DNA of 61,806 nucleotides, the filler included, from Desulfonatronovibrionaceae bacterium (GTDB lineage Bacteria; Desulfobacterota; Desulfovibrionia; Desulfovibrionales; Desulfonatronovibrionaceae), in the NCBI GenBank assembly GCA_046539845.1. It is 3 parts of 3 records of this genome, joined end to end, with 100 filler letters (N's around TTAATTAATTAA, not from the genome) between each part and the next. Parts side by side here need not be neighbours in the genome. Positions count along the whole stretch, not along the records: positions 42,812 to 61,806 come from JBKHGE010000038.1; 2 more parts are not named here. One strand, written 5' to 3'. Positions 1-61,806 of the stretch are shown here, piece by piece. The notes below the pieces were generated by a model. That model was not told the origin of the DNA, made no database searches, and saw nothing but the letters and a program-made list of their open reading frames with translations. The position numbers were made by a program, and so were the translations under genes. How positions within the stretch are numbered: the stretch's first letter is position 1; each line of letters starts with the position of its first letter.

Positions 1-212
1 CCTTTTTGCAAGAATTCCTTGAGGCCGGTTTTTTCGGAAGTCCGGTCCAATTGAAGTTTGGAGAGCAGTTTGGAAATAATGCTTTTAGTAAGTTTGGCTG
101 CTAGCCAGCCAACCACGAAGATGATGATTGCCCCTATCAGCAGGGGAATAAAGCTGGTTATTTGGGTGGAAAAGGCATCCCAAGCGTTTTGTACGGTTGC
201 CATGATTTGCAT
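1..212 (-). CDS. N-terminal part of a TM-helix repeat / small-conductance mechanosensitive channel-like protein (runs off the window edge)
   Basis: Manual translation MQIMATVQNAWDAFSTQITSFIPLLIGAIIIFVVGWLAAKLTKSIISKLLSKLQLD, with a GGAGG RBS upstream. Not in the ORF track. Confidence 0.7.
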   Translation of the reverse strand, partial: MQIMATVQNAWDAFSTQITSFIPLLIGAIIIFVVGWLAAKLTKSIISKLLSKLQLDRTSEKTGLKEFLQK

Positions 213-748
213 AAATACCTCCCTTTGGACTGTTTTTAAAAGGTTTATTCTTTTCAGGTCTAAGCTAAATATAGCCTTGCCTGTAAAAATACTGGAAGTT
301 TAGTCCCTTTATATCTGCTATCACCTAAAAACTGCGTTTACCAACCTTTTAAGGTAATTAATAGGAGCAAAGTATCATGGCAATGTCAATGGGAAATTAT
401 TGAAATATCGCGAGAACGTACTTTTATATACACTTTCCGCTTTCATTCAGTATATGCCAAGGCCTATTTGGGATTGGGCAGTCCTTGTTGTATTTGCGTG
501 CAAGGTCTAGCTTGTGGCGGAGGGAGTGTGCAGCTCTGGATTAATGTGTTGAGGCCTGAGTCGGGTCAGCCTTTGGAAGGATTAGCCTAGGCAGGTGAAG
601 GAATTTACCCATTTTACGCCGGTCGCATTTTGGGTAATTATTTCCGGGGCACGGGGTAGTCTTGATTGCGTTTTGATTTTTTGCTGAGGCCGTGGCGGAT
701 TAGATTATTTTTTTTTGCAAAGCTGTAGGCTGGAACACATAATTCTAA

Positions 749-780
749 GGCCTGCCCCGCCCTTTGGGCAGGGGCAGGCC
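749..780. terminator. GC-rich hairpin, probable terminator of the 853-1155 gene
   Basis: ggcctgccccgccc-ttt-gggcaggggcaggcc inverted repeat downstream of the minus-strand gene. Confidence 0.55.
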
Positions 781-852
781 CTTTAAAGGAGAGGGTCTGT
801 CAATGGTGGGGCTGGCGGATGTTAGGGGAGTCGCCAGCTTTATGCCCGCAAA

Positions 853-1155
853 TTACCAGCCCTGTTCTTCGTCGCCTCCTTCATCCTCTGGTTCTTCGTA
901 TTCATTGCTTTGGTCTTCGGAGCTCTCCTCTCCGTATGTCTCTTCTTCACCACCAGACTCCTCTTCTGATCCGGTGTTGTATCCCTCAGTATTCTCCTGG
1001 GTTTCAGAGTACTCGCTCTGTTCTCCGGACTGTTCGTATCCGTCGTCTGTGGCAAAGGCCTGCCCGCCTACAAGTGCCAGGCACAGGGCGCATAAAATTG
1101 CAAACGCTTTGACCCCACCAGCTTTTGTTTTGATTAGTGACTTTAGTTTCTGCAT
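853..1155 (-). CDS. Small secreted, highly acidic low-complexity protein
   Basis: Signal peptide ending AFA, a mature region dominated by E/D/S/G/Y, and an AGGAGG RBS. Confidence 0.75.
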   Translation of the reverse strand: MQKLKSLIKTKAGGVKAFAILCALCLALVGGQAFATDDGYEQSGEQSEYSETQENTEGYNTGSEEESGGEEETYGEESSEDQSNEYEEPEDEGGDEEQGW

Positions 1156-1198
1156 GATTAACCTCCTTTTAAATGTTTTTGAGTTTCATCCGTACTAC

Positions 1199-1214
1199 AG
1201 CAACGTGCATGCCA
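1199..1214 (-). promoter_or_regulatory. Sigma-54 -24/-12 promoter
   Basis: Minus strand reads TGGCAT-GCACG-TTGCT, matching TGGCAY-N5-TTGC, about 45 bp upstream of the 1155 start. Confidence 0.65.
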
Positions 1215-1468
1215 AAAATTTTTGGGACTGAAATAAGGCCTTTTTAAAAAAAGATGTAGGGATTCCGGATAGATGAGTTTGAGTATGCTCGATCAATGAT
1301 GTGCAAGCCTGGCACATGTGCCGCCGAAGGAGAGTATAAAGGGACTGGTTAAAAATTGACCCTGACCGGAATTTCGAGCAGAAGCAGGGTACCGAATGGC
1401 CAGATTTTTGGCATGATAAATCGGCCTTTTTCCCTGAACATTTCCCTGCGACTGACCAAGAATAAAGG

Positions 1469-2125
1469 ATGACCGGGCTTCAGACAGCGTATCTGACAGC
1501 GTGGATCATGGCCTGCTGTGCTGCCGCAGTCCTGGTTCTGAGCAGCCCGGGCCGCTTCGATTTCCTGCACGGAGCTTACTGGCGGTTTTTGCTGCGGCCC
1601 TGGCGCCTGGGCCTTTTCGGCGCGGCTCTTGCCGGCATTGTCTGCCTGGGTCCTTATTCCGGGGATCCTACCTGGGATTATGTTGACGGAGCCTTCATGC
1701 CTGTTTTGGCCTATATCACCACGTCGTGGGCGGTAGGGGTGTTCTATCGCTTCAGGCTTTCCCTTGCAGATCTTAAACTCGTTTATGTGGCCTTGTGCTT
1801 GTGGCTGTTTTCCGCCAGCTGGTCCTATGACCTGTATATCCTGTTGCGGGACGGGTTTTACCCGCCTATTTGGGTGGCCAATCTGGTCCTTTCTTCCATC
1901 CTGTATCTTGCCGCAGGTTGCCTCTGGAGCCTCACCGGGAGCGTCTCGGGCACGACCTTTGTCTTTCGCCTGCCGGGGTGGTTCCGCGAGGATCAATCCC
2001 TCCCTATTCGGGGACTCGTTGCCTGCGCCCTGCCTTTTATCCTGCTTGCCGTTTGGGTGATTGGCATGGTGGTCTGGCATTGTGCGGGGGCATACAGTAA
2101 AATAGTCGACCCGGATTTCTGCTAA
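1469..2125 (+). CDS. Hypothetical integral membrane protein
   Basis: 218 aa with multiple hydrophobic helices and an AAGGA RBS. Confidence 0.7.
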   Translation: MTGLQTAYLTAWIMACCAAAVLVLSSPGRFDFLHGAYWRFLLRPWRLGLFGAALAGIVCLGPYSGDPTWDYVDGAFMPVLAYITTSWAVGVFYRFRLSLADLKLVYVALCLWLFSASWSYDLYILLRDGFYPPIWVANLVLSSILYLAAGCLWSLTGSVSGTTFVFRLPGWFREDQSLPIRGLVACALPFILLAVWVIGMVVWHCAGAYSKIVDPDFC

Positions 2126-2308
2126 GAGAAAGCAAAGCGGTCTTTATCCGGGCGGGATTGGCCGTAGATATTATTTGCCTTGCCAGGGAAGCCGGTTCGG
2201 GGATAGGGGGAAGAAAAGAACTGTTTTTTAAGCGGCCCGGGGCACGAGTGAACACCGAAGAAACAGGGATGTCATTTTTCGCGGATGGATTTTATCTGGC
2301 AGGGGTAA

Positions 2309-3265
2309 ATGGGTATTCAAATTTTGATTACTGTATTTGAGGCCGTGGCCCTGCTTCTGGGTATCGGGATCCTCGGGCTGTGGATCATGAGCCGGCGGAT
2401 CTTGCCCCAAAAGGCCATGGGCATCCTCTCCGTTTTGGCCCTGGATATATCTCTGCCCAGCCTGGTGTTTGTGAATATCCTGGAGAATTTTAAGCCCGCC
2501 GAATTCTCGGACTGGTGGCAGCTGCCCCTGTACTGGGCCGGATTCACCGTGTTTTTGGGCTGTCTTACCGCCTTTTTCAGCCTTATTTCCGGGCGGAATA
2601 CGCGCCGGGAATTTGCTGCGAGCCTATTTTTTCAAAACGCCCTTTTTTTCCCCCTGGCAATACTGGGAGAGATGTTTGGGGTAGACTCGCCTTATGTAGT
2701 AAAGCTCTTTTTTTTCGTGATGTTCTTTCCTTCCCTGTTTTTCAGCACAGCGCATCTTTTTTTCAAGAGATCCCAGAAGTCCTTTGACTGGGCCAAGATC
2801 ATCAATAAGGTCCTTTTGGCCACTATTGCCGCCACCTGCCTGCGCCTGTTCGGAGCCGAATGGGTCGTCCCCGAGTTTGCAGTCTCCGCGTTGCGCCTGC
2901 TCGGGAACATGACCCTGCCCTTGCTTTTCTTGATCCTGGGTGGAAATATGTACATTGATTTCAAGGCCAAAGGTAAGATCCATCCCCTTGAGGTCGGGAA
3001 ATTCGTCCTGGTCAAAAATTTCCTGTTCCCGATCGCGTCCCTTTTGCTGCTTGTCGCCCTGAGGCCGCCTTTTCCCATCGCCCTGTTCGTGCTCCTGGAA
3101 GCTTCCGTGCCACCACTCACCGCAATTCCCATTTTGACCGAGCGTGCAGGCGGAAACCGGGAAATCGTCAATCAGTTCATGGTGGCGAGCTTTGCGGTCT
3201 CCCTGGTGTCCATTCCCTTGATGATGGGGCTTTTCAGCCTGTATTTTCCCTTGCCTGCCCCGTAG
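2309..3265 (+). CDS. AEC (auxin efflux carrier) family transporter
   Basis: About 10 TM helices with ISLPSLVF, FQNALFFPL and LGNMTLPL motifs. Confidence 0.85.
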   Translation: MGIQILITVFEAVALLLGIGILGLWIMSRRILPQKAMGILSVLALDISLPSLVFVNILENFKPAEFSDWWQLPLYWAGFTVFLGCLTAFFSLISGRNTRREFAASLFFQNALFFPLAILGEMFGVDSPYVVKLFFFVMFFPSLFFSTAHLFFKRSQKSFDWAKIINKVLLATIAATCLRLFGAEWVVPEFAVSALRLLGNMTLPLLFLILGGNMYIDFKAKGKIHPLEVGKFVLVKNFLFPIASLLLLVALRPPFPIALFVLLEASVPPLTAIPILTERAGGNREIVNQFMVASFAVSLVSIPLMMGLFSLYFPLPAP

Positions 3266-3879
3266 CCTGTCCGGTCTGGATTCAGGTCCGGGAGGGCAGG
3301 CTTTAGGACCCGCGGCGTTGGCAGCGGTTTGCAGTTGTCGATTTGCCTGGCAACTTTGTGGGCACATGCCTGATTTTGTTGTGGTAATATGCTGATATCT
3401 ATAGAAAAAAATGAGGCATGGTTAGTGCGAGGATATTGATGGCCTTATTCTGAAAGAGGCCTTTCATGATGCGGCTGCAAAAAGTATTTTGCAGCCGCAT
3501 GAAGACTGAGCACAGTAAACGGAGGACATAAAAATCAAAAGGTAAAAACCAGAGAATATGGCATCAATCCCTTGTTCCTATTTTTTGCAGGGGCTGTTTT
3601 AGATTTGCGGAAAATTGTTTTTTAAATATTTGGATAAAAAAGATGGTTAAGACTGAGTGGGGAACAGTTTGAAGCAGACTTTGGATGGGGTGGAAGCGGC
3701 TTTGTTGATACCTGCAAAAATATAAAACTGGACAAATTCAGGGGATGGCATCTTAATGCGCGATGTTGTTTCGTCAGGTATGAGACCGGCAATAGAAAGT
3801 GTATCTACTGGAAGGACAGGAGGCTTAGCCTCGAGGCTGTAAAAGTGAAATATTTTTCCGGTGATTTCGAGATAGACCC

Positions 3880-4193
3880 TGATTAATGGAGTAAACTGCC
3901 AAAATATCGGAAGACGATGTTATTGTCACTCCCTTGCCGTTGCCCAATTTGTTTGGTTTGGGCTGCGCCCTGTACCCCACCCTTATAATGGGACAGACCA
4001 TGGTTGTTCTGGACGGATTTGATCCCGTGGAGTGCATTGAGGCCGTGGAAAAATACCGGGCCACCCAAATTATGGGGGTCCCGATGATGCATATGGCCAT
4101 CTTGCATTCTCAGGCGGTGGAAAAGTCGGATATTTCCAGCCTTGTGCGTGTGGTTACCGGAGGAGGCCCGGCTTCCCCCGCACTGATCAATCA
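3880..4193 (+). pseudogene. Internal fragment of an AMP-binding acyl-CoA synthetase
   Basis: DDVIVTPLPL..LFGL..FDPVECIEAVEKYRAT..GVPMM..SSLVRVVTGGGPAS. In-frame TAA at 3892, no N-terminus, truncated at the convergent gene. Confidence 0.75.
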
Positions 4194-5147
4194 GAAGCGG
4201 TATCCGGCCCCCAGTGTAAACACCCCCAGGCTGGCTTCATAAAAATCCTGTCTGGCTGAAATGCGGAAATACCCGAGTCTTATATTGTAGAAAAAATTCT
4301 CCCACCCGAACGGATTGTTGCGGATTATGTTTTCGCTGATCCCCATCTGGCTTTCGGATCTTTTTTCGGCGAAATCCGGGTGCTTATCGGAAAAATCATG
4401 GTGTTGGATAAAAGCGGTGGTCTTGAACATCCATTCGGATAGACGCAGGCTGTGCTCCACTCCGCCTCCATAGCCCATATATCTGTTGCTTTTACCTTGG
4501 GCGTCGAAATATGCGGTGCGGACAAAGGGCTCTATCCGGCCCGCCCTTCCGAGATCGAATTCATATCCGGCCCTGAGGGCGTGCCTGTAGCCTGTGCGGC
4601 GCAGATCGCTGTTGCGATCCCCGGTCTCATCATCGTTTATGTAGCGCCGGGCCAGGACATAAGAGAGGTTCAAGCCGCTGTGCATTATCCCGTCCCAGCG
4701 TAATTCGGTACCCAGTTCACTGACGGTGGTTTTCTCCCGATCTTCTCCGGTTATGTACGGATCCTTCCAGACGTCGCGCCAGGCATAAAATATTTCCGCC
4801 CCGACTTTCCCCCCTGCGGATATTTCCCTGTCCATGCCCAGGGCCAGGCTTATTCCCTGACCGTCCCTGTTTTTAAAGTATATATCCGTTTTGTCGCTGA
4901 TTTTGTAACCCAGTTCCAACCGGGCTAAAGGAATCGCTCTGGTGGTATGCCTGGCCCTTTTATCCAGGCTGTCGATTTCCCTTTCTGCGTTTTCCGCGTC
5001 CAGCTGACTGGGAATTCCGGTTAGAACGCCCCCTCCCACGGCAATATTACCGTGCCAGCCGGGAGAAGCTTGTTTTTTCCCGGTTTGTGCCGCCAGGCAA
5101 AGGCCAGGAATCAAAAGCAGGGCAAGGCAGAAAAATATTCGGCGCAT
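4191..5147 (-). CDS. Outer-membrane beta-barrel protein (DUF2860-like)
   Basis: Signal peptide, amphipathic beta-strands, VWKDPYITG motif, C-terminal GAGYRF. Confidence 0.75.
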   Translation of the reverse strand: MRRIFFCLALLLIPGLCLAAQTGKKQASPGWHGNIAVGGGVLTGIPSQLDAENAEREIDSLDKRARHTTRAIPLARLELGYKISDKTDIYFKNRDGQGISLALGMDREISAGGKVGAEIFYAWRDVWKDPYITGEDREKTTVSELGTELRWDGIMHSGLNLSYVLARRYINDDETGDRNSDLRRTGYRHALRAGYEFDLGRAGRIEPFVRTAYFDAQGKSNRYMGYGGGVEHSLRLSEWMFKTTAFIQHHDFSDKHPDFAEKRSESQMGISENIIRNNPFGWENFFYNIRLGYFRISARQDFYEASLGVFTLGAGYRF

Positions 5148-5306
5148 ATATACCTCGGCATTTTTTGCGGTTGAAAACCACTTCTAATAGCTTTGCCATG
5201 TTTTGCCGGACCGGGCAATTAAACTTTTGGCTCCTGAGCAGCATCTGTCTTCCCTGGGGATTGTTTAGCCGTGGGGCGAAAGGTTCAGGATCTTATTATT
5301 TATTGC

Positions 5307-5352
5307 TTGACACATAAGGGAATTAACTTATATATCGTGATATAGCGATATA
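5307..5352 (+). promoter_or_regulatory. Sigma-70 promoter with a putative ArsR operator
   Basis: TTGACA at 5307 and the imperfect palindrome tatatcg-tgatatag-cgatata at 5331-5352, just upstream of arsR. Confidence 0.6.
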
Positions 5353-5377
5353 AAGTCTTGAGTATGGGAGCGTGGAA

Positions 5378-5761
5378 ATGAGGGAATTTATAAAGGTGAT
5401 GAAAGCATTGTCCGACCGGACGCGGGTCAAGATCGTCAAGATCCTCCAGCAAAGGGAGTTGTGTGTCTGCGAGATCCAGAAGGCCCTGGGCATTGCCCAG
5501 TCCACTGCCAGTAAACACCTAAAGATACTGGAAGAGGCCGGACTGGCCACTTATACCAAGGACGGTCTGTGGGTGAATTATTCCCTGGCCGACGGTGCGA
5601 AGAACCCGTATGCAGCGGACATGCTCGAAAAGTGTCGGAGCTGGCTGGAGGACGATCCGGAAGTGATGGAACTCATGCTCCGGCTTCCGGAAATAAGACG
5701 GGAGGATATCTGCCGGTCGCGAAGCTGTTCTTCCGAAAAAGAATTAGGGTTGAATCCTTAA
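5378..5761 (+). CDS. arsR: ArsR/SmtB family metalloregulator
   Basis: KALSDRTRVKI, ELCVCEI metal-binding box, SKHLKILEEAGL. Confidence 0.9.
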   Translation: MREFIKVMKALSDRTRVKIVKILQQRELCVCEIQKALGIAQSTASKHLKILEEAGLATYTKDGLWVNYSLADGAKNPYAADMLEKCRSWLEDDPEVMELMLRLPEIRREDICRSRSCSSEKELGLNP

Positions 5762-5785
5762 ATATAAAAAACAGGAGGGAGAATT

Positions 5786-6016
5786 ATGGATATCAAGGTA
5801 TTGGGTCCCGGTTGCCCGAAATGCAAAAAGGCCGAGGAGGTGGTCATGCAGGCCGTGGCTGACTCCGGTGCAAAGGCAGAGGTGGAAAAGGTCACTGACA
5901 GTATGGAAATCGCGAAATACGGGGTCTTCGGCACTCCGGCCGTGGTTGTGGACGGAGAGGTCAAGTCCGTGGGCAAGATGCCTAAAAAGGATGATGTCCT
6001 GGAGTGGCTCAAATAG
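5786..6016 (+). CDS. Small redox-active disulfide protein (MTH895-like thioredoxin)
   Basis: IKVLGPGCPKC and YGVFGTPAVVVDGEVKSVG motifs. Confidence 0.9.
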   Translation: MDIKVLGPGCPKCKKAEEVVMQAVADSGAKAEVEKVTDSMEIAKYGVFGTPAVVVDGEVKSVGKMPKKDDVLEWLK

Positions 6017-6081
6017 CTTTTAGGCCGTGAAGGTGTTTTTTGTGGACCAAAGCAGGCTTTGCCGGCAACCCAAAGACTATC

Positions 6082-6128
6082 AACCGCCGGTCCGGCGCTC
6101 AGAGTCCCTGAGTGCTGGGTTGGCGGTT
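6082..6128. repeat. Palindromic dispersed repeat, related to the copy at 52862-52900
   Basis: aaccgccggtccggcgctcag-agtcc-ctgagtgctgggttggcggtt hairpin. Confidence 0.6.
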
Positions 6129-6162
6129 CAAAACTATTTGTTTTCTAGGACAGGGTTTTGTG

Positions 6163-6873
6163 ATGCTTGATCAGCTTTTGATCGCGGTTAATCAATGGAT
6201 GTCCGCGGGTACGGCCCTGGCCCTCATCGGGGCTTTTATTTGGGGGATGGTAAGCGTGCTCTTGAGTCCGTGTCATCTGGCTTCAATCCCCCTGATAGTG
6301 GCCTATGTGGGTGGACAGCAGACCGCTGTGAATCCGAAACGGGCCGGATGGTATGCCGGGGCTTTCACCCTGGGTCTTTTCATCACCATTGCCGGGGTGG
6401 GCGTCGTCTGCGCCATTCTGGGCCGGATGCTTGGTGATGTAGGGTTCTGGCTGCAAATGGCGGTGGGCGGAATACTGATTTGGGTGGGACTGGGCATGAT
6501 GGGCGTACAGGCCTGCACCATGTCCGGAGGGCTGCTGTATCGGCTAAAATTGCACGGAATTCGCGGGGCCTTCGGGCTGGGCCTGGCCTACGGAATACTG
6601 TCCGGGTCGTGCACATTCGGTTTTATTGCCCCCATTCTGGCCATTGTCACCGTGCAGCAGGAGGTATTTTGGGGATCAATGATGATGCTTTTGTTCGCCC
6701 TGGGTCATTGCCTGCCGATTGTTTTTGCTGGAAGCTCGGCTGCGGCTGTGCGTAGACTCACCGAAAGCGCCGCCTGGCAGGGAGCGGGGTTCTGGTTCCG
6801 CAAAGGTGCCGCCGTAATTATTCTTGTCCTGGGCGTTTATTTTATATCCAGTCCGCTGGTGAAAATATTATAA
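6163..6873 (+). CDS. CcdA/DsbD-type transmembrane electron transporter
   Basis: LLSPCHLASIP and SGSCTFGFIAP conserved Cys motifs, about 6 TM helices. Confidence 0.85.
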   Translation: MLDQLLIAVNQWMSAGTALALIGAFIWGMVSVLLSPCHLASIPLIVAYVGGQQTAVNPKRAGWYAGAFTLGLFITIAGVGVVCAILGRMLGDVGFWLQMAVGGILIWVGLGMMGVQACTMSGGLLYRLKLHGIRGAFGLGLAYGILSGSCTFGFIAPILAIVTVQQEVFWGSMMMLLFALGHCLPIVFAGSSAAAVRRLTESAAWQGAGFWFRKGAAVIILVLGVYFISSPLVKIL

Positions 6874-6943
6874 GTGGCTAAAAATTCACTAGGTAAACAA
6901 ATAACATGTGCAAGATCTATATGATTTTTATACAGGAGGAAAT

Positions 6944-7372
6944 ATGAGTGAGGATTGCTGCAAAACATCCGGGGCGGTGACCATGCTTTTGCCGTGTTCC
7001 GGAGCCTCCAATACCGGCCAGCTGGCCAATCGGGCGGCGGTGGAACTCACCCGGGAGGGGCTGGGCAAAATGTTTTGCCTGGCCGGCATCGGCGGGCGTT
7101 TGTCCGGGTTTGTTCAGTCCGCAAAAGACACCCAATCCGTGCTTGTCATCGACGGTTGCCAGGTAGCCTGCGGCAGGGCTGTTCTGGAGGCCGCCGGTAT
7201 ACAGGACTTTAAACACTTGGTGGTTACTGAATACGGGATTGAAAAAGAAGATGGCTTCAATCTAAGTGATGAAGACGCGGAGATGATAAAGGAAGCGGTC
7301 AAAAACGAAACTTTTGCATCTCAATCTGGCCCGGCGGTACCCCGCATATCCGGGTGCTGCTGTTGCGGTTAA
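6944..7372 (+). CDS. DGC-domain putative zinc-binding protein
   Basis: PCSGASNTGQLAN, CLAGIG and VIDGC..AC motifs, C-terminal CCCC. Confidence 0.85.
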   Translation: MSEDCCKTSGAVTMLLPCSGASNTGQLANRAAVELTREGLGKMFCLAGIGGRLSGFVQSAKDTQSVLVIDGCQVACGRAVLEAAGIQDFKHLVVTEYGIEKEDGFNLSDEDAEMIKEAVKNETFASQSGPAVPRISGCCCCG

Positions 7373-7415
7373 AGATCCTGCAGCAAAGATATTTTTTGCG
7401 CTGCAGGCGAGAAAG

Positions 7416-7457
7416 TTGACAGTTTAATATATTTATATATTCAAATGTAACGATATA
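7416..7457 (+). promoter_or_regulatory. Second promoter / ArsR-like operator upstream of the permease
   Basis: TTGACA at 7416. The box tatattcaaatgtaacgatata (7436-7457) matches the 5331 box at 16 of 22 positions. Confidence 0.5.
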
Positions 7458-7481
7458 ACACATGTTAACAAGGAGGGGCAG

Positions 7482-8660
7482 ATGAATATAAAAGAACGTT
7501 ATAAGTTACTGCTTTTGATCGGTCTTTTCCTGGTGGCCTATTATGTGCCCTGGAACAGCGAGATAGTCCGCCAGGCCGGGCTGGAAGCGTTCATGATGCT
7601 CCGGGAATACGCCCGGGAGCACGTTCTGACCTGTTTGATACCGGCCTTTTTTATTGCCGGGGCTATTGCCGTGTTTGTCTCCCAGGCCTCGGTAATCAAA
7701 TATTTCGGGGCCCAGGCCAACAAGTTTCTTTCCTATTCCGTGGCTTCGGTGTCCGGGACCATCCTGGCGGTTTGTTCCTGCACCGTGCTCCCGCTTTTTG
7801 CCGGCATCTATTCCCGGGGGGCGGGAATCGGTCCGGCCACTGCCTTTCTGTATTCCGGTCCGGCCATAAACGTCTTGGCCATTGTCTTTACCGCCCGGGT
7901 TTTGGGCTGGCAGCTGGGACTGGCCAGGGCGGTGGGTGCAGTATTTTTTGCCGCCATTGTCGGCCTTTCCATGCACTTTATCTTCCGCAAGGATGAAGCA
8001 AAACGCCAGGCCGGACAGATGCATCTTCCGGATGAAGAAGGAGAGGGCCGGTCGCTTTTTCAGGAAGGCATATTCATGCTGGTTTTGGTTCTTATCCTCA
8101 TATTTGCCGCATTTGCCAAGCCCTCCCAGGATGCGGCCGGGCTGTGGAAAAGCATTTTTCAGGCCAAGTGGATAGTCACCGGTGTTCTTTTGGTCATCCT
8201 GGGTTTTATCCTCAAGTCCTGGTTCAAGCGTGAAGAACTCGGGGACTGGGTGCATTCCACCTGGGGGTTCATGAAGCAGATTTTCCCCCTGCTTTTTGCC
8301 GGAGTTCTCTTTGCCGGGTTTTTTCTGGGCCGTCCCGGGAATCCGGCATTGATCCCCGAGCATTTCGTGGTCGAGCTGGTCGGGGGCAACTCCATCTGGG
8401 CCAACCTGTTTGCCGCCCTGGCCTCGGCGCTTATGTATTTTGCCACTCTTACCGAAGTACCCATCCTGCAGGGACTATTGGGATCAGGCATGGGCCAGGG
8501 GCCGGCCCTGACCATGCTTTTGGCCGGTCCGGCTCTTTCCCTTCCCAATCTGATAGTTATCGGCAGCGTCATGGGCTGGAAAAAGACCGGCACCTTCGCC
8601 GGTCTCATCGTGGTTCTGTCTACCTTTGTGGGCATGGCCTACGGGTCCATTGTCGCCTAG
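7482..8660 (+). CDS. ArsP-like (DUF318) permease
   Basis: LAVCSCTVLPLF, AFLYSGPAIN, MYFATLTEVP and LLAGPALSLP motifs. Confidence 0.85.
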   Translation: MNIKERYKLLLLIGLFLVAYYVPWNSEIVRQAGLEAFMMLREYAREHVLTCLIPAFFIAGAIAVFVSQASVIKYFGAQANKFLSYSVASVSGTILAVCSCTVLPLFAGIYSRGAGIGPATAFLYSGPAINVLAIVFTARVLGWQLGLARAVGAVFFAAIVGLSMHFIFRKDEAKRQAGQMHLPDEEGEGRSLFQEGIFMLVLVLILIFAAFAKPSQDAAGLWKSIFQAKWIVTGVLLVILGFILKSWFKREELGDWVHSTWGFMKQIFPLLFAGVLFAGFFLGRPGNPALIPEHFVVELVGGNSIWANLFAALASALMYFATLTEVPILQGLLGSGMGQGPALTMLLAGPALSLPNLIVIGSVMGWKKTGTFAGLIVVLSTFVGMAYGSIVA

Positions 8661-8839
8661 CCGGTCCAGATTTTGATTTGTCCGGCAATCCTTTCAAATC
8701 AATGTCTCGGACATTGTCAAAGGCTGCTGCATACGGTCTTTTGGTGAGGGTTTCGGGAAAATCTTATTGCCTGAGTCCTGAAAATAGGCGATAATTTTTT
8801 TGAGTGTTTTTTACGTGTAACCAGCGATAGGGAGGGGGT

Positions 8840-9427
8840 ATGTTTGTATCTTGGGCGGGAAAGTCCTGGGGGAGGTATTGTCTGGTTCTGCTTGCCTGTT
8901 TTTTTCTGGCCGGTTGTTTTGCAACCGCCACCAAACACGGTCCGCCGCCCATGGATAAAAGGCCGGGGCAGGCCCCTGAGGTGGCCATGCTGCCCATTGA
9001 AAATACGAATGATCCTGAACTGGCCAATTTGGTCAGTGAAAAGATCAAGACCTGCCTGCAAGAGCGCAATGTATTCCAATTTGCCGGGCAGGAGCAGGTG
9101 GACGAGGCGGCTAAGGCCAGCGGCTATAATTTCGGGACTATGCTCGGCCTGGATGCAGAGCAGTACGCGAGCCTGGCCGGTGAACTGGGAGTGACGTACA
9201 CCATGCACGGCACGCTTACGGTCAGAAAGATTCTCACCTTTTCCGGATGGAGAAAGGATGTGGATGTGTACGTGTATCTGAGCGACAGCAGTGGCAACAA
9301 GGTGGACAGCTGGCGATCAATGACCGATTTTACCTGGGCCAAGGGCGAGGACGCGGTCAACGCCGAAAAGATGGCCGAATCCCCGGCCAATCATATCTGT
9401 GCCAAGATACTGGAAAGGGAATACTAA
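8840..9427 (+). CDS. Hypothetical lipoprotein
   Basis: LAGC lipobox after a hydrophobic stretch. Confidence 0.7.
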   Translation: MFVSWAGKSWGRYCLVLLACFFLAGCFATATKHGPPPMDKRPGQAPEVAMLPIENTNDPELANLVSEKIKTCLQERNVFQFAGQEQVDEAAKASGYNFGTMLGLDAEQYASLAGELGVTYTMHGTLTVRKILTFSGWRKDVDVYVYLSDSSGNKVDSWRSMTDFTWAKGEDAVNAEKMAESPANHICAKILEREY

Positions 9428-9599
9428 GCCAGGCACTGAAAGTATAGTTGGGGTATAAAAACCCGGGCGGTGCACATAAGCCTTGGGCCTGCTTGTATTG
9501 CGCATGTCCGGGATCGATTCTGTTGACATAAGGATTGAAATCCTCCTAGCCTTGCGTTTGGGGTTTAACGGAGTAAAAAACCATAGCACAGGAGGTCTT

Positions 9600-10187
9600 A
9601 TGGCAGTGAAAAAAATACTCATGCTGGTCGGAGACTATGTCGAGGATTATGAGGCCATGGTCCCTTTGCAGATGCTTATGATGGTCGGGCATGAAGTACA
9701 CACCGTGTGCCCGGACAAAAAGGCCGGAGATAGCGTGGCCACCGCGATCCATGACTTTGAGGGCGAGCAGACCTACAGCGAGAAGAGGGGGCATAATTTT
9801 GCCATTAACGCCGATTTTGACCAGGTGAACCCTGCTGATTACGATGCCCTGGTCCTCCCCGGCGGCCGCGCCCCGGAGTATATCCGGTTAAATCCTCGGG
9901 TTATTTCCATTGTTCGCCATTTTGCGGACGCGGACAAGCCCATCGCCTCCATCTGCCACGGGCAGCAGATTTTGGCTGCGGCCGGGGTGGTCAAGGGCCG
10001 GAGCTGTACCGCCTATCCGGCTGTAAAGCCTGATCTGGAGCAGGCCGGCGCCAAATGGAGCGAGGTGAACGAGACTGTGAGTAATGCCGTGGTGGACGGG
10101 AATCTGGTTACCGCGCCCGCTTGGCCGGCCCATCCGGAATGGATCAGGGAGTTCTTGAAGGTCCTGGGCACTCGGATTGAGCCCTGA
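9600..10187 (+). CDS. DJ-1/PfpI family protein
   Basis: [16 protein letters not shown] and nucleophile ICHG motifs, GGAGG RBS. Confidence 0.92.
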
Positions 10188-10317
10188 TCCGGATGAGTTT
10201 GTCCGGGGACCGGTAGCCAAAATGGCTGCAATCCGAGCTTGCTCCGGTTCTGAGCGGTGTCTTTGTTCAAAAGGGCACCGCTTTGTTTTTTGAGATCCCC
10301 AGTAAATGGAGTGGACA

Positions 10318-11703
10318 ATGGTTTCAAAGTCCCTGATTTGTGAATTCAAGTCCCTGCTCGGGCCGGAGAACGTGTTTACCGACCCGGCGGACAGAAGTGT
10401 TTACGCCTATGACTCCGCGGTTTTGGATCCGGTTATCCCGGAGCTTGTCCTCAGGCCGGCGGATGCCGCGGGTATGGGCAAGGCGGTTCAGCTGTGCAGT
10501 GAGAACTCTTTGCCCTTGACCGTGCGTGGGTCGGGGACCAATCTGAGCGGAGGGACCATCCCGGCCCGGGAAAACGGGGTGGTTTTGCTCATCAACAGAC
10601 TCAACCGTATACTGGAGATAAACACCCGGGATCTGTACGCCAGGGTCCAGCCCGGGGTGATAACCGCGGATTTGGCCTTGGAAGCGGAAAGGCATGGTCT
10701 TTTTTATCCCCCGGATCCGGCCAGCAAAAAGGTGTCCACTCTGGGCGGGAATGTGGCTGAGAACGCCGGTGGTCTGCTCGGGCTCAAGTACGGGGTGACC
10801 AAGGATTATGTCCTGGGTCTGGATTTTTTTGACTCTGACGGGGAGCTGATAAGGACCGGGGGGAAAACGGTCAAATGCGTGACCGGTCTTAATTTGTCCG
10901 GACTTATGGCCGGATCCGAGGGGACCCTGGGGATATTCAGCGAAATCACTCTCAAACTGATCCCCCCGCCCCGGGACAGCCGGGCCATGCTGGCGGTGTT
11001 CGATTCCATGGAAAAGGCTTCCGAGACTGTCTCGGAGATAATCGCAAGCAGGATCATGCCCTGTACCCTGGAGTTTCTGGACAATTTCACCATAAGGACG
11101 GTGGAGGACTTCAGCCGGGCCGGTCTGCCTGTTTCAGCCGGGGCCCTGCTTCTTATCGAGGTGGACGGTCATCCGGCCCAGGTCCGGGAGGAAGGGGAGG
11201 AAATTATGCGGATATGCAGGGCCGGGGGAGCGGACTACGTGCATGTGGCCGCGGACAGGCAGGAAAGGGAAAGTTTGTGGCAGGCCCGCAGGGACGCCCT
11301 GCCCGCCCTGGCCAGACTCCGACCGACCACCATTCTTGAGGACGCCACCGTGCCCAGGAGCAGGATCCCGGAGATGGTCCGGTCCGTAAGCCGCATTGCC
11401 GAAAAATACGGACTGGCTATCGGCACTTTCGGCCATGCCGGGGACGGCAATCTCCATCCCACAATACTCACCGACCGCAGGGACAAGCAGGAATTCTCCC
11501 GGGTGGAAAAGGCCATAGAAGAAATCTTTGATGCCGCCCTGGATCTGGAGGGGACATTGTCCGGGGAACACGGCATCGGGCAGGCCAAGTCAAAATACAT
11601 GCAAAAGGAATTGAATAAGGGGACAATGCTCTATTCCCGCAGGATACAAAAGGCCCTGGACCCGGAGGGCATTTTAAATCCGGGCAAGATATTCGGGGAC
11701 TGA
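10318..11703 (+). CDS. FAD-linked oxidase (GlcD-like), D-lactate dehydrogenase subunit
   Basis: RGSGTNLSGG, YPPDPAS, GHAGDGNLH, SGEHGIG and LNPGK motifs. Confidence 0.92.
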   Translation: MVSKSLICEFKSLLGPENVFTDPADRSVYAYDSAVLDPVIPELVLRPADAAGMGKAVQLCSENSLPLTVRGSGTNLSGGTIPARENGVVLLINRLNRILEINTRDLYARVQPGVITADLALEAERHGLFYPPDPASKKVSTLGGNVAENAGGLLGLKYGVTKDYVLGLDFFDSDGELIRTGGKTVKCVTGLNLSGLMAGSEGTLGIFSEITLKLIPPPRDSRAMLAVFDSMEKASETVSEIIASRIMPCTLEFLDNFTIRTVEDFSRAGLPVSAGALLLIEVDGHPAQVREEGEEIMRICRAGGADYVHVAADRQERESLWQARRDALPALARLRPTTILEDATVPRSRIPEMVRSVSRIAEKYGLAIGTFGHAGDGNLHPTILTDRRDKQEFSRVEKAIEEIFDAALDLEGTLSGEHGIGQAKSKYMQKELNKGTMLYSRRIQKALDPEGILNPGKIFGD

Positions 11704-11704
11704 G

Positions 11705-13006
11705 ATGCGGGATGTGAAGCAATTGGCCGAGCTGCTGGAAACCCTGGAGGAGCAGATGGCCGCGTGTATGCAATGCGGCATGTGTCAGGCGGTCTGTCCT
11801 TTGTATCGTGAATCCGGCCTGGAGATGGACGTGGCCCGGGGAAAAATCGCCCTGATCCGCAATCTGGCTTTGGATATCCTGGACGATCCCCGGGCGGTTA
11901 AGACCAGGCTGGAGCGCTGTCTTTTGTGCGGATCCTGCGCCGCCGGCTGCCCCAGCGGAGTGGATATAATGGATATTTTTGTCCGCTCCAGGATGATTAT
12001 AACCGGGTATCTGGGCCTGTCCGCGTTTAAAAAGGCGGTTTTCCGGGGGATGCTTTCCCGGCCCGGGGTATTTGATTTTTCTCTGCGCACGGCCGCCGGA
12101 TTGCAGGGCATATTCACCACAGCCGTGAACCCGGAAATGGGCACTTTTCGGTCCCGTATCCCGGCGAAGGCGTTTAAGGGAAGGCATTTCCCGGCCCTGG
12201 CTGAGGTTCCCGGGCATAAACGGGTGCTTTCCGCGGATCCGGGCGGAGAGTACGCGGCAGGCAAAATCGCCTTTTTCCCTGGATGCCTGACGGATAAGGT
12301 GATCCCGGAAGTGGCCGCGAGCTGCGCAAATATTCTTAAAGAACACGCCTACGGGTTGTATATGCCGGGGAGCCCGGTTTGCTGCGGAATTCCCGCTATG
12401 GCTTCCGGGGATATGAAGTCGTTTAAAAGACTTGTTCGCCATAATCTAGAGCTGTACGCGGGCAGCGATTTTTACCGCCTGATCACGCCCTGTGCCACCT
12501 GCACGGCCACCATACGCAAGACATGGCCCATGCTTATCGATCTGTTTTCCCCGCAGGAGCGGGAAAGTATATTGGCCCTGGCAGATAAGACCCTGGATAT
12601 AACCGAGTTTTTGGCGGACAAACTCTCTGCCGGGCCAAAAGAAGAAAAACGCGCGCAGAGCAGGGTGGTGACCTATCATGACCCCTGTCATCTGAAAAAG
12701 TCCCTGGGAATAAAAAATCAGCCGCGAGAGATCCTGCAGGCCGCTTCCGGATGCATTTTCCGGGAGATGCCCGGGGCGGACAGCTGCTGCGGCATGGGCG
12801 GGAGCTTTAATCTGGAGCATTATCCCCTTTCCCAGCAGATAGGGGAGCGCAAGCTGAAAAACATTCTGGCCGTGAACCCGGATTGTGTGGCCACTGCCTG
12901 TCCGGCGTGCATGATTCAGCTTATGGATGTGATTTCCCGGGCGGGACACACTATCCAGGTCCGGCATGTGGTCCAGGTTTATGAAGGACACTCCGGGGAT
13001 GGATAA
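11705..13006 (+). CDS. GlcF-like Fe-S subunit (two 4Fe-4S motifs plus CCG domains)
   Basis: CMQCGMCQAVCP, CLLCGSCAAGCP, CCG and YHDPCHL. Confidence 0.9.
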   Translation: MRDVKQLAELLETLEEQMAACMQCGMCQAVCPLYRESGLEMDVARGKIALIRNLALDILDDPRAVKTRLERCLLCGSCAAGCPSGVDIMDIFVRSRMIITGYLGLSAFKKAVFRGMLSRPGVFDFSLRTAAGLQGIFTTAVNPEMGTFRSRIPAKAFKGRHFPALAEVPGHKRVLSADPGGEYAAGKIAFFPGCLTDKVIPEVAASCANILKEHAYGLYMPGSPVCCGIPAMASGDMKSFKRLVRHNLELYAGSDFYRLITPCATCTATIRKTWPMLIDLFSPQERESILALADKTLDITEFLADKLSAGPKEEKRAQSRVVTYHDPCHLKKSLGIKNQPREILQAASGCIFREMPGADSCCGMGGSFNLEHYPLSQQIGERKLKNILAVNPDCVATACPACMIQLMDVISRAGHTIQVRHVVQVYEGHSGDG

Positions 13007-13164
13007 AATTTATATTAGATGTCCGGGAAGCGACAATGGGAAAGCGGCGCTCCGGGGTGAGCCTTGCACGCAATCCAAAAAGACTGTGAATCGCCCTTTG
13101 GCATCCAGGATCCTTGAGTGTCGGATCGGCACTTCAAATGTTTTGTCTCTGAGGACGGGCTTTC

Positions 13165-13782
13165 ATGGATAAGTCATCAACAGTCAAAAAACATGTGCAG
13201 GAAACTTTTGTCCGCAAGGCGGGTCTGGCCGCGGCCGTGGTGGATTTCTCCCCGGATATGCACAGCACTTTGGCCTTGGCCCTGGATTTATGCCTTAAAA
13301 AAGACATCCGGGATGTGTTTGCATCCGAAGATCCCAGCCAGTCATCTCCGGCAGGGGAGAAGATAATCGCCGCTCCGGGGCTGGAAGATGAATATGTGCG
13401 CAGACTAAGCAAAATGTGTGCTTCCAATGCAGTTCGTGTGCTTACTTCGGGTCTGAACCACCATCCGGGCGGCATTGATCTCGGTTTGACCCATGCGGAC
13501 TGGGGCATAGCCGAAACCGGAACCCTGGTGGTGAACACGGATAGCGAAGACAAGCGCTTGGCCGGGATGATAAGTGAGGTGCACGTAAATATATTGCCGG
13601 AGTCGCGGATCGTGGCCGACAGTTTCGATCTGGAAAAGCGGCTGGGAAAATGTTTTGCCTCTGCTCCGGCCTATACCTCGTTTATCACCGGTCCCAGTCG
13701 GACCGCGGATATTGAAAGGGAGCTCACCCTGGGCGTGCACGGGCCACTGGAGTTGTATATTTTGATTCTGCGCGGCGCATAG
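13165..13782 (+). CDS. LutC/LldG lactate utilization protein (LUD domain)
   Basis: IAETGTLV and ITGPSRTADIERELTLGVHGP. Confidence 0.9.
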   Translation: MDKSSTVKKHVQETFVRKAGLAAAVVDFSPDMHSTLALALDLCLKKDIRDVFASEDPSQSSPAGEKIIAAPGLEDEYVRRLSKMCASNAVRVLTSGLNHHPGGIDLGLTHADWGIAETGTLVVNTDSEDKRLAGMISEVHVNILPESRIVADSFDLEKRLGKCFASAPAYTSFITGPSRTADIERELTLGVHGPLELYILILRGA

Positions 13783-13822
13783 TTTCGGATGCTGAAATTA
13801 TTCAGAAGTTGTCTTAAAAAAG

Positions 13823-15982
13823 ATGTCGAAACCGAAACAATCGGAGTATTTCATGCATACGGCCCAAAAAAGCCGTGAGTATCACAAGAAAATAAAAAAG
13901 GCCCTGGGGAACGATTTCCAGCGCAGGGCCCTGGACAGGTTTGTCCGATCCTACCGGGAGAGCAGGCAGCAGGCCTTTGCCGGGTATGATCTTGCGGGCC
14001 TTGTCCGGGAGATAGCCGAATCCAGGGACGCGTCCATTGCGGCCATGGACGAACTTTACGCGGAGTTTGAAAGGAACGCAAAAAAGGCCGGGGCCCGGGT
14101 GCATTTGGCCGGAAACGCCCGGGAGGCCAATGAAATCATTCTGGAAATCGCTCGGGAAAATAGCTGTTCCCGGGTGGTCAAGTCCAAGTCTATGACCGCG
14201 GAAGAAATCATGCTCAATCCATTCCTGGAAGAGCATGGACTTACGGTCACGGAGACTGACCTCGGGGAGTGGATAATTCAGCTGAGAGGGGAAGGACCGA
14301 CGCACATGGTCATGCCGGCCATCCATCTGTCCAGAGAGCAGGTTGGGGAGCTTTTTTCCCGGGTGACCGGAGAGCCTGTGGGAAGTGATATCCCCGAATT
14401 GGTCCGGGTGGCCAGAAAGGAGCTCAGGCAGAGGTTCCTTCGAGCGGACATGGGCATATCCGGGGCCAATTTCGCCCTGGCGGACAGCGGGACCATAGGT
14501 ATTGTGACCAATGAAGGCAACGGCCGGCTGGTGACCACCCTGCCCCGGGTGCACGTGGTTTTGCTCGGTCTGGACAAACTGGTTTTCGGGCTGCATGACG
14601 CCTTGCGCAATCTTAAAGGGCTTACCAGAAATGCCACCGCCCAGGCGATTACTTCCTATGTGAGCTGGATAACCGGGGCCGGGCCGTGCGCGTCTTCTTC
14701 TGACGGGCGAAAAGAAATGCACATAGTCTTTCTGGATAACGGCAGGAGGGCATTGGCCCGGGATTCAAAGTTTTCCCAAGTCCTTCGCTGTCTGCGCTGC
14801 GGGGCCTGCGCCAATGTATACCCGATATTCAAAATGATCGGAGGCCGGGAATACGGCCATATCTATATCGGGGCCATCGGCTTGATTCTGACCTATTTTT
14901 TTCACGGCCGGGACAAGGATGAGGGCCTGATTCAGAACTGCCTGAACTGCCAGGCCTGCCGGGAGGTGTGCATCGCCGGGATCGATCTGCCCCGGCTGAT
15001 AAAGGAAGTGCAAGCCCTTATCCGGGACCAGGAGCGGCCGACAGTGCTGGATGCGGTTGCCTCCAGACTGTTGACCAACAGGAAATTTATGCACGGTCTT
15101 TTAAGAGCGGCCAGACACGTGCAGTATCCCATCTCCGGGGGCAAGCCGTTTTTGCGGCACCTGCCGGAATTCTTTCTGCGGGATCACGGCTTCAAGGCCT
15201 TGCCCGCCTTGGCCAAAAAGCCTTTTCGGGACAGATGGCCAAAGATCAAAACCGAAATTACCGCCCCAAAATACAGGGTGGCCCTTTTTACCGGTTGCCT
15301 GCAGGATTTTGTCTATCCGGAGCAGCTGGAGGCCGCTTTAAGGGTGCTCTCCAGCTCCCGGGTGCGGGTGGATTTCCCGGCGGCCCAGGGGTGCTGCGGG
15401 TTACCGGCGTATATGCTCGGGAATAAACAGGCGGCCAGAGAAGCGGCCCTGCACAATCTTTCCTCATTCGATCCGGCAAATTACGATTTTATTTTGACCT
15501 TGTGCGCTTCCTGCGCCTCGCATTTGAAAAACAGCTATCCCCGTCTGGTTGAAGAGGGTAGAGGGGCACGGTTTGCGGGCAAGGTGATCGATTTTGCCTC
15601 GTTTGTTTTCAATTATTGCACACGCACGAAGCCCGGGGGCGTGAGGCGTAAATTCGCCTATCACGCGCCGTGTCATCTATGCCGGGGGCTGGGAGTGCGC
15701 CAGGGGAGTCGGGAGGTTTTGCAGGCGGCCGGACTTTCTTATGTTCCGGTCCCGGAGGAGGAGACCTGCTGCGGTTTCGGGGGTGTGTATTCCCTCAAGT
15801 TCCCTGAAATATCCGCGGCGATCCTGCGGCGCAAGTTGGACTTGGTCCAAAGAAGCAAGGCCAAAGTCCTGGTCACGGATTGCCCGGGGTGTATATTGCA
15901 GCTCCGGGGCGGGGCCAGGAAGTCGGGCTACGGCTTCGAGGTAGCCCATACGGCCGAGGTCCTGGCCGGATCCGGGGAGTAA
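13823..15982 (+). CDS. LutB-LutA fusion, L-lactate dehydrogenase large subunit (LldH-like)
   Basis: KSKSMTAEEI, ETDLGEWIIQL, HMVMPAIH, ferredoxin motifs and C-terminal CCG domains. Confidence 0.9.
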   Translation: MSKPKQSEYFMHTAQKSREYHKKIKKALGNDFQRRALDRFVRSYRESRQQAFAGYDLAGLVREIAESRDASIAAMDELYAEFERNAKKAGARVHLAGNAREANEIILEIARENSCSRVVKSKSMTAEEIMLNPFLEEHGLTVTETDLGEWIIQLRGEGPTHMVMPAIHLSREQVGELFSRVTGEPVGSDIPELVRVARKELRQRFLRADMGISGANFALADSGTIGIVTNEGNGRLVTTLPRVHVVLLGLDKLVFGLHDALRNLKGLTRNATAQAITSYVSWITGAGPCASSSDGRKEMHIVFLDNGRRALARDSKFSQVLRCLRCGACANVYPIFKMIGGREYGHIYIGAIGLILTYFFHGRDKDEGLIQNCLNCQACREVCIAGIDLPRLIKEVQALIRDQERPTVLDAVASRLLTNRKFMHGLLRAARHVQYPISGGKPFLRHLPEFFLRDHGFKALPALAKKPFRDRWPKIKTEITAPKYRVALFTGCLQDFVYPEQLEAALRVLSSSRVRVDFPAAQGCCGLPAYMLGNKQAAREAALHNLSSFDPANYDFILTLCASCASHLKNSYPRLVEEGRGARFAGKVIDFASFVFNYCTRTKPGGVRRKFAYHAPCHLCRGLGVRQGSREVLQAAGLSYVPVPEEETCCGFGGVYSLKFPEISAAILRRKLDLVQRSKAKVLVTDCPGCILQLRGGARKSGYGFEVAHTAEVLAGSGE

Positions 15983-16010
15983 ACGCCTCTAAGCCGTTTT
16001 GTTCCGGACT

Positions 16011-16412
16011 TTAAAAAAGTCTACCGTCCCGGATTAAATTGGAAAGGGAGAGCATACCCACCACTTTTCCGTCCTCCACCACCGGGGCCCGGCGTATCCC
16101 GGACCTGTACAAAAGACGGGCCGCATAGCGTACATCCATTTTTCCCGGGACGGTCAGAACCGGCTTGGTCATCATCTCGTACACATTCACCTCGTCCGGG
16201 GAGCATCCGGGGATGATCACCTCGGTGATAAAGTCCTGAACCACCAATATCCCCCATTCATCGTCCTCGTGCCTTTTGTCCACGAGTAGGCTGGGCACCT
16301 TTTCCGCGCGCATTTTCTCCGCTGCTTCCCTGGCCGTGGCCATGCCGTCTATGGAGACCACCTTGGGGTACATTATCTCCCTGGCCCGTATCACCGGTTT
16401 TTTCTTGTGCAT
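16011..16412 (-). CDS. CBS-domain pair protein
   Basis: Two CBS repeats, e.g. V.EMMTKPVLTV and IRRAPVV..G.VVGML. Confidence 0.85.
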   Translation of the reverse strand: MHKKKPVIRAREIMYPKVVSIDGMATAREAAEKMRAEKVPSLLVDKRHEDDEWGILVVQDFITEVIIPGCSPDEVNVYEMMTKPVLTVPGKMDVRYAARLLYRSGIRRAPVVEDGKVVGMLSLSNLIRDGRLF

Positions 16413-16501
16413 GACTTCTTTCCTTCCTGGTTGAAAGAGATTTTAGTCTGTATCCGCAAATTTACAAATTTCCGGATATAGACCGAATAGTTTTTTCGGG
16501 T

Positions 16502-16849
16502 CTAGAAATAACTTTCCCGGACTTCTTCCTTGAATTTTTCCATCTGGCTTTCCAGGCCCAGGACTTGATCCACAGGCAGGGAAAAGGCTATGCCGGTTCC
16601 CGGCTTGTGGAATTTGCCCGCCTTTTTTATGGCTTCCATTATTTGGGGCACCAGATGCTCCTCCACCAAAAACATGATTATGTCTGTCTGGGCCTCCAGG
16701 GAGAGGCCAAAAAAGGTCTTGGCCTCGCGCATCCCGGTCCCCCGGGACTGGATAATAGTCGCCCCGGTGGCTCCCGCTTCCTTGGCCGCGTCCACTACCT
16801 TGTCCGTGATGGTCGGCTTTACCGAGGATAAAATGAGTTTAAAGCGCAT
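16502..16849 (-). CDS. PII-like signal transduction protein
   Basis: AGATGATIIQSRGTG and PGTGIAFSLPV motifs. Confidence 0.85.
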   Translation of the reverse strand: MRFKLILSSVKPTITDKVVDAAKEAGATGATIIQSRGTGMREAKTFFGLSLEAQTDIIMFLVEEHLVPQIMEAIKKAGKFHKPGTGIAFSLPVDQVLGLESQMEKFKEEVRESYF

Positions 16850-17633
16850 CTTCCCGCTCCTTAAATGGTTTTGATTTCCTGTTTATTAGCCATTGCATGA
16901 GCTGGGCATAGCCCAGGACTGCAATAATCGGGAAAAGACTGGCAAAGGCGATCAACCCGAATCCGTCCAGGGCCGGGTTGCGGCCGGGTACGCTTGCGGA
17001 AAGCCCGAGCCCCAGGGCGGCCACCAGAGGCACGGTCACTGTGGAAGTGGTCACTCCCCCGGAGTCATAGGCCAGGGGAATAATATTTCTGGGTGCGAAA
17101 AAGGTCTGGATTATGACTACCAGATATCCGGCCAGGATATACAGGTAAAGGGGAGTGCCGGTCACAATGCGGAAGGTGCCCAGGCTGATCCCGAAGGCCA
17201 CGCCCACGGCCACAGTGATCCTCAGCCCCCACTGGCTGATGGTGCCTGCGGAGGCCTCGTTGGCCTTGAAGGCCACAGCAATAAGCGACGGTTCGGCAAT
17301 GGTGGTGGCAAAACCGATCATGGCCGCAAAGAGATAAATCCAGCCGTAGGACAGCCAGTTAACACCGCCGGATTCCTGGGATATCCCCAGCCAGGCCGGG
17401 TCGGACAGCTGTTCAGCCATGATCCTGCCCAAAGGGAAAAGCGCCTTTTCCAGTCCGGCCAGAAACAGGGCCAGGCCGAGGACCACGTATATCCCGCCGA
17501 CAATGACCTGGGGCAGGCGAGGTATGGACTGACGCAAAACCAGGAGCTGAAAGCCGATGATCAAAACCAGAATGGGGAGTACGTCCCAGAAGGTGGCCAG
17601 CAGGGTGTCGCCGAATTCGTAAAAAAATTCCAT
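16839..17633 (-). CDS. DUF1538 family membrane protein
   Basis: [24 protein letters not shown] and [10 protein letters not shown]. Confidence 0.88.
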   Translation of the reverse strand: MEFFYEFGDTLLATFWDVLPILVLIIGFQLLVLRQSIPRLPQVIVGGIYVVLGLALFLAGLEKALFPLGRIMAEQLSDPAWLGISQESGGVNWLSYGWIYLFAAMIGFATTIAEPSLIAVAFKANEASAGTISQWGLRITVAVGVAFGISLGTFRIVTGTPLYLYILAGYLVVIIQTFFAPRNIIPLAYDSGGVTTSTVTVPLVAALGLGLSASVPGRNPALDGFGLIAFASLFPIIAVLGYAQLMQWLINRKSKPFKEREDAL

Positions 17634-17646
17634 GCGGATTCCTTGT

Positions 17647-18405
17647 TTAGAAAACGATTAGGCCGTAGCCCATGACAAAGATGATGGGCAATAGGGAGGC
17701 AAAGGCGATCAGCCCGAATCCGTCCAGAAGCGGACTGCGGCCTTTGATTATCGCCGCCAGGCCCACGCCCAGAGCCGTGACCAGGGGTACGGTAATAGTG
17801 GAAGTGGTCACCCCGCCGGAGTCATAGGCTATGCCCACGATTTCCTTCGGGGCGATCGTGGTCATGAGCATGACCAGTATGTACCCGCCGATTATCAGGT
17901 AGTGAAGCGGCCAGCCGCGGATGATGCGCAGCACGCCGATGAGTATGGCCAGGCCCACGGACATGGCTACACACATGCGCAGGCCCAAAGCGTAGCTTTT
18001 CAATGATTCCGTCTGGTTGTCAATAAATCCGCCTTCGGCTGCGATTTGCGCGGCCTCGGCGGCCACCGCGATAAGTGCGGGTTCGGCTACAGTGGTGGAA
18101 AAACCCAGGGCAAAGGCAAAGACAAGCAGCCAGAACAGGCTGCCTTTGCGGGCCAGGGCATGGGCCATGTTTTCCCCAATGGGAAACAGGCCCATCTCCA
18201 GGCCCTGGACAAAAAGGGCGAGTCCGACAACCACCAGCACGGCCCCGAAAATGACCTCGCCCAGCTGGGGCAGGGGCTGGCGCAAAACCAAAAGCTGGAA
18301 AAAGGTGATGACCAGGATGATGGGCAAAAGGTCGGCTACAGCCTGCCGGAGTTTTCCCAGGACAAGGGAAAGGATGATCGTTGTTTTTTTGCGGGAAAAG
18401 CCCAT
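17647..18405 (-). CDS. DUF1538 family membrane protein (paralog)
   Basis: [24 protein letters not shown] and [10 protein letters not shown]. Confidence 0.88.
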
Positions 18406-18664
18406 TTTTATCCCTGTTTCGGTGTGTGCAGAATTTTTCCTTAGCCGGTTTGGGAGAGGGAGTTTGAGCCAAGTCTGTCACAGTGGTCAATTTAATTACA
18501 TAACGTCCTGAAGTCCAGAAAATGTTGGGCCAATCCCTGCCGGTATGGGACGTAAATCGGGTATGGCGGGTCTTTTTCTTTTCTTGATCATGGGCGAGGC
18601 AATAAGTTAGCATATATAAATTATCTGTTCTGATCCTAAACTCAGCCCGCGAAGGATAAAAGTC

Positions 18665-19456
18665 TTGGACGAACTGGAAAGCGAATTGGATGCCGGATTC
18701 AAAAGCCTGCTTTTTGACGGGATTTTCTCCCATCCCGGGGTGTTGGAGATAGAACGAGCTTTGATCTGTTTGGCCTCGGATGAACGGGTGCAAAGCCTAG
18801 CGCCCGGGGCAGCGGACAGGCTCGCCGACCTTCAGGCTGCCCGCGAGTCCGGGGATACGGACAAGCGGGAGACAGAACTCCTTTCTTTGTATCTGATTCT
18901 GCACGGGGCCGGGGCAGGGTACAGAGGAGAGGAAAGGGAGAAAATAAATAATCGTCAAGGGATAGAGTGCCTGCCCGGGGGGATTGTCCCTCTGGTCCTG
19001 TCCAGCCGGCTCATAGGTCCGCAAAGCGTGGTCGCTGATCTGGGTTGCGGGAACGGGCTGCAGGGGCTCTTATTGCAGAGCCTGCAGCCGCACCGGCGCA
19101 CAATTCAGGCCGAGCTCTCGGGATCGCTTATATCCACGGGCCGTCTGTATCAAGAAGTCCTGGGCCTGAAGGGGGACTCAGTGTACTGGTTTCATGGAGA
19201 TATCTTTGATCTGGACCTGGAAGGCATTGATCTTATCTATCTGTATCGGCCGGTGCGTCCTTCGGGTCAGGGGACCGGGGTCTATCGTCGGGTCGCCGCC
19301 AGGCTCTCCACCTTGAGCCATGCAGTGAGCGTGGTCAGTATGGCCGATTGCCTGAAAGGTTTTTTAGGCCTTGATTTTTGCACCCTGTATCAGAATTATT
19401 CCTTGAGCATATTTACCACCGCCTGGCGGAAGCCGGGTACCGCGGTCGAGTGTTAG
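18665..19456 (+). CDS. Class I SAM-dependent methyltransferase-like protein (start uncertain)
   Basis: VADLGCGNG motif I and HGDIF..IYLY. Confidence 0.7.
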   Translation: MDELESELDAGFKSLLFDGIFSHPGVLEIERALICLASDERVQSLAPGAADRLADLQAARESGDTDKRETELLSLYLILHGAGAGYRGEEREKINNRQGIECLPGGIVPLVLSSRLIGPQSVVADLGCGNGLQGLLLQSLQPHRRTIQAELSGSLISTGRLYQEVLGLKGDSVYWFHGDIFDLDLEGIDLIYLYRPVRPSGQGTGVYRRVAARLSTLSHAVSVVSMADCLKGFLGLDFCTLYQNYSLSIFTTAWRKPGTAVEC

Positions 19457-19740
19457 ACGGCATGGCCTCGGGCTATTCTAAGCCCGGATCTGTATCCGGG
19501 CGGTATTATTTCCGGGTTGCTCCGGTATCTGTTTTGTGCTTATCTGGGATTATAATGCACAATATCTATTGCGCCCTATCCGGCTTGGAGGCCCTTAACT
19601 GACCCTCAAGCGGTGTTTTTTTCGGAAAGGCCTGGGGTTGGGTGTCTCTTCAGTGGTTTTGCCGTTTACTTTTGCCCCCGGCTTTTCGGGGTGGACCATG
19701 CGCATGGGCACTTAGAATCAAGCAACAGGGAGAGAAAAGG

Positions 19741-20958
19741 ATGGAGGATTCCCGGAAAAAGATGCCTCTTATCTCCGTGTCTTTTCTGGTCCTAGGTAAC
19801 TGCCTGGGCGTGGGCGTGCTCGCCCTACCAATCAAATCCGGTCTGTGCGGATTTTTCCCCGCCCTGGCGGGCATTGTCCTGGTATGGCTGATGATGCTTA
19901 CTTCCGCGTTTGTAATCGGTTATAAGATCAATATCCAAAAGAGCAGCACCTTTGACATCCCCTCCTTTTATGCCCAGGAGACCAATCAGCTGGGAAAATG
20001 GGTGGCCATAGCCTGTAACCTTATTCTGCTTTATGGAGTGCTGGTTGCTTATTTGAGCGGGATGACCACGATTATAAACAATCTGATACCCGTAAAGCTG
20101 AGCGATCCATTGGTCACGATTGTCTATTTTCTTTTGACCACGACCCTTATATTGTTCGGCTCCGCGATCATGCGCAAGGGGAATATGTTTATAGTCATTG
20201 CCGTGTGGATATCTTTTATCTTTTTGATTATCTACGGAGCCCAGGATTTTGAATTGAGCAAGCTCGGTGGCGCGGACTGGGGATTCTTTCCCATCGGCAT
20301 CCCGGTAGCGGTCTCCGCCTTTCATTTTCACAATATAATTCCCACTGTTTCCCGCTCCCTGAATCATGATGTGTGGGCCACGCGCAAGGCCATATTCATC
20401 GGTGTGGGCCTGGGCCTGGTCATTAACCTTATCTGGGTGCTTATTGTCCTGGGCACCCTGCAGAGGATGGGTCTGGATCCGAATACAATCGAAGAGGCCT
20501 ATTGGCACGACCTTCCGGCGACAATACCCATGGACAGGCTGCTTCACTCCCGGGTTTTCGAGGTATCCGGGTTCGTGTTTGCCTTCCTGGCGGTGACAGC
20601 CTCGTATATCGCCAACGGCACCGGCCTGTTCGGTTTTATTCGGGATATGACCAATACATATCTGAACACCAGAAACAAAAGCCTTGTGGCCGTCCTCACC
20701 TTTCTTCCTCCTCTGGTGGTCACCTTGATTTATCCGGATATATTTCTTTCCGCTCTGGATGTGGTCGGCGGAGTCGGGGAGACCATTTTATTCATAATCC
20801 TTCCCGGCTATATTCTGCTTGGTATGTGCCGGAGGAAATATTATTGGGGGTATGTCCTGGGCTGGATCATGCTTACGCTCGGGGCTCTGATTGCCGCATA
20901 CGCCCTCTTGGACAAGTTTGGTCTTATAGATCTGGCCCCGGTCATGCCCGGGGCATAG
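19741..20958 (+). CDS. Aromatic amino acid (HAAAP/TyrP-like) transporter
   Basis: GNCLGVGVLALP and SAFHFHNIIP motifs, about 11 TM helices. Confidence 0.85.
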   Translation: MEDSRKKMPLISVSFLVLGNCLGVGVLALPIKSGLCGFFPALAGIVLVWLMMLTSAFVIGYKINIQKSSTFDIPSFYAQETNQLGKWVAIACNLILLYGVLVAYLSGMTTIINNLIPVKLSDPLVTIVYFLLTTTLILFGSAIMRKGNMFIVIAVWISFIFLIIYGAQDFELSKLGGADWGFFPIGIPVAVSAFHFHNIIPTVSRSLNHDVWATRKAIFIGVGLGLVINLIWVLIVLGTLQRMGLDPNTIEEAYWHDLPATIPMDRLLHSRVFEVSGFVFAFLAVTASYIANGTGLFGFIRDMTNTYLNTRNKSLVAVLTFLPPLVVTLIYPDIFLSALDVVGGVGETILFIILPGYILLGMCRRKYYWGYVLGWIMLTLGALIAAYALLDKFGLIDLAPVMPGA

Positions 20959-21015
20959 AGGTGCTCGAAGCAAACCGGAATTTTTAGGCAGAAATTTTTA
21001 TCCGGGGGAGGGGAT

Positions 21016-21984
21016 ATGAAAAATAAATTGTCCCGGCGCAATTTTATAAAATCATTAGGGGTGGGAGCAGCCACTGTGGTCCTGCCGTCCACTTTTGCCG
21101 CCGCTTCCCGGGGGGAGGAGCTGGCCACGCTTTTGGATCTGTCCAAATGCGTGGGCTGCGAGGAGTGCGTGTATGCCTGTCGCGAGGTAAACACCCCCAA
21201 ATTCCCGGAGCCGGAAAAACCTTTTCCCAGAATGTATCCGGATCGGGTTCCGGTCCAGGACTGGTCGGAGCGGCGGGATGTGGCCGACCGGCTGACCCCG
21301 TACAACTGGCTGTATATCCAAAGGGCGCATGTGCAGTATGAGGGCGAAGACTGGGATATAAATATCCCCCGGCGCTGTCTGCACTGTCAGAATCCGCCCT
21401 GTGCCAATCTCTGCCCCTGGGGCGCGGCCCGCAAGCTGGATAACGGAATCGTGCGCATCGACGACCGCATCTGCCTCGGCGGTTCCAAGTGCAGAAGTGT
21501 CTGCCCCTGGGACATCCCCCAGCGCCAGACCGGGGTGGGACTGTATCTGAAGCTTTTGCCCTCGTTTGCCGGAAACGGGGTCATGTACAAGTGCGACCGC
21601 TGCTATGACCGGATTGCGGCGGGAGAAATTCCGGCCTGCATAGAGGCCTGTCCGTTCGGGGTGCAGAGCATAGGTCCGAGACAGGAGATAGTAGACCGGG
21701 CGCACAAACTGGCCCGGGAAATGCCCGGTTTCATTTACGGGGAGCATGAAAATGGCGGAACCAATACCCTGTACGTCTCTCCGGTACCTTTTGAAATACT
21801 GGATGCAGCGGTGGAGAAGGGGCCGGGCCGTCCCGTTCTGAAACAGTATCCGGATCGGCTTGAGGCGGAGGCCGATTTGGCCGGGGTCATGCTCATCGCC
21901 CCATTCGCCGGATTGGCTGCAGGGGCCCTGCATGCCGTGCGTCTGGCCCGAAAAAACCGGCCGGAGGGTAGCGACGATGAATAA
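21016..21984 (+). CDS. Tat-exported 4Fe-4S dicluster protein (HybA/FdnH-like)
   Basis: SRRNFIK Tat motif, four Cys groups, YGEHENGGT, C-terminal TM helix. Confidence 0.88.
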   Translation: MKNKLSRRNFIKSLGVGAATVVLPSTFAAASRGEELATLLDLSKCVGCEECVYACREVNTPKFPEPEKPFPRMYPDRVPVQDWSERRDVADRLTPYNWLYIQRAHVQYEGEDWDINIPRRCLHCQNPPCANLCPWGAARKLDNGIVRIDDRICLGGSKCRSVCPWDIPQRQTGVGLYLKLLPSFAGNGVMYKCDRCYDRIAAGEIPACIEACPFGVQSIGPRQEIVDRAHKLAREMPGFIYGEHENGGTNTLYVSPVPFEILDAAVEKGPGRPVLKQYPDRLEAEADLAGVMLIAPFAGLAAGALHAVRLARKNRPEGSDDE

Positions 21985-22438
21985 GCGAGTGGTTCCCCTG
22001 TGGCAGGGAGTGTCTTTTAATATCCTGGTCTTTGTCCTGGCCATCACCGGATTCGCCCAGATGCCCATATTCAAGCGCTATTATATCGCGGATATCCCCG
22101 GGTTGGGCTGGCTGGCCCAGTATTATGCCACACATCTTATCCATTATGCCGCGGCCTGTGTGTTTTTGGCCCTGATCGGCTATTTTATGGGCCGCTGGAT
22201 TAAGCAGTGGAGGGTCACGCATCGCATAAGCGCCGGGGGCTGGGTCCGCGTTTTTCTGTTCGCGGTGATAATCGGTACCGGAGCCATGCGCGTGGCCAAG
22301 AATTTACCGGATATCCATTTCAGCCCGACTGCCACCATGCTCTTGGACTGGGTGCATTTGTTTGCGGTCATTGTTTTGGGGATGATCGCGCTTGGTTTGC
22401 GTCTGGCCGGCCGGGGCGGGTATTTTATTCGCAGGTAA
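21977..22438 (+). CDS. Small cytochrome b-like membrane subunit
   Basis: About 4 TM helices with His residues (THLIHY, WVHLF), overlapping the upstream stop. Confidence 0.7.
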   Translation: MNKRVVPLWQGVSFNILVFVLAITGFAQMPIFKRYYIADIPGLGWLAQYYATHLIHYAAACVFLALIGYFMGRWIKQWRVTHRISAGGWVRVFLFAVIIGTGAMRVAKNLPDIHFSPTATMLLDWVHLFAVIVLGMIALGLRLAGRGGYFIRR

Positions 22439-22535
22439 CACTTTGAAAAGCTTATCAAAAAATCGGCGAATGATTTAAAAACCGTGCCCGCAGGCCGTTA
22501 GTGTATTTTTATGTTTCATTGCGATTTTTCAGAAT

Positions 22536-22594
22536 CCATAACGCCCTGCGTCTGCGGCGAGCAAAGCCAGTCCGCCAGAGCGCAATTGTTAGGC
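22536..22594 (-). mobile_element. Integron attC recombination site (59 bp)
   Basis: Minus strand GCCTAAC...GCG(C)TCTG(G)CGG...CCGCAGACGC...GTTATGG. It has the AAC/GTT core boxes and an imperfect palindrome with extrahelical bases, 4 bp after the yoeB stop. Confidence 0.8.
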
Positions 22595-22598
22595 TAAA

Positions 22599-22724
22599 CT
22601 ATTCATAATGAGTCCACATCCGGATAACCTTAACTATTTTTTCAGCATCAATTACTTCATAGACTAACCGATGCTGGATATTAATACGACGGGAGTAGGC
22701 GCCAGCCAAATCTCCCACAAGCTT
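22599..22724 (-). CDS. yoeB: Txe/YoeB family toxin, C-terminal part (cut by the contig gap)
   Basis: Manual translation KLVGDLAGAYSRRINIQHRLVYEVIDAEKIVKVIRMWTHYE*. Not in the ORF track. Confidence 0.88.
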   Translation of the reverse strand, partial: KLVGDLAGAYSRRINIQHRLVYEVIDAEKIVKVIRMWTHYE

Positions 22725-22824
22725 NNNNNNNNNNNNNNNNNNNNNNNNNNNNNNNNNNNNNNNNNNNNTTAATTAATTAANNNNNNNNNNNNNNNNNNNN
22801 NNNNNNNNNNNNNNNNNNNNNNNN
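22725..22824. other. Artificial contig linker / assembly gap
   Basis: N-run containing TTAATTAATTAA (stops in all six frames). Confidence 0.97.
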
Positions 22825-23436
22825 ATCCTGGGTTTCCCCTTTTTCAAGCCTTTGTTCGAGTCGGATACAGAGATCTTGCTGTATGGTTTTCCCCGCTGGC
22901 AGGGGGATACGCACAAGCTGCTCTTAAACGTGTTTTGCGCCCCGCATTTTCCGGTCCCTCCCCGGGCCCTGAAGGCAAGGATAAGGTATGTAGAGTGTAG
23001 CGGCACGGTCACTTTGCCCGGGATAAGCGTGCAGGCGGTGCCCCTGTCTCACCCCAATGTGGGGGTGGGCTACAGTTTTAAAGAGAAAAACAAGAGGTTT
23101 GTTTTTTTGACGGACAACGAGCTGGGCTACAGGCACCGGGGAGGCCTGGACAGGGCCGGGTACTCAGAGTTCTGCACCAAGGCCTCGCTTCTGGTCCATG
23201 ACTCGGAATATATGGAGGAGGACTACGCCCGGACCTGGGGGCACTCCAAATTCACGGACGCGGTCCGCCTGGCTGCGGATGCCGGGGTGGAGAGGTTGGG
23301 ATTGTTCCATCACAGCCAGGACCGTGTGGACGAGGAAATTTTGCGCATGCAAGACTTGGCCCGGGAAAGGCTGGCAGGACTGGGATCAGAGGCCGGGTGT
23401 TTTGCGGTTTATCAGGACCAGGAGATCCGGCTCTAA
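22825..23436 (+). CDS. MBL-fold metallo-hydrolase, C-terminal part
   Basis: LSHPN..GY, FLTDNE, LVHDSEY, WGHS and LFHH motifs. Confidence 0.85.
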   Translation: MLGFPFFKPLFESDTEILLYGFPRWQGDTHKLLLNVFCAPHFPVPPRALKARIRYVECSGTVTLPGISVQAVPLSHPNVGVGYSFKEKNKRFVFLTDNELGYRHRGGLDRAGYSEFCTKASLLVHDSEYMEEDYARTWGHSKFTDAVRLAADAGVERLGLFHHSQDRVDEEILRMQDLARERLAGLGSEAGCFAVYQDQEIRL

Positions 23437-23450
23437 AGCCGGCCGGGTAT

Positions 23451-23645
23451 CTATCTCCGCCTGGGCACTCCGGGCACGGTGTGGTAATATCCGCCGATCA
23501 TGGCTGTCTTTATTCCCGCAAGACTTAGTTTTGTCCTTATCCCGTTCACTCCCCGATACCAGGTCCTGCGCAGCAGAGGGTACACGCAAAGATGGAATTG
23601 CGGCCTGGTTTTCTGTCTGGCCATAAAGGCGGTTAGTTCACGCAT
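23451..23645 (-). CDS. Possible small basic protein
   Basis: 64-aa ORF with an AAGGA RBS. No recognisable motif. Confidence 0.3.
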   Translation of the reverse strand: MRELTAFMARQKTRPQFHLCVYPLLRRTWYRGVNGIRTKLSLAGIKTAMIGGYYHTVPGVPRRR

Positions 23646-23991
23646 TGTCTTTCCTTTTTTGCTATTTTGTCCCGCCGTGCGCGGGACCCTGCCAAAGGCG
23701 CTACCTGCTATACGCCCTTTGCCGGGTTGTCAACAGCCTTTATCGCGGTTTTTCCAGGTGTATTCGGGATGGGGACAGGTGTTTGACATCTTGATCCAGA
23801 AGGAATAAATAACTCCGTTTGCGTTAGACTGCGTTAGCATCAGAAACGGTCTGCCCCGGCCGGCTGCTTGCTCCGGAAGTAAACGGGTGCCGGAATTTTC
23901 CCCGGGATAGGGACAAACCGGAACGCACCCCCTCCGGCAGCGCCTTCCGCGCAGCCCGGGATAAGGATTGGAAATAAGCTGGTAAGTCACA

Positions 23992-24516
23992 GTGACAAGG
24001 AGAATCAAGGATGAAAAGGACATATCAACCGAGCAGGATAAAACGGAAGAGGACGCACGGGTTCCTGGTCCGGTCCAGAACAAAAAGCGGCAGGGCGGTT
24101 TTGCGCCGTCGCAGGGCAAAAGGTCGCAAGAGACTCTCAGTCTAAAATTTCCCCGCGCGTTCAGGATTACTGACCGTCCCCGGTACAGGCGCTGCTACGC
24201 CCGGGGGCAGCGTTTTTTGACCCGCAGTTTTATCCTTTTTGTTCTGCCTTTCCCCGGGCGCAGTCATTGGTCCTTGGGGATCGCGGCCAGTAAAAAGGTG
24301 GGCAACGCGGTGAATCGCAACCGGGTAAAAAGGCTGATCCGTGAGGTGTTCCGGGTCAATCAGCACAGGATCAAATTGAAGGCGGATATCGTGGTTGTGG
24401 TCAAGAAATCGGTCCGGATCAGCGAACTGGATTATCACCGGGTGGAAAAGGAGCTCATGCCGGCTTTGGACAGGATCAGTGCGCAGATCTCAGCAGAAAA
24501 CAGTCCCATTGGGTGA
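23992..24516 (+). CDS. rnpA: Ribonuclease P protein component (start uncertain; frame open across rpmH)
   Basis: [29 protein letters not shown] motif and operon position. Confidence 0.9.
24011..24145 (+). CDS. rpmH: 50S ribosomal protein L34
   Basis: Manual translation [44 protein letters not shown], with an AAGGAG RBS. Confidence 0.98.
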
Positions 24517-24585
24517 AAAGGACGGCAGGCTCCAGGATGTCTTCAGGGGCGGCTCGGCCCGGGGGATCGGTTATCGGCGTTTGCA

Positions 24586-24846
24586 ATGATAAAAAAGATT
24601 TTTCTCCCCATACTTACCTTGTATCGGACGTGCATCTCCCCTTTGTATCCCCCCTGCTGCCGCTTTTACCCCTCCTGTTCCGATTATGCCGGACAAGCCA
24701 TTCGCAGGCACGGGGCGTTTTCGGGCGTGATACTGGCCGTCTTTCGCGTTTTACGCTGCAACCCGCTGTGCAAAGGCGGTCTGGATCCGGTGCCGGAGAA
24801 TTTCGGCCTGAAATCTTTATTTGGAGCTAAAAAGACTGATGGATAA
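24586..24846 (+). CDS. yidD: Membrane protein insertion efficiency factor
   Basis: CRFYPSCSDY and RCNPLCKGGLDPVP. Confidence 0.95.
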   Translation: MIKKIFLPILTLYRTCISPLYPPCCRFYPSCSDYAGQAIRRHGAFSGVILAVFRVLRCNPLCKGGLDPVPENFGLKSLFGAKKTDG

Positions 24847-26494
24847 CAAACGAGTTTTTCTGGCCGTGAGCCTGTGTATTGTGGTCCTGGTTTTGTGGAA
24901 TATCCTCTTTCCTCCGGTGCCCCCTGTCCAGCAGCAGGCTGAGCAGACCGCCCGGACTGAAGAGAAGGCCGGGAGCGGCCGGGAAAAAGAGGCCCAAGCT
25001 CCACAGGACACCGCCGGGGAGAAAGCGGATACCGCTGCGGACAGAGCCGAGGCCGAGGTGGATGAGGATTTTGTTCCGGAAAGCGGCCGGGAAGTGGAGG
25101 TGGATACTCCTTTGTATAAGGCGGTCTTCAATTCCCAGGGCGGGATAGTCGAGCAGTTCGAGCTCAAGAAATATGAGCAGACCATAAAACCGGACTCCGA
25201 ACAGGTGGATCTTATCACCCACCGGGCCTTGGCCAAGGGCCCCATGGGGGTTATCTGGGATCGCCGGCCCACATGGTCCGAAGGGGAGTGGGCCCTGGAG
25301 GGGGGGGATCTCCGTTTAGAAAAAGGCGAGAAGAAAAGCCTCGAGTTCACAGGCCGCATGGACGATCTGCGCTTTGTCCGGGAGCTGGTCTTTGAGGGTG
25401 GATCCTACGTGGTCGAGGAGACCCTGACCGTGATCGATACCGGCGGCAGTCCCAATGCGGGTGAGCTGGCCTTTGTCCTATCCACCCCGACCTTAAGCAG
25501 CGAGGATAACCGATACAACCGGACCCAAATCATGTACCGGAACCAGGAAGGCATCTCCAAGGAGGACGATGCCGACGACCTGCGGGAAATCGGAATCAAG
25601 ACCGGCATGGGGGTGGACTGGGGGGGGATATCCAGCAATTATTTCCTTTTGGGCATGATCCCGGACACCAAGGATATGTATTTCAAGGCCCGGCTCGAAG
25701 ACGATATCTACCGCCTGGCTTTGGTCCGCGATTTCGATATCCCTGCGGATTCGGCTCGCAGGGTGACCTGCACCTATTACCTGGGCCCCAAGGTGGGCAG
25801 TCAGCTGGCCAAGGCCCCGAATGATCTCAAATCTTCCCTGCAATACGGCTGGGCCTTTTTCGACCTGATCGCCAAACCGCTTATGCAGGTGCTGAACTTC
25901 TTTTATGAATACACCGGCAATTACGGCATCGCTATCATCATCCTGACCATCATCATCAAGATCATTTTCTGGCCCCTGTCTCAGAAGAGCTACAAGTCCA
26001 TGAACAAGATGAAAAAGATCCAGCCGATGATGACCAAGATAAAGGAGAAGTACAAGGACGACCGGCAGAAGATGAACGAGGAAATGATGCGTTTGTACAA
26101 GACGTACAAGGTCAACCCGGCCGGGGGATGTCTGCCCATGCTGGTGCAGATACCGGTGTTTATCGCCTTGTATCAGGCCCTGTTAAGCGCGATAGAACTC
26201 AGGCACGCGCCATTTATTTATCATCTCCCGTTTACGGATATAGTCTGGCTGGCGGATCTCTCGGCCAAGGATCCGCTGTACATCACCCCCTTGATCATGG
26301 GGGCGACAATGTTTATGCAACAGAAAATGACTCCATCGCCCGGAGATCCCACGCAGGCCAAGATCATGCTCTTTATGCCTGTTGTGTTTACGTTTATCTT
26401 CCTTACCTTTCCCTCCGGGCTGGTGGTTTACTGGCTGGCGAACAATGTCCTGTCCATTGCCCAGCAGTGGTGGATGCTCAAGAAAGAGGCCTAG
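24839..26494 (+). CDS. yidC: Membrane protein insertase
   Basis: GNYGIAIIILT, NPAGGCLPMLVQIPVF, WLADLS..DP and PSGLVVYW. Confidence 0.97.
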   Translation: MDNKRVFLAVSLCIVVLVLWNILFPPVPPVQQQAEQTARTEEKAGSGREKEAQAPQDTAGEKADTAADRAEAEVDEDFVPESGREVEVDTPLYKAVFNSQGGIVEQFELKKYEQTIKPDSEQVDLITHRALAKGPMGVIWDRRPTWSEGEWALEGGDLRLEKGEKKSLEFTGRMDDLRFVRELVFEGGSYVVEETLTVIDTGGSPNAGELAFVLSTPTLSSEDNRYNRTQIMYRNQEGISKEDDADDLREIGIKTGMGVDWGGISSNYFLLGMIPDTKDMYFKARLEDDIYRLALVRDFDIPADSARRVTCTYYLGPKVGSQLAKAPNDLKSSLQYGWAFFDLIAKPLMQVLNFFYEYTGNYGIAIIILTIIIKIIFWPLSQKSYKSMNKMKKIQPMMTKIKEKYKDDRQKMNEEMMRLYKTYKVNPAGGCLPMLVQIPVFIALYQALLSAIELRHAPFIYHLPFTDIVWLADLSAKDPLYITPLIMGATMFMQQKMTPSPGDPTQAKIMLFMPVVFTFIFLTFPSGLVVYWLANNVLSIAQQWWMLKKEA

Positions 26495-27068
26495 CAGCCG
26501 GTGGAACCCAGGGCGGCAAAGCAGCAAAAAGGGTCAATTCTTAGCTGCAAACAACTGTGCTTTGCTGGCCTGGGGAGATTTTTATCGGCCTGATGAGGTG
26601 ACTTTCAATCGCCGGCCGAGGCGTTTTGGAGTGTATGCTGTTTAACAGCAGGTTTCTTCTGCGCGGCGGCGCCTCCGGTATCCGGGGCGCAATCCGCGGC
26701 ACCCCTGCAAACGGACTTAGGATTCGCTTTGCCCGGGGATCAAATGGTGGATGGATACCAACGAGATTTTCAAGTCCGGCGCATTTCCGTTACGGATCGT
26801 AATCCACAACGCATTGCCATATGCAGCCGGGCGGGCAGCCAGAGCGAATTTTGGCCGCATGAATCGGTGCGGGCCGAATTGATTCGGAGAAGGCGCGTTT
26901 TTTCAAGCGCCGGCCCGTGTCCGAAATGAATTGTACAAGAGGCGGTCCTGCCCCCCGGGATTTACACTATTGGGATAAAGACAGAAGCACTGAGTTTACG
27001 AGACGGTAAGCGGTGTTCTTTGAAAGGAGGCGCGCCGGGCGCAAACAAGCTTCAAGCAAGGAGAAAGC

Positions 27069-27746
27069 ATGGAGGAGTTCAGGCAGTTTCAGGGCAAGGA
27101 CGTTGACGAGGCTATACAGAAGGCATGCGAGCACTTTGGGGCTGAGCGCGATCAGCTGGAGGTGGAGATCACTTCCGGCGGATCTTCCGGTATATTCGGC
27201 TTGGTGGGAGTGAAAAAGGCGGAGATCCAGGCCAAAAAACGCAACGATTTAAAAGAGCTGGAAGCGGAGATCCGGGAGGTTGTGACCAACCTGACCCGGA
27301 GCATGACCCCGGAGTCAGAGATCACGGTGGACACGGATGCCGACCCTATCCGGGTGATCATTGAAGATGAGGAGAACTCCGGTCTGCTTATTGGCAGGGA
27401 CGGCCAGACCATAACCGCCCTGCAGTATATAGCCAACAGAATTGTGGCCCGCAAATGGCCGGGAGCACCCCGGATTCAGCTGGATACAGGCGATTTTCGC
27501 CGCAAGCAGCAGGAAAAGCTGGAGAGCACCGCCCAGGAACTGGCGGACAAGGCCAAGGAGGTCGGCCGGGTCATGAGTACTCAGCCATTGAGTGCCTTTC
27601 ATCGCCGGGTGGTGCACATGGCCCTGCAGGAAGACAAGGCGGTTCAGACCAGGAGCAAGGGGGACGGCCCGTTTAAAAGGGTGCTTATCATGCCCCGCAG
27701 GAAAAAGAACAAACAGCAGGAGGCCCCTGCGGAACAGGAGCTCTAG
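27069..27746 (+). CDS. jag: Jag/KhpB RNA-binding protein (Jag_N, KH, R3H)
   Basis: GKDVDEAI, GLLIGRDGQTITALQ and RRVVH. Confidence 0.93.
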   Translation: MEEFRQFQGKDVDEAIQKACEHFGAERDQLEVEITSGGSSGIFGLVGVKKAEIQAKKRNDLKELEAEIREVVTNLTRSMTPESEITVDTDADPIRVIIEDEENSGLLIGRDGQTITALQYIANRIVARKWPGAPRIQLDTGDFRRKQQEKLESTAQELADKAKEVGRVMSTQPLSAFHRRVVHMALQEDKAVQTRSKGDGPFKRVLIMPRRKKNKQQEAPAEQEL

Positions 27747-27849
27747 CCGGCTGCGGGCGGGCTGAACATCGGGATACAAGGCGGAGGATTTATTCTCCGC
27801 CTTTTTTGATCACGGGCCGGCAAGCAATTCGGCCTCGGAGGCGATTCTT

Positions 27850-29235
27850 ATGGCCGGATACAAGCAGGATACCATAGCTGCAGTGGCCACTCCTTTGGGA
27901 ACGGGCGGGGTGGGCATAGTCCGCATGAGCGGGCCCGCCTGCCGGCAGATGGCGGACAAGATCTTTGTCTCCGCCCGGCCGTCTTTTCCGGGCATAAAGC
28001 CGTACAGGCTGCATCACGGGTGGATACGAAACAAGGCCGGGCGCACCCTGGACGAGGTCCTGTTGGCCTTTATGCCCGGTCCGGGATCCTATACCGGGGA
28101 GGATGTCCTGGAGATAAACTGCCACGGCGGACCGGCCGTGCTCCAGGCGGTGCTTAAACTGTGCCTGGGGTTCGGGGCCAGGGCCGCCGAGCCCGGGGAA
28201 TTTACCAAAAGGGCCTTTTTGAACGGCCGCCTCGACCTCTCTCAGGCCGAGGCGGTCTCGGAGGCAATAAACGCCAGGACTTCTTCCTCCTTGACCTTTG
28301 CCCAGAACAAGCTCTCCGGAGCGCTTCGCTCCCGAGTCCGGGAGCTGCGCTCAGAGCTGGAGGAACTCAGCCGGCAGTTCTGCTTGGCGGTGGATTTCCC
28401 GGACGAAGACGTGCAGTGCGCCCCCAGGGACGAGCTTGCTGACCGGATCCGGATTGCCCTCAAGAAAATAGATGAACTGGTGGACAACAGCGAACGCGGT
28501 TCGGTGTGGAGGAACGGGGCTGTGGTCGCTATGGCTGGACAGGTGAACGCGGGCAAATCCAGTCTGTTGAACTGCATACTGGGCCGGGAGCGGTCCATTG
28601 TTACCGCGATCGCCGGGACCACCCGGGATTATATAGAGGAGGAGGTAAATATCCGCGGTCTGCCGGTGCGGTTGGTGGATACTGCCGGTCTGCGCCGGAC
28701 CGAAGACGCGGTGGAGCAGGCCGGGGTGGACCGCTGCCGGGAGCTTTTGGTCGGGGCGGATCTGATCCTTGTGGTCGTGGACGGCGTGCGGGGGCCGGAC
28801 CGGGAGGATGCGGATATCTTGTTTGCATACAAAGATAAAAAGGTGCTGGTGGTCGCCAACAAGAGCGATCTTCCCGGGTTCAGGGAGCCGGAGTCATATC
28901 CACTCGGATGCGGCCCGGAAAAGACGGTGAGTGTATCCGCCAAAACCGGGGAGGGCGTGGACAGGCTCTTGAACGATATACGCGAACTCGTGCTCGGAAA
29001 CCGGCCGGAACCGGATCCAAACGCCCTGATCCCCAACGCCCGGCAGAAGCACAGTCTGGAGCAGGCCAGCCGCGAACTGGAGATGCTCCTGGCTGATCTG
29101 CACAAGGAGGTGCCTTTTGACCTGCTCGGGGTGCGGCTGGATTATGCCTCTGAGTCCCTGGCGGAAATAACCGGGGAGATAGTGAGCGAGGACATTTTAA
29201 ATTCCATTTTCGATAGATTCTGTATCGGGAAATAG
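27850..29235 (+). CDS. mnmE: tRNA modification GTPase
   Basis: DTIAAVATP, GQVNAGKSS, GTTRD, DTAG, NKSD and FCIGK. Confidence 0.97.
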   Translation: MAGYKQDTIAAVATPLGTGGVGIVRMSGPACRQMADKIFVSARPSFPGIKPYRLHHGWIRNKAGRTLDEVLLAFMPGPGSYTGEDVLEINCHGGPAVLQAVLKLCLGFGARAAEPGEFTKRAFLNGRLDLSQAEAVSEAINARTSSSLTFAQNKLSGALRSRVRELRSELEELSRQFCLAVDFPDEDVQCAPRDELADRIRIALKKIDELVDNSERGSVWRNGAVVAMAGQVNAGKSSLLNCILGRERSIVTAIAGTTRDYIEEEVNIRGLPVRLVDTAGLRRTEDAVEQAGVDRCRELLVGADLILVVVDGVRGPDREDADILFAYKDKKVLVVANKSDLPGFREPESYPLGCGPEKTVSVSAKTGEGVDRLLNDIRELVLGNRPEPDPNALIPNARQKHSLEQASRELEMLLADLHKEVPFDLLGVRLDYASESLAEITGEIVSEDILNSIFDRFCIGK

Positions 29236-29272
29236 AAGGCGCCTCCCGAATTTAGAGGACCACCCCACTCTT

Positions 29273-29323
29273 GTCATTACCCGTTCCTGCTCGGGGGCAG
29301 GCATGACGACCTGGGTAATCCAG
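29273..29323. repeat. GTCAT...ATCCAG REP-like palindrome
   Basis: gtcattaccc...gggtaatccag, the reverse complement of the 53089-53118 arms. Confidence 0.6.
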
Positions 29324-29527
29324 AGCGAGGCTTGAAGTTAATCGCAAAGATTGGCCTTATCCGCTGTTACCTGAAACCATATCCGCCCCGGGAGCCCACA
29401 ACAGGTGGCTAACTCAAGGCATTCCAATAATAAAAAATTTTGGATTCAGGTGGTTAAAAATTGTTTGCGGGATGTTAACAACACAATCCTGTACATATTT
29501 GTGTGCGCAGCCAAAAGCGGAATCTCC

Positions 29528-30499
29528 CTATTTAAGCCCTTTTTCAATCCGCTTAAGCCAGGGCATTTTCTTCTCATTTTTTTTCCGCAGGGGCTTTAGT
29601 TCCTCTTTGAATTCCTTTTTATCCACCCTGTTCACAGCCATGCCCTGCTTTTGGATTTCCTCAAGCATTTCCTCTTCCCGGGAACGGATGAACTCCTTTT
29701 CCTCTTTGGCTGCCTCCAGCGCGCACTTGCGCATGCTCTTTTTTTCCCCTGCGGACAGTTTGTCCCAGGTCTTCGGGGAGCAGATAATGACCGCCGGGGA
29801 ATAGACATGCCCGGTCAGGGACAGATAGTCCTGCAGCTCCCACAGCTTGAAGGCATGGATGATGTTCACCGGGTTTTCCTGGCCGTCCAGGGCTCCCTGG
29901 CGCAGGGCGGCCAAAGCTTCGCCAAAAGGCATGGCCTGGGCCCGTGCACCAAGATGATCAAAAGCGTCCATGTGCACCTTGTTCTCCATGGTCCTAATTT
30001 TAATCCCCTTGAGATCGGAAGGCTCGTGTATCGGCCGTTTGCTGTTGGTCACGTGCCTGAAGCCGTTCTCCCAGAAGGCCAGGCCGATTATGTCCTTTGA
30101 GGAAAGCGAATCCAAGAAGTCTCGACCCAAGGGACCCCCCAGGATCTTGTCCACTTCCTCGTACCCGGTGAATAGATAGGGAACGTCCAGGGCAGCGAAA
30201 TTAGGGTCGAAGTTGGACAGCGGACCGGTGGAGGTGATCGCCATATCCACCATGCCCATGCGCACCGCCTCGATAAGCGCGCGTTCATCACCGAGCTGTC
30301 TGTTGGGGAATATCTTTACGGACAGGTTGCCGTTTGTGGCTGATTCCAGGCAGTCTGCGAATTTTTCCGCGCCAAGGTGGTAGGGACTTTTGGCGTTTAC
30401 TGCATGTCCCAGTTTCAGAGTCTGCGCCCCGGCTGGGGAGAAAAGGGCAAGGGATGAGATTGTCAGCAAAAAAAGGTGCAGTAGGCGAACAAAGTGCAT
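29528..30499 (-). CDS. dctP: TRAP transporter substrate-binding protein DctP
   Basis: FPNRQLG, WENGFRH, DLKGIKIR and DGQENP motifs. Signal peptide from ATG 30499 with a GGAG RBS. Confidence 0.92.
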   Translation of the reverse strand: MHFVRLLHLFLLTISSLALFSPAGAQTLKLGHAVNAKSPYHLGAEKFADCLESATNGNLSVKIFPNRQLGDERALIEAVRMGMVDMAITSTGPLSNFDPNFAALDVPYLFTGYEEVDKILGGPLGRDFLDSLSSKDIIGLAFWENGFRHVTNSKRPIHEPSDLKGIKIRTMENKVHMDAFDHLGARAQAMPFGEALAALRQGALDGQENPVNIIHAFKLWELQDYLSLTGHVYSPAVIICSPKTWDKLSAGEKKSMRKCALEAAKEEKEFIRSREEEMLEEIQKQGMAVNRVDKKEFKEELKPLRKKNEKKMPWLKRIEKGLK

Positions 30500-30800
30500 A
30501 AGTTCACTCCTTAATTTTTCTAAGGTTTGCTGCCGGATAGTTTTGGGCCCTGCGGCCCTCTGAGCTGGCTGAGTCCTGGACAGGTTAAACAAAATCCGGT
30601 CAAGCCCCGGAGGTTAATATCTAACCTTGCTCCTGGATTACTTAGGTCGTCATTCCTTTCCCAACTCCGGGACGACCTTGTTTATTTTACTTTTTTTTCG
30701 GGCGGAATTATCGTCCGGGCCCCGCCTTGTGTTTGAGGCATGTTATGACTATGCTGCCTGTTTTGACAACAAAAACCGGGTTAAAGGCTAAAATCAAGCG

Positions 30801-31934
30801 ATGAGCAGTATTTGGCTCAATGTGGGCGAGGCCTCGTCTGATGTCTACGGAGCCCTGGTGTGCAAATATCTGCGGGAAAACGTCCCGCAAATTGAATGCA
30901 CAGGCATGGGCGGTCCGGAGATGCGCCGGTCCGGGCTGCGCAGTGTCCTGCGCTCCGAAGACCTGTCGGTCATGGGTATAACCGAGGTCGTCTCCGCCCT
31001 GCCCCGCATACTGGGCATGCTCGGCCGGATCAAGGCGGAGATGCGCCGCAATCGGCCGGCGGCTGTGTTTGTCTTTGACTGTCCGGATTTTAATTTCCGG
31101 GTGGTCAAAGCGGCCCACAGCCTGGATATCCCGGTGTATTACTGTATTGCCCCCAAGGCCTGGGCCTGGCGCAAGGGCCGGGTACGCTTTTTACGCAAAT
31201 ACGTAAAAGAGCTTTTGTGTATTTTCCCGTTTGAAGAGGATTTCTTCCGCGAGCACGGGGTGAATGCCTCGTACATCGGACACCCTTTGCTCCAGGTCTT
31301 GCCCGGAAAAACAAAGAGCGCCTCCCGCCCCGGCAGCCGGCTGGCTGTTCTGCCCGGTTCCCGGAAAATGGAGATCCAGACCCTTGTCCCGGTGTTCGCC
31401 TCTGCCTGCCGTATCCTGAAGGAAGAGATGCCCGAATTAAAGCCGGACTTGATTCGCGCTCCTGGCGTTTCCGAGGAGGAGCTCCTCTCTCTGTGGCCTT
31501 CTGATGTCCCGGTACACATATCCTCGCCGGAAGACCGGCATGAGCGGATTCAAAGTTCTGCGGCCGCCCTGGCTGCATCCGGGACGGTCACCCTGGAGTG
31601 CGCCCTTCTGGGGGTGCCCACAGTGGTCGCCTACCGGGTCTCGGCCTTGACCTATACCCTGGGCCGGATGCTCGTGGACATCCCGTATGTCAGCATGCCC
31701 AATCTGATCCTGAACCAGGAGGTGTTCCCCGAATTTCTGCAGGATCGCCTCCATCCCGGCTCCCTGTCCGCGGCGGTCCGGGAGCGGATGCAGGAGGGGA
31801 GGACCCGGGAGGAGATTTTGACCCGCTTGAGCACCCTGAGGGAGAGACTGGGCCGGCGCAATGCAGTCCAGGAGATAGCCGGACGGGCCGCGCGCGAGGC
31901 CGGGCAGGCCGCGGGAGGGCGGGAAGGTGCTTAG
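30801..31934 (+). CDS. lpxB: Lipid-A-disaccharide synthase
   Basis: GEASSD, DCPDFN, WAWR, FPFE, GHPL, LPGSR and SGTVTLE. Confidence 0.95.
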   Translation: MSSIWLNVGEASSDVYGALVCKYLRENVPQIECTGMGGPEMRRSGLRSVLRSEDLSVMGITEVVSALPRILGMLGRIKAEMRRNRPAAVFVFDCPDFNFRVVKAAHSLDIPVYYCIAPKAWAWRKGRVRFLRKYVKELLCIFPFEEDFFREHGVNASYIGHPLLQVLPGKTKSASRPGSRLAVLPGSRKMEIQTLVPVFASACRILKEEMPELKPDLIRAPGVSEEELLSLWPSDVPVHISSPEDRHERIQSSAAALAASGTVTLECALLGVPTVVAYRVSALTYTLGRMLVDIPYVSMPNLILNQEVFPEFLQDRLHPGSLSAAVRERMQEGRTREEILTRLSTLRERLGRRNAVQEIAGRAAREAGQAAGGREGA

Positions 31935-32316
31935 ATTTTCTCTTGGTCGGCATCGTTTCGGCCGGGGCCATCTTGTCCTTTGGGTTTTTTGCCTGTTTTT
32001 GGTCATGGTCATGAGTTTCAAGGGCGCTTCGGTCCGGGCCACGGTTGCGGGAGGGGACAAATTGATGCATTTTGCGGCCTATTTGGTCCTTGGCTATCTC
32101 TATCCCCGGCCGCTTTCCGGCTGGCCGCGCTATCTGGGCTTGTGGGCTTTTCTGGCCGGATTGGGCGGTTTTTTGGAATTTCTGCAATGGGGATTTATTC
32201 GGGCCGGGATTGGCGATCCCCTGGACGCCCTGGCTAACTCCCTGGGAGCGGCCAGCGGGCTGGGGCTTTTTTACTGCACACTCGGCAGGAGGGAGAATGG
32301 AAAACAGGATTTTTGA
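31927..32316 (+). CDS. VanZ family membrane protein
   Basis: DKLMHFAAY, EFLQ and DALANSLG. Confidence 0.85.
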   Translation: MLRFSLGRHRFGRGHLVLWVFCLFLVMVMSFKGASVRATVAGGDKLMHFAAYLVLGYLYPRPLSGWPRYLGLWAFLAGLGGFLEFLQWGFIRAGIGDPLDALANSLGAASGLGLFYCTLGRRENGKQDF

Positions 32317-32542
32317 ACTGGGACTGACTGTGGAGGGTACTTCTTTATATCTCTTGCTGGATGCGGTCGGAGAGCCTGGTTACGACATTAACATGCAAGA
32401 GGTGCGGGACCGCTGGCAGAGCACAGAGACCAAGCTGCAGGAGAGCATCCAGGAACTGAAGGCGCACAAGGTGGCGGTGGAAAGCGAAGCCGGCCTGCGG
32501 GTTATGCCGGTGGAAGGCTGGGTGGATTCTTCCCGGTCCTGA
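32297..32542 (+). CDS. Small hypothetical protein
   Basis: MENRIFELGL.. start with an AGGAGG RBS, packed within the operon. Confidence 0.65.
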   Translation: MENRIFELGLTVEGTSLYLLLDAVGEPGYDINMQEVRDRWQSTETKLQESIQELKAHKVAVESEAGLRVMPVEGWVDSSRS

Positions 32543-32552
32543 GGCGGACACT

Positions 32553-33509
32553 TTGGATCCGGAACTGTATTTAAATCAGCTCGTCTGGCCCATAATTCGG
32601 CTCTGCTTCTTTGTCGGCCTGGGGGTGATGATCGGCAATCTGATCGAGGCCATGAATTGGACCCGGTTCATGGCCCGGCTGGCCACTCCTTTGGTCCGGG
32701 CCGGTCGGCTCAAGGACATCTCCGGAGCCAGTTTTTCCATGGCCTTTTTTTCCGGGGTCTCCGCGAACACCATGCTCGCCGAGGCCTATTCCCAAAACAG
32801 GCTGAGCAAAAAAGAGCTGGTCCTGTCCAACCTGTTCAATGCTCTGCCCACCTATTTCCTACACCTGCCGACCACGTTTTTCATTATAGTCCCGTTTATC
32901 CAGGCCGCGGCAGCCCCTTATCTGGCCCTGACCCTTTCTTCGGCCTTTTTGCGCATGATAGTGGTGGTGATTTTGTCCCGCCTGCTTTTACCGGCCAAGG
33001 AAAAGACTTGTGTGCACTGCGAGATCCCGGATCGTTCCCCGGGATCGACAAGAGATCTTGTCCTGGCCATTTGGCAGCGGTTCAAAAAAAGGATGCGCCG
33101 TATCCTGGCCTTTACCATCCCCATTTATATCGCGGTGTTTTTTTTGCAGCAGTTCGGGGTATTTGACCTGATCCGGGATTGGATGGCCTCCAATCTGGCT
33201 GTTTTGAGCTGGCTCCCCCCGCAGGCGGTGAGTATTGTCGCCCTGCAGATCGCGGCTGAGTTTTCCGCCGGTTTGGCTGCGGCCGGGGCTATGCTGGACA
33301 GCGGGGCGCTTATGGTCCGGGAGGTGGTTTTGGCTTTAATCATCGGCAATATTTTTTCTTCGCCCATGCGCGCCTTGCGGCATCAATTCCCTTATTACGC
33401 CGGGATATTCTCCCCCGGACTGGCGGTGGGGCTTATTTTCTACAATCAGGGGCTGCGGGCGGCGAGTCTTATGGCCGTGGGTTTTGTATATTATTTCCTT
33501 TTTTGGTAG
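32553..33509 (+). CDS. Nucleoside-recognition (Gate) domain membrane protein
   Basis: Duplicated Gate-like segments, AFFSGVSANTML and RHQFPYYAGIF. Confidence 0.7.
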   Translation: MDPELYLNQLVWPIIRLCFFVGLGVMIGNLIEAMNWTRFMARLATPLVRAGRLKDISGASFSMAFFSGVSANTMLAEAYSQNRLSKKELVLSNLFNALPTYFLHLPTTFFIIVPFIQAAAAPYLALTLSSAFLRMIVVVILSRLLLPAKEKTCVHCEIPDRSPGSTRDLVLAIWQRFKKRMRRILAFTIPIYIAVFFLQQFGVFDLIRDWMASNLAVLSWLPPQAVSIVALQIAAEFSAGLAAAGAMLDSGALMVREVVLALIIGNIFSSPMRALRHQFPYYAGIFSPGLAVGLIFYNQGLRAASLMAVGFVYYFLFW

Positions 33510-33644
33510 GTTAGGCCCGTCTCACAGAATTTAGTCTCGGATCCTGAGTGCATCGGGCAAAGTCAGCCTCTGGGGCTTAATTTATTCATCGCCTTTGAAT
33601 TACTTCCTGCGGTATCCAATTTGGCTATAAGGAGGCACTTGTTT

Positions 33645-34379
33645 ATGAAACATATATTGGTTCTGCTGGGCACGATTTTTTTGTTTGCCGCCTGTTCGCC
33701 CACCGATCCCCTGCCTCAGCCCCGCCGGGTGGTGGATCTGACGGATATCTCCGGAGCAGAGCGCACACCGGACTGGGAACTGGCGGCTGTAGGTTATGAA
33801 TACTCCGGGCAGGGGGTAAATTACCGTAAGGCCGGATTAGAGCCGGTCTTTCTGGTCTTGCGCAATAAGAGCGATCAAAAGCCGCGCATCCTTTTGGACG
33901 AGGTCCAGGGGATCGGTCCGGACGGGGAGTTTTTGCCCTATTCCGTGGATGAGGCCGAGCGCCTGGTGACCGCCTCGGAGACATTTAAGCTGAATGCCAA
34001 AAACGCCCTTAAGTCCGGGACCCTGGGCGCGGCTGTTGGCGCCGGGCTGGGCGCGATCATCGGCTCCATAACCGGAGGGGACGCCATTGCCAGCGGCGCG
34101 GCCCTGGGCGCCGGTTTTGGGGGAATGACTTTGGGAGTGGCCTCAGTTCCCGAGGCCCAGAGAAAGCTCAAGCGGTTGATCCGCGAGGATCTGGAGAACC
34201 ATGCCTGGAAGGAGACCACGGTCGCCCCGCACATGACCCGGATGGGCTATGTCTATCTGCCCGGGGAGGAGGAGATAGACAGGGTCAGGGTCAGCGTGCG
34301 TGTGGAGGATAGGGTCCGTACTTATGAGCTCCCGGTGGTAAGCGTCCAGGATTCAGGCGGTGGCCGGGAGCAGGAATGA
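33645..34379 (+). CDS. Lipoprotein with a glycine zipper
   Basis: FAAC lipobox and GAAVGAGLGAIIG..GAALGAGFGG. Confidence 0.75.
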   Translation: MKHILVLLGTIFLFAACSPTDPLPQPRRVVDLTDISGAERTPDWELAAVGYEYSGQGVNYRKAGLEPVFLVLRNKSDQKPRILLDEVQGIGPDGEFLPYSVDEAERLVTASETFKLNAKNALKSGTLGAAVGAGLGAIIGSITGGDAIASGAALGAGFGGMTLGVASVPEAQRKLKRLIREDLENHAWKETTVAPHMTRMGYVYLPGEEEIDRVRVSVRVEDRVRTYELPVVSVQDSGGGREQE

Positions 34380-34392
34380 TCGGTCGGAAATC

Positions 34393-34483
34393 CAGGCATT
34401 TTTCCTCCGGAGAAGATAATTGCCCCCGGAACATAAGGAAGGCATGAAAAAAGAGATTTTAACCGTAGATTACGCTGATTTTC
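34393..34483 (+). repeat. Dispersed 91-bp repeat, copy 1
   Basis: Ungapped match of 74/91 positions to 41234-41324 (hand alignment). Confidence 0.85.
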
Positions 34484-34630
34484 GCGGATAAAGATGTATC
34501 CGCCTCCAGGAAGCGAAGAGGAGTCGTACCTCTATGGTCTGACACACCCTGTCCACCCTGGACCCTGCGCTCAAAGCAGGGCAGATCATTTGAGTTGAAG
34601 CGCATGTATAATCGCAAGTAAAACACGGGC

Positions 34631-34942
34631 ATGAAAAAAAGGAAAAAAAAGATCTTACCGCAGGCGGCAATAAGGCGGCATTGTCTTTTGTGCATGGGCG
34701 GGAGCAGACAGCTGGTAAATGACTGCCCGGAAACAGATTGTCCTCTTTATCCCCATCGCCTGGGAGACGCGGAAGCGGAGTCCGATCTTTTTCCCGTCAT
34801 AAGCCTCTTCTGCCTTTACTGCGCCGGGGAAGAGGAAAGTGTTCGCCTCTGCCCGGGAAAATTTTTGTCCGGGTATAAATGTTCTTTGTGGCCGGTCCGT
34901 TTCGGACCGCTGGGCAAGATGGGGGCTTTTTTGAGGCGATAA
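34631..34942 (+). CDS. Small Cys-rich protein with an internal duplication
   Basis: Two units: CLLCMGG..C..CPLYPHRLG and CLYCAGE..C..CSLWPVRFG. Confidence 0.7.
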   Translation: MKKRKKKILPQAAIRRHCLLCMGGSRQLVNDCPETDCPLYPHRLGDAEAESDLFPVISLFCLYCAGEEESVRLCPGKFLSGYKCSLWPVRFGPLGKMGAFLRR

Positions 34943-34974
34943 AGAAGGGTAAGTTTTAAGTGGTTATGTTTTAG

Positions 34975-34991
34975 GTGGTTATGTGGTTAAG
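34975..34991. repeat. Left arm of the inverted repeat enclosing the four-helix-bundle gene
   Basis: gtggttatgtggttaag is the perfect reverse complement of 35385-35401 and lies in a GTGGTTA tandem tract. Confidence 0.85.
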
Positions 34992-35034
34992 GGCATAAGT
35001 GGTTACAGTTTATGGCACAGAGGGGGAGTAAAAA

Positions 35035-35397
35035 ATGAGCTATCAATCCTTTGAGGATCTCGAAATCTGGAAAAAATCCTGCAGGCTCGCGGTGACCACA
35101 TACAAAGCGATGAAAAATTGCCGGGACTATGGCTTGAGGGATTAGATATGCCGCTCTGCAGTTTCCATTCCCTCAAACATAGCTGAAGGAGCGGAAAGAA
35201 ATTCTAAGCAAGAATATATCCGCTTTTTACATATAGCAAAGGGGTCGGCAGCAGAACTCAGGACTCAGATTTATATTGCCAAAGAAATAGGGGTGTTGGA
35301 CAAAGAGACTGCCAGTGAACTGGTTGCAGAGCTTAAGCACATATCCGCCATGCTGCATAAGGCGGCCGAAACAATTAAACAACGCTTAACCACATAA
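35035..35397 (+). pseudogene. Four-helix-bundle protein (23S rRNA IVS protein / Avd-like family) with an internal TAG
   Basis: MSYQSFEDLEIWKKS..GLRD*ICRSAVSIPSNIAEGAER..FLHIAKGSAAELRTQ. TAG at 35143 falls where Gln is usual. Not in the ORF track. Confidence 0.9.
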
Positions 35398-35401
35398 CCA
35401 C
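35385..35401. repeat. Right arm of the inverted repeat enclosing the four-helix-bundle gene
   Basis: cttaaccacataaccac, followed by further TAACCAC-like units to about 35426. Confidence 0.85.
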
Positions 35402-35426
35402 GTAATCACATTTTAACACATAACCA

Positions 35427-37103
35427 TTACCGAATCTTTTTCCTGCACTCACTAATGTAATACTCTGCTTCCGGCCGGTTTTCAATGGCCGTGAGGACTT
35501 GAAGGGCCTCTTGGAAGCGGCCGGTGTTCATATAGGTAAGTCCCAGGGCCAGGGTGATTTCCGGGTCTTTCGGGAAGCAGCGAACCCCTTGTACAAGCAC
35601 TTTTTCCGCCGCAGTGAAATTCCTTTTTTTCTGCTGCAGTATGCCCAGCCCGAGAAAGGCCCGTCTGTCCGGGGCTGTATCCAGGGCTTTTTCAAGGAGC
35701 TCCCGGGCGAGTTTTTCTTTTTCCGGGATTTCCTCTATCCGGGAGAGGTCCCCGTGGGTAAAGGTAAGGCCCAGCCGGGAGAGGAAATCCGCGCCAAACT
35801 CCGGCTCCTCTTTCCTTGTTTCGTATGTAAGCTCCCGCGCCGCGTGGGGCAGGGTTTTGTAAAAGGTCTCCCGCAAGGCCTTGCCAAAAGTGAGGACGTC
35901 TTCTTTTTGCATCCCCGGGTCCAGCTCATGCCAGGAAACCTCCTCGATCTTTTTCAGCCAGACGTCATTTTCCAGCTTTCCTTCGGCCACAGCTCGATCG
36001 TAAAGTGCTGTGCCCGGGAAGAGGTGCAGGATGTAAAATACAGCGCTTAAGGGCTTTATTTTTTGGATAAGTTCCCTGCTCTGCTTCATTGTGCTCTCGT
36101 CTTCCTCCGGGCAGGCATAAATGAAATAGGCTCGGGGCAGGATGCAGGCCTTTTTGCACAAGTCAAAGGCGCGGACTATATCCGGCTCGGTTATGTCCTT
36201 GTTCAAAAGGCCCCGGATTTTCTCTGATCCGCTTTCCACCCCGAAGCTTATCTGGATACAGCCGGCCCGGCGCATAAGCCGCAATGTCTCTTCATCCACC
36301 CGGTCCACGCGGGAGATGGCCGCCCAGGTAATGTCCAGGCCCTTTTCGATTATCCCCTGGCAGACTTCCCGCACCAGTCGCGGCTTTAAAGTAAACGTAT
36401 CGTCGCTTACATTGAAGTAGGTCACGCCCTTTTCCCGCAGCCGGGCTAGCTGGCGCAGGAAATACTGCGGGGAATGGAAGCGCACCTTTCGCTTCCAGAA
36501 GGCCGGGGAGGCGCAGAAAGTGCATTTCCCGGGACAGCCCCGGCTTAAGGCAACGTGGCTGAAGGTGAAATGCTCGGCCGGGTCCGGGAGTTGATCCAGG
36601 TCGGGTAAAAAATCGGGACAGGGATTTGCCCGCGGGGTCCCTTTTCCCCGCCAGGCAAGACCGGGGATATTTTCCGGGGTCAGTTCGCCTTTTTGGATTT
36701 GCCCGGCCAGGATTTCCAAAGGGATTTCCCCTTCGCCGCGGACAATGAAGTCCGGCTGGGAAAAGTTGCTTAAAAAATGTTCCCACATAAAGGTCGCAGC
36801 CACCCCTCCGAAGACCGTGACGGTCTGCGGGGAAGTCTCCTTTATCACCCGGCAGTACTCCAGGGCCGCCCATCTGTTGGCGTTGAAGACCGTGAACCCG
36901 GCCAGGTCGGGCCTGAATTCATGGATTATTTTTTCCAGCCTGCCCCGGTCCACCTGCTCGGCATAGGCGTTCAATATCCTGACCTTAAAACCGCGGTCCA
37001 TAAGCAATGCGGCCAGGTAATACAGCCCGATCGGGGTGTAGGTATGGTCCAGGTCCGTGTACCTGGGCTCCAGGCAGGGGGGATAGATGAGAAGAACGCG
37101 CAT
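35427..37103 (-). CDS. B12-binding radical SAM protein with C-terminal TPRs
   Basis: MRVLLIYPP, PIGLYYLAA, GEGE, SRGCPGKCTFC, GVESGS and TPR-like helices. Confidence 0.9.
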   Translation of the reverse strand: MRVLLIYPPCLEPRYTDLDHTYTPIGLYYLAALLMDRGFKVRILNAYAEQVDRGRLEKIIHEFRPDLAGFTVFNANRWAALEYCRVIKETSPQTVTVFGGVAATFMWEHFLSNFSQPDFIVRGEGEIPLEILAGQIQKGELTPENIPGLAWRGKGTPRANPCPDFLPDLDQLPDPAEHFTFSHVALSRGCPGKCTFCASPAFWKRKVRFHSPQYFLRQLARLREKGVTYFNVSDDTFTLKPRLVREVCQGIIEKGLDITWAAISRVDRVDEETLRLMRRAGCIQISFGVESGSEKIRGLLNKDITEPDIVRAFDLCKKACILPRAYFIYACPEEDESTMKQSRELIQKIKPLSAVFYILHLFPGTALYDRAVAEGKLENDVWLKKIEEVSWHELDPGMQKEDVLTFGKALRETFYKTLPHAARELTYETRKEEPEFGADFLSRLGLTFTHGDLSRIEEIPEKEKLARELLEKALDTAPDRRAFLGLGILQQKKRNFTAAEKVLVQGVRCFPKDPEITLALGLTYMNTGRFQEALQVLTAIENRPEAEYYISECRKKIR

Positions 37104-37354
37104 GCGGCCCGGATACAGGATTTGCCTGCGCCTGAAAAGGGGAGGGGAATGACGACCCGGGTAAATCCAGTGCCCAGGGGATTCATGCTCAAACCTTCGC
37201 GCCCCCTCATGAATCTGTCTGATCTTTTCGATTTCAGCCAAGGTCCATTTAAGTGTTACTATGAATTTGTTAAGTGCTATTTTGTTCTTTACTTTGAACT
37301 CCGTCGGGGATAATGAAAAAGCTAAGACTGTAATAGCGTCAAGGAGGGGTGAAA

Positions 37355-38053
37355 ATGAATTCATGCATGAGGCGGGTATTTTCCTGTGTGGTGTTTCTGT
37401 TTTTCCTGGCCGTGCCTATTTCCGTGTTTGCCTATGGAGATGGAGGAGGTGACTCCGGAGGCGGAAGCAGCGGTGGTTCCAGTGGAGGAGGGTCTGGACC
37501 CGGAGACGGGATGACCGTGCCGGGGATGATTTTCTTCGAGCCCGAGGAAGGGAATCTGGAGACCGAAGGCGGGGAGATAATCATGAATGATTGTCCCGAG
37601 CCGGGCCAGCCCTTTATCTCCCAGATTGGGATTTGGGAGATCGCCAAGGACATGTCCCAGGAGCAACGGGAGGAGATCGCGCAAATCACCCGAGATAATG
37701 CAGAGCATTGGGATACTGCCGTTAATGTTGCTGAAGCCGCGAATAAAGTGGGGAAACTTGTGGAAAAAGGACTCGCCTTCACCCCGGTGGGGGTGGGGAC
37801 CCAAACCGCAATTTCCGCGGCCCGGGGTGCGGCGGAAGGTGGTCCGAAAGGCGCGGCAACCAGCGCTCTGGTTAACGTGGCCACTTCAAAACTCCCTCCT
37901 GCAGTGGGTATAGTAGCGGGTAAAGCGCTAGAGAACGGCGTCCCGGTACCTTCAGTGACCCCGCCAATCGGAGGTTCGGCCCCCACAGCTCCTCCTTCCC
38001 CCACAGGAGGTACAGGACCGGCTCCAGCCGAGGAATCAATCAGGCCGCAGTAA
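37355..38053 (+). CDS. Secreted Gly/Pro-rich hypothetical protein
   Basis: Signal peptide (VFA), GS linker, Ala/Gly helical core, Pro-rich tail, AAGGAGG RBS. Confidence 0.7.
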   Translation: MNSCMRRVFSCVVFLFFLAVPISVFAYGDGGGDSGGGSSGGSSGGGSGPGDGMTVPGMIFFEPEEGNLETEGGEIIMNDCPEPGQPFISQIGIWEIAKDMSQEQREEIAQITRDNAEHWDTAVNVAEAANKVGKLVEKGLAFTPVGVGTQTAISAARGAAEGGPKGAATSALVNVATSKLPPAVGIVAGKALENGVPVPSVTPPIGGSAPTAPPSPTGGTGPAPAEESIRPQ

Positions 38054-38106
38054 TATTCAGGGTGGCTTTTTGTTTGCCATTTTAACGGTTTGTAAGGGAG
38101 GTTTGA

Positions 38107-39357
38107 ATGTCCAAAAGTCTTGTTTTATCAAGTGTGATATTGATTCTGTCCTGCCTTGCCTTTGGCTGTTCCTCCCTGCAGAAGCTGAAACAGCCCAGGA
38201 CCGAATTCACCCAGGCCCCGTTTGAACTGCAAGCGCCTTCGGTCCGGATGCGCGCATTGAAGGATCTTCCCGCTGACATCAACCTGGTGACAGCTGCAGT
38301 GATAAAGAAAATGAGGCGCGAATCCGGAAGCATACGCGGCGTAAAATTCGCCTCGAGTCAAAGTTTTTCCACCCTGGATTCGGACTTTGACTACCAGGGA
38401 TTGGCAGTAACCAAGATAACCCTTGTCGATCACTGGGCAAGGCCGGCCGGCAATGGCGCCTTCAAAGCCAAGCTGCGCGGGGTGCTGGAGTTTTCCGACA
38501 CCCTGGGAAGAAGGGCGCTCATGGACTATCTTGTCCATTATGAATTTACCCGAAAGAATGTGGTCATCGACAAGGCCCGGGTTTTGCCCGTGGCCCCGAT
38601 TTTCCCCAATGCCCAGGCCTTTTTCATCCCCGCGGACAAACTGAAAAGGATCGCTTCCGGGCCCACTGATTTTGCTACTTTTTACACCCGGGTGGTTGAG
38701 GGTGCTCTTGCCCTTACGCCTAGCGCTGAAGAGATACAAAACCGCCAGGCCCAGAAGCAAAAGGGTTTTTGGGGCCGGCTTGCCCATTCTTCCGGGAAGG
38801 AGCGGGAAAACATATACATGGTAATATTTGTCATGGACCGCCTTACCCCGGATGCTAAACTCGATGTGGTGGTGACCGAGCAGTTGTACGATAAGAACAC
38901 CCTGATCAAGGCCGCATATATGGATTTTAGCGGCTGGAGAGCAGCTGTATTCGGGGGCAAATTCGCCCTGGATCTGGACAAGTTCTACACCAAGGTGCAC
39001 TACAAACCGGCCAAGGGCGTGCTCCCGCAGGGCAAGGACAAGGTCCTGATCGGGCTTTTTTGTTCTGAAAAGAATTACGGGGATAATATCGCAGGTGAAT
39101 ACAAGGAAGCAAACAGCGTTACCGAGGGCCCGCTTGCTGCTGGGCACCGGGTGCTTCAGACCTCCAGCCGTGATGACGCGGCCGTGATTCAGTCCAGGCT
39201 GGCTGAGCTCGGTTTTTACAGCATGAAGGTTGACGGCCTTTGGGGCCCGGGCTCCAGAGCGGCCTTAAAGAGATTTCAAATGAACCGCGGACTCAGTCCG
39301 GACGGGAAATGGGGCGTTGCCACCCAGATGAAGCTGTTTGCCGGGACCGGGAGATAA
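38107..39357 (+). CDS. Lipoprotein with a C-terminal peptidoglycan-binding domain
   Basis: AFGC lipobox and IQSRLAELGFY..VDGLWGPGSRAALKRFQ..GL..DG. Confidence 0.85.
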   Translation: MSKSLVLSSVILILSCLAFGCSSLQKLKQPRTEFTQAPFELQAPSVRMRALKDLPADINLVTAAVIKKMRRESGSIRGVKFASSQSFSTLDSDFDYQGLAVTKITLVDHWARPAGNGAFKAKLRGVLEFSDTLGRRALMDYLVHYEFTRKNVVIDKARVLPVAPIFPNAQAFFIPADKLKRIASGPTDFATFYTRVVEGALALTPSAEEIQNRQAQKQKGFWGRLAHSSGKERENIYMVIFVMDRLTPDAKLDVVVTEQLYDKNTLIKAAYMDFSGWRAAVFGGKFALDLDKFYTKVHYKPAKGVLPQGKDKVLIGLFCSEKNYGDNIAGEYKEANSVTEGPLAAGHRVLQTSSRDDAAVIQSRLAELGFYSMKVDGLWGPGSRAALKRFQMNRGLSPDGKWGVATQMKLFAGTGR

Positions 39358-39496
39358 TATCTCGGATAAAATTGCATGTCCGGGCGTGTATAGTTTTTTG
39401 TCTGTGCTTCGCGGCTTAAACTTGGCGTCTTTGGTGTCATGGCGGGTGCAGATCCCTTGTTTTTTATGGCCGGATTTCAGGAGCAAGGCACTGAAA

Positions 39497-41086
39497 TCAT
39501 CTTCCGTCGGTAGCCATGCTCTCCCCTTGCGCCCCGGGGTCGAAGGCAATGCTTTCAGGTATGGACGCATTATCGGGGATAAATTCCGGGACCATTGCCG
39601 CCAGATCGTTTCGGCTGAATCTGAACAGTCTGATGGCCGGGCTGGCCTTGCCCTGTTCGTCGATATGGGTCAAGTACAGCTCGGTAAAAGGGGAGTTGGC
39701 CTTGGAAGTAAATACCAGCCATCTTGAATTCGGGGACCAGGAATGCCAGGAGTTCATCACCGGCCGGTTGCATTCAAGCTCCCTTGCTTTGCCTCCGATC
39801 GCCGAAACGATATATAGCTTGCTGTAGGGCTGAAGGACGAGTCCAGTGGGGCTTCTGGTGTAAACTATCCATTTCCCGTTTGGAGAGTATCTGGGAAAAT
39901 AATTGCTGTCTCCGTTGTTACTTGCCCCCTCAAGCGGTTTGGCTGTCCCGCCCTTGCCCCTGTTGAAGGGCAGGGTGTAGATATCGAACTGTACGGGATA
40001 TTTTTTGTTCAGTCCTAGTATGTTCTGATCCGGGCTTTCGTTGAATACGGTTTTGTCCCGCACTTTCTGGATCAGCTCCGGCTTAACCGGGGTGGCGGAA
40101 AAGGCCAGGGTCTGGCCGTCCGGACTCCAGGCCGGAGCGGTCTGGACCATGTCTTCCTTGGCTGCCCCGGGAAGCAGGCCGATGTCTTCGGTCCTGGCCG
40201 CAAAGACCGCGATTTTCCCGGTTGCCGGGAAAAAGAGCTGGGAGAAGAACAGATCGTTCATCTTCACAAACACCGAGGTTTCCCCGACTGTCCCGGCTAT
40301 GTACCGTCCGCTCGGCGAAACCCGGGCGAAAAGGCCCATGCTGTACGGGGCGGGATCCACCGGTCCCATGCTGTTCCAGGAATTAACTGTCTTCGTATCC
40401 ACCCGGATTTTTTCTTTAAATGGGGTAAACAGAAACGCCCCCTTGTCTCCGGCGAAATCCGTGTCCAGAGTCAAATATTCTCCCCTGGCCGAGTAGGCGT
40501 GGCAGTTGGCGCATATTGGTGGAGATTTCATTAAGGGGGTGGGCGGGTTATAGGAGCCGATATCTCCGGGGACAAGCTCGGTTTGCTCCGGGTTCTTCTG
40601 GGCTTTGGCAAAGGGCAGGGGCTTGCGCATGAACATTACCCGGGCGTTTACCCTGTCCTTTGCAAACCGGAAATCAATTTCCCCTCTGGATGCGATTTTG
40701 CGGGCATTTTGGTCCCTCCCGGAGATGCTCAGCTTGATCTGGTCCAAGCCCGCTTTTGCCCTTATTTTCTCCCAGGTCTTTTTATCCGGTATCCACCAGC
40801 TGTTTTCAAGGTTTGTCCGAAACAGGGATTGTCCGCTTCGGCTTATTTCCAGAACATATTTGAATCTTTTTTCTCCGTCCCGCCACAAAAAAAATGGTGC
40901 GGCCATATCCGGCGGATAGATCGTGCCGTTTAAAGGTTCGATAATGTCTATGGGTTGTGGCCCGTTAGCCCCGGTGGAAAAATTATTGTCCGCGGCATTG
41001 GGGGGAACGGCAAATAAGAGAGATAGGCCCAGAAAAAACGCCGCGCAGCAGATGAGCCGAATGATTTTAAAACAAAGGATGTTCAT
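39497..41086 (-). CDS. Exported TolB/PD40 beta-propeller protein with a single CxxCH
   Basis: Signal peptide, CANCH, and the repeats PAWSPDG, PRYSPNGKW and HSWSPNSRW. Confidence 0.8.
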   Translation of the reverse strand: MNILCFKIIRLICCAAFFLGLSLLFAVPPNAADNNFSTGANGPQPIDIIEPLNGTIYPPDMAAPFFLWRDGEKRFKYVLEISRSGQSLFRTNLENSWWIPDKKTWEKIRAKAGLDQIKLSISGRDQNARKIASRGEIDFRFAKDRVNARVMFMRKPLPFAKAQKNPEQTELVPGDIGSYNPPTPLMKSPPICANCHAYSARGEYLTLDTDFAGDKGAFLFTPFKEKIRVDTKTVNSWNSMGPVDPAPYSMGLFARVSPSGRYIAGTVGETSVFVKMNDLFFSQLFFPATGKIAVFAARTEDIGLLPGAAKEDMVQTAPAWSPDGQTLAFSATPVKPELIQKVRDKTVFNESPDQNILGLNKKYPVQFDIYTLPFNRGKGGTAKPLEGASNNGDSNYFPRYSPNGKWIVYTRSPTGLVLQPYSKLYIVSAIGGKARELECNRPVMNSWHSWSPNSRWLVFTSKANSPFTELYLTHIDEQGKASPAIRLFRFSRNDLAAMVPEFIPDNASIPESIAFDPGAQGESMATDGR

Positions 41087-41233
41087 TTCTTATCCTTTTG
41101 GGGGGCAACGCGAATCGGGCCTGCGATGCGGCAGGCATTTAATTGTTCAGTGGAATAGCTTTGAGATGAAGTATGATTTAATTTATATGCAGACAGCGAA
41201 CAAGTCACGCAAAATGTTTTTCCTTTGAAATGT

Positions 41234-41324
41234 CAGGTGTTTTTCCCCTGGATAAGAATATTGCCCACGGAACACACGGAAGGCCCGGAAAAGAAGATTT
41301 TAACCGCTGATTACGCTGATTTTC
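41234..41324 (+). repeat. Dispersed 91-bp repeat, copy 2
   Basis: Matches 34393-34483, with internal 9-bp periodicity (cacggaaca cacggaagg cccggaaaa; cgctgatta cgctgattt). Confidence 0.85.
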
Positions 41325-41436
41325 ACTGACAATGAAAAGGCTAGGGATTGCAAAAGATCCGTTTTGTTTTGTTAAGAGATATGTGAGCGCAAGGGGTGTT
41401 GCCAGTTAGCCTAATCTCGATTAAAGTGTTAAATTA

Positions 41437-41766
41437 ATGACGTCACCTGACAATCCACTTCAATGCATTTATTCTTGTGTCCGGTCCAGAAATTTATTTT
41501 GGATTTATCACGTCAATATGCGACTTCGACAGAGATCAATACCTCGCTCTTGGATCTTGGAATCTGTTGAGAACTATACCTTGATTGAGTGTTACCCTGA
41601 GGATAAGTATTTGCCCAGCTACTTAGTGTGGTCAAAATACAACAATGAAGTGTTTCATATTCTTTTCGGGGTAGATATAGAAGAGCAAAATGTACGTGTA
41701 ATCACGGCTTATAGGCCTGATCCTTATGAATGGGTTAACAATTTCAAAGAAAGGCGTAGCAAATGA
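41437..41766 (+). CDS. DUF4258-like protein, putative toxin
   Basis: HVNMRLRQRSI, IECYPEDKYLPSYL and VITAYRPD..W. Low GC. Confidence 0.8.
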   Translation: MTSPDNPLQCIYSCVRSRNLFWIYHVNMRLRQRSIPRSWILESVENYTLIECYPEDKYLPSYLVWSKYNNEVFHILFGVDIEEQNVRVITAYRPDPYEWVNNFKERRSK

Positions 41767-41984
41767 AATGTCGTTTATGTGGCGGAAACATGGAGAGTAT
41801 TCGGACTGATCTTCCTTTTAAGCTTGAAGACCAGCGAATTATTGTGGTCAAGGATACCCCCGTGGAGCAGTGTTTTTCCTGCGGTGAATACGAACTGTCA
41901 GATACTGTCATGGAAAAACTGGAGATGCTTTTCGATTCCATGGATGAATCTTCCGAGCTTGAAGTAAGACGGTATGCCGCATAG
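41763..41984 (+). CDS. YgiT/MqsA-type zinc finger protein, putative antitoxin
   Basis: MKCRLCGG..VKDTPVEQCFSCGE, with an ATGA overlap with the upstream gene. Confidence 0.85.
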   Translation: MKCRLCGGNMESIRTDLPFKLEDQRIIVVKDTPVEQCFSCGEYELSDTVMEKLEMLFDSMDESSELEVRRYAA

Positions 41985-42121
41985 TTTAAGCACATCACCG
42001 ATTCTATAACCCGTCATATACGAATCCTTATGTAAGAGGCAGGCAAAAGGTGAGATGGACAGGGTTTTTGTTGTTTTGCTTCCTTCGGAATTGGAAAATC
42101 CCCGGGGTTCATATAAGTTGG

Positions 42122-42711
42122 TCAAGCCACCTGCTGGCAGGCAGAATTTCCTGACACCTGTTCTTTATATTTCCGCCGGTTGGCCTTACGGCTGGCCCGT
42201 GCACGGGCCAGCTTGCGGTCCCGAGCGACACAAATTTCTTTCTCACGCCCCAAGAGTTTGTCCTGTGGCGTAATATAGCCAATACTCGCATGCAAGCGCC
42301 GGGTATTATAGTAATCAATGAATTTTTGAACAGTCTGTTTGGCCTCTTCCAGGGAAAGAGGAGTTTTCGGACGGATACAGTTCCGTTTCAAAGTCCCATA
42401 AAAACGTTCTTTTTTGCCGTTGCTTTGCGGGTAGTAAGATGATGTCGTAACATGGGTCATGCCCAGATTCCTGATTAGCTCTTTAAAATCCTTGGCAATG
42501 AACTGTGGCCCGTTATCCGATATAATCCGGGGGCTTTCCTCGGGGTATTTTTCTTTTGCTCTTTGGACAACTATGGCAGCATCCATTTCCGTCATGCTTT
42601 CCCGGAGATCCCAATGCACGAGATACCGGCTGTAGCCATCCAGAAGGCTGATCAAATAATAGAAAGTGCCCTTTATATTGATGTACGAGATATCGATATG
42701 CCAGTGCTGAT
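42122..42711 (-). mobile_element. IS3-family transposase, C-terminal integrase core (cut by the gap)
   Basis: WHIDISY, LDGYSR, ISDNGPQF, PQSNGKKER, YNTRRLHASIGY. Confidence 0.88.
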
Positions 42712-42811
42712 NNNNNNNNNNNNNNNNNNNNNNNNNNNNNNNNNNNNNNNNNNNNTTAATTAATTAANNNNNNNNNNNNNNNNNNNNNNNNNNNNNNNNN
42801 NNNNNNNNNNN
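42712..42811. other. Artificial contig linker / assembly gap
   Basis: N-run containing TTAATTAATTAA. Confidence 0.97.
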
Positions 42812-42837
42812 TACCTAGCCCCGGAGCATTGCAAAGG

Positions 42838-43275
42838 CTATTCTAAATTCTCGGCGTCGGCCAGGTCCTGTGTGCGGCCTGTAGCCCGTTTATTCCGTTT
42901 TAAATTTTCCAGATCGATAAAATTCACTTTAACGCCTTGAATTCTGATTTCGACTCTTTTTTTGTAGCAATCCCGAAACGTTATTTCCTTTAACGTCGTC
43001 AAGAGATCGATCCTGTTCGGAGGGTAACCAAGCTGAATAACCTGATTCTTTTCCAGAAAATCCTCCTTCTTGAGCCCGACCGATTCAAAGCCGAATTCTT
43101 CAAGTGCCTTTACAGCATTATCGGCATTATCCGGTGAAAGCTCAATCCATATATCCAGGTCCTTGGTGTAGCGCGGGTATCCATGAAACGCCACGGCATA
43201 TCCGCCTACCAGCAGATACCTGACATTATGCTTGTTTAACGATTCGATAAACTCTTTGAAATCCCTGTTCAGCAT
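42838..43275 (-). CDS. Nucleotidyltransferase-family protein
   Basis: LLVGGYAVAFHG.PRYTKDLDIW and KRATGRTQDLAD. Confidence 0.85.
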   Translation of the reverse strand: MLNRDFKEFIESLNKHNVRYLLVGGYAVAFHGYPRYTKDLDIWIELSPDNADNAVKALEEFGFESVGLKKEDFLEKNQVIQLGYPPNRIDLLTTLKEITFRDCYKKRVEIRIQGVKVNFIDLENLKRNKRATGRTQDLADAENLE

Positions 43276-43414
43276 TATATCTCCAGGAGTTGTATTCTTC
43301 CCGTATTTTTTCCAGAGCTTCCAGACGTTCTTCATATGATTTCGACCGCCAAAAGGCGAGATCGTCCGGCTGCTCATCCAATTTATATTTTTTTATGGTT
43401 TTGCTTATAGCCAT
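43226..43414 (-). CDS. Small partner protein overlapping the nucleotidyltransferase
   Basis: DLAFWRSKSYEERLEALEKIR..QRVYRIVK. Confidence 0.7.
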   Translation of the reverse strand: MAISKTIKKYKLDEQPDDLAFWRSKSYEERLEALEKIREEYNSWRYNAEQGFQRVYRIVKQA

Positions 43415-43492
43415 GGCAGTCTTTTTCTTTACCCCAAAGGGATATTACAATTTTTAAAAGTACGCTTAACCCGGATGAACCACAAAAAATTG

Positions 43493-43630
43493 TTATTTGC
43501 AACTTTCAGTCGCTTGTTTGGGCTTGCGGTCTAAAATCAATAAAGGTGCTTTTTGCCGAATAGCACAGTCAAGAAAATACGAATCATACATATTTCGCCC
43601 TGATTTTATAGTAAACTCGATAACCGGGGC
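43493..43630 (-). pseudogene. C-terminal remnant of a PIN/VapC toxin
   Basis: YDSYFLDCAIRQKAPLLILDRK resembles the PIN C-terminus. No N-terminal half. Confidence 0.6.
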
Positions 43631-43778
43631 ATATCCAATCCGCAGTTCCGACACCCTTTGTCCACCGGTTTTACAACCCCCGAATTGCCTGCTATCAATC
43701 GCTCTGTCCGCGCCGGTATGCCGGACGCTCCCAGCCCGGGAGTGCTTACCATTTACGAGTATGATGGATAATTTCGAC

Positions 43779-44990
43779 ATGGCCGCAGAAAAAAGAAAAG
43801 TCCTTATCACCGGAGCGGGGTGCATCTGCAACGCAGGGCCGGATGTCCCCTCGTGCACAGCCGCCCTTTACTCCGGGGATTTTCCCCGACCGGCCCCACC
43901 GGATGATTTCATGCCCGGGTTTGAGCAGGATTTCCCGGTCTTTGCCTGCAAAAAGTATCTACACGCTCATTACCGGGACGAAAAAAACGTGTTTATCAGT
44001 TCCTCCTTTGCCCTGCAGGCCGCCCTGGAAGCCCTGCGAAACGCCGGGGTGGACCCCGGGGAACTTAGCCGGAGCCGCACCGGGATATGCATGGGGACCA
44101 CGGTGGGGGCCTCTCTTAACATCCTTGATTTCTACAAAGCCTGGAAAGAGGGCGGGCATCCGGATCTGGAACAGATATACCGCTACATGCGCAGCAATCC
44201 CGCCCTTTTTCTGCAGGAGAAATTCGGATTATCCGGACCAGTGCAAACAACCACCAACGCCTGCTCCAGCGGCACGGACGCCATCGGCATCGGTATGCAG
44301 TGGATAAGACAGGGGATCTGCGACCGAGTGATCGCCGGGGGGACGGATGAACTGAACGAACTGGCCTATAACGGTTTCATCCGGCTCATGAACTGCAGCA
44401 ATGAACCCTGCCGGCCTTTTGACAAAGAGCGCAAGGGCCTCAATCTCGGCGAAGGCGCGGGGATACTCATTCTGGAATCCGAAAAAAGCGCCGAAAAACG
44501 CGGAGCCGGTATCCTTGGAGAGGTCGCCGGGTACTCGAGCGCAGCGGACGCCCATCACCTGACCGCTCCTCACCCGGAGGCCAGGGGACTGGAGATCGCC
44601 TTTTCCCGAGCGCTTAAGCAGGCCGGAATAGGACCAAAAGACATCGGGGTAATCAATGTGCACGGTACGGGCACCAGGGCCAACGACCAGGCCGAGGCCA
44701 GCCTCCTCTCCAGGTTCCCGGAGCAGGTTCCGTTTTTCGGGTCCAAGGGCATGACCGGACATACGCTCGGCGCGGCCGGAGGAATGGAAGCCATATTCAC
44801 CCTGTACTGCCTGCGGGAAAAGAGAATCCCTTTTACGGCGGGTTTCAGCACCCCGGACCCGGAACTCGGAGTCGCTCCGGCCAAGGGAGAGACAGAGCTA
44901 TCCAGCCCCTGGGCGGTTTCCCAGTCCCTGGCCTTTGGAGGGAACAATTCGGTCCTTGTCCTCAAGGGGGAAGAACAGCCATGCACATAG
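43779..44990 (+). CDS. Beta-ketoacyl-ACP synthase (aryl-polyene-type KS)
   Basis: Cys-His-His triad NACSSG / NVHGTGT / TGHTLG, plus LNLGEGAG. Confidence 0.92.
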   Translation: MAAEKRKVLITGAGCICNAGPDVPSCTAALYSGDFPRPAPPDDFMPGFEQDFPVFACKKYLHAHYRDEKNVFISSSFALQAALEALRNAGVDPGELSRSRTGICMGTTVGASLNILDFYKAWKEGGHPDLEQIYRYMRSNPALFLQEKFGLSGPVQTTTNACSSGTDAIGIGMQWIRQGICDRVIAGGTDELNELAYNGFIRLMNCSNEPCRPFDKERKGLNLGEGAGILILESEKSAEKRGAGILGEVAGYSSAADAHHLTAPHPEARGLEIAFSRALKQAGIGPKDIGVINVHGTGTRANDQAEASLLSRFPEQVPFFGSKGMTGHTLGAAGGMEAIFTLYCLREKRIPFTAGFSTPDPELGVAPAKGETELSSPWAVSQSLAFGGNNSVLVLKGEEQPCT

Positions 44991-45841
44991 TCGGCAAAGG
45001 GATAACCGGACCTTTTGGAGGCTGGCCGGAATTTAAAGATATTGTCCGGGCGGGAAAACCCCTTTTCAGTACCGAAAAAAAACACGCTGACAATCGGGAT
45101 CTGGATCGTTTTGTCTCTACCCGGTTCAAGCGCCGCCTGGATAATTTCACCAGAATGATCCTTACGGCCGCACACCTGGCCCTGGAGGACATGAAGCAGC
45201 TCCGGGGGGAGGAATCCGGCCGCCTGGGGATCATCCTGACAAGCGGCTACGGTCCGTGCCAGACGACTTTCGACTTCCTGGACGGGATGATCGATCACGG
45301 CCCGAATCTGGCCTCTCCACTGGCTTTCTCCCACTCCGTGCACAATGTCCCGGCCGGGGTCCTGGCCATGTCCCTGGGGGAAAACTGCCCGTGCACAAGC
45401 ATCTGCCAGCCGCAGATGCCGGTATTCTCCGGCCTTTTACAGGCGAAGACCTGGCTGGAGGAGGGGATCGCGGATACTGTTTTGCTCGGAGCCGCGGATG
45501 AGGATACCGAGCTTTTGCGCTACTGCCTAAGACGCATGCATCCGGATCTTTCAGACGACAACACCTTGGTCCAGGAAGGAGCGGTCTTTTTTTGTCTCCA
45601 GCAATCAGTCGGGTCCCAGGCGCAGGCGGAACTGACTCTCGCCGCCCCGGGGGAAAGGAATCCGGCTGAATTTCCGGGCACAAATCTTTCCGGGATGCAT
45701 CCCTCCTTCCCTATCCGGGCCGCGTTCTGCGCGGCCGGGTTTCTGGCCGGTAAACAGTCCGGTCCGGTGCTTGTCGCAGAAAAGGACAGACGGGGGGTCA
45801 AGGCTTGCCTACGCATCGAACGGGTCTTGAGCCATGCATAA
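44981..45841 (+). CDS. Chain-length-factor-like inactive KS subunit
   Basis: RRLDNFTRM and ASPLAFSHSVHN. Short and lacking the catalytic triad. Confidence 0.82.
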   Translation: MHIVGKGITGPFGGWPEFKDIVRAGKPLFSTEKKHADNRDLDRFVSTRFKRRLDNFTRMILTAAHLALEDMKQLRGEESGRLGIILTSGYGPCQTTFDFLDGMIDHGPNLASPLAFSHSVHNVPAGVLAMSLGENCPCTSICQPQMPVFSGLLQAKTWLEEGIADTVLLGAADEDTELLRYCLRRMHPDLSDDNTLVQEGAVFFCLQQSVGSQAQAELTLAAPGERNPAEFPGTNLSGMHPSFPIRAAFCAAGFLAGKQSGPVLVAEKDRRGVKACLRIERVLSHA

Positions 45842-46994
45842 ATACAGCCTGGAACACGCGGATATATCCCTTATCTTAAGCGGAATGCTCAAGGCGGCCT
45901 GCATTGCCCGGGGGGAGTACCCGGACCAGGTCTTCATTCCGGGCCCGCTGAATCCGGACACCCAGATCAAAGCGGAGCCAGAAGTGGCCGCCCGGGCCCG
46001 AGCGATGTTCGGCTGCCCGGAAACCCTGCCCGAGGAGGGTACAATCGGGATCTGGACGGACATTTTGCATCGCGGTCGACTCAAAAGCGGTGCAGACAAC
46101 ATCGTGTTCTTCACCTCGGGCAGCACGGGTGAGCCCCGGCCTAACACGCATGATCTGGCCCTTCTGGCCCAGGAGATTGACTGCCAGGCCGCTTTGTACC
46201 CGGGGGCAAAACGGATCATAAGCTTTGTCTTTCCCCAGCACATCTATGGCTTTTTGTTTACCATAATGCTCCCCAAGGCCCTGGGCTGTCCGGTATATTC
46301 CTGCCCGCCCTTTCCCGCTGCCCGGGTGCTGCAGGATATTGGGCCGAACGACCTGGTGGTCGGCTTTCCCCTCTTCTGGGACAAGCTCTTAAATACGCAC
46401 CCCCCCCTGCCCCCGGGGATACGGGGTGTGACCTCGACCGCGCCCTGTCCCCGGGAGACGATCTACAACCTGCTTGCATTCGGGTTTGAAAAGATCACTG
46501 AGATCTACGGATCCTCGGAAACCGGGGGTATCGGCACCCGGGATCACCCGGAATCCCCCTACAGCCTGCTTTCCTGCTGGAGACGTGTTGACCAGGACAC
46601 ACTGGCCCGCATCCACCCCGGGAGCGGGAAGGAGTTGCTCTACTCCATGCCGGACGAGGTAAGCTGGTTGGATGCGCAGACCTTTGTCCCCGGGGGGAGG
46701 AAAGATAATGCGGTTCAGGTGGCCGGGATTAATGTATATCCGAAGCGGGTAAAAGATATCTTGCTTGCTCATCCGGAGGTCGTAGACTGCGCGGTTCGGC
46801 CCATGCGCCCGGAAGAGGGCTCGAGGCTCAAGGCGTTCATAGTCCCGGCCGAAGAAGAAATTGAGGAGACTGAAATGCGGCGCAGGCTCGCGGCTTGGAT
46901 GAAAAAAAAATTGAGCGCCCCGGAAGTACCGCGTAAAATAGATTTCGGAGCTGAGCTGCCCAAAGATCCCATGGGCAAGATCCGGGATTGGTAA
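45834..46994 (+). CDS. AMP-dependent ligase (aryl-acid activating type)
   Basis: FTSGSTGEPR, HIYG, YGSSETGG, GRKD..VQVAGINVYP and PMGK. Confidence 0.85.
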   Translation: MHKYSLEHADISLILSGMLKAACIARGEYPDQVFIPGPLNPDTQIKAEPEVAARARAMFGCPETLPEEGTIGIWTDILHRGRLKSGADNIVFFTSGSTGEPRPNTHDLALLAQEIDCQAALYPGAKRIISFVFPQHIYGFLFTIMLPKALGCPVYSCPPFPAARVLQDIGPNDLVVGFPLFWDKLLNTHPPLPPGIRGVTSTAPCPRETIYNLLAFGFEKITEIYGSSETGGIGTRDHPESPYSLLSCWRRVDQDTLARIHPGSGKELLYSMPDEVSWLDAQTFVPGGRKDNAVQVAGINVYPKRVKDILLAHPEVVDCAVRPMRPEEGSRLKAFIVPAEEEIEETEMRRRLAAWMKKKLSAPEVPRKIDFGAELPKDPMGKIRDW

Positions 46995-47196
46995 CCAACC
47001 GAATTTGCTAGCACCTTTCCAAACGCCGCTGATTTTTCAGGTAGCTATTTTGAACAATCCCCTACGATCTTATGAAGCCCGTGGAAAAGAAATAAACTCC
47101 ATTTCCCGTACTTCGACAGCTTTTATGGATGTTTTATCTCTTCCAAGAGCTTTGCTAATATGTTCAAAGAGAAAACCCCAAAAAAGGAGGGTAAAG

Positions 47197-47400
47197 ATGT
47201 TTAAGGATAAAACTTTGCTTTGTGTGGCAGTACTCGGTTTGCTCTTTTTCCCCCTTGTGTCCTGCACCCAGGTGAAGGAGGCCGGTCACGGGGTGGGCAA
47301 GGCCACCGGAAAGTCGGTAAAGACAATGAAGGAAATGCCCCGGGAGCTGAAGGAGGGGTATAAAGAGGGCAGGACCGAAGATCCCGCCCCCGAGGAATAA
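47197..47400 (+). CDS. Small lipoprotein
   Basis: LVSC lipobox and an AAGGAGG RBS. Confidence 0.7.
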   Translation: MFKDKTLLCVAVLGLLFFPLVSCTQVKEAGHGVGKATGKSVKTMKEMPRELKEGYKEGRTEDPAPEE

Positions 47401-47409
47401 AAAGACAGG

Positions 47410-47817
47410 TTATTGATTTATCTTTGCCCGCATGCGCTCCATAATCGCCTGGTCCAGATGGCGTATCCATCCGTTATAACGCTTGTGGATCACGTTCCCG
47501 GAATGGCGCAGGTTGCGGCTGTCCTTGTATTTGATGCTGTAACTGTTGTTATCGTAGGATATATCCACCTTGGCCATGAGCTTGCCGTGGTGCAAAGTGG
47601 CCACTATATGCCCCGGGGCCTCATCCTCGGGACTCCAGCCCTTGTCCACACACCCGCTGCGCACGGCCTCGGCCACATCCTCGGTGGTCAGGTTATCCCC
47701 GGACTTGGTTGGAATGGGGTCCTTATCCACATTCTGGATCGGTTCCTCGACTATGCACGCGGTCAAAAAGACCACCGCAACCACGGCCACAAACCAAGCG
47801 CAAAATCTGGGATTCAT
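47410..47817 (-). CDS. Lipoprotein
   Basis: LTAC lipobox and YSIKYKDSRNL..IHKRYNGWI. Confidence 0.8.
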   Translation of the reverse strand: MNPRFCAWFVAVVAVVFLTACIVEEPIQNVDKDPIPTKSGDNLTTEDVAEAVRSGCVDKGWSPEDEAPGHIVATLHHGKLMAKVDISYDNNSYSIKYKDSRNLRHSGNVIHKRYNGWIRHLDQAIMERMRAKINQ

Positions 47818-47833
47818 AAAAACCTCCTATTTT

Positions 47834-48595
47834 TTACGATGCTTCCAGGCAGGAGAGCATCTTCTTTTTTACATGCCCGGCCATGGCCCGGGCCGGTTTT
47901 TTGTCCCCGGCAAAGTCCCGCGGATGGACCGGATCCAGAAAATGCATGCCCACCCGGGCCGGGGAGAAAAGCCTCTTTCCCGGGGGGAGCAGTTTCCCGG
48001 TTCCGGTAATGCACAGCGGGAGCACCGGGACATCGGTGCGCTGGGAAATCTGAAAGGCCCCGGTCTTGAAACCGCCCAGAACCCCTTTTTTCTTTCGGGT
48101 CCCTTCCGGGAAGAAAAGAAGGCTTATCCCCTGGTCCAAAAGCCCCCTGGCCCGGACGAGAAACGTCTCCGGATCCAAGTCCGCGTCCAGATATCCGGAC
48201 ATGCGCATGAACGGAGCCAGAAATGGGACCCGAAAAGGCCAGCCCCGGACCACCATGGAGATGGACCATACCGGTTGCGCCCCGAAACTGTATATATCCA
48301 CAATGGACTGATGATTGGCCACAAAAATATACGGCGGGGAAGAAAGCTTGTCCAGGCCGGTGCGCTTAAAACCCAGAAGCGGCTTTGCCGCCGCATACCA
48401 GCCCCGGCCGTAAAGCCAGATGAGATACAGGCCCAGCTTCATCCCCTTTTCCCGGGAAAGAACCTGGCCCGCAGCCAAAACCAAGGGCAGGATAATCATG
48501 GACAAAAGGACCAAAATACCCTTTATCAGATAAAGCCAGACATTAAAGACAAATTTTAAAAACGGATTGTCCCCGGCGGTATTTGCTTCGACCAT
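47834..48595 (-). CDS. PlsC-like lysophospholipid acyltransferase
   Basis: NHQSIVD, FFPEGTR and FKTGAF. Confidence 0.92.
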   Translation of the reverse strand: MVEANTAGDNPFLKFVFNVWLYLIKGILVLLSMIILPLVLAAGQVLSREKGMKLGLYLIWLYGRGWYAAAKPLLGFKRTGLDKLSSPPYIFVANHQSIVDIYSFGAQPVWSISMVVRGWPFRVPFLAPFMRMSGYLDADLDPETFLVRARGLLDQGISLLFFPEGTRKKKGVLGGFKTGAFQISQRTDVPVLPLCITGTGKLLPPGKRLFSPARVGMHFLDPVHPRDFAGDKKPARAMAGHVKKKMLSCLEAS

Positions 48596-48600
48596 CTCCC

Positions 48601-48870
48601 CTATTCCGGAGCCTCCTGCTTGAATTCTTCGTATTTTTTAAGGATATATTCGTGCAGATCCCCAACAGTGCGGATTTCTTTTAGATCTTCCTTGTTCTTC
48701 AGCTTAAAGCCGAAGGCCTGTTCCAGGGCGACGACCATATCCACATAATCCAGGCTGTCCAGTTCCAGGTCGTCGATAAAGCTCGCCTCTGGCCTGAGCT
48801 CCTCCCGGTCCAGCTCAAACTCCTCGGCCAGGGAGGAATCAATGGTCTCCAAAATTTCCGAACGATTCAT
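48601..48870 (-). CDS. Acyl carrier protein
   Basis: DLELDSLD phosphopantetheine site. Confidence 0.93.
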   Translation of the reverse strand: MNRSEILETIDSSLAEEFELDREELRPEASFIDDLELDSLDYVDMVVALEQAFGFKLKNKEDLKEIRTVGDLHEYILKKYEEFKQEAPE

Positions 48871-50099
48871 GAAGCGTATCTCCTGATCAAAAGGGCGGTG
48901 TTTATGCCCCCGAAAGCAAAGTTATTCTTTAATACCGCATGCACATCTTTTGTGCAATCCTCATGTATATGGCTGATTCCGGTACAGTCCGGATCAACAT
49001 TTTCCAGATTCCTGGTCCGCACAAGCACTCCCTCGCTCATCATTTTGACCACCGCGGCTGTCTCCAGGGCGCCGCTGGCGGCCATGGTGTGCCCCAGATG
49101 TCCCTTGAGGCTGCTCACCGGCACGCCTTTCCCGAATATCCGGGCCAGGACCGCGGCCTCGTCCGCGTCGCCCTGAATGGTGGAGGTGGCGTGGGCGTTT
49201 ATATAGTCAATATCCCCGGGGTTTGCTCCGGCGCTTTTTAGGGCGGACAGGATGCATTCGCGCATTGTCCGCGGATCCGGGCTGACCAGGTCCTTGGCGC
49301 AGTTCATGGACCATCCGGCGATTTCCCCCAGAATGGGGACCCCGCGCTCCAGGGCGGACTCAAGGGACTCCAGGAGCAAAACCCCGCCTCCCTCGGAGCA
49401 GACAACCCCGTCCCGGTCCGCGTCAAAAGGACGGGAGGCGAGCCCGGGATCATCCCAGCTTTTGACCGAAGCCGCATCCATCATGTCAAAGGTGCCCACA
49501 GTAAGGGGATGGACCTCGTCCGCCCCGCCGCAAAGCATCACATCCTGCCTGCCCGCGGCAATGGCCTCGGCCCCGAGGGCTATGGCCTGTCCTCCGGTGG
49601 CGCAGGCAGCGCCCGGGGAGATGACCCGGCCGCTTATGCCCAGGTACTGGGCCACATTGGCCGCGCAGCTGTGATTCATTATCTTGAAGAAACTGGTGGA
49701 GCGGATCTGCTCCACGCCGGTACCGTTCACAAGGTACTTGCAAAAAACATCCTCCAGGACATAGGGGCTGTTCACCGTGCTGGACATGCTCACTCCGGTC
49801 CGGCCTCCGGCCAGGTATTTATCCTCCAGCCCGGCCATGTGCACCGCTTCCCGGGCGGCAAAGGCAGCGAATAGACTCATCCCGGACATACTCCGGCGAT
49901 AGCGGCGGGGAATTTCCTTTTCCGGGAGATGGGGCACGCGACCGGATATCCTGCTGCCCAGTCCGGGTACATCTTTAAGCTCCGGATTATATTCAATCCG
50001 GCTTTCACCTTGTCTCAACCCGGACCAAAACGGTTCCAGGCCCCGCCCATAGGCGGAGATAGCCCCCATGCCGGTAATTACAACTCTTTGCACTTGCAC
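48867..50099 (-). CDS. Beta-ketoacyl-ACP synthase
   Basis: AACATG / NAHATST / LGHTMA triad, plus NNFAFGG. Confidence 0.93.
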   Translation of the reverse strand: MQVQRVVITGMGAISAYGRGLEPFWSGLRQGESRIEYNPELKDVPGLGSRISGRVPHLPEKEIPRRYRRSMSGMSLFAAFAAREAVHMAGLEDKYLAGGRTGVSMSSTVNSPYVLEDVFCKYLVNGTGVEQIRSTSFFKIMNHSCAANVAQYLGISGRVISPGAACATGGQAIALGAEAIAAGRQDVMLCGGADEVHPLTVGTFDMMDAASVKSWDDPGLASRPFDADRDGVVCSEGGGVLLLESLESALERGVPILGEIAGWSMNCAKDLVSPDPRTMRECILSALKSAGANPGDIDYINAHATSTIQGDADEAAVLARIFGKGVPVSSLKGHLGHTMAASGALETAAVVKMMSEGVLVRTRNLENVDPDCTGISHIHEDCTKDVHAVLKNNFAFGGINTALLIRRYAS

Positions 50100-51580
50100 C
50101 TCACTACCTGTTCCAGGAGCTTATTTTCGCCCACTATCATCCCGCAGGCCACCATTCCGGAAATAACCGCGCCCAGGACTCCCGGGGCGACAACCCCCTG
50201 CCCGGCCAGAAAAAGACCCGGGATCTTGGTCATGGGCAAAAGCGGGTATTGATCCACGCTCTTTTGCGTACCGTACAGGCCGCCGCACGGAGTGCCACAG
50301 TAATCACGGAATGTAAGCGGAGTGGACGCCGCCACCGGCTCCAGCCTGCCTTTAAGCTCGGGAAGCTCCCGGGAGACGGTCTTAAGGAGTTTGTCCGTGA
50401 GTCTGCTTTTAAAGTCCCTGTACTCCGCGGGCCGCCTCCCGGACGTTGTATTCGCCCATTGCTCAAACCCGGAAAAAGAGGACGGGGCAATGATTATCAC
50501 CCCGGCTTCCCCGTTTTCCTCTTCGCTCAGGCTCAAATGCAGACCGTTGGGACCGTCTTCCTTTTCCACCCCCACAAAACGCAGCCACCCTTTATCCCTT
50601 AAAACCAGCCAGTTGGGGGTATTCAGGATCCCTTTATCCGAGCCCTTAAGGCGGGCATAAACCACGAATCCGGACATGGTCTCCCGCATCCCGGCGAATC
50701 TATGCTGCTGGGCCAGCCGCAAACCCCGACCGGCCAGAAGCTTGGGGATAAGGGCCGGGCTGCCGGTATATATGCAGGCTGATGTGCGTAGTTTTCGGCC
50801 GTCTGCCAAATGCACGGAGTTCACCCGTTTTGATTCGTCCAGTTCCAGGTGCGCGGCCCGGCTGCTTAAAAATACGTCCACCCCGTTGCTTTCAAGGCTG
50901 CGGGAAAAGGCCCGGACAAGCTCCGTCCCTCCGCCGCGGATATGATGCACTGAGCGCAGATAAGAGCCGAAAATCTGGGCATGTACCTGCAGGGTGGCCA
51001 CACCCGGCTCCACCCCGGCCAGGATGGCCGGGTAGGAAAAAATCGTACGCAGTCCGGGATCAGGGACATTTTTCCGCAGAAAGCCTTGCACGCTTATATT
51101 CTGCCGAATATATGATTCTAGGCTGTTCTTTTCCGTTTCCCTGAAGGTCAGATACGGGGAGGAAGACCAATAATTCCGGCACTCCCGGAAAAAGGCCCGC
51201 ACTTCACTCTCATGGCCGGGACGAAGCCGGAAAAGATCGTGCTTCAGCCGTTTTTGACCGTAGGAAACAAAAAAATCCTGGCCAATATCCGGACTGCGCA
51301 GCCCGAGAAAGCCTTCAACCGGGAGCTCCCTCTCCTGCAGATCCTGTCTTATACCCAGAAACCTAAAATAGGTATCCAGGACATGTCCCTGACCCAGCTC
51401 GCCCAGGTAGTGCACCCCGGTATCAAAAAAAAGCCCCTTTCTTTTGAACCCGCGCAAGGTGGGGGCCAGATGCGAAGAGGCCTCGACAAGGGCCGCCTTG
51501 TACCCCATTTTGGCCAGGGCGATAGCCGCACTCATCCCGGATGCACCGCCGCCGATGACAACGCAATCATAAACAGACAT
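50078..51580 (-). CDS. Phytoene-desaturase-like (CrtI-type) FAD oxidoreductase
   Basis: MSVYDCVVIGGGASG Rossmann motif, FDTGVHY, STPLT and LFLAGQ. Confidence 0.88.
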   Translation of the reverse strand: MSVYDCVVIGGGASGMSAAIALAKMGYKAALVEASSHLAPTLRGFKRKGLFFDTGVHYLGELGQGHVLDTYFRFLGIRQDLQERELPVEGFLGLRSPDIGQDFFVSYGQKRLKHDLFRLRPGHESEVRAFFRECRNYWSSSPYLTFRETEKNSLESYIRQNISVQGFLRKNVPDPGLRTIFSYPAILAGVEPGVATLQVHAQIFGSYLRSVHHIRGGGTELVRAFSRSLESNGVDVFLSSRAAHLELDESKRVNSVHLADGRKLRTSACIYTGSPALIPKLLAGRGLRLAQQHRFAGMRETMSGFVVYARLKGSDKGILNTPNWLVLRDKGWLRFVGVEKEDGPNGLHLSLSEEENGEAGVIIIAPSSFSGFEQWANTTSGRRPAEYRDFKSRLTDKLLKTVSRELPELKGRLEPVAASTPLTFRDYCGTPCGGLYGTQKSVDQYPLLPMTKIPGLFLAGQGVVAPGVLGAVISGMVACGMIVGENKLLEQVVRCKCKEL

Positions 51581-52794
51581 CAGAACTCCAGGACCAGGGC
51601 GCAGTTGGTTCCGCCGAACCCGGAGGAATTGCACATCACTTTCCCCGGCTTTTCCCTGACGGTTTCCCGGACTATATTCAGATCCCGGGCGGCCGGATCC
51701 AAAGTGGATAAATTCGTGTTCGGGGCGATAAATCCGCCCGCGGCCATGAGGCAGGAATAGACCACCTGGGAGGCTCCGGCCATCCACAGTTCATGCCCGG
51801 TCATGGACTTGAGCGAGGATATCCTGGGGCTGCAGCCGGCAAAGACCTCTTTTATGTTCTGTGCCTCGGCCGAGTCCCCGCTGGGGGTTGCCGTGGCATG
51901 AGCGCATATGTAGTCGATTTCTTCCGGGGTGTATGCGGCATTTTCAAGGGCCGCGCGCATGGCCCGGGCCAGGCCGGTGGGACTGGGAACGGAAAGCAGA
52001 TAACCGTCCGAGGAGAAACCATACCCCCGAACTTCCCCGATTATATTCGCTCCTCTTTTAAGGGCCTCCTCCCGCTCTTCAAGCACCAAAGCGGCCGCTC
52101 CCCCGCTGGGGACCAGACCGTCCCGGTCCGCGTCAAACGGGCGGCTGGCCTTTTCCGGCTCCCGCGTCTGCCTGGAAAAGGCGCCCAATCCGTCAAAACT
52201 GCACATGGACTCCCAGTTAATCTCCTGCGCCCCGCCGCAGATAACCCTTTTCTGCCGGCCCAGGGAGATGAGGTCAAAGGCCTGACCCACTGCGTTTCCC
52301 CCGCTGGAACAGGCGGAACTCAAGGTCCAGCAGGCGCCCTTGGTCCCCAGGATGACATTCAGATTCATGGTCACTGTGGAGTTCATGGACCGGAAGATGG
52401 CTCCGCTGCCGATGGAGCCAGTACTGCCGCGCTCGCGCAGAAGATCGGCCTGCCTGACGCTGGCCCGGCAGGAGGAATCCACGCCAAAGATAAGGCCGGT
52501 ATGATCATTTTGTACATCCCCGGATCCCAGACCGGATTCCTGCAAGGCCTCGGACACGGCCGCATAGGCCTGAACCCCGAACTCGGGCAGGGTCTTTCTC
52601 TGTTTCCGGCCCAGGTATTGGGGGGGATCAAAATCCGGGATAAGTCCGGTAAGCGGGCTGAAAAACCCCATCCTCTCCCGCTCCGGATCGATCCCGATCC
52701 CGGAACGGCCGTTATACAGGGAGTCGGCCACGGCCTGATTCCCGATCCCAATGCAGGAGACGATTCCCGTCCCGGTTATTACTACCCGCTTCAT
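51580..52794 (-). CDS. Beta-ketoacyl-ACP synthase with an atypical GHELW motif
   Basis: SACSSG / CAHATAT / TGHELWMAG. Confidence 0.93.
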   Translation of the reverse strand: MKRVVITGTGIVSCIGIGNQAVADSLYNGRSGIGIDPERERMGFFSPLTGLIPDFDPPQYLGRKQRKTLPEFGVQAYAAVSEALQESGLGSGDVQNDHTGLIFGVDSSCRASVRQADLLRERGSTGSIGSGAIFRSMNSTVTMNLNVILGTKGACWTLSSACSSGGNAVGQAFDLISLGRQKRVICGGAQEINWESMCSFDGLGAFSRQTREPEKASRPFDADRDGLVPSGGAAALVLEEREEALKRGANIIGEVRGYGFSSDGYLLSVPSPTGLARAMRAALENAAYTPEEIDYICAHATATPSGDSAEAQNIKEVFAGCSPRISSLKSMTGHELWMAGASQVVYSCLMAAGGFIAPNTNLSTLDPAARDLNIVRETVREKPGKVMCNSSGFGGTNCALVLEF

Positions 52795-52861
52795 GATTTA
52801 TGATCACTTCTTGCTGTATTTGTCTAAAAAGAGCTTTGTCCGCAATTTTAAAAAATCTATT

Positions 52862-52900
52862 AACCGCCCGTCCGGCACTCAGGGACTCTGAGTGCCGGAC
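52862..52900. repeat. Palindromic dispersed repeat, related to 6082-6128
   Basis: gtccggcactcag-ggact-ctgagtgccggac perfect stem. Confidence 0.65.
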
Positions 52901-53047
52901 AAACTTTTTTATGACCGGGTTTCACGGGTGTATTTTAATAGCGGCATTACCCAAAAAACGGGCATTTAAAACAGCCGCTGCAAATCAAACGCTTTTTTAG
53001 TACTGATGCCGGGATATGAAAGACCTTAAAAATAGATCCGTCTCAAG

Positions 53048-53324
53048 AATCTGTGCAAAGCATTTTATATTTTTGCTGAATCAAGATACTGGATTACCCG
53101 GTCAAGCCGGGTAATGACGAATGGGGGATAGCCCGTATTTCTAGGTCTGAACCAAATTGTTCGGAATCTCCACCCTCGTCATCCGGCACTCAAATCTAAA
53201 ATTTGAGTGCCGGATCCAGGAAACGACAATAATTTGTCAACTCGAGATATTTTATTAAAAGCCTTTAAATTCAGTTGGTCCAGTATCTTTTGCGGGACTT
53301 TAAAAACAAAATTTTGCACAGATT
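53048..53324. repeat. Nested inverted-repeat (MITE/REPIN-like) element
   Basis: Outer IR aatctgtgcaaa/tttgcacagatt, inner IR aagatactgga/tccagtatctt, and two opposed GTCAT..ATCCAG hairpins. Confidence 0.65.
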
Positions 53325-53348
53325 TGTGTGAGGAGCCTAAAAATAAAA

Positions 53349-54077
53349 TCAGGTATGCACTCCGCCGTTTACGGAAATGACTTCCCCGGTGATATACCCG
53401 GCCCGCCTGGAACACAGAAAGGAAACCACCCCGGCCACTTCCTCCGGATCACCGAAGCGGCCGATAGGTATCTGTTTTAGTATCTCCTCCCGGGGCAGGC
53501 CCTCCAGCATCCCGGTGTCTATAAACCCCGGGGCCACGGCATTGACCAGGATATTGCGCTTGGCCACTTCCACGGCCAGGGAGCGCGTGGCCCCGATAAG
53601 CCCGGATTTGGCCGCGGAATAGTTCACCTGCCCGGGGACCCCGGTCTGCCCGGATGTGGAGGCGATATTCACTATCCGCCCCCTTTTCTTGCGCAGCATC
53701 TTCTCCAGAACCGGCTTGGTCACATTGTAAAAACCATCCAGGTGAACGCGCAAGACATCCCCCCAGTCGTTCTCCTTCATCCATACCAGAAGGGTATCCC
53801 GGTTGAAACCGGCATTATTGACCACTGCATAGGGGACTGTTTCCTTGAGTTTAGGGAAAAGCGCATCTTCGGTCTCCTGCCTGTCGGCCACGTCAAAGGG
53901 CAAAAGCTCGCAGCTGCGGCCCATATCCCTTATATCCGCGGCCACCTTTTCCGCCTCATCCGCGCCGCTTCTGTAGTTCAGCCAGATATCAAAGCCGTCT
54001 TCGGCCAGCATCCTGGCTGTTGCCGCGCCTATGCCCTTGCTCCCGCCGGTTACCAGGACAACTTCTGTGTCGGCCAT
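53349..54077 (-). CDS. fabG: 3-oxoacyl-ACP reductase
   Basis: TGGSKGIG, NNAG, YSAAK and NAVAPGFIDT. Confidence 0.93.
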   Translation of the reverse strand: MADTEVVLVTGGSKGIGAATARMLAEDGFDIWLNYRSGADEAEKVAADIRDMGRSCELLPFDVADRQETEDALFPKLKETVPYAVVNNAGFNRDTLLVWMKENDWGDVLRVHLDGFYNVTKPVLEKMLRKKRGRIVNIASTSGQTGVPGQVNYSAAKSGLIGATRSLAVEVAKRNILVNAVAPGFIDTGMLEGLPREEILKQIPIGRFGDPEEVAGVVSFLCSRRAGYITGEVISVNGGVHT

Positions 54078-54230
54078 AAAAAACCCAACCCTTAATACTT
54101 GTGCGTTATATCCTAAGCAATTAAAATAAACATATCCATGACTTCATCATTTCCAAGGACATTACTTTAGATGACAACTGCGTATAATACGGGTATGCTA
54201 TTTAGTCAAAATTTAAAGACGAGCGGAAAT

Positions 54231-55505
54231 ATGAAACTAAAACTTATTTATCCCAGCTGGCCCAAGCTGCGGGGGCAGACCAAGTTCAATCTCCCCCCGC
54301 ACGGTCCGGTGGTTATGGCCGCGACAATCCCCGAGGACGTGGAAATTGAATTCATTGACGACAACGTCCAGACCCTCGGCTTCGAACCTGACGCCGATCT
54401 GGTGGCTCTTTCGGTCATGCTTACCTGTCAGCTGCCCCGGGCCTTTGAAATAGCCGATCGATTCAGGTCCATGGGCATGCCGGTCATTTTCGGGGGCATA
54501 TCCGCAACCCTGCACCGGGATGAAGTCGCCGGGCACGCGGACAGCATCTTTCTGGGCGAGGCCGAAGGAAGATTCGCCGCGGTTATTGACGACTTCAAAA
54601 AAGGGCGGCTGAAAAAAGTCTACGACTACACCAACAACCACCCGGATATTTCCCTGGTGGACACGGCCCGGCGGGACATTCTGGATCGCGAGCTGTACAA
54701 CTACCGCGGGGTGCAGATGGTGGATCTGGTGCACGCCTCCCGGGGTTGCCGCTTCAATTGCTTTCCCTGCTGCTCCCGTTACCTGGGCGGCAAGAGGCAC
54801 CGCACCCGCCCCATATCCAAGGTAGTCCAGGAAATGGAGTCCATACCCAACAACCGGCTCTTTCTGGTGGACAATTCCCTGGCCCAGAACAAGAAATGGC
54901 TGCGGGAGCTGTTCTCGGCCATACAGCCGCTGAAGAAAAAATGGATCTCCCATCCGGTGTTCTATGATCCGGCAATAATCGACATGGCCGCAAAAGCCGG
55001 ATGCTGGTATGTGTATCAGGCGATTATCGACACCTCGGAAAAGACCAGGGAACGGATCAAGATGCTCCAGGACCACGGGATCGGCATAGAGGGGACCATC
55101 CTCCTGGGCACTGACGACCACGACGAATCCTTTATAAAAAGGCTTGTGGACTTCCTGCTGGAAAACGAACTGGATCTGGCCGAGTTCACCATACTTACTC
55201 CGTTCATGCACACCCCCATCCGCAGACAGTTCGAGGAGGAAGGACGCATACTTTCCAACGACTGGATAAAATACACCACGGACCAGGTGGTTTTCCAGCC
55301 GGCGAAAATGACCCCGGAAAAACTGCATGAACTCTACGACTATGCCTGGGAAGCCTTTTACGGCAAGGGAGGGCAGCAGCTGAAAATGGCCCGACTGTTC
55401 CGCAAGGTCATAGAAAAGGAAAAAAAGGACGGCACTTACCGCCGCTATGAACTTGATGGCAAAAAAGCAGACCCGATCGAGAGCTCGCCTGCGGCGCAGA
55501 AATAA
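54231..55505 (+). CDS. B12-binding radical SAM protein
   Basis: KLIYPSW, GEAEG, SRGCRFNCFPC and ILTPF..TP. Confidence 0.9.
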   Translation: MKLKLIYPSWPKLRGQTKFNLPPHGPVVMAATIPEDVEIEFIDDNVQTLGFEPDADLVALSVMLTCQLPRAFEIADRFRSMGMPVIFGGISATLHRDEVAGHADSIFLGEAEGRFAAVIDDFKKGRLKKVYDYTNNHPDISLVDTARRDILDRELYNYRGVQMVDLVHASRGCRFNCFPCCSRYLGGKRHRTRPISKVVQEMESIPNNRLFLVDNSLAQNKKWLRELFSAIQPLKKKWISHPVFYDPAIIDMAAKAGCWYVYQAIIDTSEKTRERIKMLQDHGIGIEGTILLGTDDHDESFIKRLVDFLLENELDLAEFTILTPFMHTPIRRQFEEEGRILSNDWIKYTTDQVVFQPAKMTPEKLHELYDYAWEAFYGKGGQQLKMARLFRKVIEKEKKDGTYRRYELDGKKADPIESSPAAQK

Positions 55506-55510
55506 ATATC

Positions 55511-57859
55511 ATGATGGACAATAACCGAATCCTTTTCATCCATCCTTTGGGCTACGAGTCGGTGTACGCGGAAGCAGACATCGCCAGACAGGCCAATCTC
55601 ATGCCTCCGCTGGGGCTGGCCAGCATGTCCGCCTATCTGGAGGAAAAGAAAATTACCTCGGACATCCTGGATTGTTTCGCCCACCCGGACTGCTTCCAGA
55701 AAATCAGAGACTACCTGCAGACCTACAAGCCGGGGTTCATCGGCTTTACCTGCACCACTTCCGGGTTTCCGGACGCAGCGCACATCGCGGAAATGGCCAA
55801 GCAGGAAACTCCGGGGATCAAAACGGTTATCGGCGGGGCGCACCCTTCGGCCCTGAAGGAAAAATCAATGCTCGACAGCCCGGCTATCGACTTTGCCGTG
55901 GTAGGCGAAGGGGAAAGGCCGATCGAGCAGTTGGTCCTTTCCGGGGGGCGGGACGTCGGGGATATCCCGGGCATCTGCCACCGGGAAAACGGTGATCCAA
56001 AATTCAACGGCGGGCAAAAACAACTTGTAAACCTGGACGAACTCCCCTTCCCCGCCTACGAGAAGCTGCACGGATTTCCGGAAACCTATACCCTACCCAT
56101 TTTCAATTATCCGCGGCGGCCAAACACCAGCTGCATCTCCAGCCGGGGATGTCCCTACAAATGCTCCTATTGCGACCGCTCCGTATTCGGCTCCAGTTTC
56201 CGGTACAATTCCGCTAATTATCTCTATGAACACATGCGCTACCTGCGCGACCGCTTTGGGATCAGGCACATAAATTTCTATGACGACCAGTTCACCCTGC
56301 ATCGCGGCCGGGTGGCCGAGCTTTGCACCATGCTCACGGACTCGCCCCTGGACATGACCTTTAATTGCGCGGCCCGGGCCGAGCATGTGGACCCGGAGCT
56401 TCTGAAGATGATGAAGGAGGCCGGGTGCTGGATGATAAGCTTAGGCATAGAAAACGGCAATCAAAAGCTCCTTTCCCGGCACAGGCAAAATGCGGATCTG
56501 GACATGGTCGCGGCAAAAGTCAGGGACATAAAAAAGGCCAGGATCCGGATAAAGGGGCTTTTCATGCTCGGCCTGCCCGGGGAGACGGAAAAATCCATCC
56601 AGGACACACGCGATTATGCCCGTTCCCTTAACCTGGACGATCTGAACCTGGCCAAATTCACTCCTTTCCCCGGCTCGCCCGTGTATGAAAATATCCGGGA
56701 ATTCGGCAGTTTTGACGAGGATTTTTCCCGCATGGACTGCATGCACTTCCTGTTCATCCCCGAAGGCCTCACCGAAGACTTTCTGGAGGAAAAATTCCAG
56801 GAATTTTACAAGGACCACTTCACCCGGCCCCGGACCCTGTTCAATTACCTGTCCATGCTCTGGAAATCCCCGGACAGCTGGAAACGCTTTTTATTGTCCC
56901 TGCCTAATTTTCTGAAATTCGCCTTTAAGGGCAGCCGCATAGATGAATCCAGCCGAAACCCGAACCGCAAATGGGACAGCAAAAGCCTGGGCAGCGACTG
57001 GCAGCACAGGTTTTTCTACATGCTCATCCGCCGCTTTGGGGTGGGTCCGGCCTATGTTTTTTTGCATGTGGTAACCCTGTGGTACGTGCTCCTTTATCCA
57101 GGTGTAAGGCAAAGAATCCGGCCGTTTTTACGCCACAGGTTCCCCAAACGGACCAATTTTTTCCCGCAAATAACGGATATCTACCGTTTGAGCCTGAGTT
57201 TCGGGAAAATACTGATTGACCGGGCCGCAATCGGCATCCTGGGAACGGAAAAATTCAAGATGGATTTTCCGGAACAGGAGGAGTTCAAAAAAATCATCCA
57301 GGAAGGCAGCGGTGCGGTGCTCATAAACTCCCACGCCGGGTCCTGGCAGGTAACCATAGCCGAGCTGGAGTGGCTGGACATCCCGGTGTCCATGCTCATG
57401 CAAAGGGATCAACAGGATGTGGACCGCCCCTATTTCGTGCATCAGAAAAAAAAGAGCCCGTACAAAGCCATCTCCCCGGAAAAAGGGCCGCAGGCCATGC
57501 TGGAGATGATGAGCGCCCTTAAAAACGGCGGGATCGTCGGAGTTATGGGGGACAGGGCGTTCGGGAACGACAAAAACGTGGTGGATGTGGATTTTATGGG
57601 CGACAAGGCCTGGCTGCCCTACAGCCCGTACAAGCTGGCCTCGGCCACGGGAGCGCCGTGTCTTGTCCTTCTCACGCACAAGTCCGGGCACATGAGCTAC
57701 ACAGTTCGGCTGGCCGGGGTAATCCGGGTCCCGGAAAATCTCGGCCGCGGCCCGGAAGATTTCCGCGCATACGCCCAGCAGTACGCAAACGCCCTGGAAC
57801 AGTTCGCCATGGAACACCCCTGGCAATTCTTCAATTTCTACGACATGTGGGAGAAATAA
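55511..57859 (+). CDS. B12-binding radical SAM protein fused to an LpxL-like acyltransferase
   Basis: N-terminal part: PPLGLAS, GEGE, SRGCPYKCSYC. C-terminal part: SHAGSWQ, MGDR, PWQFFNFYDMW. Confidence 0.88.
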   Translation: MMDNNRILFIHPLGYESVYAEADIARQANLMPPLGLASMSAYLEEKKITSDILDCFAHPDCFQKIRDYLQTYKPGFIGFTCTTSGFPDAAHIAEMAKQETPGIKTVIGGAHPSALKEKSMLDSPAIDFAVVGEGERPIEQLVLSGGRDVGDIPGICHRENGDPKFNGGQKQLVNLDELPFPAYEKLHGFPETYTLPIFNYPRRPNTSCISSRGCPYKCSYCDRSVFGSSFRYNSANYLYEHMRYLRDRFGIRHINFYDDQFTLHRGRVAELCTMLTDSPLDMTFNCAARAEHVDPELLKMMKEAGCWMISLGIENGNQKLLSRHRQNADLDMVAAKVRDIKKARIRIKGLFMLGLPGETEKSIQDTRDYARSLNLDDLNLAKFTPFPGSPVYENIREFGSFDEDFSRMDCMHFLFIPEGLTEDFLEEKFQEFYKDHFTRPRTLFNYLSMLWKSPDSWKRFLLSLPNFLKFAFKGSRIDESSRNPNRKWDSKSLGSDWQHRFFYMLIRRFGVGPAYVFLHVVTLWYVLLYPGVRQRIRPFLRHRFPKRTNFFPQITDIYRLSLSFGKILIDRAAIGILGTEKFKMDFPEQEEFKKIIQEGSGAVLINSHAGSWQVTIAELEWLDIPVSMLMQRDQQDVDRPYFVHQKKKSPYKAISPEKGPQAMLEMMSALKNGGIVGVMGDRAFGNDKNVVDVDFMGDKAWLPYSPYKLASATGAPCLVLLTHKSGHMSYTVRLAGVIRVPENLGRGPEDFRAYAQQYANALEQFAMEHPWQFFNFYDMWEK

Positions 57860-58114
57860 ATGGATCTAAAAACTCAGCTGAAAGAAAAACTCATCGAGGG
57901 ACTCAACCTGGAAGACGTCCGGGCCGAGGATATAAAGGACGACGAGCCCCTTTTCGGGGAAGGCCTGGGCCTGGATTCCCTGGATGCGGTGGAGCTGGTG
58001 GTCATTGTCCAGAAAAACTTCGGGGTGGAAATTACCGATATGGAACAGGGCCGGGACGCCTTCGCCTCAATAAACGCCCTGGCTGATTTTATAGAAAAAA
58101 ACCGAAACAGCTAG
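57860..58114 (+). CDS. Acyl carrier protein (aryl-polyene-type)
   Basis: PLFGEGLGLDSLDAVEL and FASINALADFI. Confidence 0.92.
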   Translation: MDLKTQLKEKLIEGLNLEDVRAEDIKDDEPLFGEGLGLDSLDAVELVVIVQKNFGVEITDMEQGRDAFASINALADFIEKNRNS

Positions 58115-58133
58115 GCAATTATTCGTAAAATAA

Positions 58134-58166
58134 AAGCCCTGCCCCGCTTAAAGCGGAGCAGGGCTT
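58134..58166. terminator. Hairpin terminator between the convergent ACP and RRM genes
   Basis: aagccctgccccgct-taa-agcggagcagggctt. Confidence 0.75.
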
Positions 58167-58188
58167 GATCGACTTATGAAGTCCGGGC

Positions 58189-58449
58189 CTACCAGCGTTT
58201 CTGAGGCCTGGGACGTGCTTCGTTAACCTTCAGGTTACGGCCGCCCATTTCACTGCCATCAAGCTCCTTGATAGCTTCATCCGCTGCAGAGTCTTCCATC
58301 TCCACAAAACCGAAACCCCGGGACCTTCCTGTTTCCCGATCATAAATAATTTTCGCGGACATGACCTCGCCGTACTGGGCAAAGGTGTCACGCACGTCGT
58401 CTTCCGAGGAAGACCAAGGCAAATTTCCGACATAGATGTTCTTAGCCAT
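58189..58449 (-). CDS. RRM RNA-binding protein
   Basis: IYVGNL (RNP2) and RGFGFVEM (RNP1). Confidence 0.95.
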   Translation of the reverse strand: MAKNIYVGNLPWSSSEDDVRDTFAQYGEVMSAKIIYDRETGRSRGFGFVEMEDSAADEAIKELDGSEMGGRNLKVNEARPRPQKRW

Positions 58450-58795
58450 TCTAAAACCACTCCTTTGAAAAAAACAATAAATCTTGGACTATCGAGCGAG
58501 GCGGGAAACAGCCAGGAAGGCAGAAAGATTCCGACAGGACCCGAAAAGACCAAACCGGGCGGAAGACATCTACCGCCCAAAATCCAAAAAACAACCATGC
58601 AGGCTTTTCCGCCCACATATGCAGGGGCTTTAAACCAAAAACGAAAGCCTTGTCCAGTACTTTTATCCCTTTTTTTCATTTTTAGGGCAAAAAGCCCAAA
58701 CCGATTCAAGACCGGGGCCTGAACTCGTTTTTCGAAGCGCAAAAACCGGACCGGGCGCCTTGTTTTGTCCGTAGCCGGGTGCTAAGGATCGGGCC

Positions 58796-60079
58796 ATGCT
58801 CAACCGCACCTATCCCCAGGAGATAAAAAGGGCCCGTCTGGGCTGGTGCCTGTATGACTGGGCCAATTCCGCATTCGCCACGGTTGTTCTGGCGGCTGTT
58901 TTGCCCGTGTATTTCGTGGGTCTGGTCCCGGAGGACGGAGTGCGCATCCTGGGGCTTAAGCGTCCGGTATCCGCCTCTTCTTTGTGGAGCCTGGCTGTGT
59001 CTCTATCCATGCTCTGCCTATTCTTCTCCGCCCCTTATCTCGGGGCCTGGACAGACAGATACAAAAGGCACCGCCAGACATTATTTGTACTCTGCCTGGC
59101 CGGGGCCGCGGCCACCATGCTCTTGTCCCTGGCCAAAGAAGGTATGTATATATACGCCTTGGTGGTATTCATGGCCGCCAATTGGTGCTTTGCCGCCTCG
59201 AACATCGCCTACAACTCCTTTCTGCCTTCCCTGGCCCGGACCGAAGCGGAAAAGGACAAATTGTCCGCCCGGGGGTTTGCCCTGGGTTATGTGGGCGGGG
59301 GGCTGGCCCTTCTTATCGTGTTCATCCTGGCCGCCGAATACAGCCTGTTCGGGTTTTCCTCCCGGGAGGCGGCAGTCCGCTTCGGATTTTTTTTCACCGG
59401 GTTGTGGTGGGCGGTGTTTACCGTGCCCGTGTATCTCATGCTCAAACACGCCCCGGTAGCCGCCAGACACGCCGCCCTGCCACACGGGATCTTCGGGTAT
59501 TTCCAGATCCTGACCGAGATCCGCCATTTTCCCCGGCTCATGCGCTTCCTTATCGCCTATCTGTTCTACAACGACGGGATCCAGACCATTATCGCCGTAT
59601 CCGCGGTATTCGCCCGGGAGGAGCTCGGCCTGGGAACAACCACGATCTTGGGGGCCTTTCTCATGGTCCAGTTCCTGGCCGCACCCGGAGCGCTTTTATT
59701 TGGCTATCTTGCGGAAAAGACAGGGACCAAAAAGACTTTGCTTTCGGCCATAGTCGTGTTCATCGGGGTGGTGATCTACGCCTTTTTTCTGCAGACCGCA
59801 GTGCAGTTCTGGATCATGGCCGGGGTGATCGCCCTGGTCCTGGGCGGGAGTCAGGCCGCCTCCAGGTCCCTTTATGCCTCCCTGCTGCCCGGAGACAGGC
59901 ATGCGGAATTCTTCGGCTTCTATGCCATGAGCTCCAAACTGGCCTCGATCCTGGGACCGTTCACCTTCGCCGGAATGGCCCACCTCACCGGGTCCATCCG
60001 GGGAGGGCTCTTGAGCCTGGTGGCCTTTTTCATAATCGGGGGAGTGCTCCTTCTCCAGGTAAGGACTCATGACGGATAA
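58796..60079 (+). CDS. MFS transporter (UMF1/ATG22-like)
   Basis: WCLYDWANSAF, YNDGIQT and GGSQAASRSLY. Confidence 0.9.
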   Translation: MLNRTYPQEIKRARLGWCLYDWANSAFATVVLAAVLPVYFVGLVPEDGVRILGLKRPVSASSLWSLAVSLSMLCLFFSAPYLGAWTDRYKRHRQTLFVLCLAGAAATMLLSLAKEGMYIYALVVFMAANWCFAASNIAYNSFLPSLARTEAEKDKLSARGFALGYVGGGLALLIVFILAAEYSLFGFSSREAAVRFGFFFTGLWWAVFTVPVYLMLKHAPVAARHAALPHGIFGYFQILTEIRHFPRLMRFLIAYLFYNDGIQTIIAVSAVFAREELGLGTTTILGAFLMVQFLAAPGALLFGYLAEKTGTKKTLLSAIVVFIGVVIYAFFLQTAVQFWIMAGVIALVLGGSQAASRSLYASLLPGDRHAEFFGFYAMSSKLASILGPFTFAGMAHLTGSIRGGLLSLVAFFIIGGVLLLQVRTHDG

Positions 60080-60272
60080 CAGAAGCACTTCCTGTATCTT
60101 CCACCTTGCAGTAGGGGACCCTATTCGGCCGACACATATACTCCCCCTGCCTTCAAATCAAACTCGCGCGTGAAGTTCCCCTGAATTATTAGGAAATTCT
60201 CAAAGTCTGGGTGAATTTTGCCAAGTATATCTGCATATTTCTGGTTTCTTATCTATGATTTACGCTTGAGAC

Positions 60273-61589
60273 CTATTTCGTGCTTTCAGGTAGAAAAAAT
60301 TTAATCGCCGGCAGACAGTGAATCTCCATCCCGGCCATGCGCACAATGTCTTCGTAATCATTGCTTATAAGCAATCTTTGCGTTTGCGGGCTCGCTCTGT
60401 CCTGCTTGAAAAATGAATTCAGCTCCCGTTCAGGGATACTGGCGGTCTGGCTGTCTTCGTGCCAGACCTGAATAAGTTTGCTTATCTCGGGTCCTTCCTT
60501 GACCACAAAATCGATCTCAAAACCGTTGGACAGGAAATAAATTTCTTCATGTCTTCTTTTAAGCTCGCAGTAAACAGCATTCTCAATAACACGCCCCGAA
60601 TCCGCGGAAAAAGAAAAGGCCACTCTGTTACGCAGTCCGGAATCAATCGCATAGGGTTTGAATCCGCTCCTGAGAGTATTTTTCAGGGAGAAGGCAAATT
60701 TTTGGACTTGAAACAACAGATAGCTCTCCAAAACAGCGGAAACATAGTTTTCCGTTTTGTCCTGGGAAATGGAAAATTTTTTTCTGAGCTTGTTCACGCT
60801 GGTTGGTTTGGCGATGTTCGTCAGCAAATAGACCGCGAGGTTACGAAGGTTGGCTATATCTCTGATTTCGTAGCGGGTGGCTATATCGCGGTAGAGAATG
60901 TCCTCAAAATAATTTTTAAGCAGGAGCATTTTGTCTTTATCCCTTTCCTTGAGGACGACTTCCGGAAAGCCCCCATACTTCAGATATTCGCGGAATAGGT
61001 GGCGTATAATTGTTTTATTGTGTACATAATCAACTTCGTTTTTGATGCTGATGTCGTTGAACTTGAGAAACTCGCTAAAGGAGAGAGGATAAATTTCGAA
61101 AGATACCTGGCGTCCGGTAAGTTTGGTGCCTATTTCCCGGCTCAACATTTGCGAGGACGAGCCGGTAAGAAAAATTTTGACTTCTTCTGTTTCCAACCTC
61201 CCGCGCACCCAACTTTCCCAACCACTTATATTTTGTATTTCATCCAGAAAAAGCCATACCTTTTCATTCGGCTGGACTCTTTCCCTGTAGAGGCGGTATA
61301 TTTGCTCCAGCAGGTCGATCGAGTATTCCGAGGAAAAAAGGGGCTCTTCAAAATTTATTTTAAGGATGCGGGTTGGAGATATCCCGTTACGCAGAAGATG
61401 GTGGATTATCTGATCCAGAAGGGTTGATTTGCCACTGCGACGGACCCCCTTGATAACAATCGCTTCCTTGGATTCGAGTTGATCCAAGCAGGTGGAGAGG
61501 ATGTCTCGTGGGAGCCCACACTCGATTTCGCCTGTGGACCAGAAGTAGTTGTAGTCCGCCAGGATTTGAAACAATTTGAAATTTTGCAT
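60273..61589 (-). CDS. AAA ATPase with a DUF4143-like C-terminal domain
   Basis: GVRRSGKST, FLDEIQ, TGSS, YGGFPE, ENAVY and EIDFV. Low GC. Confidence 0.9.
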   Translation of the reverse strand: MQNFKLFQILADYNYFWSTGEIECGLPRDILSTCLDQLESKEAIVIKGVRRSGKSTLLDQIIHHLLRNGISPTRILKINFEEPLFSSEYSIDLLEQIYRLYRERVQPNEKVWLFLDEIQNISGWESWVRGRLETEEVKIFLTGSSSQMLSREIGTKLTGRQVSFEIYPLSFSEFLKFNDISIKNEVDYVHNKTIIRHLFREYLKYGGFPEVVLKERDKDKMLLLKNYFEDILYRDIATRYEIRDIANLRNLAVYLLTNIAKPTSVNKLRKKFSISQDKTENYVSAVLESYLLFQVQKFAFSLKNTLRSGFKPYAIDSGLRNRVAFSFSADSGRVIENAVYCELKRRHEEIYFLSNGFEIDFVVKEGPEISKLIQVWHEDSQTASIPERELNSFFKQDRASPQTQRLLISNDYEDIVRMAGMEIHCLPAIKFFLPESTK

Positions 61590-61806
61590 AACTAGTTTCG
61601 ACTATATCGGTTGTTCTCACTTACTTTGCCAACGATATATCGGTAAGTCAAGCAAGAAATAAAAAACTTTTAGGATTCGCTTGAGCCAATGCGAATTAAT
61701 TCCCATCCGGAAATCTTTGCATTCCCGGATAAGGACGGATCAGGCAGATATAATCAGACCTCGCGCCAGGCGCTTATCATGGGGAAATAAAGCCCGGTTT
61801 TGACCG

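Follow-up and report, generated by a model that had tools for sequence, protein, structure and literature searches.

A split gene cluster of a Desulfonatronovibrionaceae bacterium related to aryl-polyene lipid pathways, with atypical and fused B12 radical SAM enzymes

The genome of a Desulfonatronovibrionaceae bacterium (G000) carries type II fatty-acid-synthesis (FASII) genes next to genes for B12-binding radical SAM enzymes (rSAMs), which raises the question of what lipid such a locus would make and what part the rSAMs would play in it. In the available text of Rattray 2009 (PMC2649909), FASII/radical-SAM clusters were already noticed in Desulfotalea, Geobacter and Pelobacter, together with Kuenenia kuste3352-3335. 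The initial annotation had taken the products of the deltaproteobacterial clusters to be uncharacterised, and no paper naming a product was found in a literature search whose coverage excluded most subscription journals.

Gene content of the cluster

The stretch analysed (the window, 61,806 nucleotides) consists of three contigs joined by N/linker spacers, and the cluster lies entirely on one of them, C38. All the genes listed in the initial annotation, namely three ketosynthases (KS), a CLF-like subunit, a ligase, two ACPs, FabG, a CrtI-like protein, acyltransferases and two B12-rSAMs, are present with open frames between 43779 and 58114. That inventory overlooked an ApeA-like lipoprotein and a conserved 67-aa gene, and the LpxL-like acyltransferase and second B12-rSAM that it gave separately, both present as domains, belong to a single 782-aa protein. 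The features are:

43779..44990 (+), KS1, ApeO-like ketosynthase partnering the CLF (Pfam ketoacyl-synt; 32% identical to ApeO; catalytic motifs)
44981..45841 (+), CLF-like subunit of ApeC type, 286 aa (PF13723, the family holding ApeC)
45834..46994 (+), adenylating starter ligase, ApeH analogue, akin to the PYP-type family of 4-coumarate-CoA ligases (TIGR02372; 25% to ApeH)
47197..47400 (+), conserved protein of only 67 aa whose N-terminus resembles that of a lipoprotein (AGGAGG upstream)
47410..47817 (-), ApeA-like lipoprotein (34% to E. coli ApeA, E 1e-18)
47834..48595 (-), PlsC/ApeD-like acyltransferase (PF01553; HxxxxD motif; 31% to ApeD over 127 aa)
48601..48870 (-), ACP1, ApeF-like (PF00550; best match ApeF, 40%)
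48867..50099 (-), KS2, ApeR orthologue (39% to ApeR; clade with ApeR 100/98)
50078..51580 (-), CrtI-like FAD oxidoreductase (PF01593; TIGR02734 97.9 bits, far below cut-off)
51580..52794 (-), KS3, FabB-like cluster ketosynthase (sister of E. coli FabB in the tree, 100/98; PRK07967 under cut-off at 372 bits)
53349..54077 (-), FabG, ApeQ/FlxB-like ketoreductase (47% to ApeQ; top NCBIfam match FlxB, 309 bits, cut-off 340)
54231..55505 (+), rSAM1, B12-binding radical SAM protein of atypical sequence (motif CxxxCxPCC; shortened by 14-17 residues after strand beta4)
55511..57859 (+), rSAM2, B12 radical SAM part (residues 1-480) in fusion with an acyltransferase of LpxL/ApeJ type (three Pfam domains, one ORF)
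57860..58114 (+), ACP2, GLGLDS type, ApeE-like (NF006617 over cut-off; 42% to ApeE)

The catalytic Cys and the first His motif are conserved in all three ketosynthases, as had been proposed. KS1 (TNACSSG/VHGTGT) and KS2 (GAACATG/AHATST) also match the second His motif, which reads KSMTGHELW in KS3 (SSACSSG/AHATAT). The two ACPs are indeed dissimilar, each matching its own Ape counterpart. The closest solved relative of the CrtI-like protein is the phytoene dehydrogenase 4dgk. The top PDB match of KS1 is 9s5h; no tie was found between this entry and an anammox preprint. The 67-aa protein gave no Pfam match and has homologues in G003 (61%) and in the G007 cluster (30%). A promoter scan of 52700-54300 revealed nothing above shuffles, and a plasmid search with KS1 returned distant KSs only.

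Two tests had been set for the cluster, namely that its KSs should differ from housekeeping FabF/FabB and that the rSAM genes should be syntenic in relatives. None of the window KSs groups with housekeeping FabFs in the tree; KS3 groups with E. coli FabB (100/98), yet it is located inside the cluster. Housekeeping fatty-acid synthesis was ruled out, the genome having its own plsX-fabH-fabG-acpP-fabF operon on contig C6, whose FabF groups apart. At least one core gene was present in 76 of the 80 loci around rSAM1 relatives. These comparisons support the assignment of the cluster to a specialised lipid pathway. With 265 relatives found the cluster family is widespread, and it is neither rare nor new.

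The second half of the pathway and the integrity of the cluster

No dehydratase, thioesterase, glycosyltransferase or exporter gene was found within the window. Contig C62 carries all of these, together with two further rSAMs (rSAM3 and rSAM4), and the window is thus only half of the pathway. No overlap was seen between the ends of C62 and C38, and none of the contig pieces listed extends far beyond the C38 end.

Division over two contigs, along with the toxin-antitoxin genes that flank the cluster, could reflect a decaying remnant whose product is no longer made in this lineage. In the same direction point the broken, internally deleted rSAM3 of G003, the presence of the C62-type half only in G002 (92% complete) and the failure to find KS4/CLF2 in G000. 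KS4, however, is also missing from other clusters with the window-type ligase, and the window genes are all full length with intact motifs, in an order kept in G003 at 61-85% identity, so that decay is considered very unlikely.

Relationship to aryl-polyene clusters

The core of the ape pathway comprises ApeO and ApeR, ApeE and ApeF, the CLF ApeC, ApeI/ApeP, ApeQ and ApeM, and the compound made is an aryl polyene whose starter is a 4-hydroxyphenyl unit (Grammbitter et al.). When the E. coli Ape proteins were compared with G000 (window and C62), 14 of the 18 were matched directly and two more indirectly, ApeN via the DUF3261 protein of a relative and ApeC via PF13723; ApeB and ApeG had no match in this genome. 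ApeQ has its counterpart in the window, and ApeI, ApeP and ApeM have theirs on C62. The aryl-polyene rule of antiSMASH is a match to the APE_KS1/APE_KS2 profiles. Both members of the ape KS pair, ApeO and ApeR, have counterparts in the window, KS2 in a clade with ApeR (100/98) and KS1 as the best match of ApeO, a grouping weakly supported in the tree (85/44), where ApeO sits on a long branch. Phe137 of KS2 occupies the position of the aryl-stacking Tyr of ApeR, an aromatic residue being thus kept. The CLF-like subunit, rightly recognised as such, shows no pairwise similarity to ApeC; it shares PF13723 with it and adjoins KS1.

The cluster shares with apeA-R of E. coli CFT073 and Xenorhabdus doucetiae (APE lipids) two ACPs, a KS/CLF pair, an ApeR-type KS, a ketoreductase, two dehydratases, an adenylating ligase, ApeD- and ApeJ-type transferases, a thioesterase, the ApeA lipoprotein and a LolA/MMPL/DUF3261 export set. 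Unlike the ape cluster, it adds a FabB-like KS, the CrtI-like flavoprotein, three B12-rSAMs and one SPASM rSAM over C38 and C62; its genes lie on two contigs and ApeJ is split, with the acyltransferase half fused to an rSAM. The resemblance to aryl-polyene pathways first noted from the KS/CLF, the ligase and the GLGLDS ACP is borne out by the direct Ape matches, and these sequence comparisons tie the cluster much more strongly to aryl polyenes than to ladderanes.

Proposed pathway

Window and C62 together probably encode an anaerobe version of the aryl-polyene-lipid (APEL) pathway, with a methylated, pigment-like outer-membrane glycolipid of aryl-polyene type as the predicted product. The APEL structure and the proposed roles of ApeD, ApeJ, ApeE and ApeF are published, and the steps below follow by homology to the ape pathway. 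The ligase would adenylate an aromatic acid, probably of the hydroxycinnamate or hydroxybenzoate kind, and load it directly onto ACP2, after which KS1/CLF, FabG and the ApeI/ApeP dehydratases of C62, assisted by KS2, would extend this starter to a conjugated polyene. On ACP1, KS3/KS2 would build a second unsaturated chain, whose double bonds the CrtI-like flavoprotein may adjust and which PlsC would place on a lysophospholipid. The C62 glycosyltransferase would then add a sugar, onto which the LpxL-like domain would move the ACP2 chain, and the MMPL, LolA-like and ApeN-like proteins would carry the finished lipid out to the outer membrane. For the B12-rSAMs we propose a part as optional tailoring enzymes, in place of the missing ApeB. 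Two chains built on two ACPs and attached to a lipid, as the initial annotation proposed, remain the best reading, although this two-carrier, two-chain design had already been described for aryl-polyene lipids.

Starter ligase and starter modules

The best family of the window ligase, TIGR02372, carries the name 4-coumarate-CoA ligase (266.8 bits, below the cut-off of 334.7), and homologues of the ligase terminate the ACP2-KS1-CLF run in all 6 sampled loci. A role as PYP-activating enzyme was discarded, there being no PYP in G000 and the homologues being located in the cluster. A survey of 251 genomes of the order placed the FlxY-like ligase and the extra KS4 in one and the same set of 5 genomes, all devoid of the window-type ligase; six genomes with rSAM1 carry the window-type ligase but neither the FlxY-like ligase nor KS4. 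This pattern is drawn from few related genera. Outside the order, KS4 often lacks a FlxY-like ligase at a distance of up to 10 kb (33 versus 6 of 36 long loci). Both ligases score under their family cut-offs, and FlxY is a characterised 4-coumarate ligase. These would represent two mutually exclusive starter-ligase modules, reported here as new, both pointing to a coumarate-like starter. The source of coumarate is not evident, since neither an aromatic ammonia-lyase nor PYP was found in G000.

The flexirubin cluster (flx, Chitinophaga pinensis) offers further likenesses: the FlxB-like reductase, the LolA2-like protein and, in relatives, the FlxY-like ligase all score highest against flexirubin models, below cut-off. 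Unlike flx, no tyrosine ammonia-lyase was found in G000 and no dialkylresorcinol genes were recognised at the C38 or C62 locus.

The lack of an ammonia-lyase would also suit the type of product put forward for Desulfotalea by Rattray et al., a non-aromatic polyene, a polyunsaturated lipid or a hydrocarbon precursor. In that case a short aliphatic acid would be loaded by the ligase, with double bonds introduced by the flavoprotein and the rSAMs. KS3 (FabB-like) and the CrtI-like gene, neither of which has an E. coli ape counterpart, agree with such a product, and polyunsaturated hydrocarbons were found in D. psychrophila; within the available text of that paper, however, these carry no genetic tie to the cluster (Rattray 2009, PMC2649909). 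Both alternative ligases moreover belong to families with coumarate-activating members and KS2 keeps the aromatic stacking residue, which leaves the non-aromatic product unlikely.

The B12 radical SAM enzymes

The CxxxCxxC motif is present in both B12-rSAMs of the window, in agreement with the initial annotation; B12-binding and barrel domains were recognised by Pfam in rSAM2, and rSAM1 was identified by motif and fold. For rSAM1 the B12-binding Pfam score (31.9 bits) falls just below cut-off and the Radical_SAM Pfam was not matched. Its predicted model (pLDDT 88) matches the folds of AprD4, MgmA and TsrM; a PDB sequence search with rSAM1 alone gave no match, and an ESM Atlas search returned putative rSAM clusters only.

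The GxE(S) motif, found where strand beta4 ends, and the helix behind it have a role in binding the SAM ribose. At this site rSAM2 has GIEN and rSAM1 has AIID(TS), without 14-17 residues. The short spacing is kept in 106 of the 120 homologues examined (11 not measurable, 3 not matched), and the family counts thousands of homologues. A conserved Asp may substitute. We describe as new an apparently atypical B12-rSAM family that combines CxxxCxPCC with loss of residues close to the SAM site, which may deviate from the usual SAM-binding pattern and for which the label 'methylase' may be wrong.

In G007 (98% complete) the core is present and rSAM1, rSAM3 and rSAM4 are absent, and in 3 of 6 sampled ligase loci no B12-rSAM lies between thioesterase and glycosyltransferase. 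Locus L138 is one such rSAM-free version, whereas the cultured Halodesulfovibrio spirochaetisodalis (locus L034) carries the window-type ligase together with rSAM1, rSAM3 and rSAM4 but lacks rSAM2. An obligate rSAM1-rSAM3 complex was discarded because each occurs without the other. Since cluster versions without rSAMs exist, these would be optional tailoring enzymes, and their dispensability fits tailoring better than scaffold-forming cyclisation. Given the aryl-polyene scaffold, we lean slightly towards C-methylases of the ring or chain. CbiD is present in G000 and corrinoid synthesis is therefore likely.

Most long proteins with the acyltransferase domain of the rSAM2 fusion (24% to the ApeJ C-terminus) are glycosyltransferase fusions (18 of 20; the rSAM2 type accounts for 2), which weakens the fusion as a functional clue. 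It is also open in G001 (98%) and G003 (71%), a contig of run X8 from a separate study spans the junction gaplessly, and it is not an assembly error. Relatives have rSAM2, glycosyltransferase and acyltransferase genes in a row, so the fusion is explained by loss of the middle gene; it is new, lineage-restricted and probably a by-product of rearrangement.

Comparison with anammox-type clusters

As in the clusters of Rattray et al., several KSs, a phytoene-desaturase-like gene, rSAMs, a ligase, a membrane transporter and a glycosyltransferase occur together, and rSAM4 and rSAM3 are 49% and 32-34% identical to genes in corresponding positions of an anammox-type cluster. In contrast to those clusters, the PYP-type coumarate-ligase-like enzyme replaces their phenylacetate-CoA-ligase-like one, which has no orthologue in G000, and rSAM2 is present, fused to the acyltransferase, its cluster-borne relatives in anammox-type genomes (so called from gene order only, PF18582 being no proof, with 22 copies in G041) being only 22-24% identical. 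The CrtI-like protein is 22-26% identical to anammox-type PDH-like proteins. Kinship with candidate ladderane clusters had been suggested. The joint occurrence of FASII paralogues, phytoene-desaturase-like gene and rSAMs over window and C62, with synteny in 80 loci, is that of the deltaproteobacterial 'ladderane-like' clusters of Rattray et al.; the counterparts of the anammox cluster rSAMs lie on C62, outside the window.

Cyclisation of the polyene by the rSAMs into ladderane-like or cyclopropane rings, giving a strained-ring membrane lipid, would be in line with several of these relationships. Thus, rSAM3 passes TIGR04072 (566 bits, cut-off 360; the window rSAMs fail with 42 and 85 bits), rSAM4 has its 49% identical counterpart in anammox-type clusters, and rSAM1 falls in a 100/100 clade with the B12-rSAM of anammox Cluster I (KustE3603-3608, candidate ladderane genes) in a tree of 27 rows from which long-branch and redundant rows were omitted. 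Cluster I likewise has a KS with a non-catalytic partner and a CrtI-like gene. Its enzyme, however, is only distantly related to rSAM1 (30% over 437 aa) and has a normal motif, its KS (amxFabF2-type) lies on another branch, with the window KSs outside its clade, its KS partner is a full-length 412-aa KS homologue as against the 286-aa CLF, its six genes include none for lipid attachment or export, and its own link to ladderanes is putative. In the available text of Rattray 2009 (PMC2649909) ladderanes were not detected in D. psychrophila. Together with the clusters devoid of rSAMs and the deleted rSAM3 of G003, this makes radical cyclisation, which the initial annotation had named beside methylation, and ladderane-like rings with it, very unlikely.

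A narrower proposal concerns the rSAM1 family: rather than methylases, its members could be a new type of B12/Fe-S enzyme, acting on a polyene carried by ACP through rearrangement or cyclisation. We regard this as improbable; if true, rSAM1, being related to the Cluster I enzyme, would open the way to studying in a culturable system how radical chemistry forms rings on fatty-acyl chains.

Implications

The split copy of this uncultured genome adds little besides the rSAM2 fusion and the comparison. The cluster family is common in sulfate reducers, and its natural versions differ in the number of rSAMs (from zero to four) and in which of two starter modules they carry, so that the product question can be tested by comparative lipidomics in cultured strains.

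The split pathway

The cluster, which lies wholly within contig C38 of the source genome (G000), is half of a pathway. In relatives a single long operon carries, in this order, FabG, KS3, CrtI-like, KS2, ACP1, PlsC, ligase, SPASM radical SAM (rSAM), ApeP, LolA, MMPL, ApeN, ApeI, thioesterase, KS4, CLF2, rSAM1, rSAM3, rSAM2, glycosyltransferase, acyltransferase, ACP2, KS1 and CLF. When G000 itself was searched, a single contig, C62, proved to carry most of what the window lacks, namely SPASM rSAM4, ApeP, LolA, MMPL, ApeN-like, ApeI, thioesterase, B12-rSAM3 and glycosyltransferase. No KS4/CLF2 or FlxY-like ligase was detected in this genome, which is 98.9% complete. A C62-like second locus is present in all three other genomes of the genus. 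In the related genome G002 (92% complete) the export/dehydratase half is present (L114 4446-12854), and the KS half was searched for there and not found. About 12 of 80 loci carry an extra cassette after KS1/CLF (L063 1351-6836; L090-L093, L096, L099) with a third ACP, a 420-470-aa protein (no Pfam match in the one copy scanned) and an FAD oxidoreductase, accompanied in some loci by another B12-rSAM and ligase.

Gene integrity and the rSAM2 fusion

The following features were located in the window outside the cluster genes.

22725-22824: N runs flanking the TTAATTAATTAA linker, between C36 and C37
35427-37364 (-): additional B12-binding radical SAM protein on C37 with C-terminal TPR repeats, unlinked to the cluster
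41437-43414: small toxin-antitoxin-type gene pairs
42712-42811: N runs flanking the TTAATTAATTAA linker, between C37 and C38
53041-53331: ~290-bp non-coding element between fabG and KS3, carrying terminal inverted repeats of 19 nt and an internal hairpin

Since C36, C37 and C38 are separate contigs joined artificially through N and linker spacers, gene neighbourhoods across the two spacers are not real. Toxin-antitoxin-type pairs (a DUF4258 pair, a nucleotidyltransferase pair and YoeB/YefM), here and at L028 93-595 and L112 185-753, border both cluster halves and the contig ends in this genus. The element at 53041-53331 is MITE-like, with an 83% identical copy at a different site in G003 and very high contig depth in sequencing run X4; a strain in run X8 has 1616 different letters in its place.

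Every gene named in the initial annotation was found with an open frame, and motifs are intact in the KS, rSAM, acyltransferase, ligase and reductase proteins. However, rSAM2, the second B12 radical SAM enzyme of the cluster, and the LpxL-like acyltransferase, described there as separate genes, form a single 782-aa protein, whose junction is spanned gap-free by a contig of run X8 and which is likewise open in G001 and G003. This fusion is rare (2/80 loci); among 20 long proteins with this acyltransferase it accounts for 2, and the other 18 are ApeJ-like glycosyltransferase fusions. An ancestral run rSAM1-rSAM3-rSAM2-glycosyltransferase-acyltransferase-ACP2 may have been duplicated and then subjected to reciprocal losses, leaving rSAM3-glycosyltransferase on one copy and rSAM1-rSAM2-acyltransferase-ACP2 on the other, and deletion of the glycosyltransferase between rSAM2 and the acyltransferase would have created the fusion. 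That the cluster is a decaying remnant is very unlikely. The rSAM3 of G003 (L112 1969-2657, a TIGR04072 gene) has residues 28-278 deleted internally, and its remainder and neighbour genes are intact.

Relationship to aryl polyene clusters

E. coli CFT073 has 18 Ape proteins, and direct matches among the G000 proteins were obtained for 14 of them (A, D, E, F, H, I, J, K, L, M, O, P, Q and R). ApeN was linked via a relative's protein and ApeC solely via a shared Pfam family, and no match in G000 was seen for ApeB or ApeG. In a 49-row KS tree, KS2 groups with ApeR (100/98), KS3 with FabB (100/98) and KS1 weakly with ApeO (85/44). The proposed resemblance to aryl-polyene pathways is borne out by the 14 matches and the placement of KS2. 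The expected separation from housekeeping enzymes holds for the FabFs, outside which all three KS fall, as they do for the anammox-type Cluster I KS, but not for FabB, given the position of KS3. Judged by these matches, the window and C62 together carry an aryl-polyene-type gene set.

In the aryl-polyene lipid (APEL) the aryl polyene sits on GalNAc, with a conjugated acyl chain at sn-2; in the scheme proposed for it, ApeE and ApeF are two distinct carriers, the sn-2 position falls to ApeD, and ApeJ transfers both sugar and acyl group (10.1101/2020.12.19.423268). Matching genetics appear in the available part of PMC8253772. The window's gene order fits this scheme, PlsC adjoining ACP1 and ACP2 directly following the acyltransferase domain.

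Starter modules

Across 251 genomes of the order, the FlxY-like ligase and KS4 share the same five genomes, all of which lack the window-type ligase; the 12 rSAM1 genomes comprise six with the window-type ligase and without FlxY-like ligase or KS4, four with FlxY/KS4 and two with neither. The FlxY-like ligase would deliver an acyl-CoA to KS4/CLF2, and the window ligase would load the ACP directly, as the available part of PMC8253772 describes for ApeH. Both modules point to a cinnamate-like starter, because FlxY activates 4-coumarate (PMC3992019, available part) and the best family of the window ligase is 4-coumarate ligase; its score, like that of the FlxY-like ligase, is below the cut-off. 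Against such a starter, the genomes showing the module pattern are kin, KS4 outside the order often lacks a FlxY-like ligase nearby, and an ammonia-lyase was looked for in G000 and not found. The alternative product, a non-aromatic polyene, is unlikely. Window-ligase homologues also occur in open frames of ~1340-1380 aa, possibly large fusion proteins (G010:C2, G028:C16, G035:C1:2805391, G512:C31).

Radical SAM enzymes

Among 41 related genomes, KS2 occurs in 10, rSAM1 in 9 and both in 8. The core is present in G007 (98% complete) without rSAM1, rSAM3, rSAM4 or a close rSAM2 match, and of six further loci around window-type ligases three lack a B12-rSAM at the usual place and three have rSAM3 only. 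These rSAM-less clusters, together with the broken rSAM3 of G003, fit optional enzymes tailoring a scaffold whose assembly would not need them. Most B12-dependent rSAMs are C-methylases and, with ApeB missing, methylation is by analogy their likeliest role. CbiD is present in G000. In many loci (L069, L072, L074, L075, L079, L080 and others) SPASM rSAM4 and the ApeP dehydratase form one fused protein, a hint that rSAM4 works on an ACP-bound chain.

The rSAM1 model showed a B12 radical SAM fold (pLDDT 88), with AprD4, MgmA and TsrM as best matches; its closest named relatives are from uncultured Desulfovibrionales (100% and 84%). The proline of its CxxxCxPC motif is present in 120/120 homologues and a further cysteine follows the motif in 116/120. 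After strand beta4, A-x-x-D replaces the usual G-x-E-S, a motif with a role in SAM binding, and 14-17 residues fewer are found than in rSAM2 and anammox-type proteins (short spacing measured in 106/120). As this remodelled site is family-wide and strongly conserved, decay was ruled out as its cause, and the enzyme might carry out a non-standard reaction.

Distribution and link to ladderane candidates

A scan of genome contigs gave 265 rSAM1 relatives, the best 80 of which were retrieved; one or more core genes are present in 76 of these 80 loci, and of the 36 that reach 18 kb, 33 have at least eight. The protein search gave 6207 matches among 8000 candidates scored. The family is not new: it has been known in Deltaproteobacteria since Rattray et al. 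2009, the available part of which reports that ladderanes were not found in Desulfotalea (PMC2649909). Desulfobacterota 'ladderane' clusters are expressed in an anoxic basin, their function being given as unknown in the available part of PMC9902471, and our literature search found no paper giving a product for the family.

Following a TIGR04072 search of 401 Planctomycetota-level genomes, anammox-type regions from four of them were retrieved; their gene order is that of the kuste3352-3335 cluster and Cluster I in the available parts of PMC4790861 and 10.64898/2026.05.19.726425. The C62 enzymes rSAM4 and rSAM3 are 49% and 32-34% identical to their anammox-type counterparts; rSAM2 has no close one (best 35%). 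rSAM1 and the Cluster I B12-rSAM share 30% identity and fall, along with other anammox-type paralogues, in one 100/100 clade, which with such narrow sampling (27 rows) indicates kinship, not orthology. Ring-forming chemistry is the least probable reading. The LpxL-like acyltransferase, LolA-like gene and rSAM1 relative upstream of kuste3352-3335-like clusters (L118 4045-10556; L131 486-7011), and the LolA-, MMPL-, glycosyltransferase- and acyltransferase-like genes within, suggest that this cluster type may be aryl-polyene-type rather than ladderane. The initial proposal of two acyl chains on separate ACPs, radically methylated or cyclised and attached to a lipid scaffold, is supported in part. 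The observation itself was confirmed, and most likely the cluster is an anaerobe's aryl-polyene-type glycolipid pathway, probably with optional radical methylation.
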